Of a stretch of 32,000 bases of DNA, positions 1-32,000 are shown piece by piece. The DNA comes from Ancylobacter moscoviensis (GTDB lineage: Bacteria > Pseudomonadota > Alphaproteobacteria > Rhizobiales > Xanthobacteraceae), in the NCBI RefSeq assembly GCF_007559435.1, contig NZ_VMBP01000001.1, positions 465,406 through 497,405 on the forward strand, in the 5' to 3' direction. Numbering within the stretch: the stretch's first letter is position 1; each line of letters opens with the position of its first letter. The notes below the pieces were generated by a model. It saw nothing but the letters and a program-made list of their open reading frames with translations. It made no database searches and was not told the DNA's origin. The position numbers were made by a program, and so were the translations under genes.

Positions 1-1
1 C

Positions 2-103
2 GACGGGAAGCTCTCCGCGCAGTTCGAGCACACCGTCGCGGTGACGCGCGACGGCGTCCGCGTGCTGACGCTGCGCCCGGAGGAAGCACGGCCCGCCGCA
101 TGA
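2..103 (+). CDS. map: Methionine aminopeptidase type I, C-terminal end (5' part lies outside the window)
   Basis: The in-frame translation DGKLSAQFEHTVAVTRDGVRVLTLRPEEARPAA ends at TGA 101-103. The SAQ(F/Y)EHT..VT..G..(V/I)LT segment matches the conserved C-terminal metal-ligand region of MetAP-I. Confidence 0.7.
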   Translation, partial: DGKLSAQFEHTVAVTRDGVRVLTLRPEEARPAA

Positions 104-189
104 ACCGCGACGCCGGCCCGTCCTGAGGGATACCGGACCTTGTCTTCGGATGGCCGGAAGCCGCCGGGTGCCGTGAAGGCGCTCGCGGC

Positions 190-1290
190 CTATTCCTCGG
201 CGGAGGCGGTACGGATCAGCGAACCGAGCATGCCCTTGCGCTTGGCCTCGTAGTAATAGCCGCTGGCATAGAGCATCACCGCCCGCTTCTCGTCGCGGCC
301 GGCGACCCGGTAGGCGTTGGCGAGATAGGCGACCGCGTAGGTCATGTTGGTGTTGGCGTCGAGCAGATCGCGCGGCGCGCCCCGGAAGCCGAGCCCGCGC
401 GCGGTATCGACGCGGATCTGCATCAATCCCCAATAGGGCCCGTGGCGCTGGCTCGGATCGAACTTGCTCTCCCGCCAGGCGACACGGCGTATGAGCCGCG
501 CGGGGACGTCGAAACGCCGGGCGTGGCGCTCGATCAGGGCTTCGATATGCGGGGGCGCGCGTTCGGCGGTCAGCCGGCCCCTGACGGGCTCGGGAGCGTC
601 GTCGATGGGCGCCGCCGCATTCCCCACGGGGGCCGCGACGTCCTCGCCGATCGCGTCCTCTCCGGTCGCGTTCTGGCCGGCCGCGGCGTCACGCGACGGC
701 GCCGCCTCTTCCGGCGCGGCTTCCACGAGCGCGGCCGGTACCGGCGCCGGTTCGGAGAGGCGCCTCGGCGGCAGCGGCGCCAGCGCCGCCATGACGAGTT
801 CGCGCTTCTCGACAAGCCGCTTCGGCGGCAGGGGGACGGACGACTCGATCGGGGCGAAGGAGCTCAAGGCGCCGGAGGGCAGGACCTGTGACGGAACCTG
901 CGGCGGAGCGGCGATGCTCTGCTGGATCGCCTCGATCCCGGAGGTCGCCTGCGCGCGGGCGACGAACGTCCCGCCGGGCGAGGGCCGGCGCGGCGGATCG
1001 GTCAGCCACCCCGCATAGGAAGGAGCGACAAGACCCGTCGCATCATAGGCGGCAGGCGCGGAGAACCCGGCCGACATGGCCCCGTCGATCGAGGGCCAGA
1101 CATTCCGGGGCGTCGCGGCGGAGGATTTCAGCAGCACGATGTGAGCCGGCCGCGCCGGCCCGGATTCAGCCGCGGCCCATGCCGGCGACGAGCCGGAGAT
1201 CGGGCCGGAAAGGAACGCCCCCGCCAGCGCGAGCACCGCCGCCGCAGGGAACCTTCCGCCCATCCATTGCTGTGTCGTTCGCCATTCCAC
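190..1290 (-). CDS. Secreted lytic transglycosylase (SLT domain) with a long Pro/Ala-rich linker
   Basis: 366-aa ORF with an N-terminal signal-like segment (AAAVLALAGAFLSG...AWAAAE). The C-terminal part WRESKFDPSQRHGPYWGLMQI...TNMTYAVAYLANAY carries the catalytic Glu-Ser context and the GLMQ motif typical of SLT / goose-lysozyme-like transglycosylases. Confidence 0.8.
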   Translation of the reverse strand: MEWRTTQQWMGGRFPAAAVLALAGAFLSGPISGSSPAWAAAESGPARPAHIVLLKSSAATPRNVWPSIDGAMSAGFSAPAAYDATGLVAPSYAGWLTDPPRRPSPGGTFVARAQATSGIEAIQQSIAAPPQVPSQVLPSGALSSFAPIESSVPLPPKRLVEKRELVMAALAPLPPRRLSEPAPVPAALVEAAPEEAAPSRDAAAGQNATGEDAIGEDVAAPVGNAAAPIDDAPEPVRGRLTAERAPPHIEALIERHARRFDVPARLIRRVAWRESKFDPSQRHGPYWGLMQIRVDTARGLGFRGAPRDLLDANTNMTYAVAYLANAYRVAGRDEKRAVMLYASGYYYEAKRKGMLGSLIRTASAEE

Positions 1291-1402
1291 GCCGCGTCTC
1301 TAGCACAATTCGTTAACAGCCGAAACGCTGCGCACCGGCAACGGTCCCGCACGGTCCGGCCACAAGCTCCCGATCGCGTTGCAGATCGCCGGGGAAAGCG
1401 CG

Positions 1403-3418
1403 TTACGTGGTCAATGCCTCCGCCCCTTCGATGGGCAGCGAGAGGCAGAATGTCGAACCGTTCCTGTCGCTGGCGGCCAGCGTGAGGTCGCCGCCGTGCT
1501 GGCGGGCGATCTCACGTGAAATGTAGAGGCCCAGGCCGGAGCCGTTCGCCGGTTGGCCCACGGCGCGATAGTATTTCATGAATATGAACTCGCGATCTCC
1601 GGGCGCCACGCCGGTGCCCTGATCCGTCACATGTACAAAAGCCACGCCTTGATCCGTCGACAGCCGTACCGTCACGGGACCCGGCGCGGCGGAGTATTTC
1701 ATGGCGTTCTGGATCAGGTTCTGGACCGCGATCTCCAGCAGATTCCGGTCGCCTTTCACCGTGACGCCCCCACCGTCGATAAAGCTGACCCGTCCGGCGG
1801 CATCGTCATCCAGCCCCGCTTTCACGGTGCGCAATACCTCGTTCACATCGACGGAGCCGGTCGTGGGAAAAGCTTTCTGTCCGCCATGGAGCCGGTCGCC
1901 GGCCAGGACGTTTTCGATCAGCAACGACATCCTCTTGACCGTCTGGCGGATCCGGGTGGTGCGTAGCCGGGTGTTGTCGGTACTGTCCACGGAAGACAGA
2001 TTGTCCGCAGCGGCCGAGATCACGGCCAGAGGGCCGCGAAATTCGTGCGACACCAACGCCACGAAGTCCCGTTGCTGAGCCAGGGCGTCGTTCACTGCGT
2101 CCAGGGACTGTCTGAGCTTGAGTTCGAGCAGATGGCGCCGGTCCACTTCGGCGTTGAGCGAGGTGTTTCTTTCCGCGAGTTCCGCGGTCCTTTCGCGCAC
2201 CTTGATCGTCAGATCACGTTCGGCTGCCTGGGAAATAGCGATAATGCGATTCTGTTCCGCTCGTAAACGACGCTCGGCACGCTGTCCGGCCACAAGACCC
2301 GAGAGCAGGATTAAAGCCAGGCCGAATGCCGCCGCAAATCCGGCCATCCAAAAATGCTGCCGGCGCATCGGCGCCAGATGGTCGAGCGCAGCCAGCGTAA
2401 GCAACTGGTACTGCGTATTGATTAACGGCTGACGCCGTACCAAATAGGGACGGCCGTCGATGAGCCATTGATCGGCTTGGCCCATGCCGGGCATCGCGCG
2501 CACGTCCATGGGCTCACCCGGTCCCTCGTTGCCGTCCCCAGATCGCAAGGTGTCCGGCGGCAGAAGCGCCGCCACATTGCGCAGCATGAATGGCGCGGAC
2601 GAAGCGGTGGTCACACGTCCCTGAAGGTTCACGATCAGCGAAATGTGTTGTCCTGTCAGATAGAGCGCCACATCCGGTGCGTCGAACTTTACCGTGACTG
2701 AGCCCAGCGGCATGTCGTCAATATCGTTGATACGACTGGCTACGAAGTAGGACGCCGTTTGGGTCAGGCGAGCAATGCCGAATTGTTGCCCCTTGCCGTC
2801 GCGCAGCGCGTCGATGAGGTAAGCACGACCCGTATAGATCTGCCCCACGATGTTGAAGGACTCGGCCCATTGGCTGGCGATCACCGTATCGTGCGACAGA
2901 TTGTTCAAGTAGATTCGGGCATAGCGCAGATCATTGGACAGCCGGGTCATGAAATCGCCCACCCTGCGGACCAACGGGTCGCTCGTGAACTTTGCCGCGC
3001 GCTCTTCACGCGTCAATTCGGCCAGTCCGGGCGGATCGACGCGATAGCGTTTGGCGAGCTGGACCACCTGATTCTGGTGCGCCACCATATTGGCCACGCT
3101 GGTCAATTCCGTGAACAGCCGGTCGACGACACGTGCGGTCGTTTCGGCTTCATATTCGGCGCTGGCCGCTAGGCTGTTGAGCTGCGCTGTCATGATGCGC
3201 TGCGACATCCACCAACCCAGGCCAGCCATCAACGCCAACCAAGTCGCGGCAACGCCCAGCGTCACCCGGCGCACGAAATGCCCGGAAGCAACGCCGTCGA
3301 TCGTGAGCGCTGCTGGGGTCATGAAAGACAAGCGAGGTGGCCACTGAGTGAAACCGGAGCATCGACGCCGTCCGCCGGATCCAGCGTCAGTGCCTGTGAC
3401 GTTTGTGTTGTCAAGCAT
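1403..3418 (-). CDS. Membrane sensor histidine kinase (periplasmic sensor domain, HisKA + HATPase_c)
   Basis: 671-aa ORF with an H-box FVALVSHEFRGPLAVI, an N-box LLEIAVQNLIQNAMKY, a G-box VTDQGTGV...GSGLGLYISREIARQHGG and two hydrophobic segments flanking a sensor domain of about 280 aa. The start is uncertain: it could be the ATG at 3418 or an internal Met near 3322. Confidence 0.85.
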   Translation of the reverse strand: MLDNTNVTGTDAGSGGRRRCSGFTQWPPRLSFMTPAALTIDGVASGHFVRRVTLGVAATWLALMAGLGWWMSQRIMTAQLNSLAASAEYEAETTARVVDRLFTELTSVANMVAHQNQVVQLAKRYRVDPPGLAELTREERAAKFTSDPLVRRVGDFMTRLSNDLRYARIYLNNLSHDTVIASQWAESFNIVGQIYTGRAYLIDALRDGKGQQFGIARLTQTASYFVASRINDIDDMPLGSVTVKFDAPDVALYLTGQHISLIVNLQGRVTTASSAPFMLRNVAALLPPDTLRSGDGNEGPGEPMDVRAMPGMGQADQWLIDGRPYLVRRQPLINTQYQLLTLAALDHLAPMRRQHFWMAGFAAAFGLALILLSGLVAGQRAERRLRAEQNRIIAISQAAERDLTIKVRERTAELAERNTSLNAEVDRRHLLELKLRQSLDAVNDALAQQRDFVALVSHEFRGPLAVISAAADNLSSVDSTDNTRLRTTRIRQTVKRMSLLIENVLAGDRLHGGQKAFPTTGSVDVNEVLRTVKAGLDDDAAGRVSFIDGGGVTVKGDRNLLEIAVQNLIQNAMKYSAAPGPVTVRLSTDQGVAFVHVTDQGTGVAPGDREFIFMKYYRAVGQPANGSGLGLYISREIARQHGGDLTLAASDRNGSTFCLSLPIEGAEALTT

Positions 3419-3492
3419 CCAAACAGGATGGACAGCGCAATGCTTAGATGTAATCGAATACCTTGGAAGCGCCGCACTGGAGGATGCCGTTG

Positions 3493-4206
3493 ATGATCGA
3501 TGAAGTGTCCGAACAGGGCGGTAACGCGATCTCCCCCCTCGTTTATCTTGTCGATGACGACGGGGATTTTCGCGAGGAAATGGTTTTTGGCCTATCCAGG
3601 CTGGGCCTGGACGTGCACGGCTTTCACAGTGCCGCGGCCCTCTACCGGGCCTACGCCGCCAAGCCCTCCGACATCGTCATTCTCGACATTGGTCTGGACG
3701 GCGAGGATGGTCTGTCCATCGCGGCCCATTTGCGGGCTTCGCAATCGGTCGGGATCGTCATGGCGACGGCCCGAAGCTCCATAGACGACCGGGTGAATGG
3801 CCTCAAGAAGGGAGCGGACGCTTACCTCGTCAAACCCATCGATGTTCGGGAGCTTGCCGCCACCGTGGTCGCGCTCAACGAGCGCCTCGGCAGGCACCGC
3901 GCCCCTTTGCCGCCCCCAACGCCCCGATGGGCGCTGGTGGAAGGTGGCTGGGTGCTCACCGACGGCATCGGCCATCGTCTCCGCCTGACCACCTCGGAAC
4001 AATGTTTCCTGGGGCGCCTGTTCAGTGAGCGCGGCGAGACCGTAGCGCGGCACGCTCTCGTCGAAGCCCTGGGCGCCGACGTCCATGACTTTAACTACGC
4101 GCACCTTGACACCATTGCGAGCCGCCTGCGTCGAAGGGCCGAGAAAGCCAACATGCGGCTTCCTTTGCATGCCGTTCGCGGGGTGGGCTTCGCCTTCACC
4201 GACTAG
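3493..4206 (+). CDS. OmpR/PhoB-family response regulator (receiver + winged-helix output)
   Basis: The receiver carries VYLVDDD...IVILDIGLDGEDG...LVKP. The C-terminal part, LTTSEQCFLGRLF...VRGVGFAF, looks like a winged helix. It is divergent from the kinase. GGAGG at 3479-3483 favours the ATG at 3493, although the ORF is open from 3463. Confidence 0.85.
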   Translation: MIDEVSEQGGNAISPLVYLVDDDGDFREEMVFGLSRLGLDVHGFHSAAALYRAYAAKPSDIVILDIGLDGEDGLSIAAHLRASQSVGIVMATARSSIDDRVNGLKKGADAYLVKPIDVRELAATVVALNERLGRHRAPLPPPTPRWALVEGGWVLTDGIGHRLRLTTSEQCFLGRLFSERGETVARHALVEALGADVHDFNYAHLDTIASRLRRRAEKANMRLPLHAVRGVGFAFTD

Positions 4207-4811
4207 ACGCGTCACCTTAAATCTCACCTAGAGAAAGCGTCCGTTCCACTTGCTGTGGAGGGCGATCCGTCGACTATTGCCGCTGACACACAAGGTGTCG
4301 GCAGGTGGTCATTATATGACATTATCTACGATTTTTAATAATATTGAACAAAAATACACTAAAAATGGGAGAAAAATTCGCGTTCTAGGCATGCGAAGGC
4401 AGAGATGCGTCGCGCACATCGCGAGATGGATGCCCGAACTTGCCAGTGTGGAGCGCGGAGCCATTTACTTGCCAAGCCTGGATTTAGCGAAGAATTTCGG
4501 TCTTCTCGGCGGGGCTGCTGCACGTGGCCCGGGTTCGTCGTCGGCCACGCCCCTGTTCTTCCCGGGGGTTCAGGTTGCGGGCCCGTCCGCGGGATCGGTT
4601 GTCCACCCGATCCGGCCTGAATTTCATGGCCCGCGAGCCATGCAGCTTCCGCCTTCGGAACAGTCTGGCCGCAGCGCCGTTCCGAAGCCTCCCTCAGCCT
4701 TCTCATAAATTCTTCAGCCGCCCGGCATCGGGACGGCGCGCTTTGTAATGGCGCCATGGCCCGGCTGCCCGCGACACCTCCACCGCACTCAATGATGCAG
4801 GTATCTGATGA

Positions 4812-5078
4812 CCGTGCCGGCATCTATGCCGTCGACCGTGGAACGGGCGACACACCACCGGCTACGGCGTCGGCGGGACCCTGACCTGGTACGGCAATAA
4901 CGGCTTCTACGTCGACGGCCAGGCCTCGGTGACGTGGTACGAGAGCGACCTGAAGTCCGATCTGGCGGGTACCCTCGCCAAGAATCTCGACGGCCTCGGC
5001 TACGCCTTCTCGGTGGAAGCGGGCCGGCGCTGCGAGGGCAGCCCGTCTGGCCGATGGCATTGCGAACGGGAAAGTTAA
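4812..5078 (+). pseudogene. Relic of an autotransporter beta-barrel (translocator) domain
   Basis: The stop-to-stop frame has no ATG and reads TTGYGVGGTLTWYGNNGFYVDGQASVTWYESDLKSDLAGTLAKNLDGLGYAFSVEAGRR. This is the typical autotransporter beta-domain strand pattern, but it then runs into unrelated residues and TAA at 5076-5078. An upstream piece (AGIYAVDRGTGDT) sits in another frame, implying a frameshift near 4852-4858. Confidence 0.5.
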
Positions 5079-5291
5079 GAGTACCCATAGTGTAACCGGC
5101 TGACTAGAACAGTCAGCAAGTGACAGTTAGTGACATTGTAAATAAGTATAAATATATATGATAATAAAGATGGAGCGGGAATGTCATTCCATCTGCGCTG
5201 TAGAGGAGCGTGGTGCGTAGGGGTGGCCGCCGACGAAGTTCCTGGTCGAGTAGAAAGCAAAATCATCCAGGGTCTCTAGGGGCGACTTACC

Positions 5292-6794
5292 ATGCCTTTG
5301 AAAAGGGAATTGCGGCGCAGTTGCTCTGCGCTGGCGATTGTGTGCGTGTTGGGAATGGCCGGCCCGGTCTTCGCCCAGACGGCGTCGAACGAGGAATTAT
5401 TCAAGCTTATTCAGGAGCTTCAGACGAAGCAGAGGGCTCTTGAAAACAAGCTCGGAGCCGCAAACGGCGAAATTGCGCGGCTCAAATCTCAACAGTCAAG
5501 GAACTCGGCATTCGCCGCGGCCCCGGCGGTTGGCGTCCAGACCGGAAGCATCGATTCCGGCCCGATCGGCTTCAACCCGCCGCCTGATCCGAGACGCGCC
5601 GTCAGTACGACAAACGTGCGCGTGGAAGCGGGCGGCGGCTACAACGGAGCCGGCTTCGGCGAGGTCGGCGGCTCACTCGCCGTCCCACTCGGCGACAGAT
5701 ACGGCTTCCAGATCGATGCTCTGGGTGGCATGGCCGAGGAAAACGGCATTGCCGGCGCGGCCGCCCACCTTTTCTGGCGCGATCCCGAGGTTGGCGCGCT
5801 CGGTCTTTACGGGAGCTACCTCTACGGCACCGCAGACTGGGGCTTCGACTCCAACGGCTTTGCCAATTCCGGAATGTACGATTTCAAGGGCGGCCTTGAA
5901 GGTCAGCTCTATCTCGGACAATTCACCCTGCAGGGTATCGTCGGCGTCGAGTGGAACAATTTCGGGAGCGGGGATGCCTTTGGCTATTATGGCCAGAGCG
6001 AAGCGCGCTTCTTCGACGACATCCGGCTGGCCTGGTACGCGACAGACGACTTCAAGCTGAGCATCGGCCATCGCTATACGAACGGCGCGAATCAGCTTGT
6101 CGGCGGCCTTGAATACCTGGCCGATTTTGGAGGGGGAACGGCGGCGTCACTGTTCCTCGACGCGTCGTACAGCACCGAGCGCCCGGATTACGGCTATTAC
6201 GGCGATCATTACTCGGGCGACGACTTCACGGTCCTGGCGGGCATCCGGGTCTATTTCGGCTCGGGCAGCACGCCGGCGCCTTCGACAAGCACCGGTGGCT
6301 ACTTCTCGAAGGAGCACGGTTACATCCCGGCCAAGGCTCCCAGCCAGCCCGGTGGACGCTCGCTCAAGCAGCGGGATCGCGGCGATCTGATGCCGAGCTA
6401 TCTCGGCTTCGACGTCGGCGATCTGCCGAAGGCACGGAAGGCGGCTGTCGTCGGTCTGCCCGGTGTGCCGGGAGCGCCGGGCAATCCTGGAACGCCTGGA
6501 ACACCTGGAACACCTGGAACGCCCGGCGCTGCCGGTGCGCCCGGTTCGGACGGCACTCCCGGTACGCCCGGCAAGGACGGTCTTCCCGGTGCACCCGGTT
6601 CGAACGGTGATCCCGGCGCCCCCGGTGCGCCCGGCAAGGATGGTCTTCCCGGGACCCCCGGTTCGGACGGTCTCCCCGGTACACCCGGTTCGAGCGGCGA
6701 GCCCGGTACGCCCGGTCCGGAAGGGTCCCCCGGCGTCCCGGGCAGTCCTGGCCCGTCCGGTCCCCCCGGCCCTCCCGGACCTCCCGGTCCCTGA
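5292..6794 (+). CDS. Secreted chimeric protein: signal peptide, short coiled coil, Omp25/31-like beta-barrel region, linker, C-terminal collagen-like triple-helix repeat
   Basis: 500-aa ORF. The signal peptide [30 protein letters not shown] is followed by the heptad-like [35 protein letters not shown]. Alternating amphipathic strands follow ([76 protein letters not shown]). The protein ends in 113 aa of perfect G-X-Y. Confidence 0.8.
6453..6791 (+). repeat. Collagen-like G-X-Y repeat-coding tract (37 uninterrupted triplets + GP), with 9-bp near-tandem units
   Basis: [34 protein letters not shown]...[11 protein letters not shown] has Gly at every third residue with no interruption. At the DNA level, ggaacgcct/ggaacacct/ggaacacct/ggaacgccc lies around 6489-6524. 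Confidence 0.9.
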
Positions 6795-6802
6795 AGCTTC
6801 TG

Positions 6803-6885
6803 ACGCCAGCGGCCGAAATCGAATGCAGCCGCTGGCGTGGCAGCACAATACGAGCAGCCCGTCTCGGTCGGGCGACGGGCTGCTC
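6803..6885 (+). terminator. Two strong GC hairpins downstream of the collagen-like gene (terminator-like)
   Basis: Hairpin 1 pairs ACGCCAGCGGC (6803-6813) with GCCGCTGGCGT (6828-6838). Hairpin 2 pairs GAGCAGCCCGTC (6852-6863) with GACGGGCTGCTC (6874-6885). Only a weak T-rich tail (cgatttgatt) follows. Confidence 0.5.
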
Positions 6886-6914
6886 GACGCCCGATTTGAT
6901 TGCGAAGGCTGACC

Positions 6915-7685
6915 ATGACGGGACCAAAACTCGAGTGCTATGCGTTGCACGATCCTTCGCCGCAGCTGGTGGCGGCCGCCGCGGATCGGGACTGGATGGA
7001 CGCGACCAACCAGCATTTCGCTTACCGCTGCACGCCCCTCTCCATTGCCAACGCTTCCGGGTGGGAGGTGCTGAATCCCGTCGGCTTCTCGGCCACCTGG
7101 ACCGGATGGAACGGCAAGCAGGACGTCATTCTCCGCCCGCACGAGGCGGGCGTGAATCTGCGCCACACCGGGCTGTTCTTCGGCCACGGAATCCTGAGTT
7201 TCCACCCCGGCTATCTCTTCAGGACCGATCCCGACTGGACAATGTGGGTTCGTGGCTCTCCCAACCGTCTCAAGGATGGGATCCAGCCGCTCGATGGCAT
7301 CGTCGAAACCGGCTGGCTGCCGTTCACCTTCACCATGAACTGGAAGTTCACGCGCCCCTGCACGGTGCATTTTGAGAAGGGAGAGCCCTTCTGCTTCATC
7401 ACGCTGGTGCCGGCCGTCACGATCGAGAGCGTGCAACCGGTGATCCACCGCATCGCCGAAAATGCCGAACTGAACAGGGAATACAAATCCTGGACAAGCG
7501 AGCGGACGAAATTCAGCGCAGCCATCGACCTCGGTGATCCCCTGGCCAATGAACAGAAATGGCAAAAGAACTATCTCGTCGGCCGCTCGCCGAGCGGTAA
7601 CTCCGTCGCCGGCGACAATCACCGCGTGAAGCGCAACCTCAAGGCGCCCATCTGGGCCGACAAGCCGCCCGCGTCGGAAGACTGA
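6915..7685 (+). CDS. Hypothetical protein, DUF6065-like
   Basis: The ORF is open from 6900. GAAGG at 6905-6909 precedes the ATG at 6915. The N-terminal motif [21 protein letters not shown] resembles, from memory, the conserved C-x-P-x(3)-AN-x(2)-GWE core of the DUF6065 family. GC3-rich codon usage supports that it is coding. Confidence 0.6.
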
Positions 7686-7761
7686 GCCCGCTCTGGCCCA
7701 GCGGATGAGGCGCACCCCGCATTTCGGCCCGCGGGAGCTGGAAAAGCGGGGAGCGGGTCAC

Positions 7762-8064
7762 TCAGCGCCCCAGCCGACATCGGTACTTTGCCTGAAAGCT
7801 GACGCCCCGATGGAGTTGGCAGGCCCCCGAACCTCTTTTCGTCAGCGGCCCAAAGCCGTGTTCTCCAGGATGCCCATGCGGATCACGCTGACCCCGCCAT
7901 CGGCGAGGTCCGGCAGGCGCGCGAAGCTGGGCCACGACGGCATAGGCGTCGGCGGGAATGTCGGCATAGCGCACGCCGTCAGCCCCTCGGGCGGTCGCAC
8001 CTGTGGGGAGCGCGGCCGCGACCAATGCTGCCGGCGCTGCACGGGATGGGAGCTTGCGGGGCAT
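7762..8064 (-). pseudogene. Possible frameshifted small gene (unknown function)
   Basis: The ATG at 8064 opens MPRKLPSRAAPAALVAAALPTGATARGADGVRYADIPADAYAVVAQ. After that, GC3-rich coding signal moves to another frame (SFARLPDLADGGVSVIRMGILENTALGR, stop at 7842). No family was recognised. Confidence 0.3.
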
Positions 8065-8081
8065 GGCCGGTCTCCTTGCGC

Positions 8082-8477
8082 TCAGCGCGCTGCCGACACC
8101 ATCTTGCGCCGCGCCTCGAGCGCGTCGTCGAAGGTCTGCTTGACCGGACCCAGTGCCTGTACGAACTCGAGCTGCTCGCCTTCCGAGCCGGTGCAGTAGA
8201 TCAAGCGCCATCCGTCCGACTTGCCTTCGGTGATTCCGTTGGAGTTGGCTTCGAGCGGGGTTGCGCGACGCTCGGCCTCGTTCGCCACGGTCACGATGCG
8301 GTTCGCGCGGACAGCCGTGCCAGCGTCGCCGGGAGGCCGCTGCGCCGAGCAGCGCGTCGAGCGCAAAACCAAGACGACATCCCATACCGGACGCCGATTG
8401 GTATTCCGGCAATCCTGCCCGGCAAGTTCGCGGTTCAAACCGGCGGTGCGCTCATTTCTCGCGAAACCGGACTGCAT
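8082..8477 (-). CDS. Hypothetical small protein (only the C-terminal part of about 95 aa looks coding)
   Basis: GC3-rich codons run through ...ANRIVTVANEAERRATPLEANSNGITEGKSDGWRLIYCTGSEGEQLEFVQALGPVKQTFDDALEARRKMVSAAR. The 5' third has poor codon bias, so the true start is probably an internal TTG/GTG near 8375. The stop lies 17 nt upstream of the next small ORF. Confidence 0.35.
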   Translation of the reverse strand: MQSGFARNERTAGLNRELAGQDCRNTNRRPVWDVVLVLRSTRCSAQRPPGDAGTAVRANRIVTVANEAERRATPLEANSNGITEGKSDGWRLIYCTGSEGEQLEFVQALGPVKQTFDDALEARRKMVSAAR

Positions 8478-8723
8478 CGCCGCACGCGAGAGAATATCCC
8501 CAAAGGCCTTACCTCGGCGGCCCTTTTCCGAGTCAGGTCCGGCGCCATGGAGACAACCATGAACCGGAAACGTGCCGCGCTTTCCGGCGGCTCTCGCAAC
8601 GCGCCAGAGGCTGAATATTCAGTGATATCAATTACGTGAATGGCTGGCGGAGGATGGGAAACTGGATGCGGACGTTCTTCTCGTAACAGGCCGAACTACG
8701 GCGCAAGGCCACGCGCTCCCAGA

Positions 8724-9173
8724 TCAGACCCACGGGTTCTCGAAAACGACGCTTGCCACGAGAGAGATTGCACGCCTCGCATTTGTCTCATGATCCGATC
8801 GTGAGCTGTAATGGTCGTCGATTATTATCTTTGGTCCTCTAGACGGCTTGAAATGAACCAGAGCATTGCGCTCCCTTCGCAACCATTCAAGATCACCTGC
8901 AAAGTCAGAATTGGCAAAGGCCGCCTGCATGCCTCCGTCGAACTCCTGACCGAGTTCTGCTTCTCGAAGGTGAGCGTCAACTACAGTGCAAGACAAAATA
9001 ATCGTGCTGATGAATGCGCCCGCACAGAAAACGGATTGCAGATCCACAAGCAGTGCAGTTGCGTGCTCACCAACAACGTATGCGCCACCGCGTCGTTCAA
9101 TATCGAACTCCGCATCAAACCACGCGCGCCGGGCCTCCCACGTCTCGCTATTCGGATATTCGATCTGATCCAT
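8724..9173 (-). CDS. HEPN-motif protein (DUF4145-like all-alpha protein, putative RNase/toxin)
   Basis: 149-aa ORF in a visibly lower-GC patch. It carries the canonical HEPN R-N-x3-H motif in LEWLRRERNALVHF, preceded by a helix resembling HEPN cores (GAFISTIILSCTVVDAHLREAEL). Confidence 0.65.
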   Translation of the reverse strand: MDQIEYPNSETWEARRAWFDAEFDIERRGGAYVVGEHATALLVDLQSVFCAGAFISTIILSCTVVDAHLREAELGQEFDGGMQAAFANSDFAGDLEWLRRERNALVHFKPSRGPKIIIDDHYSSRSDHETNARRAISLVASVVFENPWV

Positions 9174-9258
9174 GCTCGCCTAGCCAAATCGTCTATAATT
9201 TGTGATTCAAAGGCCATTTCAGTGGTGCTGCAAGACAAAGTTTGATTTTTGAATATAT

Positions 9259-9301
9259 GGTCAAGGCAACATACGAGCATCCGATCGAACATGCCTTGAC
9301 C
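9259..9301 (-). terminator. 10-bp perfect hairpin just downstream of the HTH gene (weak terminator or regulatory structure)
   Basis: GGTCAAGGCA (9259-9268) pairs with TGCCTTGACC (9292-9301) around a 23-nt loop. On the minus strand it is followed by the AT-rich atatattcaaaaatc, with no clean U-tract. Confidence 0.35.
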
Positions 9302-9308
9302 ACTATCA

Positions 9309-9689
9309 TCACATGGTTCTGTCGTTCAGCTTTCTGATGGTTGCCAGGAGATCCTCGGCAGCATATTCGAGATGGGCAAGTTTGACAGCGGCGATTAGAT
9401 CGGGGCGTCCAGCCATGCCCAGGAAGGCATGAAGCACCTCATCGGAGTGCCGGACAAGAGCGACGAGATGCTCCCCGCTCGGACCGTAGCGCCCAGAGAA
9501 CCAGTTCTTCGCGGTTCGTTCGTTGGCTCCGGTCCAAGCTGCAGCCGTTTTCACGGCAGCATGAGTTGAACCGAGCGACCGCTTCAACGCAGACGCAATC
9601 TCCACGGCGAATCGCGTCTCGCTCGACTGCGGCCCGCCACCATTCAACCCATTGCCCGGAAAGGACTTGCCCTTTTTCGGAAACGACAT
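9309..9689 (-). CDS. Small HTH-like DNA-binding protein (repressor or antitoxin candidate)
   Basis: The ATG at 9689 is preceded by AAGGAG 8 nt upstream. The segment AVKTAAAWTGANERTAKNWFSGRYGPSGEHLVALV looks like an XRE-type helix-turn-helix. The gene is divergent from the recombinase. The longer ORF reaching 9809 would overlap the recombinase start. Confidence 0.65.
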   Translation of the reverse strand: MSFPKKGKSFPGNGLNGGGPQSSETRFAVEIASALKRSLGSTHAAVKTAAAWTGANERTAKNWFSGRYGPSGEHLVALVRHSDEVLHAFLGMAGRPDLIAAVKLAHLEYAAEDLLATIRKLNDRTM

Positions 9690-9763
9690 TCCACGCTCCT
9701 TCGCTTTAAGTTGGCGAAGGGCATTGAGCTGGAGGCGTTGCAGGAACGACGAGATACGACCGA

Positions 9764-11359
9764 GTGCCGCGTGAGGATGGAGCATTGAAAGGGCAACTCT
9801 CGAAGCCAAAACGTAAGGTCGATGATGATGCCGGCAACGATATTGCCGCCGTCGCCTACGTGCGCATGTCGACGGACCATCAGAAGTACTCGACGGAGAA
9901 CCAACTCGACGTCATCAAGAAGTATGCTGTAGCGCGTGGTCTGACGATTTTGCACGTCTTCGAGGACTCCGGACGAAGTGGTCTTCGTCTCGATGGACGG
10001 GAGGCGCTGCAAAGCCTGATGGCCGAGGTCACATCCGGTCACGCCGGATTCTCAGCGATACTTGTCTACGACGTGAGTCGCTGGGGCCGCTTCCAGGACG
10101 CGGACGAAGGCGCCTATCATGAGCACATCTGCTCCCGCGCCGGCATTCGGGTTCACTATTGCGGGGAGCAGTTCGAGAACGACGGTAGCATCGGTTCCAA
10201 TCTGCTGAAAACCGTCAAGCGCGTTATGGCGGGCGAGTACAGTCGCGAGCTTTCAGTCAAGGTATTTGCGGGCCAATGCCGCTTGGTCGAACTCGGATTT
10301 CGGCAGGGCGGTACGCCAGGCTACGGCCTGCGCCGTGTGTTGATCGACGAGCACGGCAACACCAAGGGCGAACTTGGGCGAGGCGATCGAAAAAGCCTTC
10401 AGACCGACCGTGTCGTGCTGATTCCAGGACCGACCGAGGAGGTCGACACTGTCCAGCGGATGTATCGCTTGTTCGTGCATGAGGGGCGATCCGAGAGAGA
10501 AATCGCGGCTGCACTGAACGCTGACGGGATCATAACGGACTTCAGCCGGCCGTGGACGCGGGCGGCGGTTCATCAAGTCCTGACCAACGAAAAATACATC
10601 GGCAATAACGTCTACAACAAGGTCTCGTTCAAGCTGAAGCAACGGCGCGTCGTCAATCCGAGAGAGATGTGGATCCGGGCTGAAGGCGCGTACTCGCCGG
10701 TCGTCGATCAGGCGCTTTTCGAGCGCGCACGCGCGATCATTGACGCGCGCAGCCGGCACTATTCCGACGAAGAGCTGCTGGCGATGCTCCGAGCCCTGCT
10801 CGAAGAATATGGCAGCCTGTCGGGCATCGTGATCGACGAGCACGACGACATGCCGTCGTCGAGCGCATATCGGTATCGCTTCGGCAGCCTGCTGCGAGCC
10901 TACGAGTTGATCGGCTACGAGCCCGATCGCGACTACCGCTACATCGAAGTCAACCGCGCCTTGCGCGAGGCGCATCCGCAGGTCGTCGCGGACGTTATGG
11001 CCGGAATTGCCGCGGCAGGCGGGCGGTCCGAGCGAGATCCCATCAGTGATCTGATCCGCGTGAATGACGAATTCACGGCTTCGATTGTCATCGCGCGCTG
11101 CTGTGAAACCCAGACGGGATCGTTGCGATGGCGAATCCGGCTCGACGTCGGTCTCGTCCCGGACATCACGATTGCGGTCAGGATGAACGAGGAGAACAAG
11201 GCGCCCCTCGACTACTACGTTCTGCCAGGCATCGACATGAGCCTGCCACGCCTTCGTCTGGCCCATCAGAATGGGTTGGCGCTCGATGCCTATCGCTTTG
11301 AAACGCTCGATTTCTTCTATGCGCTGGCCGGGCGGGCCTATTTTTCGGAGGCGGCTTGA
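9764..11359 (+). CDS. Large serine recombinase (resolvase catalytic domain + recombinase domain)
   Basis: The catalytic context AVAYVRMSTDHQ, then VYDVSRWGR, and a recombinase-domain pattern (GGTPGYGL...VQRMYRLFVHEGRSEREIAAALNADGIIT...W...VHQVLTNEKYIGN) are all present. No CxxC zinc ribbon was seen in the C-terminal third. The start is GTG 9764 or TTG 9785. Confidence 0.9.
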   Translation: MPREDGALKGQLSKPKRKVDDDAGNDIAAVAYVRMSTDHQKYSTENQLDVIKKYAVARGLTILHVFEDSGRSGLRLDGREALQSLMAEVTSGHAGFSAILVYDVSRWGRFQDADEGAYHEHICSRAGIRVHYCGEQFENDGSIGSNLLKTVKRVMAGEYSRELSVKVFAGQCRLVELGFRQGGTPGYGLRRVLIDEHGNTKGELGRGDRKSLQTDRVVLIPGPTEEVDTVQRMYRLFVHEGRSEREIAAALNADGIITDFSRPWTRAAVHQVLTNEKYIGNNVYNKVSFKLKQRRVVNPREMWIRAEGAYSPVVDQALFERARAIIDARSRHYSDEELLAMLRALLEEYGSLSGIVIDEHDDMPSSSAYRYRFGSLLRAYELIGYEPDRDYRYIEVNRALREAHPQVVADVMAGIAAAGGRSERDPISDLIRVNDEFTASIVIARCCETQTGSLRWRIRLDVGLVPDITIAVRMNEENKAPLDYYVLPGIDMSLPRLRLAHQNGLALDAYRFETLDFFYALAGRAYFSEAA

Positions 11360-12261
11360 TGCAAGGCGATATAGTGAACGGGAGCCAGAAGCAGGTAGCC
11401 CTCATCCCGACCGAGCGGGTGCGCGTGCTGAATCCTCGCGCGCGCAATCGGCGCAACTTCGAGGAGATCGTCGACAACATTGCCAAAGTCGGACTGAAGC
11501 GGCCCATCACGGTCAGCAGACGGCCAGGAAGCGATCCGACGGAATATGATCTCGTATGCGGTCAAGGACGGCTGGAGGCATTCATCCAGCTCAAGCAGAG
11601 CGAGATCCCGGCCATCATCATCAACGCCAACGAGGATGAATGTTTGGTGATGAGCCTGGTCGAGAATTGCGCTCGTCGTCAGCATCGAGCGATCGATCTG
11701 ATGCAGGAAATCGGGACGCTGCGCCGCCGCGGCTACAACGACCGTCAGATCGCCGAGAAGATCGGCGTCAGCCCGGAATACGTGAACATGATCGCCGGGC
11801 TGCTGGAGCGTGGTGAAGAGCGTCTGGTCTCGGCGGTGGAAACGGGGCTCTTACCGCTCAATCTCGCCATTGAAATCTCGCGCACCGACGATGAGGGCGC
11901 ACAACGCGCTCTGATGGACGCCTACACCGAGAAGAAGCTGCGGGGCAAAAAGCTCGCTGCCGTTCGTCGGCTGTTGCAGCAGCGCAAGCGCCGTGGGCGC
12001 CATGTCGACGAAACCCCGTTCGGCCGCAAGGTCCAGCGACCACTGACGAGCGATGCGCTTGTCCGGGTCTATCGGCAGGAAGCGGATCGCCAGAAACTGA
12101 TGATCAAGAAGGCGGAGGTCACGCAGAATCGGCTTCTGTTTGTGGTGGAGGCGTTCCGTGCTCTGCGCGAGGACGAGCACTTCCTGACGCTTTTGCGTGC
12201 AGAGGGATTGGATTCCATGCCCGCTTGGCTGGAGAGCCGGCTGGTCGCGGGGGCGAACTGA
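11359..12261 (+). CDS. ParB/Spo0J-like protein 1 (ParB N-terminal domain + HTH)
   Basis: The ATG at 11359 shares one nucleotide with the recombinase TGA (TTGATG). ParB N-domain motifs are present (VRVLNPRARN...GLKRPITV...LVCGQGRLEAF...LVENCARR), followed by an HTH (YNDRQIAEKIGVSPEYVNMIAGLL). Confidence 0.85.
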   Translation: MQGDIVNGSQKQVALIPTERVRVLNPRARNRRNFEEIVDNIAKVGLKRPITVSRRPGSDPTEYDLVCGQGRLEAFIQLKQSEIPAIIINANEDECLVMSLVENCARRQHRAIDLMQEIGTLRRRGYNDRQIAEKIGVSPEYVNMIAGLLERGEERLVSAVETGLLPLNLAIEISRTDDEGAQRALMDAYTEKKLRGKKLAAVRRLLQQRKRRGRHVDETPFGRKVQRPLTSDALVRVYRQEADRQKLMIKKAEVTQNRLLFVVEAFRALREDEHFLTLLRAEGLDSMPAWLESRLVAGAN

Positions 12262-13178
12262 TGAAACGCGAGCCGCATCGCCCATCCGACACCGTGAAGA
12301 TCGCCTTCGAAGAAGACTTCGTCGTCCTGCCGATTAGCGCGATCCTGCCGGTTCACACGCTGCGCAAGACGGTGAAGGCGAGTCAGAAATACCGGCAGAT
12401 CACCGCATCGGTGCGTGAGGTCGGCTTGGTCGAGCCGCCGGTGGTCGCCCGCGACAAAAGCAAATCCGGAACCTTCCTGCTGCTTGATGGGCATTTGCGG
12501 ATCGAGATTCTGAAGGACCTCGGCATAACCGAAGTCGAATGCCTCATTTCAACAGACGACGAGGCGTTCACTTACAACAAGCGGATCAGCCGGCTCGCGG
12601 CCGTTCAGGAACACAAGATGATCAGGCGTGCGATCGAGCGCGGCGTGCCCGAGGAGAAGATTGCCAAGGCGCTCGATATCAATGTCCAGAGTGTGCAGCG
12701 CAAGGTGCGGCTGCTGGACGGGATTTGCGAGGAGGCCGTCGCGCTCCTGAAAGACAAGCCATGCCCCATCGGCGTCTTCGAGACATTGCGGAAGATGAAA
12801 ACGCTCCGCCAGATCGAGGCCGCCGAGCTTCTCGTCAACGCCAACAACTACTCGGTCGCCTACATCTCGGCGATTCTGGCCGGCACCCCGCAGTCCCAGC
12901 TCGTCGACACGAGCAAATCGAAACGCCTCAAGGGTCTGACGCCGGAGGCCATGGCTCGAATGGAGAGCGAGCTCAGTCGGTTGCAGGAAGCGATAACCTC
13001 GATCCAGGACTCCTACGGGAAGGACCACCTGCAGCTCACCGTCGTCAAAGGATATCTCGCAAAGCTGCTCGGGAACGGTCGCATCGTCCGCTACCTGATG
13101 ATGCATCGCCCCGAGTTTGTCGGGGAGTTTCAGACGATTGCAGAAATGACGTCGACCATGCCGGCCGAGTTGTCCTGA
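12261..13178 (+). CDS. ParB/Srx-like protein 2 (DGHxR-type ParB N-domain, RepB-like C-terminal region)
   Basis: The ATG at 12261 shares one nucleotide with the preceding TGA (CTGATGA). Motifs are ILPVHTLRK...VGLVEPPVV...LLLDGHLRIEILKDLG, an HTH (VPEEKIAKALDINVQSVQRKVRLL) and a helical tail. It has diverged strongly from protein 1. Confidence 0.85.
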   Translation: MKREPHRPSDTVKIAFEEDFVVLPISAILPVHTLRKTVKASQKYRQITASVREVGLVEPPVVARDKSKSGTFLLLDGHLRIEILKDLGITEVECLISTDDEAFTYNKRISRLAAVQEHKMIRRAIERGVPEEKIAKALDINVQSVQRKVRLLDGICEEAVALLKDKPCPIGVFETLRKMKTLRQIEAAELLVNANNYSVAYISAILAGTPQSQLVDTSKSKRLKGLTPEAMARMESELSRLQEAITSIQDSYGKDHLQLTVVKGYLAKLLGNGRIVRYLMMHRPEFVGEFQTIAEMTSTMPAELS

Positions 13179-13362
13179 CCGCCGGTCTTGGCGACGACGA
13201 TGGGGACCCGGACCCGATAAGCGCGGGGACCGCGGGAGAAGCCGCACGGTGGGGCGGATCAAGCGCGGTGGTGGGAATGGCGGCGAACCCGTTCGGAGCC
13301 CACAAGGCCGGCTGAGTTTTCGCCGGCCGCTGCCGGGTTGCACCGGCATTTCGATGCGGCGC

Positions 13363-13403
13363 GGGGCGTGCCGGACCAGGGATTGTCGGCACGCCCCTTT
13401 TTT
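13363..13403 (+). terminator. Rho-independent terminator closing the recombinase-ParB-ParB operon
   Basis: GGGGCGTGCCG (13363-13373) pairs with CGGCACGCCCC (13387-13397) and is followed by TTTTTT (13398-13403). It sits in the convergent gap with the minus-strand late operon. A second hairpin, GGCCGGC/GCCGGCC, lies at about 13306-13328. Confidence 0.7.
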
Positions 13404-13406
13404 CGC

Positions 13407-13604
13407 TCACTTGGGTGCGCTCCCGACGCCGGCACGCAGAGTGCCGAGGCCGAGCGCGGCGAGGATCTGGGTGAGCCAATCGGAGCCGACATCGACGCCA
13501 GGCACGTCGATGCCGAGCCCCTTCTCGACGATCACGACGAGGATCAGCGTCGCGGCGATGATGTAGGTGCGGTAGCCCGCGCCGAACTGCAGGATGGCGT
13601 TCAT
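13407..13604 (-). CDS. Small two-TM membrane protein (holin-like, by position)
   Basis: The ATG at 13604 follows a GGAGA Shine-Dalgarno. The 65-aa product MNAILQFGAGYRTYIIAATLILVVIVEKGLGIDVPGVDVGSDWLTQILAALGLGTLRAGVGSAPK has two hydrophobic helices. It lies directly after the endolysin. Confidence 0.55.
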   Translation of the reverse strand: MNAILQFGAGYRTYIIAATLILVVIVEKGLGIDVPGVDVGSDWLTQILAALGLGTLRAGVGSAPK

Positions 13605-13627
13605 GGGTGGTCTCCAATGAAAGATGA

Positions 13628-14197
13628 TCAAGCCTCGTTGACCGAGAGGCTGCCGGAAGAGCCGAGGACGATGGGGCGCACGTTCGCTGGCTGGGCCAGG
13701 TAGGCGGGCCGGCGCACGGCAACGAGGCGCTGCTTGGAGAGGCGGGAGATCGTCACGCGGTCGGACTGGTTTCCGCCGAGGACATGGAAGGCCGAGGCGT
13801 CGTGGCCGACATAGAGGCCGACATGCCCTCCGCAACTGCGCTTGAAGACGAGGACATCGCCGAGTGCCGCTGCGCTTTTCGGGATCGCTTTGCCGAACGC
13901 GGTCCAGGCGAGCGCCGAGAGGTAGAGTTTCGGTGGATTGCGTTCCGGCCGGCGTTCGACATTCGCCCGGTGGGCGGTCACCGCCATGAACAGCCCGCAC
14001 CAGGGGATCGCATCGGCGTCGTAGAAGCCGCCATAGTCTCGGCCGAGTCCTGCCGCCTGAAGCTCACGCTGCCAGCCGAGAATGCGCGGATTGTCCGCGT
14101 TGCCCGGCGCCTCCATGACACCGAATTCTTTCAGGGCTTCGACCAGCATGCGCGGTCCCGGCTCGCTCGCGAGCCAGCGGTAGTCTTTGGGCAACAT
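13628..14197 (-). CDS. Phage cell-wall hydrolase / endolysin, TIGR02594-type (NlpC/P60-CHAP-like)
   Basis: The ATG at 14197 is preceded by GGAGA. The motifs NPRILGW, IPWCGLFMAV (catalytic Cys context), GDVLVFKR..GGHVGLYVG and VLGGNQSDRVTI match the TIGR02594 family pattern as I recall it. Confidence 0.8.
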   Translation of the reverse strand: MLPKDYRWLASEPGPRMLVEALKEFGVMEAPGNADNPRILGWQRELQAAGLGRDYGGFYDADAIPWCGLFMAVTAHRANVERRPERNPPKLYLSALAWTAFGKAIPKSAAALGDVLVFKRSCGGHVGLYVGHDASAFHVLGGNQSDRVTISRLSKQRLVAVRRPAYLAQPANVRPIVLGSSGSLSVNEA

Positions 14198-14207
14198 CGG
14201 GATCTCC

Positions 14208-14234
14208 AAACAAAAAAACCCGCCGGAGGGCGGG
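14208..14234 (-). terminator. Rho-independent terminator (minus strand) between the membrane-protein gene and the endolysin
   Basis: The minus strand reads CCCGCC-ctcc-GGCGGG followed by TTTTTTTGTTT. The stem is at 14219-14234 and the T-tract at 14208-14218. Confidence 0.65.
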
Positions 14235-14260
14235 CTGGGTGGCGGGGATGGGTTGGAAGG

Positions 14261-14602
14261 TCAGGCGTGCTTCCGCTCGTCCTCATGGTTTTCGAGGCGG
14301 TCGATGCGCTCGCGAAACTCGCCAAGCGTCGCCTTCATCTGGGCGATGTCGGTTCGGGCCTCGGCGACGACCTTGCGGCCGGCGATGTCGTTCGAGACGT
14401 CCACCTTGATCTCCGCGATCTCGCGGGCGTTCGCGGCGAAGCTCGCGTCGATCAGGGCAAACCGGCCGGAGAGCCACCAGGCGATCCTGACGAGGAACAC
14501 GATCAGGATCAGAAGCTCGGCGATGATACTGCCTGCGACCATCCAGGTGATCGTGATGGCTTCGGGCGCGACGGTGACAGCCGCCGCAGGGACTGCGGAC
14601 AT
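14261..14602 (-). CDS. Phage membrane protein: one N-terminal TM helix + coiled coil (holin/spanin-like candidate)
   Basis: The ATG at 14602 follows GAGAGGAG. The sequence is MSAVPAAAVTVAPEAITITWMVAGSIIAELLILIVFLVRIAWWL, then the charged helical AREIAEIKVDV...IAQMKATLGEFRERIDRLENHEDERKHA. Confidence 0.6.
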   Translation of the reverse strand: MSAVPAAAVTVAPEAITITWMVAGSIIAELLILIVFLVRIAWWLSGRFALIDASFAANAREIAEIKVDVSNDIAGRKVVAEARTDIAQMKATLGEFRERIDRLENHEDERKHA

Positions 14603-14742
14603 GGTGACTCCTCTCAGGGTTTTGGGTTGGCGAACGCTGGCGCACACGTCGCCGAGGGGCGCGAAGGGCGGGCGGAGCGCGGTATCCCCCGCAGGCGTGT
14701 GCGGTCGCGCCCACGGGGCGCCTGTCGCGCGACTGTGGCCGG

Positions 14743-15441
14743 TCAGGCGTTGGGGGCCGTGAAGGCGAGCGCGTAGAGGACGAGGCGCACCCTGCCGCCG
14801 GTAAAGTTGCCGCCGGCGGCGGTCACACGCACGGGCGTGTCAGCGTAGAAAGCGGTTGGACCGATCACACCGATATTGGTTGAGCCCAGCGCGATCCCGA
14901 GCGAGCCGCCGAACTGGCTGGTGTTGCCGGCGACGCCGACCGAATAGGACGTCGCTCCAGTGATGGCCTGCGTGGTCCGTGACGCGACGGCGAGAACAAT
15001 CATCCGATCGGCGATCACGACGGTGGTCGCATCGACGTAGGCGCCCGAGAGGGTAAGCTCTTGTTCGAGCGCGACGAGGCGAATCGCCCCACCATTCGGC
15101 GTGCCGACGATCCGATCACGCCAGGCGCCGTCGGACCAGGTGAGCGTCAATCGCTCATCCTCGACATGGATCGTCCAACCGGCGTTGGGGATGAGGAAGG
15201 TCCAGGCTCCCGAAAGCCAGACCGCGATCTGCCCGGCCTTGCTCGCCCAAAGACCCGTCGGGCTTGCCCCGATGATCCAGCGCTCGCCCTCATTCGGACT
15301 GGCGGGTGGCGCGGAGAGGCTGCGGGTCTTCACCGCCGGCATGACGAGGGCATCAAGCAGTGCGAGCCCTTCATTGACGGTGACGTGCTTCTGCGCCTGG
15401 TCGGCCGCGAGCTGCGGCAGACCAAGATTGGTCGTCGGCAT
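14743..15441 (-). CDS. DUF2793-type phage tail fibre-like protein
   Basis: The N-terminus TTNLGLPQLAADQAQKHVTVNEGLALLDALV...PPASPNEGERWIIG...WASKAGQIAVWLSGAWTFLIPNAGW matches the DUF2793 signature found after g15 in GTA-like tail modules. Confidence 0.75.
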   Translation of the reverse strand: MPTTNLGLPQLAADQAQKHVTVNEGLALLDALVMPAVKTRSLSAPPASPNEGERWIIGASPTGLWASKAGQIAVWLSGAWTFLIPNAGWTIHVEDERLTLTWSDGAWRDRIVGTPNGGAIRLVALEQELTLSGAYVDATTVVIADRMIVLAVASRTTQAITGATSYSVGVAGNTSQFGGSLGIALGSTNIGVIGPTAFYADTPVRVTAAGGNFTGGRVRLVLYALAFTAPNA

Positions 15442-15468
15442 TGTCGTTCCTTCGGTTGGGAGATGAGG

Positions 15469-18400
15469 TCAGAGCGTGCTTGTGATTTCGGCGCTTCCGC
15501 CCGGACCGAAGACGCGCGAGACCTGCGCCACGCGCCATTTGAGCGTCGCCGGCTGCGCCCCGAAATCCGCGACCTGCTGGGCCGCCGTGTAGAGAAGGTT
15601 CGCGCTCGTCACCCGCGTCGCCCGGAGCACGGTCGATCCGTTGAGGATCGCAACGTCGTATTCCTCGGCCTCTTCGCCGAGTGGAACCTCGGCAAACCAG
15701 GAATCGCCGCCGATGCGGCTGCGCCGGATCCAAGAGAGGCGCACATCGCCTCCGGTTTCGCGGCTGGCCCTCAGATGAACCGGCGTGAATGGCTTCAGGC
15801 CGCGTCCGCCATTGGCGAAGGGCAGCGACAGCGCATGATCGCCGGCGGGCCCTTCCGGCACGGGCGCCCCCTTGTAGGCGATCGTCAACCCGAGCCGCGA
15901 AACCGAGAACGTGGGGCGCACCTGCCGGGCGGGGTCGAGCATGATGAAGCGCGATCCGGCCGGATGGGTGACGACCTCGCCCTCGGTGCCGCGCTGGCCG
16001 CGCAGGAGGCGCGAGAGGCGATAGCGCCCGGCGGCAATCAACTCGGCAGTCGCGAACTGGACGATCTCGTTGCCGATCAGCGCCGCGTTCGATCCCGCCA
16101 GCACCCGCTCGTCGGGCAGAGATTGCAGTGCGCCGTGGTCGAGCTGAACCTCGACGCTGTTCCCGCGATCCCAAATCCAGACCGGCCCGGAAGACAGAGT
16201 GGTCACTGTCACCCCCATGGTCGAGGCAAGCGTCGCCACGGTTGCCGAAACATAGTCGAGACCGTCGGCGGTCGGCTGAAAGAGGCTGGCGCCCCGGAAC
16301 CGCCCACCGCCGAGCGGACATGCCGCCATGTAGAAGGACGGCGATGATGCCTCGTGCGCATCAATGAGGATGGGCATATCGAGAAGCTCGATGCGCACCG
16401 GTGAGACGGGCTCGGGGGCGGCAGGTGGCAGGCTCCCCGACCCTGTCGGCGTCGAGACGAAATCCGGATTACCGCCATCGGTGGCCTGGCCGCGCACCAG
16501 CACGAGGCCGGGCTTGCCAAAGGTGACCGAGGTGACACGGTATCGCCGCAGCGCACCGTCGACCGGCACCTCGACAACGTCGGTCGGGTCAATCTTGAGC
16601 CCTCGGGTTGGCAGGCGAAGATCGATTGCCTCGCGTCCCTGCCACATCTCGCGCAACGCCCGCTGCCCGATGGTTTGCGCCTGCTCGACCGAAAGCACGA
16701 TCGGCAAAGAGAAGGTCGTCACGCTGTCGGAGCGGCCGACCTGCTTGCGGATGGTGACGGTCGAGGACTGATAGTCGCGCCCCTCGTCGATGTGGACGAC
16801 ATCGATGGCGATGGGCAACTCGGTATCCTGCGTGCGCTCGATTTTCACCCGTGAGCGATCGCTGTCGCTGTCCGAGGCGCCAAGATCTTCAGCATCGATC
16901 GCTACGATGCCACTGCCGCCGCGCTTGACGAAGACGAGCTTGCCGTCGCGCTCGACACAATCGAAGAAGTAGGCCGTCTGAAGCACCGCGATCATGTCGC
17001 GGATCGATTTGCGTTCGGTCACCACATAGCCGACGACCTCGTCATCAAGCGCCGAGGCATCGAACTCGGATGCAAGCAACCCCGCACGCAGGCATAGATC
17101 GCCGACGATGTCGGAGAGTCGCATGTTGCCAATCTTTCCGTTGATCCAGTGACCGAGCCGGTAGTTCGCCCCGTCGCTCCAGACATTCGATAGCGTCGGG
17201 AACCATGGATAGGGCCGCGCGTCCCAACACCAGACGAAGCGTCTGGCCAGCATCGGTCCACCATAGGCGGGCGAGACCGGGTTGTTGGCCGGGTCGCGCC
17301 AGTATTCCTCCGTCGCCTCGAGCGCGGCGCGTTGGACGACACGGTCGACCGCGCCCGTCGAATAGTAGGGCGCGAAGCTCTCGACCGATTTCGGGTCGAT
17401 GAAGACGTTCGGCTGGTTGGTGGCGCAGTTCACCGTCGGAAAGCCGATCTCCGTGAACCAGATCGGCTTGGCGCGCGGCGTCCAATCCGTCGGCGATCCA
17501 GTCGGGACGCCGGCGACCCTTGGGATGTGAGTGTTCTCCCACCACCAGCGCAGCGCCTTGATCGCCCAGAAGGGCTCAGAGATCGGCGACCGGATCGGCG
17601 CAAGCCCACGCCGGTCGAGATCGCGGTCGGAGGGGCTCGCATAGTAGTAGTCGACGAGTTCACCGCCCTGCCAGCCGGCCTTGATCGCTTCCTTGTCCTG
17701 GACAGCGCGCGGCGCGTCAGTCAGCGGGAAATAGGCGTCGATCCCGACGACATCGATACTCGGATCGGCCCAGAGTTCATCGAGCGGGAAATCGACATCG
17801 CCGCCGCCACGGTCGTGGTAGCGATATTCCGACCAGTCGGCGCAATAGGTCACCTGGCAGGCAGAGCCGAGACGGCTCTTCGCCTCTGCGGCGATCTGCT
17901 TCCAATAGGCCACGGCTGGATAAGCTCCGCCGGCGTCCCGGATGCGATTGAGGGCGACCATTTCCGAACCGATCGCAAAGCCATCGACACCGCCTGCCTG
18001 CTCGCAGAGCGTCATTCCGTGCCGGATGAGCCGCAGATATCCATCGGCACGGGTGAAGAAGCCGGGCACGTCCGCGGCGGTGCCGGTGATGCGCCCGCGC
18101 CACGGAAAAGGCGCCGGATCGGGCGGCGGGATGTCCATCAGGATGAACGGGTAGAACAGAACCTTCAGGCCGCGCGCCTTCAGGTCCTGAATCGCGCGCA
18201 CAACGGCGCCGTCGGCGATCGTCCCGCCATAATAGAGGCCGAGCGAACCGTCGGGATGGGTATAGGACGAGACCATCGGCCAATGCGGCAGGCCGGAGAT
18301 CCCACCATCCATGCCGAAGAGCGGACGGCCGATGCCGGCGACGCTCCAGACATGAGGGCGGCTCTCCGGCACCTGATCGGCATAGACGCCCGTCTCGCAT

Positions 18401-19317
18401 TCCGGGCGCAACGAACAGGTCGCGACATCGAGCGACGTGCCAAACCAAGCATAGACCAGCGAGATCCATTCGACGTTCGGCAGTTCGCGCTGCAGGTTGT
18501 CGATTGCGACCGAGAAGTCGGCGCGCTTCTGGCCGGCATGGGCGTTGATCGCCGCCTTGAAACCGCTGCCCGCACCATGCCGGTTCGAGAACACGACGTC
18601 CGGATCGTAGGCGAACTCGCCCGATGCCGGGATGAGGCATAGGCTCTCGACGAGATGGCGCGCATCCGACGTGCCGGCGGGTGATCCGCGAAACACCTCG
18701 ATCTCGAAGTTCGGAAAGCGGTTGCCGAAGGCGGTGAGGTGGAGATTTTCGAGAACGACATAGGCCGTGCCGCGGAACGCCGGCGTGCGGTCTGCGCCTT
18801 CGACCGCCTGGATCAGCGGATCGGGGCCTTGCGCCTCGTCGCCATAGTAGATGCGGATTTCGTCGATGTGGTCGGAATCGATCGGCTGGCCGTCGACCCA
18901 GATGCGGTAGACCGAGGTCAACGGTCCTTCGCCAAGCCCCAGCGCCACATCGGCATAGTAGTGGTAGCTGGTCGTGACGACGGTCTGCGATCCGCCGCCG
19001 CCTTTGCCGCCGCCACCGACCGTTTCGGTGGTCGTGCGCACCTCCTCACGGATGCCGCGCGCCCAGATGATGTTGGCCGGGATCCGCCCTCGGCCATAGA
19101 CGTTCGGCCGGACTTGCCCGTAGGCCGATCCCGAGAGCCGGACATCGGTGACCTTGCCTTCTTCCCGCTTCTGACGGTTGGTCTGTGGGCCGAACAGCTG
19201 CTGGTCGAGGATGCCGCCGATGGTCGCGCCAAACAGCGCGCCGAGACCCTGGCCGAAGGCTCCGCCCACCGCCTGGCCGAGCGCGCCGCCCGCCAGCGTG
19301 AGTACGAGCTGGGCCAT
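15469..19317 (-). CDS. Host-specificity / baseplate 'megatron' protein (RcGTA g15-like, with TIM-barrel-like glycoside hydrolase region)
   Basis: 1282 aa. The Gly-rich N-terminus MAQLVLTLAGGALGQAVGG, then TTTETVGGGGKGGGG, QGPDPLIQAVEG, the large central domain and the position after the g12/g13/g14-like genes all match g15-type proteins. Confidence 0.9.
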   Translation of the reverse strand: MAQLVLTLAGGALGQAVGGAFGQGLGALFGATIGGILDQQLFGPQTNRQKREEGKVTDVRLSGSAYGQVRPNVYGRGRIPANIIWARGIREEVRTTTETVGGGGKGGGGSQTVVTTSYHYYADVALGLGEGPLTSVYRIWVDGQPIDSDHIDEIRIYYGDEAQGPDPLIQAVEGADRTPAFRGTAYVVLENLHLTAFGNRFPNFEIEVFRGSPAGTSDARHLVESLCLIPASGEFAYDPDVVFSNRHGAGSGFKAAINAHAGQKRADFSVAIDNLQRELPNVEWISLVYAWFGTSLDVATCSLRPECETGVYADQVPESRPHVWSVAGIGRPLFGMDGGISGLPHWPMVSSYTHPDGSLGLYYGGTIADGAVVRAIQDLKARGLKVLFYPFILMDIPPPDPAPFPWRGRITGTAADVPGFFTRADGYLRLIRHGMTLCEQAGGVDGFAIGSEMVALNRIRDAGGAYPAVAYWKQIAAEAKSRLGSACQVTYCADWSEYRYHDRGGGDVDFPLDELWADPSIDVVGIDAYFPLTDAPRAVQDKEAIKAGWQGGELVDYYYASPSDRDLDRRGLAPIRSPISEPFWAIKALRWWWENTHIPRVAGVPTGSPTDWTPRAKPIWFTEIGFPTVNCATNQPNVFIDPKSVESFAPYYSTGAVDRVVQRAALEATEEYWRDPANNPVSPAYGGPMLARRFVWCWDARPYPWFPTLSNVWSDGANYRLGHWINGKIGNMRLSDIVGDLCLRAGLLASEFDASALDDEVVGYVVTERKSIRDMIAVLQTAYFFDCVERDGKLVFVKRGGSGIVAIDAEDLGASDSDSDRSRVKIERTQDTELPIAIDVVHIDEGRDYQSSTVTIRKQVGRSDSVTTFSLPIVLSVEQAQTIGQRALREMWQGREAIDLRLPTRGLKIDPTDVVEVPVDGALRRYRVTSVTFGKPGLVLVRGQATDGGNPDFVSTPTGSGSLPPAAPEPVSPVRIELLDMPILIDAHEASSPSFYMAACPLGGGRFRGASLFQPTADGLDYVSATVATLASTMGVTVTTLSSGPVWIWDRGNSVEVQLDHGALQSLPDERVLAGSNAALIGNEIVQFATAELIAAGRYRLSRLLRGQRGTEGEVVTHPAGSRFIMLDPARQVRPTFSVSRLGLTIAYKGAPVPEGPAGDHALSLPFANGGRGLKPFTPVHLRASRETGGDVRLSWIRRSRIGGDSWFAEVPLGEEAEEYDVAILNGSTVLRATRVTSANLLYTAAQQVADFGAQPATLKWRVAQVSRVFGPGGSAEITSTL

Positions 19318-19320
19318 GGA

Positions 19321-19956
19321 TCAGGTCACAACTTCGAAGGAGAGCTGGGGAAGCCGGTTGCCGTAGGGTGTGATGTGCAAGCGTTCGAGGACGACATAGG
19401 CGAGCCCGCGATAGGCCGGTGTGTTCGCCACGCCCTCGACCGCTTGGATCAGGGGATCCGGCCCCTGTGTGTTCGAGCCGGTGTGGACGCGCATGTCCCC
19501 GACATGGGCTGGATCAAACACATTGCCGTCGGCGAAGGCGCGCGGCACCGAGGCGATCGGCCCCTGGCAGAGCCCGACCGCCACGTCGCAATAGTAGTGG
19601 TATTCCACGGTCGTTGTCGTCGTGCTGCCACCGCCGCCGCCCTTGCCGCCGCCGCCGACCGTCTCGGTCGTGGTGCGTGTCTCCTCTTCGAAACCGCGCA
19701 TCCAGATGATGTTCGAGGAAAGGCGCCCCTTGCCGTAAAGCGCCGGGATCACGCTTCCATAGCTCGACGACTGGACGCGCAGATCCTGTAGCCGCGCCCC
19801 GTAGATCGTCTGATCGGGCGTGCCCGAGCCGAAGATCTGCTGGTCGACCATGCCCCCGACATAGCCGCCGATCGCGCCGCCAATGGCGCCCCCGATGCCG
19901 GGCAGCAGCAGATTGCCGAGGACGTAGCCGCCGATGGTGAGGACGATGCGGGCCAT
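19321..19956 (-). CDS. Stand-alone paralog of the g15 N-terminal domain (211 aa)
   Basis: It aligns end to end with residues 1 to about 212 of the downstream 1282-aa protein. Shared blocks are DQQ[IL]FG, NIIW.RG, RTTTETVGGGGKGGGG, YHYY.DVA.GL, QGPDPLIQAVEG, AYVVLE.LH and GNR.P. Its stop TGA lies 3 nt before the g15 ATG. Confidence 0.8.
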   Translation of the reverse strand: MARIVLTIGGYVLGNLLLPGIGGAIGGAIGGYVGGMVDQQIFGSGTPDQTIYGARLQDLRVQSSSYGSVIPALYGKGRLSSNIIWMRGFEEETRTTTETVGGGGKGGGGGSTTTTTVEYHYYCDVAVGLCQGPIASVPRAFADGNVFDPAHVGDMRVHTGSNTQGPDPLIQAVEGVANTPAYRGLAYVVLERLHITPYGNRLPQLSFEVVT

Positions 19957-20000
19957 GCTAGGAAGAGGGTTAGATTGAGTTGATATGGAGAATGTGAGCG

Positions 20001-20708
20001 GTGGAGCCGCAGCTTTACATGTGGTCTGGAACGCGTGACCTATTCCTGAGACGGCACAGGTTTTTCGTCGACCAGGTCAAGGTGCGGGTGCTCTCACAGT
20101 TTCAAACGATCGAGGCCGACGCCGAGGCATACAGCGAGTCAGAGTATGACAGGCTCGCGTCACTCCCAGGGGATGAGAACAGCGACATGGCTGATGTCGC
20201 CGAGGCTGCCAACGACCGCGGCCAGGAGTTCTATGGCCTTCTTCACGATATGAAGAAGCAAATGATGTTGGCCGCGCTCGCAGCCATGTATCACCAGTGG
20301 GACAAGGATCTTCGCGATTTCATCGAACGTGAGCTCGTGCACTATTACGAAGGAAAGGCCGTTGCCGATCTCGTTTGGAAGCAGGACGTCGGGAAAATCT
20401 TTGACCTGCTCAGAGAGTTTGGATGGGATTGTCGGGCCAGCTCCTTCTTCGACCGAATCGAGGCCTGCCGCCTCATCGTCAACGTCTATAAGCATGGGAA
20501 AGGTCGATCCCTTGACGACCTCGCTCGCTCCTTTCCTCAATATCTAAATCATCCGTTCGTCAGCTTGGCCGAGAAGCCCTCGTTCGCCGCCGACTTTCTC
20601 GATTATGAGTGGGTTGAGATCTCAGACGATCAATTTGACGAGATGGCGAAAGCCATTTCCTGGTTCTGGGAGGAGTTCCCTGAGCGCCTTTTTCTGAAAG
20701 TGAGTTAA
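20001..20708 (+). CDS. Orphan all-alpha protein encoded opposite to the tail operon (moron-like, function unknown)
   Basis: 235-aa ORF, starting at GTG 20001 or at ATG 20019 (MWSGTRD). Its GC content is visibly lower than that of the flanks. No family was recognised, and it carries only a non-canonical HEPN-like stretch, ACRLIVNVYKHGKG. Confidence 0.65.
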   Translation: MEPQLYMWSGTRDLFLRRHRFFVDQVKVRVLSQFQTIEADAEAYSESEYDRLASLPGDENSDMADVAEAANDRGQEFYGLLHDMKKQMMLAALAAMYHQWDKDLRDFIERELVHYYEGKAVADLVWKQDVGKIFDLLREFGWDCRASSFFDRIEACRLIVNVYKHGKGRSLDDLARSFPQYLNHPFVSLAEKPSFAADFLDYEWVEISDDQFDEMAKAISWFWEEFPERLFLKVS

Positions 20709-21148
20709 CCATCGGAGCCGTTCATGATGCCCGGCAGCCGAAAGGCATGCCTAAGCTTCGGCCGCCAGAAGTCCGAGAAGGCGTGTTGAACCACGCGCCC
20801 GGCTTCCTGGTAGCAGTGGATCAACCCGCCTTCGAGCGTGAGAAACGCGCAATGATGCGCAGGGCCTTTGCCGGCGCCGAAGAGCAGGATGTCGGCGGGC
20901 AGTGCATCGGCCGAGTCGATCTCTTCGGCGACGGCTTTGAAGCCGAGATACATGCGCGGCTCGGCGCGGTAGAGATGCCAAGTCGGTGTGTAGTCGAGCG
21001 GAATATCGACCTTGCCCATGAACGGTTCGGCGACGCCACGGATGAAGCCGATGCAGTCGCACCCCACTCCCTTAGCGGCGGCTTGGTGGTGCCAGGGCGT
21101 GCCAAGCCATGTGCGGGCCTCGGCGAGGACGTCGTCGCGGGTGAACAT
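20705..21148 (-). CDS. NlpC/P60-family peptidase (RcGTA g14-like)
   Basis: WLGTPWHHQAAAKGVGCDCIGFIRGV gives the catalytic Cys context, with HHCAFL and the rest following. A 1-nt TGATG overlap links it to the upstream hub gene. Confidence 0.9.
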   Translation of the reverse strand: MFTRDDVLAEARTWLGTPWHHQAAAKGVGCDCIGFIRGVAEPFMGKVDIPLDYTPTWHLYRAEPRMYLGFKAVAEEIDSADALPADILLFGAGKGPAHHCAFLTLEGGLIHCYQEAGRVVQHAFSDFWRPKLRHAFRLPGIMNGSDG

Positions 21149-21987
21149 CAGTCACGCACCGGATAGCTGAAAACCTTGTCATTGCCGGGGATGTGCGGCT
21201 CGCCCCGGAAGTTCAGGACGTTGGAGAAGCGGCTGTGGCAGGTCTCAATGGTCTTGTCACACCCGGCGACGAGGCGGACCTGGTCCCCGGTGGCAATCAG
21301 TCGGGACATCGGTGTGAAGAGCGTCACCGACTGCCCGATCTGGGACAGGATCTCGGTCGCTGCCCCGGCATTTGCGCCGGTGAGGAAGGTGCAGATGCCG
21401 AACGTGTAGAAGCCCGACGAGCGCGCCGTCGGCACAGTAAACGTGTCGCCGGACGCGACCGCCGAGATGGTGAGCGTGTCGGTGAGCGGCACGAGGTCCA
21501 CGGTGCATTCGGCCGATCCGAGATCGGTGCGGCAGAGCCGCGAATAGAGCTGGCCGGAGGTCTGCTGGAGCCGATTGGCGATGCCCCGCACTTCGGCTGA
21601 AAAGCGCTGATCCGCGCGCTTTACCTCGCCGAGCCAACCGCGACGCAGCAGGACGTGCCCTTGTGCGAGGTTTGCCCAATTGACCAGCATGATGTCGATG
21701 CGCGCGCCATCGAAGCGTCCCGCCGTCAAGTCCTCGGGCTTCAGGGCGTCATCGTCGAGAAAACCGTCGACATCGAGGTTGTCGACGGAGAGGTCGGCGC
21801 CGGACTTGATCGCGGAGGGCAGAAAGCCGGTCGAGGCGACGTAGTTGAGGCCGAGATAGGCGATGTCCTGATCGTGGTCAGTGAAGCCGCGCACCCAGCC
21901 GTCGGCGCGTTCGAGACGCCAGAGGCAGGCAAGCGTCGTGACCTCGCCGTCGAGATGAGCGGCAAGGCCGGAACTCATGGTCTTCAT
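21148..21987 (-). CDS. Tail hub protein, DUF2163 + BR0599-type C-terminal domain (RcGTA g13-like)
   Basis: Start at the ATG at 21987 (MKTMSSGLAAHLDGEVTTLACLWRLERADGWVRGFTDHDQDI). The C-terminus reads GDQVRLVAGCDKTIETCHSRFSNVLNFRGEPHIPGNDKV. Confidence 0.85.
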   Translation of the reverse strand: MKTMSSGLAAHLDGEVTTLACLWRLERADGWVRGFTDHDQDIAYLGLNYVASTGFLPSAIKSGADLSVDNLDVDGFLDDDALKPEDLTAGRFDGARIDIMLVNWANLAQGHVLLRRGWLGEVKRADQRFSAEVRGIANRLQQTSGQLYSRLCRTDLGSAECTVDLVPLTDTLTISAVASGDTFTVPTARSSGFYTFGICTFLTGANAGAATEILSQIGQSVTLFTPMSRLIATGDQVRLVAGCDKTIETCHSRFSNVLNFRGEPHIPGNDKVFSYPVRD

Positions 21988-21997
21988 GGGAAGTGGC

Positions 21998-22582
21998 TCA
22001 GGTCCTGATTTCGACGATCGGGATCGACGATATCTGCTGAAGGTGGAAGGCGGTCGCGACCACTGGCAGGTGATCGGTGTCGAAGCGGCACGGCACATCG
22101 AAGCGGAAGTCCGCATAGGGCGTGGCCCCAGGCGCGGACGGGAACGTCACCCTGCCGGTCAAGTGATCGATGGTAACGCCCATGGGCGAGCCACTGACCC
22201 GCACGATCACCGAGCCGACTTCGGGCTTGGTGATGAGACGGACGTCCTCGCCTGGTCCGCTCGGATAGCGTCGCACCAGCTGCCAGATAAGCGAGTTGGC
22301 GGTCGCGAGCATCGCCTGTCCCGCCGCTTCGAAATCCGTCCAGTCACGGAACCGGAAGCCATAGGCGCGGCCCTTGCGAGCACGGAAGAAGGCGATCACC
22401 TCGGCCATCTGCTCGCGAGTGCGGATGCCGGTGCCGATGTCGTAGCGGGCGCGTGCGGCCTGCCAGTTGATGTTGCGCTGTTCGAAGCCGGAGGCGACCG
22501 CGATGATGTCGGTCGAGTATTCCGGCCCGCCGGTCGCGCCGCGCGCGATCGCATCGGGAAACCGCACATCGTGAAAGCCCAT
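21998..22582 (-). CDS. Distal tail protein, DUF2460/TIGR02217 (RcGTA g12-like)
   Basis: MGFHDVRFPDAIARGATGGPEYSTDIIAVASGFEQRNINWQAARARYDIG matches the family N-terminal signature. The gene lies directly after the tape measure. Confidence 0.85.
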   Translation of the reverse strand: MGFHDVRFPDAIARGATGGPEYSTDIIAVASGFEQRNINWQAARARYDIGTGIRTREQMAEVIAFFRARKGRAYGFRFRDWTDFEAAGQAMLATANSLIWQLVRRYPSGPGEDVRLITKPEVGSVIVRVSGSPMGVTIDHLTGRVTFPSAPGATPYADFRFDVPCRFDTDHLPVVATAFHLQQISSIPIVEIRT

Positions 22583-22593
22583 CGGAACATCCG

Positions 22594-25500
22594 TCAGAGA
22601 TTGCGCCGCGATCGTTCGATCGCCGCCGCCATCTCAGCGGTGATCTGCGATTGCGCGCGCCGGAAGGAAGAGGCGTCCGGCGTCGAGACGTTGAAGGTCA
22701 GCATGATCGGCGAGGACGATCCTCCGCGACCGCGCTCATAATCCGCAGCTTCCGCCCGGTTCAGGACCCTCTCACCGCGCTGAAGGATTGCCGGCATCTC
22801 GTCGGGCTTGAGATAACCGCCGCTGTGAAGCCGCGGCGCGCCGGCGAAAGCGAGAGCCGGCATCATGCGCATGGTCCCGCCGGCCCCGACGAGCCCCCCC
22901 TCGTGAAAGAGGCCAGCGAAAATCTGGCCGAAGAAGCCGCCGGCATTCGAGAGCGTCGGCAAATTGCCGCCGAACAGGAAGTTCTTGAGCGGATTGAGGA
23001 CCGCGAGCTTGATGATCTCGCGGCTGATGTCCTGCAAGGCCGAGCGTCCGGCATCTGCCCAGGACTTCCAGTCGGTCTTGCCCTGCGCCAGCACATCGCC
23101 GAAGCGGTCGAGCGCCGAGCCGACCGCGTTTTCGAGGCCGCGATAAGCCGCATCCTGCTTCTGCAGCTCCTGCGTCAGGCGCTCGACGCGACCGGCATTC
23201 TCGACGATCTTCTGGCCTTCCTCGGAGGCGAGATCGATGCCGCGCAAGCGCAGGCCCTGTTCGGCGCGGATCTGGGCGATCACCAGACCGCGCTCTGAGG
23301 CACTGCGGCCGACAAGCTCGATCTGCTTTTCGAGAAGCTTGATCTCGTCTTGCTGGTCGAGGATCGCCTGACGCCCGGCGAGCGTTCGCGTCAGTTCCTC
23401 AATCCGCCGCGCGCCCGCGAGTGCCGCCTGTCCTTCCGGGCTGCCCTTGTCGATCCCGACGCGGCGAAGCGCCTGGATCTCGCGAAGAACGGCAAGCTCG
23501 TCGCCACGCTTGGCGACCGAGGCTCCGACGAGCGCCACCTGGCGTTCGAGAAGAGCGATCTCTTCGCGCTGCTCGACAAGGCGCTCCTGGCCGCGCAGGC
23601 TTCGGCCGAGGCTCTCGATCTGGCCCGCCGCTTCGACATAGGCGCGCCCTTCGGCAGAAGCGATGTCGATGCCGCGCTGGCGCAGCTCCTGCTCGGCGCG
23701 CAGGATCGCCAGCACGCTGGACCGGGCGGCGACGCTCGCATTGACGAGCCCGACTTGCCGCTGCAGCAGTTCGATCTCGCGCCGCTTGTCCTCGATCGCC
23801 GAAAGCGCCTGCCCGCGAGCCTCCTCGGCATTGAGGCGCCCATAGGCTTCGCGCAGGCGCTCAATGATCTGCGTCAGCGTCGCGCGCGCATCGCCTTCCG
23901 CCAGGGCCTGCGCCGTGATGAGCGGCCGCAGGGCTTGTTCGAGCTGAAGCTGCTGCTGGGCGCGCGACGACGTGATCGTGCCCGAGGCGATGAGATCGTT
24001 GACCCGACGGCGTGCATCCGCCTCGAGGCCCAGATCCTGAACCTGTTTGGCGGCCGTCGCCGCGGTTTCGGCGATCCGCTCGCGTAAGGCCTGGCGGGCG
24101 CGGGTTTCGGCGTCGATTCCGTCGCGCGCCTGATCGATCAGCCCTTGCCGTCGGGCCTCAGCCGTCTCGGCGGCAGTCGCGCCTTCGAGGTAGGCCCGAG
24201 CGAGCGCCAGCGTCGCCCGGATCGTGACTTCGGTGACATTCGACTGCGACCGCAGCGCTTCGGCGGCAATATCCGAGCGGCTGCGGAACGCCTCCGCAGC
24301 GACTGCGGCAGTTCCAAGGCCGTCGCGATAGCGGTCGAGTTCGGCCCGGACGCGAGCATAGGCCTGCTCGACCTGCCCAACATCGGCGAGCTTGGCACGT
24401 GCCTGTGGGTCGGAGAGCGCCGCTCGCAGCGCGGCTTCCTGCTCGCGCAGACGCAGGAGATCGCGAGAACCCGGCGTGAGATCCCGCGCGGTTTCTCCAG
24501 CGCGGACTGAAAGCTCGTTCGCTCGGGCATCTGCGGCGATCTCGCGGGCGCGGCGCTGCTGTTCGTCCAGCTGCCGTTCGAGTTCTGCAATGCGCTGCTC
24601 GACCTGCGGCAGCATGAGGGGCACGAAGCCCGCGCTGTTCGCATTCTCTTGAAGCCTGGCGCGTTGCCAGCGCAGGAGATCGAGTTCTTCCTCGGGCCTC
24701 CGACCATCGACCGCCCGATCGACGGCGCGTCCGATGGCGTCCCAGGCGTTCGAAGCTTGGCGCCTGACATAGTCCCAGGCGCGACCGAAGGCATTGGTCG
24801 CCTGTTCGGCATTGGCGAGCGCCGGCACGAGGGCGTTCAGAAGAACGCGCTGCGCCTCCGTCCGGTTGTTCTGCTCGACCAGCGTGCGGATATAGGTCCG
24901 CGTGCGGTCGTCGAGGAAAGCGAGACGCTGATTGAGTTCATCGCCGCCGCGGACCGGGTCGGCGAGCGCCCCCGCCAGTTGCTCGGCGCCCTGCTTCGTC
25001 TCGACGCCGAGGGTGACCGCGAAATTCCGAGCGATGCTGATCGCCCGGCCCATTTCCTCCGCGCCGATCCTGCCGGTGCGGAGGAACGCAACCTCCATTT
25101 CGCGCGCCGACGAGACGGAGACTCGGCCAGCTTCCGAAGAGGTCCGGGCGATCCGTTCGAGTTGGGCGTTGGTCGCGCCCGAAGCACGACCAACGCCCGC
25201 GAGAGCCGTGGCGACGGCACGGGTCGAGGCATCGTTGGCGATCCAGGCGGCAGTGAGCCCGGCCGCAGCCACCGTGACGCCGGCGATCACGCCACCGACC
25301 ACGCCGATCGCCGACCCCAGCGTTGCCAGCGTCCCCCGCAGGCCGCCAAAAGCCTGCGTCACCTGACCACCCTGCTGGAGCAGGATGGTCATCGGCGAGA
25401 TGCCGGAGCCGAGCGAGGCGACGACATCATTGAACGTATATTGCAGCGTCAGGAGCTGCTGGCGCGACAGCGCGCTTGCGCCACCTACACCCCTGAGCGC

Positions 25501-25989
25501 CTTTTCCGTCGCCTCAAAACGCTGGCGGGCGAGCGTCTGCGCCGCCGCGTGCTCGGCGCTGGTGATGGCGCCGCGCTTGGCAAGCGCCGCATATTCTCCG
25601 AGTTCGCGGTTGAGCCGGTCCTGCGCGGCGCCGAGCGGGTCGAGTTCCGCCCGGAGCGCCGCCGCCCGACGGGCGAAGCTGTCAGCCTCGCGCGCCGCTT
25701 CCTCGAAGACGGCTGCCGAATCCCGCGCCGATTTCGGGACGGCAGTATCGACGCCGAGCACCGTGTTGAAGCGCTGCTGCGAAGCATCGGCCGCAGCAGC
25801 GAGTTTCGCGGTTTCCGCAAGGCGCTTCAGCCGGGCGGCCTGGCGGTCGATGGCAGCGCCAGCCTGATCGGTCGTGCGTTCGACTTGGCTGAATGCCGCG
25901 TGTCCGGCTCCGGCGACTTCCTCGAAACCACGCTTGACCTCCGCTTTGCCTTCGAGCCCGAGGCGGATCGAGACATTGGTGGTGGACAT
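22594..25989 (-). CDS. Tail tape measure protein (1131 aa)
   Basis: The protein is very long, Ala/Arg/Glu/Gln-rich and helical, with a central hydrophobic Gly-rich segment (GVVGGVIAGVTVAAAGLTAAWIA). It lies after the G/GT chaperone and before the g12-like gene, and it carries internal 72-aa repeats. Confidence 0.9.
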   Translation of the reverse strand: MSTTNVSIRLGLEGKAEVKRGFEEVAGAGHAAFSQVERTTDQAGAAIDRQAARLKRLAETAKLAAAADASQQRFNTVLGVDTAVPKSARDSAAVFEEAAREADSFARRAAALRAELDPLGAAQDRLNRELGEYAALAKRGAITSAEHAAAQTLARQRFEATEKALRGVGGASALSRQQLLTLQYTFNDVVASLGSGISPMTILLQQGGQVTQAFGGLRGTLATLGSAIGVVGGVIAGVTVAAAGLTAAWIANDASTRAVATALAGVGRASGATNAQLERIARTSSEAGRVSVSSAREMEVAFLRTGRIGAEEMGRAISIARNFAVTLGVETKQGAEQLAGALADPVRGGDELNQRLAFLDDRTRTYIRTLVEQNNRTEAQRVLLNALVPALANAEQATNAFGRAWDYVRRQASNAWDAIGRAVDRAVDGRRPEEELDLLRWQRARLQENANSAGFVPLMLPQVEQRIAELERQLDEQQRRAREIAADARANELSVRAGETARDLTPGSRDLLRLREQEAALRAALSDPQARAKLADVGQVEQAYARVRAELDRYRDGLGTAAVAAEAFRSRSDIAAEALRSQSNVTEVTIRATLALARAYLEGATAAETAEARRQGLIDQARDGIDAETRARQALRERIAETAATAAKQVQDLGLEADARRRVNDLIASGTITSSRAQQQLQLEQALRPLITAQALAEGDARATLTQIIERLREAYGRLNAEEARGQALSAIEDKRREIELLQRQVGLVNASVAARSSVLAILRAEQELRQRGIDIASAEGRAYVEAAGQIESLGRSLRGQERLVEQREEIALLERQVALVGASVAKRGDELAVLREIQALRRVGIDKGSPEGQAALAGARRIEELTRTLAGRQAILDQQDEIKLLEKQIELVGRSASERGLVIAQIRAEQGLRLRGIDLASEEGQKIVENAGRVERLTQELQKQDAAYRGLENAVGSALDRFGDVLAQGKTDWKSWADAGRSALQDISREIIKLAVLNPLKNFLFGGNLPTLSNAGGFFGQIFAGLFHEGGLVGAGGTMRMMPALAFAGAPRLHSGGYLKPDEMPAILQRGERVLNRAEAADYERGRGGSSSPIMLTFNVSTPDASSFRRAQSQITAEMAAAIERSRRNL

Positions 25990-26012
25990 GGAGGTGGATC
26001 GGCCTTCCGGGC

Positions 26013-26334
26013 TCAGGCACCGTCGGTCCCGCGCCGGTAGGCGGCGACGACGATCGGTTCGATTTCGGGCAAGATGTCAGCAAGGAGCGCGGTGCCGGCC
26101 CCCATCGCCTGCGCGAGCGCCAGGATCGCGGCGAAGTCGAGCGCATAGGCTGCGCCCATCACGGCTCGGATCTGTCCAGTCGAGCGACGGATCACTTCCC
26201 AGGCAAGAAGCCCGTCGCCAGTCTGCAGCGCATTGATCTCATAGGGGCACTCGGGACATCTGCTCGGACACGCCGAGCAATAGCTTTCGCCCCCGTCGAA
26301 GTGCCATGTGGCGAGGGCGATCAGACGTTTTTTT
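26013..26334 (-). CDS. gpT-like -1 frame extension of the tail assembly chaperone (GT fusion C-terminal part)
   Basis: The -1 frame reads KKRLIALATWHFDGGESYCSACPSRCPECPYEINALQTGDGLLAWEVIRRSTGQIRAVMGAAYALDFAAILALAQAMG...RRGTDGA. There is no ATG before GTG 26195, yet the coding bias extends up to the slippery site. Confidence 0.55.
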
Positions 26335-26677
26335 CATCGACCCCCGTGAGAGCCGGCCCGACATAGAGCCGGTCGAAGGCGTCAAAAGCCGGCCAATGGT
26401 CCATGAGCTGGTCGATGCGCTCCGGCGTCGGCTTCACCGGGGTGCCGTCCTTGTCGCCGACACCGTCCCAACTCACGATTGCGTGCCGCGCGAGCGCACG
26501 GGTGAAGGCCTCACCCGCCGCGATGGTGGCATCGTCATCCGCTGCGCGCAGCACCTCGGCGGCTGCGGCGCGCGCCAGCAGCATCGCGGCGACGGTGATC
26601 GGACGCACGGTGACGCGAACGCCCGACAGGAGGTCGAGATCGACAGGCGTTTCCGAAATGACATCGAGCTTGAGCAT
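26321..26677 (-). CDS. Tail assembly chaperone (gpG-like, zero-frame product)
   Basis: The ATG at 26677 follows GAAGGA. The 118-aa acidic protein lies between the tail tube and tape measure genes and ends ...GVDEKNV with an A7 run two codons before its stop. Confidence 0.75.
   Translation of the reverse strand: MLKLDVISETPVDLDLLSGVRVTVRPITVAAMLLARAAAAEVLRAADDDATIAAGEAFTRALARHAIVSWDGVGDKDGTPVKPTPERIDQLMDHWPAFDAFDRLYVGPALTGVDEKNV
26328..26334 (-). promoter_or_regulatory. Candidate -1 programmed ribosomal frameshift slippery site A_AAA_AAC
   Basis: The minus strand reads GAT GAA AAA AAC GTC TGA. The heptamer A AAA AAC is in the correct X XXY YYZ register, and the -1 frame stays open for about 105 codons with GC3-rich codons. 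Confidence 0.6.
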
Positions 26678-26687
26678 GGGTTTTCCT

Positions 26688-27953
26688 TCAGTATGAGGCG
26701 ACATCGTTGATGAGGACGCAGGTTGCGGTCTGGTTGAGAGTCGGGTCCCTGGCCGACTGGAACGCGAAGGGGATCTGGATGCCGCCCGGGCCTTGGATCT
26801 GGCGATCACCGCGCGGCAGAAACACGCGATGCAGCGTCCAGGTGAGCGACGCGCTCGGACCCGCCGTCCAGCCGAAGGCGAGTTCACAGGGCGTCCGGTT
26901 CGTCGCCTGATCGACGAGCGTGGTGTCGGAGAAACGGGTGGTGATCGTGCCCGTCGCGGCGATGATGCCGGGGTCGGCATCGGCGATGCGCCCGTCCGAG
27001 CGGATGACTTCGACCCGTTCGAGATTGTTGGAATAGGCGAGCTCGGCTGAGACGATATTGCCGAGTGCAACGCCGTTGCGCTTCACCTCGCCCTGAAATT
27101 GCGAGAAGCGATCGAGCACCAGGCTCGTGGGCGTTCCAGCTTGCGTGCTCGTTGCGACGCTCTCGCCCTGTGCAATGAGATTGATCGTTGCCGAGAGAAG
27201 GCCGGAGCGTTGTGCCTGGACCTGGAACCGATTGACCCGCGCGCCGTAGGTCATGCCGAAGAAGGGCACGTCGGGAAGTTGCATCTCGATTGCCATTGAC
27301 GGCAGGGATTGCGCTCCCGAGACGAAGGTATGGCTGTTGGCGCCGCCGGCGAGGGTCGCGCCCGACGGCGTGCCGTTCGACGCCGCCTGCGTGGCAAGCG
27401 TATAGGCATTGCCGGCAGCTCCGATCGTGTCGTGGGTGATGGTGAGCGTCGTGCCGCCCGTCTGGGCGTAGGTTGCCGCGGCGATCTGCGAGACTGCAGA
27501 GGCGTTCAGCGCGGTCACGAGGTTCGTCAGGGTCGCTGCGAGATTGGCGCCGATCTGGCTCTCGTTCCCGCTCGGAGCGGAGCTGACGAAGGTCCACGCG
27601 ATGCCGTTCAGCGTGATCGTCGAACTATTGGCGGGTTGGGCTGAGAACACGATCGAACCGCTGGCTGCGACCACAGCAGCACTCGTGGGTGGCCCCATGA
27701 GGCCGCGCAGCCAGAAGCCGATATTGCGCTGGTCGACCGGGACGACGACGTCGCCCTCGTTGTTGATGACGTCGTAGGCCGGCTGCTGCGGCTCCCGCCC
27801 GAAGCCGAGAAGATCGCTCTCGATCAGGCTTTGCTCTTCGCCGAGATTAGCCGAGACGAAGGGGAGCTTGCGGTAGCCGGAGGCCGGAGGGACTCCGTAG
27901 GTCGATTCGAACACGGCCGCGAGGCCGGCGTTCGCGCCGCGTGCGCGCGCCAT
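26688..27953 (-). CDS. Major tail (tube) protein with a large internal insertion
   Basis: The ATG at 27953 follows AAGGAG. The 421-aa protein lies immediately upstream of the chaperone pair. Its N-terminal part (AAVFESTYGVPPASGYRKLPFVSANLGEEQSLIESDLLG) and beta-rich C-terminal half are typical of siphovirus tube proteins. Confidence 0.7.
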   Translation of the reverse strand: MARARGANAGLAAVFESTYGVPPASGYRKLPFVSANLGEEQSLIESDLLGFGREPQQPAYDVINNEGDVVVPVDQRNIGFWLRGLMGPPTSAAVVAASGSIVFSAQPANSSTITLNGIAWTFVSSAPSGNESQIGANLAATLTNLVTALNASAVSQIAAATYAQTGGTTLTITHDTIGAAGNAYTLATQAASNGTPSGATLAGGANSHTFVSGAQSLPSMAIEMQLPDVPFFGMTYGARVNRFQVQAQRSGLLSATINLIAQGESVATSTQAGTPTSLVLDRFSQFQGEVKRNGVALGNIVSAELAYSNNLERVEVIRSDGRIADADPGIIAATGTITTRFSDTTLVDQATNRTPCELAFGWTAGPSASLTWTLHRVFLPRGDRQIQGPGGIQIPFAFQSARDPTLNQTATCVLINDVASY

Positions 27954-28015
27954 GTCGATGCTCCTTGATGTGAATGGTCAGAATTGCTGGTCCGCCTGCG
28001 CAGACCGATCCGCGT

Positions 28016-28450
28016 TCAGCCCAGCGGGTCTGAAGTCGCGTAGATGGCGAGGATCGAGAATTCGGCGATGCGCCCCGGCAGTGCGCCGAGCGTCTCAACA
28101 TCGTCGGTCACTGGCGCTTCTGCTTCGATCCAGTCGCAGAGCCCCCCGAGCGTGCGGTCGCTCACTAACGACGCCCCGATGGCCCCGAGCATCTGGTCGA
28201 TGACCGCCTCACGAGGCAGCGTCGCGCTCTCATAGGCCGCGATCTCCACGGGCACGCGGTGGCTATAGAGATAAGTGAGTGGTGACAGCGTCACCTCCGG
28301 CTCGCCGGGATCGCCGTCGCGGACGACGACGAGACCGCCGGGGCCGATCCGTTCCGCCTTGGCGAGATTGCGCTTCACCTCCGCGCCGGGTAGCACCCCG
28401 ACGATCCGGGCGGTGACGGCGTTGAGAACGGCTTCTCGCTTCGAGGTCAT
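28016..28450 (-). CDS. Tail terminator / tail completion protein (assigned by position)
   Basis: The ATG at 28450 overlaps the upstream stop (ATGA). The 144-aa protein MTSKREAVLNAVTARIVGVLPGAEVKRNL... lies between the connector genes and the tube gene. Confidence 0.5.
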   Translation of the reverse strand: MTSKREAVLNAVTARIVGVLPGAEVKRNLAKAERIGPGGLVVVRDGDPGEPEVTLSPLTYLYSHRVPVEIAAYESATLPREAVIDQMLGAIGASLVSDRTLGGLCDWIEAEAPVTDDVETLGALPGRIAEFSILAIYATSDPLG

Positions 28451-29079
28451 GACGTTCGCCAATGTCGGGCGATGAGGGACGGCACGCGCCCGGCCCATGC
28501 TCGAGCTGCGGCATCGATGTCGAGGCGCTTGCGCAAGGAAACCTGCGGGACGAGTAGGAAGATCACGGCAGTCGCATGGCCCGTCTTTCGCCGGTTCGGC
28601 GCGGCGCGACCTTTGGTGTTGATGCGGGCATTGTCGGCGACGAGCAGCGATGGCTGGCCGCGACGATAGACGAAGCGCAATCGCATGCCGGTGCGGCGTT
28701 CCCAGCCTCCCGGCGTGATGCGCGCTGATCGGCCATTCGCTCCGATGCCGCTCGTTCCGGCCGCGGCTGTCGGGATCGCCAGCCAGAAGCCGCTCTTCGA
28801 ACGGATCACCACTCCACGATCGAAGGCGTCGATCAGCTTGGGTGCCTTCGACCAGACGAAGGCTGCGGCCTCCATGCTCGATCCAGTATCGGGATAGGTT
28901 TTCCCGCGCCACGTCCGCGACAGTCGCTCGCCGAGCCGCGAGGACACGACGTCCTGGCGCAGCGCCTCCTTCAGCCCGGTCGTCGCGTCGCGCATCCCGG
29001 ATGTGACGGCGCTTTCGATCGCCCGTTCGGTGCCCGCGAGCGCCTTGCCGAGATCAGGCATCTGGATTGTCAGGCGCAT
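28447..29079 (-). CDS. Phage neck/connector protein (HK97 gp10-like position)
   Basis: 210-aa ORF tightly packed in the head-tail joining block. The function is assigned from gene order only. Confidence 0.5.
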   Translation of the reverse strand: MRLTIQMPDLGKALAGTERAIESAVTSGMRDATTGLKEALRQDVVSSRLGERLSRTWRGKTYPDTGSSMEAAAFVWSKAPKLIDAFDRGVVIRSKSGFWLAIPTAAAGTSGIGANGRSARITPGGWERRTGMRLRFVYRRGQPSLLVADNARINTKGRAAPNRRKTGHATAVIFLLVPQVSLRKRLDIDAAARAWAGRVPSLIARHWRTS

Positions 29080-29080
29080 C

Positions 29081-29395
29081 TCACAGTTCGACCATTTCGC
29101 AGGCCCAGACCATGCCGAGCCGGTCGATCATGGGTGTTCCGATCACCTTGAAGGTCGATGCTCCGATTTCGACGAGGTCGCCCTCGGCCGGCGTCGATAT
29201 GTCGGATCTCCGAACATCCATGACGACCGTCGGCAGCACGACGCGGGTGTCACCGAAACCGTCCGTGGCGTCCGGCATCTTGCGGATGATCGCGACGGAC
29301 ACGCCTGGCCCAATCCCGCCCGCCTTCCAGAGCGCGGCCTCGGCGAGATTGGGATCGGTGAAAAGCACGTCGACCGCAGCGCGGAACGCTCCCAT
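29081..29395 (-). CDS. Head-tail joining / head completion protein
   Basis: 104-aa ORF. The pattern AAVDVLFTDPNLAEAALW...VVMDVRRSDISTPAEGDLVEIGASTFKVIG resembles small head-tail attachment proteins. Its position, after the decoration gene, fits this role. Confidence 0.55.
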   Translation of the reverse strand: MGAFRAAVDVLFTDPNLAEAALWKAGGIGPGVSVAIIRKMPDATDGFGDTRVVLPTVVMDVRRSDISTPAEGDLVEIGASTFKVIGTPMIDRLGMVWACEMVEL

Positions 29396-29397
29396 GT

Positions 29398-29733
29398 TCA
29401 GGCCGTGCCGTTCAGCCGAACGCGCCCGATGGTTTCACCGGCGCTGCTGCCGACGGCCTCGATCGCTGCACCGATCAACGTATTGGTGCTGACGGTCTTT
29501 GTGACTTCCTTGGCGGTGTTGTCCCAATAGACCTTGTCGCCGACGGACCAGGCTTGGCTCGCGGTCTTCTTCAGATCGAAGACGCCGACAAGGTGTGCCT
29601 CGACCAGTTCGCCAAGTGCGGCGGAAGCGGTCGCAACACCGAAGACGGAGCCGACGAGGAGACCGTCGCCGGACGCGACGGCATAAGGCGCGGCGAGCGT
29701 GATCGTGCGCCCAGGCTGGACGTAGTTCTTCAT
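29398..29733 (-). CDS. DUF2190-family capsid decoration/cement-type protein
   Basis: MKNYVQPGRTITLAAPYAVASGDGLLVGSVFGVATASAALGELVEAHLVGVFDLKKTASQAWSVGDKVYWDN is the characteristic DUF2190 pattern. The gene lies directly after the capsid gene, with an AAGGAA Shine-Dalgarno. Confidence 0.8.
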   Translation of the reverse strand: MKNYVQPGRTITLAAPYAVASGDGLLVGSVFGVATASAALGELVEAHLVGVFDLKKTASQAWSVGDKVYWDNTAKEVTKTVSTNTLIGAAIEAVGSSAGETIGRVRLNGTA

Positions 29734-29778
29734 GGCTTCTGTTCCTTGAGTGGAAAGGCGTTGATGATCGCAATCGGA

Positions 29779-31815
29779 TCAGGCGCCGGGATTGCGATAG
29801 AGGCCGCGCCAGTCGATCGCCTTCGCGCCAAAGTCGAGACGGCACTTGATCTCGACGCCGTCGACATCGAAGCCGTTACGGGTCTCGATATAGGCGCCCT
29901 GCTGACCTTCGAGATAGGCGTATTCGATCGTGTCGATCTGCGCCGGGTTTGCGGCGAGATACCAAGCGGTGGCGCTCGCTGCGTCGAGCCGAGGCTCGGC
30001 AATAGGGGTGAGCGTCCGGATGGATTGCGGCACGACATCGCCGGTCTTCGCCGGGACGAGGTTTTGCGCGATGATCTGCTCGGCGGTGAGTTCGAGCGCG
30101 GCCGGCACCAGCACATAAGCCGGGCGCACGTTGAGAACGGTCTTCTTGTCGAGGCCGGTCTGCTTGGCCATGGCCGTCCGACCGTCCCCAATGGCGGCAA
30201 CGCTGAGCGCTGAGGCCGGGGAAGCGAGGTTCTTATGGGTCGCGTGGAAGAGCGCGACACCATCCGCCATGTTGGCGTTTGCGGTAACGATGCCCCACAC
30301 GACGTCGCTTTCGAGCGTTGCGATCGCCGTGCCGTACATGGCGGGGATGCGGGTGAAGGCGTCGAGATCGTCGTTGATGAGGACCTGGCGGGTGATGGCG
30401 ACGACACGGCCATAAGTTTCGATGCGATAGCTCTCCTTCGACTCCGCAATGGTGCCGCGCTTGAATTCGCCACCTTCATCGACCTTCAACAGCTGGGGCG
30501 CTTCACCGATCTGGACGCGGTTCATCGCCTTGAAGTCGGTGGCGAGGACCTGCCGGCAGAAGGGCATGAACGTGCGCGGATAGACCTCGTAGGCCTGGCG
30601 CAACGTCTTGTTGGTTACTGCCGAGAGGATCTCGGGAAAGTCCGAGGCCGAATGCAGCGCGCGCGTTGCGATCTCGTCCCGCGAGAGACCGCGCACATTG
30701 ACGCCAGCCGAACTCAGCTGCTCGCGGGCGAGTTCGAGCAGCGTCATGCCGCGATATTCCCGCGCCGGATCCGTCAAAGGGAAGAGCGTCGGGGCATAGC
30801 GGTGGAGGAGCGCGTTGGCGACCGCTTCGCGGCGGGTCACCCGCTCGTCGCGGCCACCGAGCGGCACGCTAACCTGAGAGGCCACGCGCACCTTGTCTGC
30901 TTCCGCTGCCACCTTGTCGAGAATGGCGGTGCGTGCTGCATCGATGGCGACGCCGCGTTTCACCAGATCCTCGGCGAAGCCTCGATCGAGCGAGAGCCGC
31001 CCGGCAAGGTCGTAGATGGTGGCGACACGTTCACGCTCGGTGTCCCGTGCGCGCGTGGCGATCGCCTCCGTATCCGGCGCAGGCGTGGTCCTGTCCAGGA
31101 TGCGGGCGGTTTCGGCGCCACCGCTCTCGGCGGTCGCAGTATCGGTGGTTTCAATCTCGTCCATGGGGACAGGCTCCTTGCGTTGAAGGGTGGAGGCGCG
31201 GATGGGTGTTGATGGGGACGGCGCCGGCTCTGTGCGGGCATTGGCGACATCGGCCCGCGCGATCACGCAGGGGATCAGCGGCGTTCCGTCCGTGGTGTCG
31301 TGCAAGCGGAAGCCTGCTGCCGGATCGGCGCCGATCGGCACGGCGGAGATCTCGAACGGTGTCCAGTCGACAGCACGCCAAAGCTCCGGGGCTCCGGCCT
31401 GCTTGGTAACCTCGAAGCGATGGACCTGATAGCCAATCGAGACCGCTCGGATGTGCCCGGCCTCGACGTCCCGCCATACGGCCTCGGCGTCCTCGCGCTC
31501 TGAAAACCGCACGCGGGCAAGGCCGCGGCCGTTCTCGATCCTGGCGCTGCCGGGCACGACCGAACCGATCACGCTGTCGAGCGCCGAAGCGTCATGCACC
31601 TTCAGAAGAGGCGCACCGCCATTGAGGCGATCGAGCCGAACCGATTGCGGGTCCATGGCGAGTTCTTCGTCGAAGGGATCGCTGAAGAACGGATGCCGGC
31701 GGACGCGCGCGCCGGTCGACCAGATGACTTCGATGGTGCGCGCCTCCCGGTCGATAGAGGACGGCAAGAGGTCCGCCGCCCGCATGAGCGGCGGCAGGTC
31801 GATGTGACGGTTCAT
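29779..31815 (-). CDS. Prohead protease / major capsid protein fusion
   Basis: 678 aa. The N-terminal 170 aa or so resemble an HK97-type (U35) prohead protease (IEVIWSTGARV...LLKVHD...IGSVV...VEAGHIRAVSIGY). An acidic/Ala-rich scaffold-like linker follows. The C-terminal part of about 330 aa is capsid-like and ends GFDVDGVEIKCRLDFGAKAIDWRGLYRNPGA. Confidence 0.8.
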   Translation of the reverse strand: MNRHIDLPPLMRAADLLPSSIDREARTIEVIWSTGARVRRHPFFSDPFDEELAMDPQSVRLDRLNGGAPLLKVHDASALDSVIGSVVPGSARIENGRGLARVRFSEREDAEAVWRDVEAGHIRAVSIGYQVHRFEVTKQAGAPELWRAVDWTPFEISAVPIGADPAAGFRLHDTTDGTPLIPCVIARADVANARTEPAPSPSTPIRASTLQRKEPVPMDEIETTDTATAESGGAETARILDRTTPAPDTEAIATRARDTERERVATIYDLAGRLSLDRGFAEDLVKRGVAIDAARTAILDKVAAEADKVRVASQVSVPLGGRDERVTRREAVANALLHRYAPTLFPLTDPAREYRGMTLLELAREQLSSAGVNVRGLSRDEIATRALHSASDFPEILSAVTNKTLRQAYEVYPRTFMPFCRQVLATDFKAMNRVQIGEAPQLLKVDEGGEFKRGTIAESKESYRIETYGRVVAITRQVLINDDLDAFTRIPAMYGTAIATLESDVVWGIVTANANMADGVALFHATHKNLASPASALSVAAIGDGRTAMAKQTGLDKKTVLNVRPAYVLVPAALELTAEQIIAQNLVPAKTGDVVPQSIRTLTPIAEPRLDAASATAWYLAANPAQIDTIEYAYLEGQQGAYIETRNGFDVDGVEIKCRLDFGAKAIDWRGLYRNPGA

Positions 31816-31832
31816 GTCGATGTCCTTCGAAA

Positions 31833-32000
31833 TCAGGCGTCCGACGGGTCGGTCGATGCCGCCTGCATGACGCCGGTCTTGGTGACGCGGCGCGGATCGC
31901 TATCGAGTACGAGCCCGAGCGTGTCGATCTTGGCGTTCATCGCCGCGATCTCGGCGAGGACAGCATCAGGGTTGTGGCCCTGGCGGGCGATTGCTTGCGC
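31833..32000 (-). CDS. 3' end of an upstream late gene (portal protein expected by synteny); truncated by the window
   Basis: The open frame AQAIARQGHNPDAVLAEIAAMNAKIDTLGLVLDSDPRRVTKTGVMQAASTDPSDA ends at TGA 31833-31835, 17 nt before the capsid-fusion ATG. The portal identity is inferred from gene order only. Confidence 0.4.
   Translation of the reverse strand, partial: AQAIARQGHNPDAVLAEIAAMNAKIDTLGLVLDSDPRRVTKTGVMQAASTDPSDA

Follow-up and report, generated by a model that had tools for sequence, protein, structure and literature searches.

The helix-turn-helix (HTH) gene and the HEPN gene that stand next to each other in an Ancylobacter moscoviensis prophage are probably neighbours through an accident of phage genome layout. 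In the reading that we favour, the HTH protein regulates the integration module of the prophage, and the HEPN gene is solitary prophage cargo that encodes a probable defence or exclusion RNase. The preliminary description of the window (the whole 32,000-nucleotide stretch that was analysed) had proposed a prophage-borne toxin-antitoxin or abortive-infection (Abi) pair and had named the co-occurrence of homologues as a check. That check came out against the pair: of the 80 HTH loci for which downstream sequence is available, a single one carries a HEPN-family gene there, and that copy is frameshifted. From the other side, about 20 independent HEPN-family loci outside the Bosea lineage have no HTH gene adjoining, and HEPN relatives without the HTH gene are found in L004-L018, L098-L101 and L111-L118. 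The pairing is thus already largely refuted by the co-occurrence data. The alternative offered at the time, in which the HEPN gene stands alone and the HTH protein acts as a phage regulator, fits much better.

The layout first described for this region is reproduced here (Table 1). Both open reading frames and the gap between them are present with the lengths reported, and the RRERNALVHF peptide of the 149-residue protein and the peptide TGANERTAKNWFSG are both found in the sequence. The two genes lie within the prophage, at its integrase end, with tail, tape-measure, tube and capsid genes filling about 14.7-32 kb of the window. The divergent neighbour is indeed a recombinase, matching PF00239 Resolvase (4.6e-20) and PF07508 Recombinase (1.3e-23) and containing the N-terminal catalytic domain. 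The low-GC patch is also real, at 0.53-0.55 over 8501-9500 against about 0.65 across most of the window; 5001-5500 (0.534) is comparable and is the sole other stretch of similarly low GC. By feature, GC content is 52.7% in the HEPN gene, 58.8% in the HTH gene, 60-61% in the recombinase and ParB-like genes and about 66% in the phage structural genes.

Table 1. Features of the window, with positions counted from its first nucleotide.
Feature	Position	Strand	Basis or remark
HEPN gene, 149 aa	8724-9173	-	ORF; last gene of the element
HTH gene, 126 aa	9309-9689	-	ORF; fourth gene of the recombinase module
Large serine recombinase, prophage integrase, 531 aa	9764-11359	+	Pfam Resolvase and Recombinase domains
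Two overlapping ParB-N / RepB-C-like genes	11356-12261, 12225-13178 (11356-13178)	+	Pfam RepB 7e-34, 1e-54
Prophage structural genes	14743-32000	-	DUF2793 tail protein, GTA-type host-specificity protein, baseplate hub, tape measure, tail tube, capsid
HTH-HEPN intergenic gap, 135 nt, AT-rich (42% GC)	9174-9308	-	
Rx4H codons (R102-N103-A-L-V-H107) of the HEPN gene	8853-8870	-	
Helix-turn-helix codons (helices 43-53, 57-65) of the HTH gene	9495-9563	-	
Perfect 11-bp inverted repeat, 23-nt spacer	9258-9302	-	Right after the HTH stop codon
HTH mRNA leader hairpin (predicted)	9690-9727	-	Holds the 7-bp repeat; 3' arm is the Shine-Dalgarno
Terminal ~45-nt att-like segment of the element, ending ...CAGTTTCCCATCCTCCGCCAG	8644-8688	-	

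The 149-residue protein and its family

The HEPN superfamily is defined by an Rx4-6H motif whose arginine is directly followed by a polar residue, N, D or H (PMC3710099), and R102-N103-A-L-V-H107 of the 149-residue protein has this form. All 32 close family members that were aligned carry R102, N103 and H107, and R-N-x3-H is at least 90% conserved among 70 diverse members; given this conservation, it is not a chance motif. R99 is likewise invariant and at least 90% conserved across the 70 diverse members, and in the close-family alignment the whole of W97-L98-R99, just before R102, is invariant. Structure prediction, which the preliminary description had put forward as a further check, returns a confident, all-helical AF2 model (pLDDT 90.5) with helices at 36-51, 54-73, 92-106 and 118/125-143. 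In the model, R102 and N103 close helix 92-106 and H107 is the first residue of the next loop, which matches the motif position in helix 3 described for HEPN domains (PMC3710099). In the predicted structure, the motif thus occupies its usual HEPN position.

Fold and profile comparisons point to the same superfamily at scores below the usual thresholds. HEPN proteins account for seven of the ten best Foldseek matches of the model in the PDB (sacsin HEPN, a HEPN toxin in 7bxo_H and 7ae8, AbiV, and the ST0689 and SSO homologues), with E at least 0.66 and TM at most 0.47; the same search against viral models (BFVD) gave nothing meaningful. Among the 70 family members, Pfam matches are to HEPN_Cthe2314 (8), DUF4145 (4) and HEPN_RiboL-PSP (4), along with one HepT-like match (E 0.062). 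The best E-values of relatives are 1.9e-4 (Cthe2314) and 8e-6 (DUF4145), and all individually seen matches are under gathering scores. Relatives reach 12-21 bits against gathering thresholds of about 27-28 (12.6-17.4 bits on HEPN_Cthe2314, PF18730, where the threshold is 27.1 bits), and eight of ten distant members match HEPN families across residues ~77-140, the motif region. The window protein has no PF18730 match at E up to 1 and no match in Pfam, NCBIfam, PADLOC or PHROGs, and searches of PDB sequences gave chance matches only, whether the query was this protein, the 70-member profile or either of two distant members. A wide-profile database search found no named or Pfam-annotated relative except one with the UniRef label 'DUF4145 domain-containing'. 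With an invariant motif, a confident all-helical model and sub-threshold fold and profile pointers that lead to HEPN families only, the earlier HEPN call is well supported. We conclude that the protein is very probably a stand-alone HEPN-superfamily domain and a probable metal-independent RNase, which would dimerise so that two R102-N103-x3-H107 motifs form the active site.

Several known groups resemble this protein in part. The Cthe_2314-like HEPN (PF18730), RiboL-PSP-HEPN (PF18735), MAE_28990-like (PF18737) and DUF4145 (PF13643) families are also small and all-helical, with Rx4H plus a polar residue, and they are the only families to which relatives give repeated matches, always on the motif region. 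These stand-alone HEPN families lack a fixed operon partner (Table 1 of PMC3710099). However, the window protein matches none of them, its relatives stay below gathering, and the family is set apart by a WLRxxRN signature and by an additional N-terminal helix in which W12, R15 and F19 are invariant. Because all matches to known families are sub-threshold and the helix and signature are its own, we regard it as a separate, previously unnamed family of the HEPN superfamily. It comprises about 260 clusters at 50% identity, has no Pfam, NCBIfam or PADLOC model, and all its members are labelled 'hypothetical'. The HEPN toxin of HepT-MntA is similar in size (~130-150 aa), carries Rx4H about two-thirds along and provides the fold matches 7bxo_H and 7ae8. 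Unlike in HepT-MntA, no nucleotidyltransferase gene or domain adjoins the HEPN gene in the window or at any related locus examined, in agreement with the absence of an MNT-type partner first noted for this region; the only neighbours in the window are the HTH gene and the element end. No cognate antitoxin accompanies the HEPN gene in any of its contexts.

Genomic contexts and the probable role of the HEPN gene

Most contexts of the HEPN family are mobile or defence-island DNA. PDC-M19A/B precede the gene in L004, L005, L008 and L111/112; in L113-115 it follows PDC-M11B/A and a kinase-like gene, beside TIR and dynamin-like genes; and in L116 it is flanked by patatin and CBASS genes. In L099 an integrase and an MmeI-type restriction-modification gene are close by, and in L100 the HEPN gene follows guaA and adjoins VapBC; relatives also stand on their own next to tRNA-Ser or guaA. 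The gene is dispensable, given that Bosea minatitlanensis carries it as a pseudogene. Searches of about 50,000 deposited phage genomes and 72,000 plasmids gave no HEPN homologue, and neither the DNA of 8600-13200 nor the HTH protein matched deposited phages.

This neighbourhood makes a defence or exclusion role probable. AbiV, AbiD/F, AbiJ and AbiU2 are, as here, single-gene HEPN proteins on mobile DNA with no antitoxin, and the AbiV structures 9bj5 and 9bj7 are among the top fold matches of the 149-residue model, at a TM of only 0.33-0.42. The AbiV group has no sequence or PADLOC match to the window protein, and AbiV typically lacks the canonical histidine of the motif (PMC3710099), whereas H107 is invariant in the window family. 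The protein may act as an exclusion or abortive-infection effector for the prophage and its host, and would stay inactive until triggered.

It is rather unlikely that the protein has no part in defence and is instead a HEPN-like RNA-processing or regulatory protein, a non-catalytic helical domain, or a factor of benefit to the phage in host takeover or counter-defence. Such a role would suit the distant subfamily (35-40% identity) that follows a housekeeping-type biotin carboxylase (PccA-like) gene in three loci; the lack of an antitoxin anywhere among the loci fits a non-toxic protein, and every HEPN link is sub-threshold. However, R-N-x3-H is invariant, while binding-only HEPN domains usually lose the catalytic motif (PMC3710099), and the prevalence of mobile and defence-island contexts also argues for defence.

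Slightly less probable still, and unlikely in our view, is that the HEPN gene is an orphaned part of a multi-gene defence system, with its most frequent place third after PDC-M19A (DUF488) and PDC-M19B, and that it is here inert alone or has partners elsewhere in the host. The order PDC-M19A-PDC-M19B-HEPN recurs in four independent loci, in which the HEPN start codons abut or overlap the prior stop codon, and PDC-M11B/A with the kinase-like gene and then HEPN forms a second operon context. Yet the PADLOC models of M19 and M11 are two-gene systems without a HEPN protein. The HEPN protein matches no PADLOC model: neither the 126-residue nor the 149-residue protein matched any PADLOC-DB v2 model at E up to 10, and the HEPN relatives in L004 and L116 gave no PADLOC match. 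Clearly solitary copies occur no less often (L098, L099, L100, L117, the window and L007), and the partners differ by context, a pattern typical of defence-island genes that are independent. PDC-M19 and PDC-M11 themselves count as untested defence candidates, and no literature on DUF488 in defence systems was found.

The element end and its cargo slot

The edge of the element, proposed in the preliminary description, is located at ~8642-8645. L001, L002, L003 and L020 share sequence with the window up to ...CCTCCGCCA(G) and show four different flanks past the same terminal base. This places the end of the element 80 bp past the HEPN stop codon, with the HEPN gene about 80 bp inside. The terminal segment is att-like and resembles a tRNA 3' end, and a weaker copy of the same motif ends the HEPN-less relatives L102 and L019.

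The hairpin reported in the intergenic gap is confirmed and slightly extended, with perfect arms of 11 nt (9258-9268 and 9292-9302) that lie 23 nt apart. It has no U-tract and belongs to the HTH side, not the HEPN side; it is kept in L102 and L019. From this hairpin to the terminal motif is about 40 nt in HEPN-less L102 and about 565 nt in the window, and the part of the gap beside the HEPN gene (the promoter side) is specific to the HEPN-carrying lineage. On this comparison, the HEPN gene is add-on cargo inside the very end of the prophage, an accessory gene ('moron') that would have been accommodated between the HTH 3' hairpin and the ~45-nt att-like segment. No sigma-70 consensus promoter for the HEPN gene was found in gap 9174-9308; expression from the lysogen may come from its own AT-rich upstream region or from read-through past the tail-less hairpin.

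Two other functions considered for the 9258-9302 hairpin were rejected. A canonical intrinsic terminator does not agree with its 23-nt loop region, the missing U-tract and a silent terminator scan. An att crossover was considered in view of the divergence of L019 at this point, which is an IS21-family element inserted inside the repeat loop with an 8-bp target duplication.

The ~45-nt terminal motif also occurs downstream of solitary HEPN genes in L098, L099 and L117/118. In L099 it lies upstream as well, on both sides of the gene, and in L098 and L117/118 the HEPN gene begins 63 nt after a tRNA-Ser gene. An unlikely reading of wider scope is that the HEPN gene forms a ~0.6-kb mini-cassette with att repeats resembling the tRNA-Ser 3' end, which would move between tRNA-Ser sites and the att-proximal ends of serine-recombinase prophages, mobilised in trans. 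If true, the family would provide a so far overlooked effector for more than one defence system, as the third gene of both PDC-M19 and PDC-M11, and would act alone as well.

The same loci would accommodate a host tRNA-Ser islet beside the attachment site, or a ~0.6-kb tandem-integrated cassette bounded by att-like repeats, as the source of the HEPN gene in the window. This is very improbable: the window HEPN segment is flanked by the L102-homologous hairpin and the terminal motif, it moves with the prophage into four different flanks, and nhmmer found no copy of the motif between the HTH and HEPN genes in the window. Prophage cargo remains our preferred account of the gene.

The HTH gene and the integration module

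The 126-residue protein has more than 795 homologues at 60-92% identity, and its true start is the ATG at 9689, as the N-terminus MSFPKKGK-FP is invariant across 33 homologues. In the AF2 model (pLDDT 86), helices 43-53 and 57-65 form the helix-turn-helix with ERTAKNWFS as the recognition helix, and the residues of the helix-turn-helix are invariant in alignment A3. Model and alignment together indicate a disordered, invariant N-terminal tail and a long C-terminal helix. The predicted structure has the five-helix XRE fold with its helix-turn-helix, and every top Foldseek match is of XRE/Cro/cI type (probability up to 0.95, E 0.08-1), which bears out the earlier designation as XRE-like. The protein has no Pfam HTH_3 match, its sole match in PHROGs is phrog_23106, of no known function, and the HTH profile gave chance matches only against PDB sequences. 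Judged by its modelled fold, it is an XRE/Cro/cI-type regulator and a predicted DNA binder. The same fold is found in P22 c2, the lambda cI N-terminal domain and the C-proteins of restriction-modification systems. Rather than in a cI/cro switch, this gene is placed at the extreme prophage end beside a serine recombinase and two ParB-like genes.

These genes form a four-gene module, in which the HTH gene is divergent from the large serine recombinase and the two ParB/RepB-like genes. The recombinase adjoins the HTH gene in 78 of the 80 HTH loci, and in most loci the ParB-like genes accompany the recombinase. The module directly adjoins the same tail genes in L020, L038, L058, L064, L065, L078 and L102, and many related module loci come from Paracoccus and Rhodobacterales. 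We take the module to be the integrase-proximal end of a family of alphaproteobacterial prophages, with the HTH gene as its putative regulatory fourth gene. The pAt plasmid of A. fabrum carries the module without phage genes. The cargo slots of the module collect Fic, AbiE and HEPN genes, and L007 has a 52%-identical HEPN gene in the other slot, beyond ParB2, of a related module. We found no description in the literature of the HTH/recombinase/ParB/ParB module as a unit. The serine-recombinase prophages of Paracoccus and other alphaproteobacteria are siphovirus-type, like the window element, in the part of PMC6536676 considered here; that part describes serine recombinase modules for most of which integration sites could not be identified, and contains no description of an HTH/recombinase/ParB/ParB module or a HEPN gene.

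The 7-bp repeat CCTTCGC/GCGAAGG (9698-9704 and 9714-9720) overlaps the HTH ribosome-binding region as first reported. Its proposed role as an operator for the HTH protein is the less likely reading, since the repeat varies by lineage and the HTH recognition helix does not; more probably, it forms half of an RNA hairpin in which the HTH ribosome-binding site is hidden. The Shine-Dalgarno region is paired in 58 of 58 distinct HTH leaders folded one by one, and the arms vary between lineages yet remain complementary. The mean MFE of the leaders is -13.7 kcal/mol, against -10.6 kcal/mol with shuffled left arms and, in a swap test of modest effect, -11.7. RNAalifold on a MAFFT alignment of the leaders gave no consensus structure, as the register of the left arm differs from lineage to lineage; the evidence for the hairpin is thus the per-sequence folding, the shuffles and the modest swap test. 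A conserved GGCTGAAT box is also present within the 9690-9830 region.

That the HTH protein is the antitoxin or repressor of a HEPN toxin, in a two-gene prophage-borne toxin-antitoxin or Abi module, is very unlikely. The two genes are adjacent and on the same strand in the window, L001-L003 and L020, XRE-type HTH antitoxins are common, and co-transcription is possible because the gap hairpin has no U-tract. However, beyond the census of HTH loci, the association is confined to one lineage from the HEPN side, the HTH gene is conserved at 60-92% in hundreds of elements without HEPN, and it is separated from the HEPN gene by 135 nt, with a 3' hairpin of its own and a leader common to HEPN-less relatives. 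In L001 (a metagenome contig, for which a second HTH copy in trans is conceivable), the HTH gene is interrupted past codon ~42 by an IS66-family element, next to an intact HEPN ORF of 95% identity; L020 is the converse case, with a frameshifted HEPN gene and an intact HTH gene. Neither the conserved co-occurrence nor the need for an intact antitoxin gene that marks a two-gene HTH-antitoxin/toxin module is seen here.

These observations suggest that an HTH gene beside a toxin-like gene is not in itself evidence of a toxin-antitoxin pair. The HTH-side module is very widespread in alphaproteobacteria, and its leader hairpin hiding the ribosome-binding site, together with its cargo slots, may be of wider interest than the gene pair. 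The 149-residue protein adds a new small, unannotated family to the HEPN superfamily, found in prophage cargo slots and defence islands. Because the family lives in such places, it can reasonably be proposed as a candidate single-gene RNase of exclusion or abortive infection that works without an antitoxin.

A probable stand-alone family in the HEPN superfamily

The 149-aa protein very probably belongs to a new family of stand-alone HEPN-superfamily proteins. It finds no match in Pfam, NCBIfam, PADLOC or PHROGs. Clustering its family at 90% identity gives 41 clusters, mostly of 145-153 aa with few exceptions and every one annotated as 'hypothetical'; searching 1.84 billion cluster representatives with a profile brought the family to 259 representatives. 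Thirty-two members all carry W97, L98, R99, R102, N103 and H107, and in a set of 70 members reaching down to about 20% identity, R99, R102, N103 and H107 keep a conservation of at least 90%. The AlphaFold2 model built with the family alignment is all-helical and confident (pLDDT 90.5, pTM 0.87); helix 92-106 ends with R102 and N103, and H107 starts the next loop. In HEPN domains N, D or H is the usual residue after the motif R (PMC3710099), and the model agrees with that account both in the position of the motif and in the residue after R.

This placement is further supported by weak matches to known HEPN families. Among 70 diverse members, sub-threshold Pfam matches fall on HEPN_Cthe2314 (eight members, best 1.9e-4), HEPN_RiboL-PSP (four) and DUF4145 (four, best 8e-6), the last placed in the superfamily by Anantharaman et al. 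(PMC3710099). Eight of ten distant members match HEPN families at residues ~77-140, the motif region, all under gathering thresholds. In a Foldseek search of the PDB, HEPN proteins take seven of the ten top places (including sacsin HEPN, the HEPN toxins 7bxo_H and 7ae8, AbiV, ST0689 and an SSO homologue), yet with E ≥0.66 and TM ≤0.47 none is significant. Motif conservation, helical model and these matches together bear out the HEPN call of the preliminary description as very probable. The protein belongs to no named HEPN family; its nearest named relatives are the stand-alone Cthe_2314, RiboL-PSP and MAE_28990 families, together with DUF4145.

The HTH gene and the proposed pairing

The preliminary description paired the HEPN gene with the 126-aa helix-turn-helix (HTH) gene upstream of it as a toxin-antitoxin or Abi-like system. 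Its description of the sequence stands: both ORFs, their peptide motifs, two inverted repeats and a GC-poor patch are present (table). GC is 0.53-0.55 across 8501-9500 versus about 0.65 in the rest of the window, with 52.7% in the HEPN gene, 42% in the 135-nt gap between the genes, 58.8% in the HTH gene and 60-61% in the recombinase and ParB genes. A longer HTH-gene ORF with TTG initiation extends to 9809; the ATG at 9689 is the true start, because the N-terminal MSFPKKGK-FP is invariant in 33 aligned homologues. The XRE-like call also holds: the modelled fold is XRE-type, its helix-turn-helix is made up of helices 43-53 and 57-65, a long C-terminal helix is present besides, and the protein's structural neighbours are XRE/Cro/cI regulators without exception.

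The pairing itself is refuted by co-occurrence, on the criterion that the preliminary description had set for it, and the HTH-toxin pair is rejected. In 79 genome loci and nine IMG/VR viral contigs surrounding HTH homologues, 78 of the 80 loci having >1 kb upstream carry the serine recombinase as divergent neighbour (shifted by 0.6-1.1 kb in the other two), and two ParB-like genes usually come after it. A HEPN-family gene occurs in only one of the 80 loci having >700 nt downstream, that of Bosea minatitlanensis (L020), the closest isolate genome. There a 1-nt deletion has frameshifted the HEPN gene (8469-8923), leaving two ORFs and, as the public protein, a 116-aa fragment; at least one lysogen can therefore do without the HEPN gene. 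From the HEPN side (18 metagenome loci and nine encoding contigs), a directly upstream HTH gene is confined to the lineage of the window itself (L001-L003, 93-95% identity). In L001, whose element is related to the window's at 93% identity, an IS66-family element (4841-7643) breaks the HTH gene after about codon 42 and the downstream HEPN ORF is intact, which also speaks against a toxin-antitoxin or Abi pair. HepT-MntA is ruled out, as the nucleotidyltransferase gene is absent here, in agreement with the earlier remark that no MNT-type partner is present. We are strongly confident both of the HEPN assignment and that HTH and HEPN are not a pair.

The HEPN protein is conserved, single-domain and helical, and its catalytic-type HEPN motif is invariant; no neighbour gene is conserved with it, and its family lies mostly on mobile or defence-island DNA (table). 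The order PDC-M19A-PDC-M19B-HEPN recurs in four independent loci with stop and start codons that abut or overlap; PADLOC models treat M19 as a system of two genes, and PDC systems are untested 'phage defence candidates' identified by guilt-by-embedding. A second operon (L113) comprises ASCH, ASCH/PDC-M11B, PDC-M11A, a P-loop kinase-like gene and HEPN, neighboured by a TIR-FGE-sulfatase gene and two dynamin-like GTPase genes, and this region (L113-L115) looks like a defence island. The linkage of a distant HEPN subfamily (35-40% identity, high-GC contigs) to biotin carboxylase is housekeeping-type synteny and a poor fit to a pure defence role.

We give a defence RNase role roughly an even chance. 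By analogy with the HEPN literature (PMC3710099), the protein would dimerise to form a composite, metal-independent RNase site and confer exclusion or abortive infection in the lysogen. Because no antitoxin travels with the gene, the protein would be intrinsically inactive until triggered, like single-gene Abi HEPN proteins (PMC3710099). Such proteins, AbiV among them, are the closest working analogues. Expression may start in the AT-rich 70 nt upstream, where no sigma-70 consensus promoter was found, or may alternatively come from read-through past the tail-less hairpin in the gap.

Features of the window and genomic contexts of HEPN relatives
Feature	Locus	Position	Strand	Details
HEPN ORF	window	8724-9173	-	149 aa, contains LEWLRRERNALVHF
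HTH ORF	window	9309-9689	-	126 aa, contains WTGANERTAKNWFSG
Inverted repeat in gap	window	9258-9268 / 9292-9302		11-nt arms, perfect; repeat search
Inverted repeat CCTTCGC/GCGAAGG	window	9698-9704 / 9714-9720		repeat search
Large serine recombinase	window	9764-11359		divergent from HTH gene
PDC-M19A (DUF488), PDC-M19B, HEPN	L004; L008; L111; L005	6096-8450; 3011-5377; 3287-5438; 30-1186		
PDC-M11B/A, P-loop kinase-like gene, HEPN	L113 (also L114, L115)	916-4228		
CBASS neighbourhood				HEPN, 323-aa gene, HNH gene, between patatin and CBASS genes
tRNA-Ser context	L098, L117/118			HEPN directly after tRNA-Ser gene
Terminal-motif context	L099			HEPN between two motif copies (one on each side), near integrase and MmeI-type enzyme
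guaA context				HEPN after guaA, adjoining vapBC
Biotin carboxylase context	L010/L011, L012, L015			HEPN subfamily directly downstream of PccA-like gene, three loci
Terminal-motif copies	L098; L099; L117	6487-6529; 5898-5937 and 6486-6528; 620-663		

Element end and cargo slot

The prophage setting proposed earlier is correct, given the serine recombinase, the two ParB-N/RepB-C-like genes that come after it and the phage tail, hub, tape-measure, tube and capsid genes from about 14.7 kb through the window end. L001, L002, L003 and L020 are 88-95% identical to the window in nucleotide sequence, and in each relative similarity stops at ~8642-8645, after ...CAGTTTCC(C/T)ATCCTCCGCCA. Beyond this point lie four unrelated flanks (the window's own, one common to L001 and L002, that of L003 and that of L020), so that the element ends about 80 bp past the HEPN stop codon. 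One prophage end on four flanks points either to a serine recombinase with loose target choice or to a target in variable DNA. Module-bearing prophages apparently have loose target choice, consistent with the Paracoccus serine-recombinase prophages, most of whose integration sites could not be identified according to the Paracoccus virome paper (PMC6536676). Two proteins are encoded in the window's host flank (5292-7685): one of 500 aa, whose N-terminus resembles a signal peptide and whose tail is a long collagen-like Gly-X-Y repeat, and after it a DUF6065 protein (Pfam 1e-90).

Two close relatives lack the HEPN gene. In L102, an IMG/VR contig with the same tail genes and module as the window, ~40 nt separate the HTH 3' hairpin from a recognisable terminal-motif copy, versus ~565 nt in the window; in L019, an IS21-family element (IstA/IstB, 5420-8090) sits in the hairpin loop with an 8-bp target duplication, ATCGATTG. 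The interval between the HTH 3' hairpin and the terminal segment is thus a cargo slot within the element, and the HEPN gene fills it. A 52%-identical HEPN gene lies in the other variable slot of a related module, just past ParB2 (L007). The HEPN family itself is new; its location in a prophage cargo slot is ordinary.

We further note that in the window the slot between ParB2 and the tail genes is filled by two genes without a family match (13338-14776; 121 and 330 aa), common only to the closest relatives (both in L020 and L102, the first in L001). The ~45-nt terminal segment (...GTTTCC..CTCCGCCA; window 8644-8688) is also found downstream of solitary HEPN genes elsewhere; it may represent the remnant of an att site, the decayed end of a prophage, or a mini-cassette. 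In the tRNA-Ser context the HEPN gene lies 63 nt past the tRNA gene, whose 3' end (..GTCCGCCA) resembles the terminal motif.

The four-gene module and its predicted leader hairpin

The HTH-recombinase-ParB-ParB module (9309-13178 in the window), in which the two ParB-N/RepB-C genes overlap each other, recurs in Rhizobiales, Rhodobacterales and Caulobacterales (L019-L097, L102-L110) at 60-92% protein identity. The HTH protein, with more than 795 relatives, is unusually conserved over the same range of identity and orders, and an HTH relative is encoded in at least 211 genome stretches. The module often adjoins phage tail genes, and searching the literature gave no account of it as a single unit. 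Some genomes have a second copy, no more than about 8 kb from the first in Rhodobacter capsulatus SP36 (L034) and about 58 kb away in CP078014 (L031, L038). The A. fabrum pAt plasmid (L119, NZ_CP119538.1, 39087-46047), a conjugative plasmid, carries the same module without phage genes, with a Fic-family gene at the ParB side and an AbiEii/AbiGii toxin gene and a DUF6088 gene at the HTH side. The module thus appears to gather toxin or defence cargo on either flank.

The 7-bp repeat reported to overlap the HTH ribosome-binding region is present, and its reading as an operator is less favoured than that of an RNA hairpin. In all 58 distinct HTH leaders (9690-9727, minus strand, in the window), a hairpin pairs the Shine-Dalgarno region (3' arm) with an upstream pyrimidine stretch, with a mean MFE of -13.7 kcal/mol versus -10.6 when the left arm is shuffled; the margin is smaller when arms are swapped (-13.7 vs -11.7). 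The arms are lineage-specific and keep their complementarity (CTTCGC/GCGAAG, CTCCTTG/CAAGGAG, TCCCTCG/CGAGGGA, CTCCTCGGG/CCCGAGGAG). RNAalifold found no structure on the MAFFT alignment of these leaders, because the hairpin register shifts between lineages. Since the HTH recognition helix is invariant whereas the repeat varies, a Shine-Dalgarno-sequestering RNA at 9698-9720, rather than the HTH protein's operator, is supported by these comparisons, if not proven. The leader hairpin suggests translational control of the module's regulator, and the four-gene module stands out as the more notable by-product of this analysis.

Follow-up and report, generated by a model that had tools for sequence, protein, structure and literature searches.

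The three coupled genes at positions 9764-13178 of the window, by which we mean the whole 32,000-nt stretch of Ancylobacter moscoviensis DNA that was analysed, are best explained, with modest confidence, as the protein core of a compact alphaproteobacterial integrative element that targets tRNA-Ser, with the large serine recombinase (LSR) as its integrase. The module has a conserved architecture and has spread horizontally, its junctions are of tRNA-Ser type, a module-only element of ~5.2 kb was found, and a covarying RNA accompanies the genes. The trio is only part of the unit, of which the initial annotation missed a divergent regulator, an att site at 8645 and the structured RNA. From left to right, the full unit comprises an att edge, a variable left slot, the divergent XRE-like regulator, the LSR-ParB1-ParB2 operon and the RNA with its terminator hairpin. 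The features are listed below.

8645-8652, no strand: left edge, attL-type junction, TGGCGGAG, which reads as a tRNA-Ser 3' end (CTCCGCCA) in reverse complement
8724-9173, minus: 149-aa ORF in the variable left slot, low GC (0.54), flanked by the att edge and the regulator
9309-9689, minus: regulator of 126 aa, divergent from the LSR operon, placed and oriented alike in nearly all loci
9690-9763, no strand: control region between the divergent regulator and the LSR operon
9764-11359, plus: LSR, 531 aa counted from the GTG, against 524 aa in the gene calls of most homologues
11359-12261, plus: ParB1, with ParB_N, HTH and RepB_C and the near-canonical boxes CGQGRLEA and VENCARR
12261-13178, plus: ParB2, with a diverged ParB-like N-terminal domain (LLDGHLR, TDDExFTYN, VQEHxM), HTH and RepB_C
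13199-13409, plus: whole structured RNA, ~200 nt, directly 3' of ParB2 on the operon strand
13199-13332, plus: RNA core, six helices in the model
13333-13362, plus: variable hairpin and linker of the RNA, TGCCGG..CCGGCA here
13363-13409, plus: terminal G+C-rich hairpin and U tract of the RNA, arms GGGCGTGCCGG/TCGGCACGCCC
putative attP, as reconstructed from locus L071: ..GCGAAAT-CGGAG-CGAAGGGAGC..

The coupled trio and its divergent regulator

The ORF listing placed the trio on the plus strand, with the start of ParB1 given as 11356/11359 and its end as 12261. As the initial annotation stated, the ORFs are chained by 1-nt overlaps, which we read in the sequence: the LSR stop TGA (11357-11359) shares a nucleotide with the ParB1 ATG (11359-11361), and the ParB1 stop TGA (12259-12261) with the ParB2 ATG (12261-12263). 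Overlaps of 1 nt and 4 nt recur among the called trio genes of unrelated genomes. The description of the trio as convergent with a phage late operon was likewise borne out by the genes 3' of the module in the window, which are minus-strand tail, head and lysis genes.

Pfam searches identified a Resolvase domain in LSR (PF00239, E 4.6e-20, residues 29-164), followed by a Recombinase domain (PF07508, E 1.3e-23, residues 225-328), and the catalytic Ser context VRMSTDHQ was invariant in 36 homologues. The Pfam zinc ribbon of these enzymes, Zn_ribbon_recom (PF13408), was absent from LSR and from 120/120 homologues, in agreement with the earlier description of a recombinase with a catalytic Ser and a recombinase domain and without a zinc ribbon. 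The AF2 model of LSR is of low confidence (mean pLDDT 60.6); its best PDB structural matches were serine integrase-att complexes, and its modelled C-terminus of helices and a beta domain may contain a cryptic zinc-ribbon equivalent.

ParB1 matched ParB_N plus RepB in Pfam and, by sequence, the PDB structures of Spo0J, Noc and KorB, while ParB2 matched RepB (E 8.6e-55) with an N-terminal region that aligned with Noc/Spo0J. The alignments of both proteins ran along the ParB/Noc/KorB DNA-binding clamps, HTH included. A RepB-like tail had been noted for ParB2 and stands; that of ParB1 had been overlooked, as the RepB C-terminal domain PF07506 scored 117.8 bits in ParB1 and 186.1 bits in ParB2 against a cutoff of 30. 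The boxes VCGQGRLEAF of ParB1 and LLLDGHLRIE of ParB2, each reported earlier together with an HTH, were invariant across clades. ParB1 retains GxGR and EN..RR and ParB2 has DGHLR and TDDExFTYN; at 22% identity, the two are as strongly diverged as had been proposed. Both show the ParABS-type domain order, and both carry the NCBI pipeline name 'plasmid partitioning protein RepB C-terminal domain-containing protein'. Homologues of ParB2 (E<=1e-30) formed 304 clusters at 50% identity.

A ParA was found neither among the annotated neighbours in the window nor in the other loci with listed genes, and RepA or RepC occurred in none of the trio contexts examined. A repeat search of 8500-13500 returned chance-level two-copy matches only and no parS array. 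Thus, the absence of ParA and of parS-like repeats reported in the initial annotation was upheld. That annotation had also considered a nearby ParA or an already named module as grounds for revising its view; the searches returned neither, and no publication on the trio.

The regulator had 795 homologues, some of them UniRef entries titled 'XRE family transcriptional regulator', and an invariant core (WTGANE.T.KNW..G.YGPS.EHL), with no Pfam family assigned at 9309-9689. The 5' end of its gene (GGAAAGGACTTGCCCTTTTTCGGAAACGAC), which adjoins the control region, is also conserved at the DNA level, and the same GGAAAGGACTTGCCCTTTTTCGGAAACGAC motif lies directly upstream of RNA copies found without the three protein genes. 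A sigma-70 consensus scan of 9690-9763 detected no promoter. To the left of the regulator, the content of the slot varies by lineage (e.g., a ParE/antitoxin pair in locus L004); the 149-aa ORF found there in the window had no Pfam family and was shared with the Bosea copy only.

Element edges, spread and cargo

Homology between the window and the prophage copy in Bosea begins exactly at 8645, the attL-type edge, whose sequence imitates a tRNA-Ser 3' end. CGGAG is the core common to both element ends. GGCGGAG was present within 2 kb upstream of LSR in 48/72 loci and at the start point of pairwise homology in every junction inspected. A further sequence, GGGCAAG, is common to many left flanks and counts against the att reading.

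To the right of the module, all tRNAs found were minus-strand tRNA-Ser, intact in seven loci (L004, L045, L063, L067, L071, L072 and L078), and four of these (L004, L071, L072 and L078) combined the intact tRNA at one end with a fragment mimicking its 3' part at the other. The right edge of the conserved unit itself is sharp at the terminal hairpin (13363-13409): pairwise homology stops 1130-1140 nt past the ParB2 start in many comparisons, and where it is longer it always extends rightward.

Two loci are especially compact. In L004, the 5.5 kb from repeat to tRNA contain nothing beyond the module, a toxin-antitoxin pair of the ParE type and a single further ORF, and LSR is therefore the sole recombinase. 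L071 contains the module-only element of ~5.2 kb (4087 to ~9300), whose left (GTGG-CGGAG-CGAAGG) and right (AAAT-CGGAG-GAGGTG) junctions share the 5-nt core only, which, on sequence grounds, is consistent with a serine recombinase; the junctions of L072 share 13 nt. A second element in the same tRNA of L071 is bounded by a 38-nt exact repeat, and its first ORF appears to encode a tyrosine-type integrase; elements stack in tandem at one tRNA. The att reading is drawn from a small set of completely resolved loci, and neither an empty site nor an excised circular form was seen. For the window copy, which includes the left junction (8645) only, the right end and the tRNA lie beyond the window, so we infer tRNA-Ser integration here from this junction and from the other loci.

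The trio and its regulator were found together in 85 genome loci and in over 100 further loci of viral, metagenomic or plasmid origin. The genome loci belong to Hyphomicrobiales, Rhodobacterales, Caulobacterales and others, with gene order and overlaps kept, and all four genes were intact in nearly all of the 85 loci with enough contig, a co-occurrence far beyond chance. Elements of ~96% identity occurred in different genera with different flanks, viral contigs carried distant four-gene copies (40-56% identity), and 111 plasmid records, of which 72 were conjugative, carried the trio. Plasmid and distant-clade copies of the trio lack the tRNA-Ser context and often the RNA, so that LSR may act on other targets or serve other functions in those settings.

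In the main clades, the ~200-nt RNA is added after ParB2, and cargo occupies the stretch from the RNA to the tRNA. This cargo is the prophage in the window and restriction/defence-type genes elsewhere; in several loci restriction-modification, BrxR and helicase genes adjoin the module, as variable cargo outside the conserved unit. Altogether, the spread between alphaproteobacterial orders answers the question raised in the initial annotation of whether the trio co-occurs and moves independently of this phage. Its option of a self-contained mobile unit is supported by the defined attL-type edge and the ~5.2 kb element with LSR as the only recombinase; the same element and the tRNA-Ser-type edge, as read from sequence, also favour its option of an integration/excision module with ParB-like accessory factors, in which the ParB pair may be an accessory factor, a silencer or something else. 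LSR would then act as integrase/excisionase, recombining a short core that includes CGGAG at the very 3' terminus of tRNA-Ser genes, and, since a whole prophage occupies the cargo position here, the module would serve as its integration module.

The structured RNA downstream of ParB2

The initial annotation reported a strong terminator at 13363-13403. The hairpin and the U run following it are present. This hairpin is the last helix of a ~200-nt RNA and, with its U tract (13363-13409), likely the 3' end and terminator of both the RNA and the operon. The RNA core was found in 80/85 loci at 85-96% nucleotide identity, whereas the proteins of these loci were only 67-80% identical to those of the window, and an exact 21-nt core motif was found beside ParB2 homologues of 42-55% identity. 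Compensatory changes support five helices (helices 2-6); read on the plus strand, G-U pairs are common and A-C pairs rare. The stem of the variable hairpin is kept despite lineage-specific sequence (GCGGCCGC/GCGGCTGC, ATGACTGGC/GCTGGTCAT), as is the terminal stem via compensatory changes (AGGCGTGCCGA/TCGGCACGCCT, GGGCGCGCCGC/GCGGCGCGCCC), and the loops are nearly invariant across orders.

Our covariance model R1 scored 150.6 bits at the RNA of the window. Rfam 15 gave no match at E<=1 on either strand of 8500-14000, and no tRNA or tmRNA was detected within the window. In metagenomes the RNA lay directly 3' of a ParB2 homologue in 96/113 informative contigs (85%), and it was also found on a Sphingobium plasmid. 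The ~15% of RNA copies that occur without the three genes suggest that the RNA is able to persist alone. A guide or bridge-type RNA found no support: for the variable RNA part set against the attL region, the mean longest common substring was 6.59, the same as in mismatched pairs.

We consider it rather unlikely that this is a new class of mobile-element RNA which forms a ribonucleoprotein with ParB1/ParB2 and/or LSR and licenses or directs tRNA-Ser integration/excision, or which has a target in trans that is conserved among Alphaproteobacteria. A trans target would explain the near-invariant loops as well as the prophages that keep the RNA and control region after losing the trio. Either version, if true, would provide the first functional link between a structured RNA and a serine recombinase or ParB-family proteins.

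Alternative explanations and relation to known systems

Other explanations of the module were weighed against that of a tRNA-Ser-targeting integrative element. The RepB partition-protein domain on both ParBs, the 111 plasmid records (72 conjugative) with contexts lacking tRNA-Ser, and an LSR without the Pfam zinc ribbon typical of integrases would all fit a stabilisation module, in which LSR resolves multimers or cointegrates and the ParBs form a ParA-independent or host-ParA-borrowing partition/silencing pair for plasmids and excised or episomal forms. However, there is no adjacent ParA, RepA or RepC and no parS-like repeat, chromosomal copies have tRNA-Ser-type junctions, the ~5.2 kb element contains no replication gene, and a 531-aa LSR with a recombinase domain best matches integrase-att complexes and not small resolvases; we regard this explanation as improbable. 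Equally improbable in our judgement is that ParB1/ParB2 and/or LSR assemble with the RNA as an obligate cofactor, be it scaffold, guide or switch, that controls the place or time of recombination. Its predicted co-transcription at the operon 3' end, its conservation beyond that of the proteins (including the 21-nt motif), its place behind ParB2 in 85% of the metagenome contigs that were informative, its occurrence on the Sphingobium plasmid, and invariant loops that fit sequence-specific partners argue for such a role, but its variable parts match att no better than the mismatched controls, distant clades have the trio without the RNA, and some copies have the RNA without the trio. To our knowledge, no serine recombinase uses RNA.

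The initial annotation also offered a DNA-targeting exclusion system at the prophage edge. In such a system, directed against phages or plasmids, the ParB/Srx-fold proteins would be nucleases or otherwise target DNA and the recombinase would only move the cassette. Some members of this fold are nucleases, the window copy sits at a prophage edge, and restriction-modification, BrxR and helicase genes adjoin the module in several loci. These defence genes are, however, variable cargo and not part of the conserved unit, both ParBs align along the clamp proteins including the HTH, and PADLOC-DB 2.0 gave no match to a defence system, with none for LSR or ParB1 and only a weak match of ParB2 to a type II methyltransferase model over its ParB-like part. 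This explanation therefore appears very improbable.

Within the integrative element, we suggest with lower confidence that ParB1 and ParB2 pair via their RepB C-terminal domains into a predicted DNA-binding nucleotide switch that operates without ParA. This putative pair could act with the recombinase as an architectural or directionality factor, LSR lacking zinc-ribbon/coiled-coil control, or could alternatively regulate the element in the manner of KorB or BisD. The RNA might be made from the same regulated promoter as the operon and act through its invariant loops on a putative conserved partner.

LSR resembles serine integrases such as Bxb1, phiC31, TP901-1, SprA and CcrA/B in its resolvase Ser domain followed by a recombinase domain, its structural matches and its gene position at a prophage or island edge. 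The short core that is all its two junctions share would be consistent with attP and attB sites unlike each other, as in this family. It differs in that neither it nor its 120 homologues carry a Pfam zinc ribbon, its gene is in every case coupled in translation to those of two ParB/RepB paralogues, a structured RNA follows the module in main clades, and its putative target is the extreme tRNA-Ser 3' end, a kind of site that mostly serves tyrosine integrases (PMC4383910). No directionality factor was identified for LSR. Islander-type islands likewise have an intact tRNA at one end, a repeat like its 3' end at the other and tandem pile-up, but here the recombinase is serine and not tyrosine, and the core is ~5 nt at the discriminator/CCA junction, against the 38-nt repeat of the second L071 element.

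The ParBs recall KorB (RK2), BisD (ICEclc) and Noc, which are ParA-less ParB CTP switches, in their ParB_N and HTH, the lack of an adjacent ParA, their residence on mobile elements and the way their sequences match the structures of Spo0J, Noc and KorB; BisD, a CTP clamp resembling ParB, switches on ICE genes (PMC12409273). In contrast, two diverged paralogues are found here, both with a RepB-type C-terminus, in one operon with a recombinase and with the GERR box degenerate (GQGR in ParB1, GHLR in ParB2). Both match RepB of repABC (PF07506) well above the cutoff, but the trio has no repA, repC or parS, the ParBs are flanked by LSR and the RNA, and most copies are chromosomal, inside integrated elements. 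Like the IS110 bridge RNA, P4 CI RNA and P1 C4 RNA, the module RNA is structured and lies by a recombinase near a mobile-element end or at a prophage end; unlike them, it has no Rfam match and shows no att pairing above control. It is also nearly invariant where bridge RNA is reprogrammed between elements, and it accompanies a serine enzyme, whereas the IS110 recombinase is a DEDD enzyme.

Serine integrases are central genome-engineering tools, and their directional control is an active question. The tRNA-Ser 3' end is now assigned as the probable integration site for a group of alphaproteobacterial prophage serine recombinases, which may include the Paracoccus cluster whose integration site was reported as 'not identified' (PMC6536676). 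The module defines a cargo slot for prophages and restriction/defence-type gene sets and contributes a new RNA family that is open to experiment and described by a covariance model, and culturable hosts (Starkeya, Bosea, Paracoccus and Rhodoblastus) make genetics feasible. It represents a very common natural family in which an integrase without the zinc-ribbon control domain is hard-wired to two ParB-type proteins, predicted to be nucleotide switches, and in which the structured RNA is conserved more than any of the proteins.

Architecture and spread of the gene set

The trio consists of three plus-strand open reading frames encoding a large serine recombinase (LSR) and two ParB-like proteins.

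9764-11359, + strand: LSR, open reading frame
11359-12261, + strand: ParB1, open reading frame
12261-13178, + strand: ParB2, open reading frame

Both junctions were read directly: the A of the LSR stop codon TGA (11357-11359) is the first base of the ParB1 ATG (11359-11361), and the TGA of ParB1 (12259-12261) shares its A with the ParB2 ATG (12261-12263) in the same way, so that the chain of 1-nt stop/start overlaps described in the initial annotation stands. The LSR matched the Resolvase and Recombinase domains of Pfam, with its catalytic Ser within VRMSTDHQ, and no Pfam zinc ribbon was matched in this protein or in its 120 best relatives, in agreement with the domain content first proposed. 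An AF2 model of the LSR matched best to serine integrase-att complexes; its pLDDT was poor (60.6).

ParB1 matched ParB_N and RepB in Pfam and ParB2 matched RepB, while NCBIfam and PDB sequence searches additionally placed a ParB/Noc-like N-terminal domain and an HTH in ParB2. Together, these matches indicate that both proteins are ParB_N-HTH-RepB_C paralogues. At 22% identity they are indeed two diverged ParB-like proteins with an HTH, as had been claimed, but the RepB-like tail attributed to the second protein alone is found in both. ParB1 has near-canonical boxes (NPRxR, CGxGRxEA and ENxxRR), invariant from chromosomal through plasmid copies, and ParB2 has an invariant set of its own (LLDGHxR, DDExFTxN and QEHxM). 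Spo0J and Noc align with both proteins, and KorB aligns with ParB1.

Gene contexts revealed a constant set amid changing neighbours, comprising a small divergent gene, LSR, ParB1 and ParB2 with the overlaps unchanged. This four-gene set was intact in nearly all sufficiently long contigs among 80 genome loci fetched through ParB2, and the same genes were found in viral contigs at 40-56% identity and on 111 plasmid records, where the NCBI pipeline names the trio 'recombinase family protein' followed twice by 'plasmid partitioning protein RepB C-terminal domain-containing protein'. ParB2-type proteins formed 304 clusters at 50% identity (E<=1e-30), and ParB2 itself has more than 6,800 relatives by shared words, with 75-80% identity across orders of Alphaproteobacteria. 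The window's ParB2 is 100% identical to a Starkeya sp. 3C protein, by which the window was matched to that strain. The small regulator protein has 795 relatives, is called 'XRE-family regulator' in some UniRef entries, and matched no Pfam family. No DNA match to the module was found in the GenBank phage collection. The minus-strand genes downstream of the trio encode phage lysis, tail, tape-measure and head functions, which confirms its convergence with phage late genes. ParA was absent among the neighbours and a repeat search at the trio gave only chance-level pairs, as expected from the reported lack of ParA and of a parS-like array. Damaged copies were also observed: in locus L055 the LSR gene is apparently interrupted by an insertion of ~3 kb (LSR pieces at 3050-3850, ParB1 at 7090), and loci L079 and L081 carry truncated modules without most of the LSR.

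A covarying RNA on the operon strand

DNA homology between loci reaches ~150 nt beyond the ParB2 stop, and this non-coding stretch is nearly invariant. The block at 13199-13332 was present in 80 of 85 loci at 85-96% nucleotide identity, the proteins there being 67-80% identical to those of the window; it had no Rfam 15 match at E<=1 and no ARAGORN match. When single sequences of either strand were folded, the result carried no information in DNA this rich in G+C (z about -1.4 to -1.8), and thus comparative evidence alone counts for the structure. In 67 distinct copies aligned with MAFFT without curation, one pair changed from GC to CG 31 times and another from CG to UA 22 times, and a third occurred as GC (52), GU (11) or AU (4) with zero mismatches. 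G-U pairs were frequent and A-C pairs rare on the plus strand, which identifies the operon strand as the folded one. When 53 copies were aligned with a covariance model, and the alignment hence fitted to that model, both partners had changed in 15 of 31 pairs, the observed values were never reached in 500 shuffles, and slid controls dropped to 34-49% paired. Helices 1-5 and the same compensations were recovered independently from 36 diverse copies by MAFFT and RNAalifold. Helix 1 never varies, and the compensatory evidence concerns the other helices.

The core is followed by a variable hairpin and then by a G+C-rich hairpin at 13363-13403 with a U tract, the stems of both being maintained by compensatory changes. 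The latter had been annotated as a strong terminator; the hairpin and U tract do exist, but given that it follows the core and keeps its stem through compensatory changes, it is the last helix of a ~200-nt RNA. We rate this RNA as a new family carried by a serine-recombinase integrative element.

An exact 21-nt motif of the RNA was found in at least 120 metagenome contigs and in 48 viral contigs, in the latter mostly directly after ParB2 homologues whose identity to the window's ParB2 is only 42-55%. On the Sphingobium plasmid pNIN3, too, ParB2 is followed by the RNA; downstream of the most distant ParB2 clades the RNA was absent. On pNIN3 (Sphingobium sp. JS3065, locus L095), a 'hypothetical protein' CDS at 10403-10600 overlaps the RNA match at 10370-10504 (129 bits) and is probably a spurious gene call.

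No ParB2 lies upstream of ~15% of the RNA copies, namely in 8 of 48 viral contigs and in 17 of 113 informative metagenome contigs among the matches listed, two of these 17 being ParB2 remnants. In several of the others, the control region and the 5' end of the regulator gene, which in full modules stand before the LSR, are followed after 25-30 nt by the RNA, and the motif GGAAAGAACTTGCCC..CGGAAACGAC is common to trio-less control regions and the 5' end of the window's regulator gene. These copies look like modules with LSR-ParB1-ParB2 missing between promoter and RNA. Their RNAs score as well as module-linked ones, and the RNA can thus be retained in the absence of the three proteins. Conservation upstream of RNA-only copies extends to the control region and the regulator gene's first codons, and an HMM search there for a full-length regulator homologue gave one weak match only. 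Pattern scans with few peptides found neither ParB2 nor LSR on the eight RNA-only viral contigs.

The layout of trio-less copies consists of a host or unrelated gene, a short control region with the same motif, the RNA, and convergent phage tail genes as in the window. Such copies were observed in viral contigs L099, L101, L117, L124, L129, L125, L103 and L097, and in metagenome contigs L241, L279, L333, L339, L342, L345 and others. A split arrangement, in which attP would lie between ParB2 and the RNA so that these ended up at opposite ends of the prophage, the module with ParB2, was not supported by the few-peptide scans of those eight viral contigs. The RNA block as a host gene used as target was likewise discarded, as the block is not syntenic and follows ParB2 in 85% of informative contigs among the matches listed.

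Junctions at tRNA-Ser genes and cargo

The right homology edge coincided with the end of the terminal hairpin in many of 519 pairwise comparisons, and homology beyond it, whenever present, runs rightward, into prophage in the window and the related Bosea copy and into restriction/defence-type genes in loci L001 and L002. Left homology with the Bosea copy begins at 8645 with TGGCGGAG, and unrelated lineages begin with the same motif, which corresponds to the tRNA-Ser 3' end in reverse complement; in 48 of 72 loci, GGCGGAG was located in the 2 kb preceding the LSR. On the right side of the module, ARAGORN called an intact minus-strand tRNA-Ser in seven loci and no tRNA of another type.

In genome locus L004, the 5.5 kb from repeat to tRNA contain, apart from the module, a ParE toxin-antitoxin pair and a single ORF, which leaves the LSR as the sole recombinase there. 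In locus L071 the module stands alone (~5.2 kb) between GTGG-CGGAG-CGAAGG and AAAT-CGGAG-GAGGTG, sharing a 5-nt core, and the right junction leads into a 38-nt piece of the tRNA-Ser that was separated by insertion of a second element. Serine recombinases are expected to leave a short shared core and tyrosine recombinases a long exact repeat; the 5-nt core of the module and the 38-nt exact repeat of the tRNA 3' part bounding its neighbour present this contrast. The neighbour (L071:9296-15541), inserted later at the same tRNA-Ser, forms a tandem array beside the module-only element, and its first ORF, read by eye, looks like a tyrosine-type integrase. In a further locus, L072, a 12-kb island is bounded by the 13-nt repeat GCAAGTGGCGGAG.

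Altogether, our conclusion is that the module constitutes an integrative element sufficient in itself, which targets tRNA-Ser genes at their extreme 3' end and has a slot for cargo between RNA and tRNA; in the window the prophage fills this slot. No inverted or direct copy of the left terminus was found as right end in the window, L001-L003 or L006, which places that end beyond the fetched DNA; the far end of the window copy lies outside the 32 kb, and for this copy we therefore infer the tRNA-Ser target.

The 7-mer GGGCAAG often lies immediately left of the TGGCGGAG junction, in at least 16 loci of different genera (e.g., L003, L029, L031, L033, L047, L055, L061, L070, L072, L077 and L078), and in L072 it also abuts the intact tRNA-Ser; it could belong to the recognised site or represent the right arm of a tandem element. 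In locus L063, a second serine-recombinase gene at 9121-9700, between a damaged RNA and tRNA-Ser, is degenerate and contains an in-frame stop; it is what remains of a different element at this tRNA. In L093, a distant RNA-less copy, a minus-strand tRNA 3' half ~200 nt after ParB2 (~1990-2050) looks by eye like tRNA-Pro, ARAGORN making no call, and hints that distant clades use other tRNA targets.

Within the window's prophage, a 211-aa ORF (19321-19956, minus strand) matches the first ~200 residues of tail-protein family phrog_4271 and is a partial duplicate of the N-terminus of the adjoining 1282-aa tail protein of the same family (15469-19317, minus strand). Homology with the Bosea prophage stops at 19956. 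A 235-aa ORF at 20001-20708 on the plus strand (phrog_19541, unknown function) occupies a low-GC stretch (0.57) within the tail operon of the minus strand and has the look of an accessory gene inserted there. Between host two-component genes and the element's left edge lie a 500-aa protein with collagen triple-helix repeats (5292-6794, plus strand) and a stretch with only unconvincing overlapping ORFs (6800-8640), which may be host DNA or may be left over from another element.

Proposed roles, alternatives and related systems

Horizontal mobility, the tRNA-Ser-type junctions and the module-only element support the suggestion of a self-contained mobile unit and are, like the architecture and the covarying operon-strand RNA, regarded here as established. 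In the mechanism we propose, the LSR would be the integrase and the XRE-like protein would control the divergent promoter. Production of ParB1 and ParB2 always keeps pace with that of the LSR, and the two would form a putative hetero-complex working with it, either as an architectural or directionality factor or as a KorB/BisD-like regulator. The invariant loops of the RNA may be the means by which it acts on a conserved partner. For the variable segments of the RNA a guide role was rejected, since they resembled the attL region no more closely than in shuffled pairings.

The plasmid copies keep a partition role for the trio alive as a rival to integration, but such a role would have to operate without ParA, parS or any replication function. 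The DNA-targeting exclusion or defence system also envisaged in the initial annotation received no support, PADLOC having returned no defence-system assignment.

The closest kinds of system are serine-integrase integration modules, ParA-less ParB switches on mobile elements (KorB and BisD, the latter described in PMC12409273), RepB of repABC replicons, and tRNA-targeting islands (PMC4383910); none of the four combines the module's parts. Literature searches yielded no paper on this gene set or RNA, and no family, system or paper that names either the RNA or the combination was found in PADLOC, Rfam 15 or the literature searched. Among Paracoccus prophages, a survey described a cluster of 11 serine recombinases whose integration sites were unidentified (PMC6536676); several trio loci come from Paracoccus, and thus the trio's recombinase family may be that cluster.

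Follow-up and report, generated by a model that had tools for sequence, protein, structure and literature searches.

A conserved free-standing paralogue of the g15 N-terminal module between g14 and g15 in Hyphomicrobiales prophages with RcGTA-type tail tips

The DNA analysed here (the window) is a stretch of 32,000 nt from Ancylobacter moscoviensis (assembly GCF_007559435.1, contig NZ_VMBP01000001.1, positions 465,406 to 497,405 of the forward strand). It carries a tail module in which a short gene, designated S, is located directly upstream of a full-length g15 (megatron) homologue, designated G. The following features were assigned, with positions given in the window:

14743..15441, minus strand: DUF2793 tail-fibre-like protein, directly downstream of g15
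15469..19317, minus strand: G, full-length g15/megatron homologue of 1282 aa with the Pfam domains GTA_TIM, Phage-tail_3 and Rcc01698_C
18682..19317, minus strand: the N-terminal module of G itself
19318..19320, minus strand: spacer of 3 nt that separates the stop codon of S from the start codon of G (TGA tcc ATG), of the termination-reinitiation type
19321..19956, minus strand: S (211 aa, start codon ATG), a free-standing gene paralogous to the N-terminal module of the megatron (g15); the glycine-zipper hydrophobic iris/penetration segment spans residues 1 to ~46 and the beta-rich adhesin-like domain residues ~47 to 211
19957..20724: cargo cassette of 768 nt, exactly between the 3' end of g14 and the ATG of S; GC content 0.53-0.57 as compared to ~0.65 in the flanks
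20001..20708, plus strand: cargo ORF of 235 aa (phrog_19541), on the strand opposite to the tail genes
20705..21148, minus strand: g14-like NlpC/P60 tail peptidase (weak NLPC_P60 match; phrog_329)
21148..22116, minus strand: g13-like baseplate hub, the analogue of lambda gpL (Phage_phiJL001_Gp84_N and Phage_BR0599)
21998..22582, minus strand: g12-like distal tail protein (DUF2460)
22594..25989, minus strand: tape measure protein of 1131 aa, 73-98% identical to the tape measure proteins of related loci

The tape measure protein, on whose orthologue in the related locus L005 the TMP_2 domain was matched, marks the element as a long-tailed siphophage-type prophage and not as a short-tailed GTA.

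An earlier note on this DNA had described the 211-aa ORF as aligning over its whole length with the N-terminus of the adjacent 1282-aa protein. BLASTP confirmed this relationship: residues 1-209 of S matched residues 1-208 of G with 110 identities in 209 positions (53%), one gap and an E value of 2e-63, and all of the listed blocks (DQQ[IL]FG, NIIW.RG, RTTTETVGGGGKGGGG, YHYY.DVA.GL, QGPDPLIQAVEG, AYVVLE.LH and GNR.P) are present in the alignment. The corresponding DNA copies are 68-70% identical across ~370 nt, with a dS within the window genome of ~0.9, in agreement with the previous view that the tandem copies did not arise recently. Within-genome dS values of ~0.6-1.6 exclude gene conversion as a process acting on S and the N-terminal end of G. 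At the junction of the two genes (GTG ACC TGA tcc ATG GCC) the stop codon of S precedes the g15 ATG by 3 nt, and no GGAG-type Shine-Dalgarno sequence is found upstream of the ATG of S or G in the window, both as previously described. Programmed readthrough from S into g15 would be in frame in the window but was dismissed, as relatives differ in how the two frames relate: L001 and L011 have a TGATG overlap, and the L013 group has a gap of 11 nt. S and g14 are not adjacent in the window; the 768-nt cassette between them had been missed.

Profile and structure comparisons were used to define the domain content of S. While G matched phrog_4271 over residues 1-1280, and its N-terminal module scored 132.5 bits against RcGTA and 130.9 bits against R4C, S matched positions 1-203 of the same family (E 9e-75). 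S also aligned with the megatrons of RcGTA (6TBA chain 8A, residues 13-202; E 1.2e-36) and R4C (8GTC chain M, residues 4-207; E 8.8e-32), and a weak Gly-zipper_Omp match was obtained. None of the domains GTA_TIM, Phage-tail_3 and Rcc01698_C was detected in S, whose ORF ends at residue 211, which makes S the paralogue of a single module rather than a megatron in itself. An AF2 model built on 49 orthologues reached pLDDT values of 75-92 for residues 70-211; its flexible N-terminus was, as expected, not confident. In a Foldseek search of the PDB with this model, the RcGTA and R4C megatrons occupied ranks 1 and 2, followed by the T5/DT57C hub pb3. In BFVD, many N-termini of proteins annotated as tip attachment protein J matched with a probability of 1.0.

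Residues 1-46 of the megatron constitute the iris/penetration domain, whose helix shuts the tail channel and has been proposed to enter the outer membrane, and residues 47 to 211/229 the adhesin-like domain, located distally at the point where the tail tunnel ends (PMC7296036; PMC10276861). Judged by these alignments, S comprises exactly the iris/penetration and adhesin-like domains of the RcGTA/R4C megatron and ends at the domain boundary (RcGTA residue 229, R4C residue 211); the earlier note had described the copy as stopping at the end of the domain shared with the adjacent protein. Like the megatron (RcGTA g15/Rcc01698; R4C; structures 6TBA/6TEH and 8GTC), to whose N-module it is homologous over its whole length, S has a glycine-rich, uncharged N-terminal helix, a GGGGKGGGG loop and a C-terminal GNR.P..FEV strand. 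Unlike the megatron, it lacks the peripheral TIM-barrel, the central (Dit-binding) and the fibre-binding domains and thus would not be anchored in the tail in the megatron's manner. Further, S differs from the RcGTA and R4C systems in that it coexists with a complete megatron which retains its own N-module.

The distribution of S was determined by searching 5.8 billion proteins, which returned ~55 clusters of free-standing proteins of 208-218 aa with 58-95% identity to S. In a library clustered at 50% identity, the S group was one representative (382 bits), and the next match (229 bits) was the N-terminus of a long g15. Genomic context covered 35 distinct loci, among them 26 IMG/VR contigs, Xanthobacteraceae MAGs and loci of Bosea minatitlanensis, Bauldia, Blastochloris viridis, a Rhodoplanes assembly and two more genomes or MAGs. 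The taxonomic breadth rests on S-encoding contigs and IMG/VR, as the single-protein search of genome contigs gave one locus, that of Bosea minatitlanensis (L010), where S is 96% identical to the S of the window and the flanks are ~96.6% identical at the nucleotide level. Wherever g14 was visible in the 35 loci, the gene order was g14, S (208-217 aa) and full-length G (1272-1291 aa). S and G are separated by -1 to 12 nt in 33 of the 35 (TGATG overlap or TGA-nnn-ATG). The g14 stop codon overlaps the S start or lies at most 12 nt away from it in 22 compact loci, and reads cTGATGg in L011, L012, L013 and L034. In 54 outgroup IMG/VR loci that encode GTA-type tails, g14 is followed immediately by just one g15, the organisation which had already been taken as normal for RcGTA-type modules.

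No S orthologue was found among INPHARED phages, in which the best matches had less than 60% identity and were all inside full-length g15. Three candidates for independent free-standing N-domains from a set with 42-52% identity were rejected: P0069 is what is left of a g15 in decay, the contig that carries P0158 measures 735 nt, and P0063 is cut by a contig end. A fourth member of this set, P0210, is an N-domain ORF that stands alone within a rearranged element. The earlier note had considered that its finding would fall if the two-gene layout were the standard, already described organisation of the family. The layout is standard in this prophage clade, but no prior description of the order g14 - S - g15 was found in the literature searched, so that the finding is re-framed rather than refuted. 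Being common to the clade, the layout speaks for an as yet undescribed form of the GTA-type tail tip rather than for a scar of recombination.

The overlapping or abutting stop and start codons suggest translational coupling along g14, S and G, and such coupling would account for the lack of Shine-Dalgarno sequences in front of S and G. In the cargo-bearing loci, including the window, S is uncoupled from g14; neither a sigma-70 promoter nor a Shine-Dalgarno sequence is recognisable for S in these loci, and its expression there is assumed.

The cassette between g14 and S was compared between loci. Homology of the window to L010 and to L012, a compact IMG/VR relative, is lost from 20725/6 and returns exactly at the start codon of S (19956); the same slot is occupied by a different cassette of 1.25 kb in L010 and is empty in L012. 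For the 235-aa ORF of the window there was no Pfam or PADLOC match; it has 165 homologues, which are called hypothetical wherever they are named, and belongs to a widespread alphaproteobacterial family of proteins of ~235 aa. Its position makes it a candidate defence gene. In the cargo region, scans detected neither promoter-like nor terminator-like sites, nor flanking repeats that would suggest a transposon or att site. Cargo is present between g14 and S in eleven loci. At least nine different contents were distinguished, most of them encoded on the opposite strand and lower in GC. Among these are a complete Type I R-M system (L003), PD-T4-7 (L024), a PDC-S48/DEDDh exonuclease together with PD-T7-5 (L025) and a T5orf172-like protein (L021, L031). 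Neighbouring junctions are also used: a RES-Xre toxin-antitoxin pair lies between S and G in L005, a 1515-aa ORF between g13 and g14 in L007, and a 2.4-kb insert (L013) or a DUF3800 protein (L041) between g12 and g13. Fixed intergenic slots with interchangeable, mostly opposite-strand and lower-GC cargo that includes defence genes are known from the defence hotspots of P2/P4-type prophages (Rousset et al., bioRxiv 10.1101/2021.01.21.427644). Unlike those, the slots g12|g13, g13|g14, g14|S and S|G are situated inside the tail-tip operon of GTA-type siphophage prophages of Hyphomicrobiales.

The origin of S was addressed by neighbour-joining with bootstrap on 205 aligned columns, for which 33 S proteins were combined with 32 N-domains of G and 52 of outgroups. 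S, G and the combined S and G sequences were each monophyletic in 500 of 500 bootstraps with respect to the 52 outgroups, which indicates one old duplication in the ancestor of the clade and no import from a distant phage. In the IMG/VR set S appeared nearer to the outgroups than G; this was discarded since the set had been retrieved via S-derived motifs, and no clear asymmetry between S and G was seen in the unbiased comparisons with PDB and phage records. Within each genome, S and the G N-domain are 43-55% identical. Identity among orthologues is 63-97% for S and 56-96% for the G N-domain.

The earlier note had proposed to check whether the split arrangement recurs and is under purifying selection, and both apply. 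In 34 of the 35 loci S is an uninterrupted ORF of 208-217 aa; the sole broken copy, in the Xanthobacteraceae MAG L100, is frameshifted at about codon 45, perhaps through an error of assembly. For pairs with dS below 0.8, dN/dS of S (Nei-Gojobori, NG86) was 0.055-0.18, equal to or below the values of the G N-domain, and it was 0.074 between the window and Bosea minatitlanensis. The mean Kimura distance was 0.318 among S proteins as compared to 0.404 among G N-domains, and the difference was largest in residues 1-46 (0.277 for S, 0.481 for G). Fifty-three positions are conserved in S only, and S-specific substitutions have been fixed at positions that are invariant in the megatron family (W to F141, L to I195 and G to P19). 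The 35-residue uncharged glycine-zipper helix of S has invariant glycines at positions 10, 14, 20, 22, 26, 27, 30, 34 and 35. Given the intact frames, the low dN/dS values and the S-specific conservation, S is a functional gene for a specialised protein rather than a scar.

S was further compared with gpI of phage lambda. Gene I lies between K and J, residues 135-223 of gpI form a trimeric plug of the tip lumen that includes a hydrophobic Gly-rich stretch, and gpI packs on gpJ through beta-augmentation (PMC10721106). The lambda order L-K-I-J has its counterpart in g13-g14-S-g15 of the 35 loci. Like gpI, S is small and separately encoded by a gene between that of the NlpC/P60 protein (K/g14) and that of the central tip protein (J/g15), and S may have a counterpart of the gpI plug region, in which a hydrophobic glycine-rich stretch precedes beta strands packing on J. 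Residues 65-97 of S (YGSVIPALYGKGRL) aligned in hhalign with residues 185-212 of gpI (QGNVLPVLYGEMRV) at an E value of 4e-4 and a probability of only 35%; the two share the short motif G.V[IL]P.LYG..R[LV], their overall sequence similarity being marginal. No hhalign match to the N-terminus of gpJ was obtained. On the phrog_31 profile, which includes fused I-J proteins, residues 4-173 of the window g15 mapped to positions 179-346, gpI residues 54-209 to 132-276 and gpJ residues 1-300 to 263-562. This placement suggests that the megatron N-module corresponds to the C-terminal half of gpI plus the N-terminal end of gpJ. Lambda_tail_I (PF06805), which lambda gpI matches at 1e-28, was found neither in S nor in the g15 N-module even at E ≤ 10, and S was therefore not filed as a member of the gpI family. 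Unlike gpI, S lacks the ubiquitin-like Lambda_tail_I N-domain and extends ~110 residues further, into the equivalent of the J N-terminus. Lambda has one plug copy, whereas the clade of the window has two, S and the N-terminal end of g15.

Extra, and possibly separate, N-modules also occur in other phages. The jumbo Caulobacter phage CcrColossus encodes two tandem full-length g15 paralogues (gp122/gp123, 1198 and 1196 aa); such tandem paralogues, located directly after g14 in jumbo Caulobacter and Brevundimonas phages, duplicate the N-module as do the S loci. In the isolated Caulobacter phage Ccr34 the N-module is annotated separately (gp103, 266 aa, and gp104, 869 aa) and is not duplicated. 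This split may be a sequencing artefact; if it is real, the N-module can function as a polypeptide of its own. Unlike the S clade, neither phage has a short extra copy next to a complete g15. Both precedents make a separate or extra N-module plausible.

Taken as a whole, the sequence data identify S as a late tail gene, and a standard component, of a Hyphomicrobiales prophage clade with RcGTA/R4C-type tail tips. We propose, at about even probability, that its product is a structural, co-translated tail-tip subunit which serves as a second, free-standing plug/penetration module. A single ancient duplication of the first ~630 nt of g15 generated a free-standing copy of the iris/penetration helix and the adhesin-like domain, and purifying selection has maintained it. 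S would add a second set of glycine-zipper helices gating the tail channel, would enter the outer membrane with these helices at infection, and would be the functional counterpart of lambda gpI, that is, a separately encoded tip plug. The plug/penetration role may have passed largely to S after the duplication (subfunctionalisation), as is suggested by the far stronger conservation of the S helix compared to that of g15. A more specific architecture is put forward tentatively and is rather doubtful: the tip would be a hetero-oligomer in which three S and three g15 N-modules form a six-helix glycine-zipper gate and outer-membrane pore, with S as a gpI-like detachable plug that duplication of the megatron N-terminus had created anew. 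In this assembly the main penetration role would have passed to S; the basis for this view is that its helix is far more conserved than g15's own. The earlier note had spoken of a functional small baseplate or decoy subunit, of which the subunit holds as far as sequence goes and the decoy finds no support.

S could also be a non-virion assembly factor, acting as a chaperone or template on the g13 hub or the g15 N-module and being released later, for example after nucleating trimerisation or keeping the hydrophobic helices soluble. The coupling of its expression with g14 and g15 and the purifying selection on S would suit such a role, lambda gene I was for long classed, and is annotated, as a tail assembly protein, and no S-like subunit is missing from the solved tips of RcGTA and R4C (PMC7296036; PMC10276861), which thus need no additional one. 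However, lambda gpI proved to be a structural plug (PMC10721106), and the strongly conserved, uncharged 35-residue glycine-zipper helix suits a membrane or gate better than a soluble chaperone, so that an assembly factor is considered unlikely.

Much less probable still is a superinfection-exclusion or dominant-negative decoy, made by the lysogen, which would reside in the envelope or poison tail assembly or DNA entry of related phages, as the earlier note had envisaged. The N-terminus of S is membrane-competent by virtue of its glycine zipper, defence cargo lies beside S in many loci, and in the window S is divergent from a probable lysogeny-expressed moron. Yet the 22 compact loci, some with the cTGATGg junction, leave no space for a promoter of its own, and S is co-oriented with the late operon. 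It also co-diverges with g15, evolving conservatively and without diversification, and has no PADLOC match. The adjacent cargo varies while S remains constant, and the link to defence is thus positional.

That S is a neutral relic, a 5' fragment of g15 left by illegitimate recombination, cargo insertion or modular exchange and persisting merely as DNA, for instance as a homology arm for cargo swapping, is scarcely credible and largely refuted already. In its favour, recombination is frequent at the g14|S junction, a hotspot where at least nine different cargos were seen; near the cargo, S and the g15 N-end have diverged somewhat more between the window and L010 than have the flanks; and one locus has a frameshifted S. 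Against it, the frame is intact in 34 of 35 loci diverged to 65% identity, dN/dS is 0.06-0.18, S is present in 22 cargo-free loci, and the joint monophyly of S and G leaves no room for import from a distant lineage. The same data dispose of two points of the earlier note, namely that the copy might be the footprint of a modular exchange (the S and G N-domains are sister clades with respect to the 52 outgroups, and the pair has been co-inherited across a clade diverged to ~65% identity) and that it might be disrupted or evolving neutrally in relatives. What remains of that note is its core, a true paralogue of the g15 N-terminal module that is both old and functional.

In RcGTA-type tips, as found in GTAs, roseophages and phiCbK-like phages, the N-terminal helices of the megatron trimer are thought to open and cross the outer membrane. 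To our knowledge this membrane step has never been tested genetically, since the helices lie within an essential protein of 1300 residues. As a structural tip subunit, S would provide a handle on the penetration step, one that could be removed, tagged or exchanged while g15 stays intact, and that could be localised in the particle. If the hetero-oligomer is true, it would be a new architecture of the GTA-type tip and a natural experiment in which the megatron penetration module works in trans. The junctions near S constitute previously unreported cargo and defence hotspots and may serve as a mining ground for new alphaproteobacterial defence genes. With respect to tip evolution, the clade would document the interconversion of lambda-like (I + J) and GTA-like (fused) tips by duplication and truncation.

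At its low-coordinate end the window is occupied by host-like ORFs (190..7715), among them the following:

190..1290, SLT transglycosylase
1403..3418, HisKA/HATPase sensor kinase
5292..6794, plus strand, collagen-repeat protein

The prophage boundary is therefore to be placed between window positions of about 7.7 and 13 kb. Two ORFs were found downstream of the fibre gene:

13628..14209, minus strand, second NlpC/P60-like ORF (193 aa)
14261..14647, minus strand, 128-aa ORF with a hydrophobic stretch

Together they probably represent the lysis cassette; at this position the relatives carry GH108 and GTA_holin_3TM genes instead. Further up the tail operon, the ORF of g12 (distal tail protein) and the mechanically delimited ORF of g13 (baseplate hub; 322 aa, start at 22116) share 119 nt (21998..22116). 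The start of g13 is probably located near 21987, because the alignment of relatives to the protein of the window begins only at residue ~43/44.

Only one disrupted copy of S, the free-standing 211-aa paralog of the g15 N-module, was found. In this locus (L100, 6840..7474; Xanthobacteraceae MAG GCA_041397365.1), a frameshift near codon 45 splits S into ORFs of 67 and 157 aa, and the junction between g14 (NlpC/P60 peptidase) and S also bears a cargo gene (194 aa) on the opposite strand. In Blastochloris viridis (CP012946, 1288765..1307409) the genes for S, g15, DUF2793 and a 735-aa protein and the lysis genes are all intact. Genes for a transposase, a serine recombinase and an 1854-aa DEAD/helicase protein are located 5' of S in place of the tail genes. 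This locus has the appearance of a prophage that was truncated or rearranged and has retained S and g15.

An N-domain-only ORF of 207 aa from another lineage (locus L098, 314..937; 42% identity to S) adjoins a patatin gene and GIY-YIG genes, and g13, g12 and the tape measure gene of that locus are on the opposite strand; this ORF may be an independent free-standing copy or a remnant. Caulobacter phage CcrColossus (NC_019406, 85763..92951) possesses tandem full-length g15/megatron paralogs, gp122 (1198 aa) and gp123 (1196 aa), directly after an NlpC/P60 gene, and two matching places are likewise present in CcrPW, CcrSC, CcrBL9, C2, RB23, BL47 and Brevundimonas jumbo phages. The annotation of Caulobacter phage Ccr34 (KY555147, 68919..72394) divides g15 into two CDS separated by 65 nt, with gp103 (266 aa) corresponding to the N-module and gp104 (869 aa) to the remainder. 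Either this split is due to a frameshift in the sequencing, or the phage is viable with the N-module as a polypeptide of its own.

The window contains a cargo cassette of lower GC content, whose insertion falls exactly between the S ATG and the g14 3' end:

19957..20724, cargo cassette (768 nt)
20001..20708, plus strand (opposite to the operon), 235-aa ORF, phrog_19541

The 235-aa ORF had no Pfam or PADLOC match. Carriers of its 165 homologs include Bradyrhizobium, Sphingomonas and Pseudorhodoplanes, and every homolog that bears a name is called 'hypothetical'. The same slot holds another cassette in a 96.6%-identical Bosea prophage and is empty of a cassette in an IMG/VR relative of 90% identity. 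Cargo was located in related loci as follows:

L003, 1270..9001
L024, 3850..4889
L025, 5863..8613
L021 and L031
L005, 9653..10745
L007, 3946..8385
L013 and L041, between g12 and g13

Across junctions the cargo includes a Type I R-M system, PD-T4-7, a PDC-S48/DEDDh exonuclease with PD-T7-5, a T5orf172-like protein, DUF3800, RES-Xre and a 1515-aa ORF. The tail-tip operon junctions g12/g13, g13/g14, g14/S and S/G (G being the full-length g15 homolog) are cargo hotspots in this prophage clade.

Follow-up and report, generated by a model that had tools for sequence, protein, structure and literature searches.

The plus-strand open reading frame at positions 20001-20708 of the window, i.e. of the whole 32,000-nucleotide stretch of Ancylobacter moscoviensis DNA analysed here, is almost certainly a moron: a single foreign gene inserted into the tail operon of a prophage. 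Its product belongs to a protein family that we refer to as FAM. Members of this mobile family also occur, optionally, within a restriction-like operon linked to defence, and the inserted gene is therefore probably a host-protecting moron.

The ORF starts with GTG and encodes a protein of 235 amino acids. The GTG start is backed by the N-termini of the homologues (M-E/Q-P-Q-L-Y), and a GGAG sequence is found 10 nt upstream of it, at 19987-19990. As described in the initial annotation, with exact positions, the gene lies between two minus-strand genes: a g14-like NlpC/P60 tail peptidase gene (20705-21148), identified by Pfam, and a paralog of g15. The latter (19321-19956; 211 aa) matches only the first ~200 residues (1-203) of the tail-protein family PHROG 4271 and is here called g15N. 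The stop codon of the ORF overlaps that of the convergent g14 gene in the sequence TTAA (20705-20708), and 44 bp separate its start from that of the divergent g15N gene. Downstream of the insertion, on the minus strand, the late operon continues with a full-length g15-like tail/host-specificity protein of 1282 aa (15469-19317), whose N-terminal domain is ~50% identical to the g15N protein. On the other side, beyond g14, are genes for Gp84_N/BR0599 (g13-like) and DUF2460 (g12-like) proteins and for a 1131-aa tape measure protein. A large serine recombinase is encoded at 9764-11359 and host-like genes occupy the left end of the window, which identifies the prophage as temperate. The phage is a siphophage whose integrase is of the serine type and whose tail module is GTA-like.

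To define the limits of the foreign DNA, we searched IMG/VR for relatives of the tail module, using the g14 and g15N proteins as queries. Two relatives, IMGVR_UViG_3300048599_000660 and IMGVR_UViG_2516653000_000016, display the uninterrupted order g14, g15N, g15. Their g14 proteins are 89 and 81% and their g15N proteins 95 and 80% identical to those of the window, with the higher values (89 and 95%) belonging to IMGVR_UViG_3300048599_000660. In both, the stop of g14 and the start of g15N overlap as TGATG. Alignment with these insert-free relatives showed 769 extra bases in the window (19957-20725) with base-exact ends, standing where the ancestral TGATG had ‘TG’. The insert contains the ORF alone with 44 nt upstream and 17 nt downstream. 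The upstream 44 nt (19957-20000, plus strand), which include the GGAG, are therefore read as a leader imported together with the gene. The last six codons and the stop of the present g14 gene (MNGSDG*, 20705-20725) also derive from inserted DNA, and the insertion disrupted the ancestral translational coupling of g15N to g14. The same arrangement is found, with 100% identity, on contigs of two independent sequencing runs.

The composition of the insert is likewise unlike that of the neighbouring phage genes. Its GC content is 0.540 and its GC3 0.685, compared to 0.64-0.68 (flanks ~0.65) and 0.78-0.84 for the tail genes, and the lower GC content noticed initially is thus confirmed. The idea that the ORF and g15N had arrived as one cassette did not hold: since g15N directly follows g14 in the two insert-free relatives and in about 30 others, it is native to this phage group. 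We considered transposon-like ends or an att-like site and rejected both. The ends carry no terminal inverted or direct repeats except a 3-nt ATG microhomology and a 7-nt repeat at chance level, and no junction sequence is common to the different types of cargo described below. A scan of 19200-21300 for sigma-70-like promoters and intrinsic terminators, which is blind to other promoter types, found none, and no conserved promoter is visible upstream of the FAM genes most closely related to that of the window.

We then asked how often this junction is interrupted in a sample of 34 relatives with at least 64% identity in g14. The two genes are contiguous in 27 of them, and the remaining seven carry other DNA, 907-1469 bp long, exactly at the g14|g15N junction. 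The first type of cargo encodes a 283-292-aa family, a few members of which are tagged T5orf172; the others encode a 371-aa protein of unknown function and small hydrophobic proteins. In one of the 34 relatives, 856 bp encoding a HigB/HigA pair interrupt g15N|g15, the adjacent junction. All cargo genes in the relatives are opposite in strand to the tail operon, and their GC content is mostly below that of the flanks. The junction sequences differ between the types of cargo, which indicates independent events at a permissive site. The g14|g15N junction is a recurrent moron hotspot; we did not locate a description of it for GTA-like tail modules in the literature searched. Taken together, the base-exact insertion, the low GC content and the hotspot bear out the initial view of a reverse-oriented, compositionally foreign moron in a late operon.

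The gene had initially been described as an orphan of no recognizable family. This has to be revised, as the protein is a full-length member of PHROG 19541 (E=7.5e-48, 164 bits): its residues 6-227 align with positions 4-224 of the 246-position profile. The function of PHROG 19541 is not annotated, and membership gives no further explanation of the window protein. A word-indexed search returned 165 homologues at E<=1e-3, the closest non-identical one at 4.6e-89, and a profile search returned at least 1,356 clusters (50% identity), of which 791 scored E<=1e-10. Alpha-, beta- and gammaproteobacteria harbour the homologues, which turn up sporadically in other groups as well. FAM genes were found in 22 IMG/VR loci and on 125 plasmid records; tblastn against 50,697 deposited phage records gave no match. 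In one protein, FAM is fused to a T5orf172 domain. A neighbour-joining tree of 166 members, built without bootstrap, displays three groups: the clade of the window protein (38 members, ~234 aa, none linked to the YeeABC operons described below), a second solo clade that is mostly prophage-borne (~256 aa), and an operon clade (~260 aa) with a few nested solo lineages.

Comparison with characterised proteins was negative throughout. Pfam, NCBIfam and PADLOC contained nothing significant for the window protein or for distant FAM members; in PADLOC-DB v2 the window protein had no match at E<=10 and an operon-clade protein none at E<=1e-3. Neither the window protein alone nor two profiles matched any PDB sequence. 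The AF2 model, built with 45 homologues, is all-helical (pLDDT 93.9, pTM 0.87). The protein is acidic, with a pI of 4.77 and 44 D/E versus 28 K/R residues, and lacks a hydrophobic segment (the highest 19-residue Kyte-Doolittle mean is 0.59), all of which agrees with what had been predicted. A Foldseek comparison of the model, which the initial annotation had proposed, revealed no confident known fold: the best PDB match had an E-value of 0.9, and the sole BFVD match was an uncharacterised Myoviridae protein (E=0.024, TM 0.46-0.49).

Importantly for the interpretation, many FAM genes are part of a defined operon. We surveyed genomes with two exact motifs as seeds, kept the best 80 of 142 loci, clustered the neighbouring ORFs across loci and then annotated the clusters. 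The operon yeeA-FAM-yeeB-yeeC was found in 52 of these 80 genome loci and in 20 of 59 metagenome loci, and occurs in alpha-, beta- and gammaproteobacteria. Its genes lie on the same strand in the order MmeI-like protein (~930-950 aa), FAM, an optional RhuM or Abi_2-like protein, DEAD/ResIII helicase (~690 aa) and T5orf172 protein (~400 aa). YeeA of the operon contains all five MmeI Pfam domains, and FAM overlaps yeeA by 4 nt. The RhuM or Abi_2-like inserts occupy the same slot between yeeA and yeeB as FAM. YeeABC is an MmeI-like methyltransferase without PD-ExK, combined with a DEAD helicase and a GIY-YIG/T5orf172 nuclease (PMC2731913; PMC9973331), and YeeA(DnmA)-YeeB-YeeC has been predicted to form a multi-subunit restriction system (Morgan et al. 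2009, PMC2731913). The yeeAB genes of Vibrio crassostreae confer resistance to some phages (bioRxiv 10.1101/2021.05.05.442762), and protection by the B. subtilis YeeABC cluster was absent in tests (PMC9973331). An ‘uncharacterized protein family’ has been named as a possible extra member of the YeeABC locus in some bacteria (PMC9973331).

FAM is not a core component of this system. In six plasmid YeeABC loci the methyltransferase, helicase and nuclease genes are adjacent without FAM, as confirmed by tblastn; FAM is therefore optional in the operon. Two FAM-less loci encode helicases that share 79 and 69% identity with those of the FAM-containing type, and dnmA-yeeB-yeeC of B. subtilis are three adjacent genes (PMC9973331). 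YeeA, YeeB and YeeC gave no match in the 32-kb window, and the FAM gene of the window is thus not adjacent to any of them.

Other members are solo copies, and a survey of their loci, also proposed initially, placed them in prophages, plasmids, ICE-like regions and defence islands. Their neighbours include an NTase-HEPN fusion, a CoiA-like nuclease, Abi_C, HEPN_AbiV, AbiEi/AbiEii, AbiJ, NYN+OST-HTH and DUF4145; integrases, toxin-antitoxin and conjugation genes and a DndB-like protein with a methyltransferase; and UvrD and Sno helicases, TrwB, a P22-type antirepressor, an Hdf-like antirestriction gene and phage head genes. The idea that solo FAM has a conserved partner gene was rejected, as neither neighbour clustering nor the Pfam and PHROG censuses revealed a recurrent one. 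The ~260-aa ORFs found upstream of solo FAM genes do not form one family: they are DUF4145, NYN+OST-HTH, S49 peptidase and unknown proteins and a 273-aa CoiA-like nuclease. With few exceptions, the FAM ORF of a solo locus is lower in GC content than its flanks. Based on the solo contexts, the lack of a recurrent partner and the low GC content, FAM behaves as a self-contained, horizontally traded accessory gene.

Next, we analyzed residue conservation. R105, N161, K164, H165, G166, G168, F222, W223 and P227 are invariant in 166 aligned sequences. In a more divergent alignment of 124 sequences, K164 and H165 remain strictly invariant and N161, G166 and G168 are conserved in more than 90%. H98 and K102 are conserved in 97-100% and E111 in 94-97% of the members of each of the three clades. 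Two segments stand out: the H98-E111 codons (20292-20333, plus strand), which encode part of the long helix 3, and the A155-G168 codons (20463-20504, plus strand; ACRLIVNVYKHGKG), which contain the invariant N161, K164, H165, G166 and G168 and the variable R157. In the AF2 model, H98, K102, R105 and E111 are on one face of helix 3, and N161, K164 and H165 are at the C-terminal end of helix 150-165. The same residues are kept in the solo and operon clades, which argues for one activity, and the solo and operon proteins thus probably share the same biochemistry.

Based on these observations, we propose tentatively, and with somewhat less than even confidence, that the gene is a self-contained mobile moron encoding an autonomous defence or exclusion module that acts through the conserved cluster. 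Illegitimate recombination would have brought the 769-bp single-gene fragment, reversed, into the g14|g15N junction. FAM members travel alone on mobile elements and in defence islands, and in one clade, the largest, FAM has become an optional fourth gene in the yeeA|yeeB slot. The protein would work alone as a host-benefit module in phage defence or exclusion. The gene of the window would have a transcript of its own from the prophage, separate from that of the late genes, its reversed orientation would spare the late transcript from any terminator, and the lysogen would gain by excluding other phages. The basic/His cluster on two helices (H98, K102, R105, E111; N161, K164, H165) would form an active or ligand-binding site, most plausibly targeting nucleic acid or a nucleotide. 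Because FAM displays no similarity to a characterised protein, fold or PADLOC model, this biochemical step is guesswork from residue conservation. A bolder version, which we regard as possible but doubtful, holds that FAM is a stand-alone single-gene anti-phage module with a new enzyme or ligand-binding fold, traded as a minimal cassette of ~750 bp and repeatedly captured by defence loci, most of all by proteobacterial YeeABC systems. If so, the N-x2-K-H-G-x-G helix end and the H-x3-K-x2-R face would build a new type of active site for nucleic acid or a nucleotide, and FAM in YeeABC may provide back-up defence, much as PrrC does in type I restriction-modification operons.

Genomic association by itself does not tell defence apart from anti-defence or regulation. 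Solo FAM proteins of phages and plasmids could act as decoys or inhibitors of YeeA-FAM-YeeB-YeeC-type systems, for example as dominant-negative homologues or by restriction alleviation. The presence of FAM both in a defence operon and in its would-be targets, i.e. prophages, plasmids and ICE-like regions, is in line with this, as are the acidic nature of the window protein and the Hdf-like antirestriction gene among the neighbours of FAM in two viral loci, with an antirepressor in others. However, the gene is antisense in a late operon rather than located in an early region, the deposited phage genomes lack FAM, and solo copies are also found in chromosomal islands beside Abi, toxin-antitoxin and Dnd-like genes. 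Moreover, the conserved His, Lys, Arg and Asn residues resemble a catalytic or ligand-binding site rather than a DNA mimic, and the median pI of the family, 5.2, is unremarkable. We consider anti-defence unlikely. Even less probable is a role as a regulatory or adaptor subunit that needs YeeA/B/C-like partners, which would make the prophage copy a functionless passenger or relic. The overlap with yeeA suggests co-translation, and many solo copies follow, within 150 nt, same-strand genes for CoiA, NTase-HEPN, NYN, DUF4145 or AbiEii nucleases and nucleotidyltransferases. Yet the whole clade of the window protein is solo and partnerless and nevertheless full length with all key residues, YeeABC loci function as units without FAM, and hhalign detected no relation of FAM to YeeA, YeeB or YeeC domains.

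A divergent HEPN-type RNase toxin, with the RLIVNVYKH helix providing the R-x-H motif, appears improbable, and the decision in the initial annotation not to call the protein HEPN was sound. The HEPN motif has the consensus RNxxxH, and the spacing of N161-x3-H165 fits its N...H part. However, the arginine is too far from the histidine for an Rx4-6H motif (R157-x7-H165) and is present in 57 and 51% of the members of the two solo clades and in 100% of the operon clade. The position equivalent to the HEPN arginine is V160 in the window protein and is nearly invariant in its clade, and the motif is at the C-terminal end of its helix. One of 124 members weakly matches the Ribonuc_2-5A (KEN) domain of Pfam with E=0.0024, which is the chance level for 124 scans. 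Profile comparison by hhalign gave probabilities of 0.16% for the human IRE1 KEN domain (sequence checked against PDB) and 0.2% for the Abi_2-like neighbour family, so that neither Pfam nor hhalign supports similarity to HEPN profiles, and Foldseek found no HEPN protein in PDB. Finally, that the ORF encodes a structural or assembly component of the tail, or is spurious, is highly improbable. It does lie within a tail module, and DNA of 65% GC often contains long ORFs by chance, but it is on the opposite strand and absent from the closest relatives. The protein has no match to a structural PHROG or Pfam family, and no other FAM gene is found in a tail module among 172 loci, this phage being the only case. 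The strong conservation of the family, with its 165 homologues and at least 1,356 clusters, and the confident predicted fold also speak against a chance ORF.

If the preferred reading of an autonomous host-protecting module is correct, this family, spread across Proteobacteria, plasmids and prophages and with a sharply conserved putative active site, would be a compact place to look for a new defence or counter-defence function exerted by a single gene. FAM would also be a frequent, optional and so far unrecognised part of the poorly understood YeeA(DnmA)-YeeB-YeeC system, and the g14|g15N junction of GTA-like tail modules would be a natural cargo site for mining accessory genes. Nothing so far points to an unexpected mechanism, and FAM is a good candidate for experiments.

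A moron in a late operon is in itself a known kind of feature. As far as database and literature comparison can tell, the FAM family, its place in YeeABC and the g14|g15N hotspot appear to be absent from the libraries and literature searched, in which we found no paper on the family or on the four-gene YeeABC variant. FAM resembles HEPN proteins in being helical, in the N-x3-H pair on a helix and in its frequent Abi- and toxin-antitoxin-type neighbours, and differs from them in the variable arginine, the wrong spacing and the lack of a profile match or of a HEPN protein among the Foldseek matches in PDB. With YeeABC it is connected through one large clade encoded between yeeA and yeeB; in contrast, the copy in the window has no yeeA, yeeB or yeeC nearby, and its clade never occurs in the operon. 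PrrC and RloC occur both embedded in type I restriction-modification operons and solo. FAM is likewise both embedded and solo, and it uses the same yeeA|yeeB slot as the RhuM and Abi_2-type hitchhikers, but differs from all of these in having neither sequence or profile similarity to them nor an NTPase or anticodon-nuclease domain. At the insertion site itself, the cargo family is uncharacterised and a promoter/terminator pair was not detected, which sets the window insert apart from lambda bor/lom and P2 old/tin. It shares with those morons the basic arrangement: foreign, independently oriented cargo within a temperate-phage late operon, at a site where relatives carry other genes.

In the phage group to which the temperate prophage of the window belongs, the junction between g14 (the NlpC/P60 tail peptidase gene) and g15N (the 211-aa g15 N-domain gene) is a cargo hotspot, and the g15N/g15 junction is likewise one in a single case. 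The cargo at these junctions is reverse-oriented. Across the related phages it comprises a T5orf172-like family, small hydrophobic proteins, HigB/HigA, and a 371-aa protein of unknown function with an EVK-type motif at its C-terminal end. The cargo lies at 6092-7348 in locus L178, at 6430-7342 in L181, L182 and L183, at 6427-7833 in L185, at 7068-7923 in L191, at 2413-3319 in L192 and at 6430-7898 in L193.

The insertion in the window replaced the g14 stop codon and gave g14 six foreign codons (MNGSDG*, 20705-20725, minus strand); it also broke the TGATG translational coupling of g14 to g15N. No Shine-Dalgarno-like purine run was found in the present sequence upstream of the g15N start (CCUCUUCCUAGC AUG).

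Throughout this phage group, g15N is a separate gene directly upstream of full-length g15 (window 19321-19956 and 15469-19317; 2908-3543 and 3547-7398 in the insert-free relative L243), and this order is kept in about 30 relatives. Full-length g15 also carries its own N-domain. As this domain is approximately 50% identical to g15N, the pair represents an old duplication or split.

As listed, the window's 322-aa g13-like ORF (21148-22116) begins 119 nt before the g12-like gene (21998-22582; both minus strand) ends. Residue 49 is the first one covered by its Pfam match, and on an identical contig the gene is called with 279 aa; translation probably begins at an internal ATG near 21987. In the 678-aa ORF (29779-31815) the capsid domain is confined to the C-terminal 300 residues, and the protein may therefore be a protease/scaffold-capsid fusion. 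Collagen triple-helix repeats are present in the 500-aa ORF (5292-6794), which could encode a tail fibre.

Members of the family of the inserted 235-aa protein also occur in other settings. P0186 (340 aa) is an apparent fusion, in a single protein, of the family domain (profile positions 7-183) with a C-terminal T5orf172/MUG113 domain. A distant member with 32% identity is encoded on Citrobacter freundii plasmid NZ_CP056246.1 (L245, 3300-4163), to which about 100 Enterobacteriaceae plasmids are similar. It is located near the record start in many large plasmids of Citrobacter, Klebsiella and Enterobacter, in a series of small hypothetical genes that all lie on the same strand.

In the restriction-like YeeA-YeeB-YeeC operons, where the family gene is optional between yeeA and yeeB, subsets carry RhuM-family or Abi_2-like/RiboL-PSP-HEPN-like genes inserted between it and yeeB (L061, 8765-9772; L063, 8750-9574; and loci similar to these). 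Thus, the yeeA/yeeB interval is itself a slot for hitchhiker genes. Chromosome 1 of Allorhizobium sp. Av2 harbours two copies of the four-gene operon (L043 and L044, at about 0.05 Mb and 2.31 Mb) that are 100% identical at the protein level, which suggests that a repeated mobile element carries the operon.
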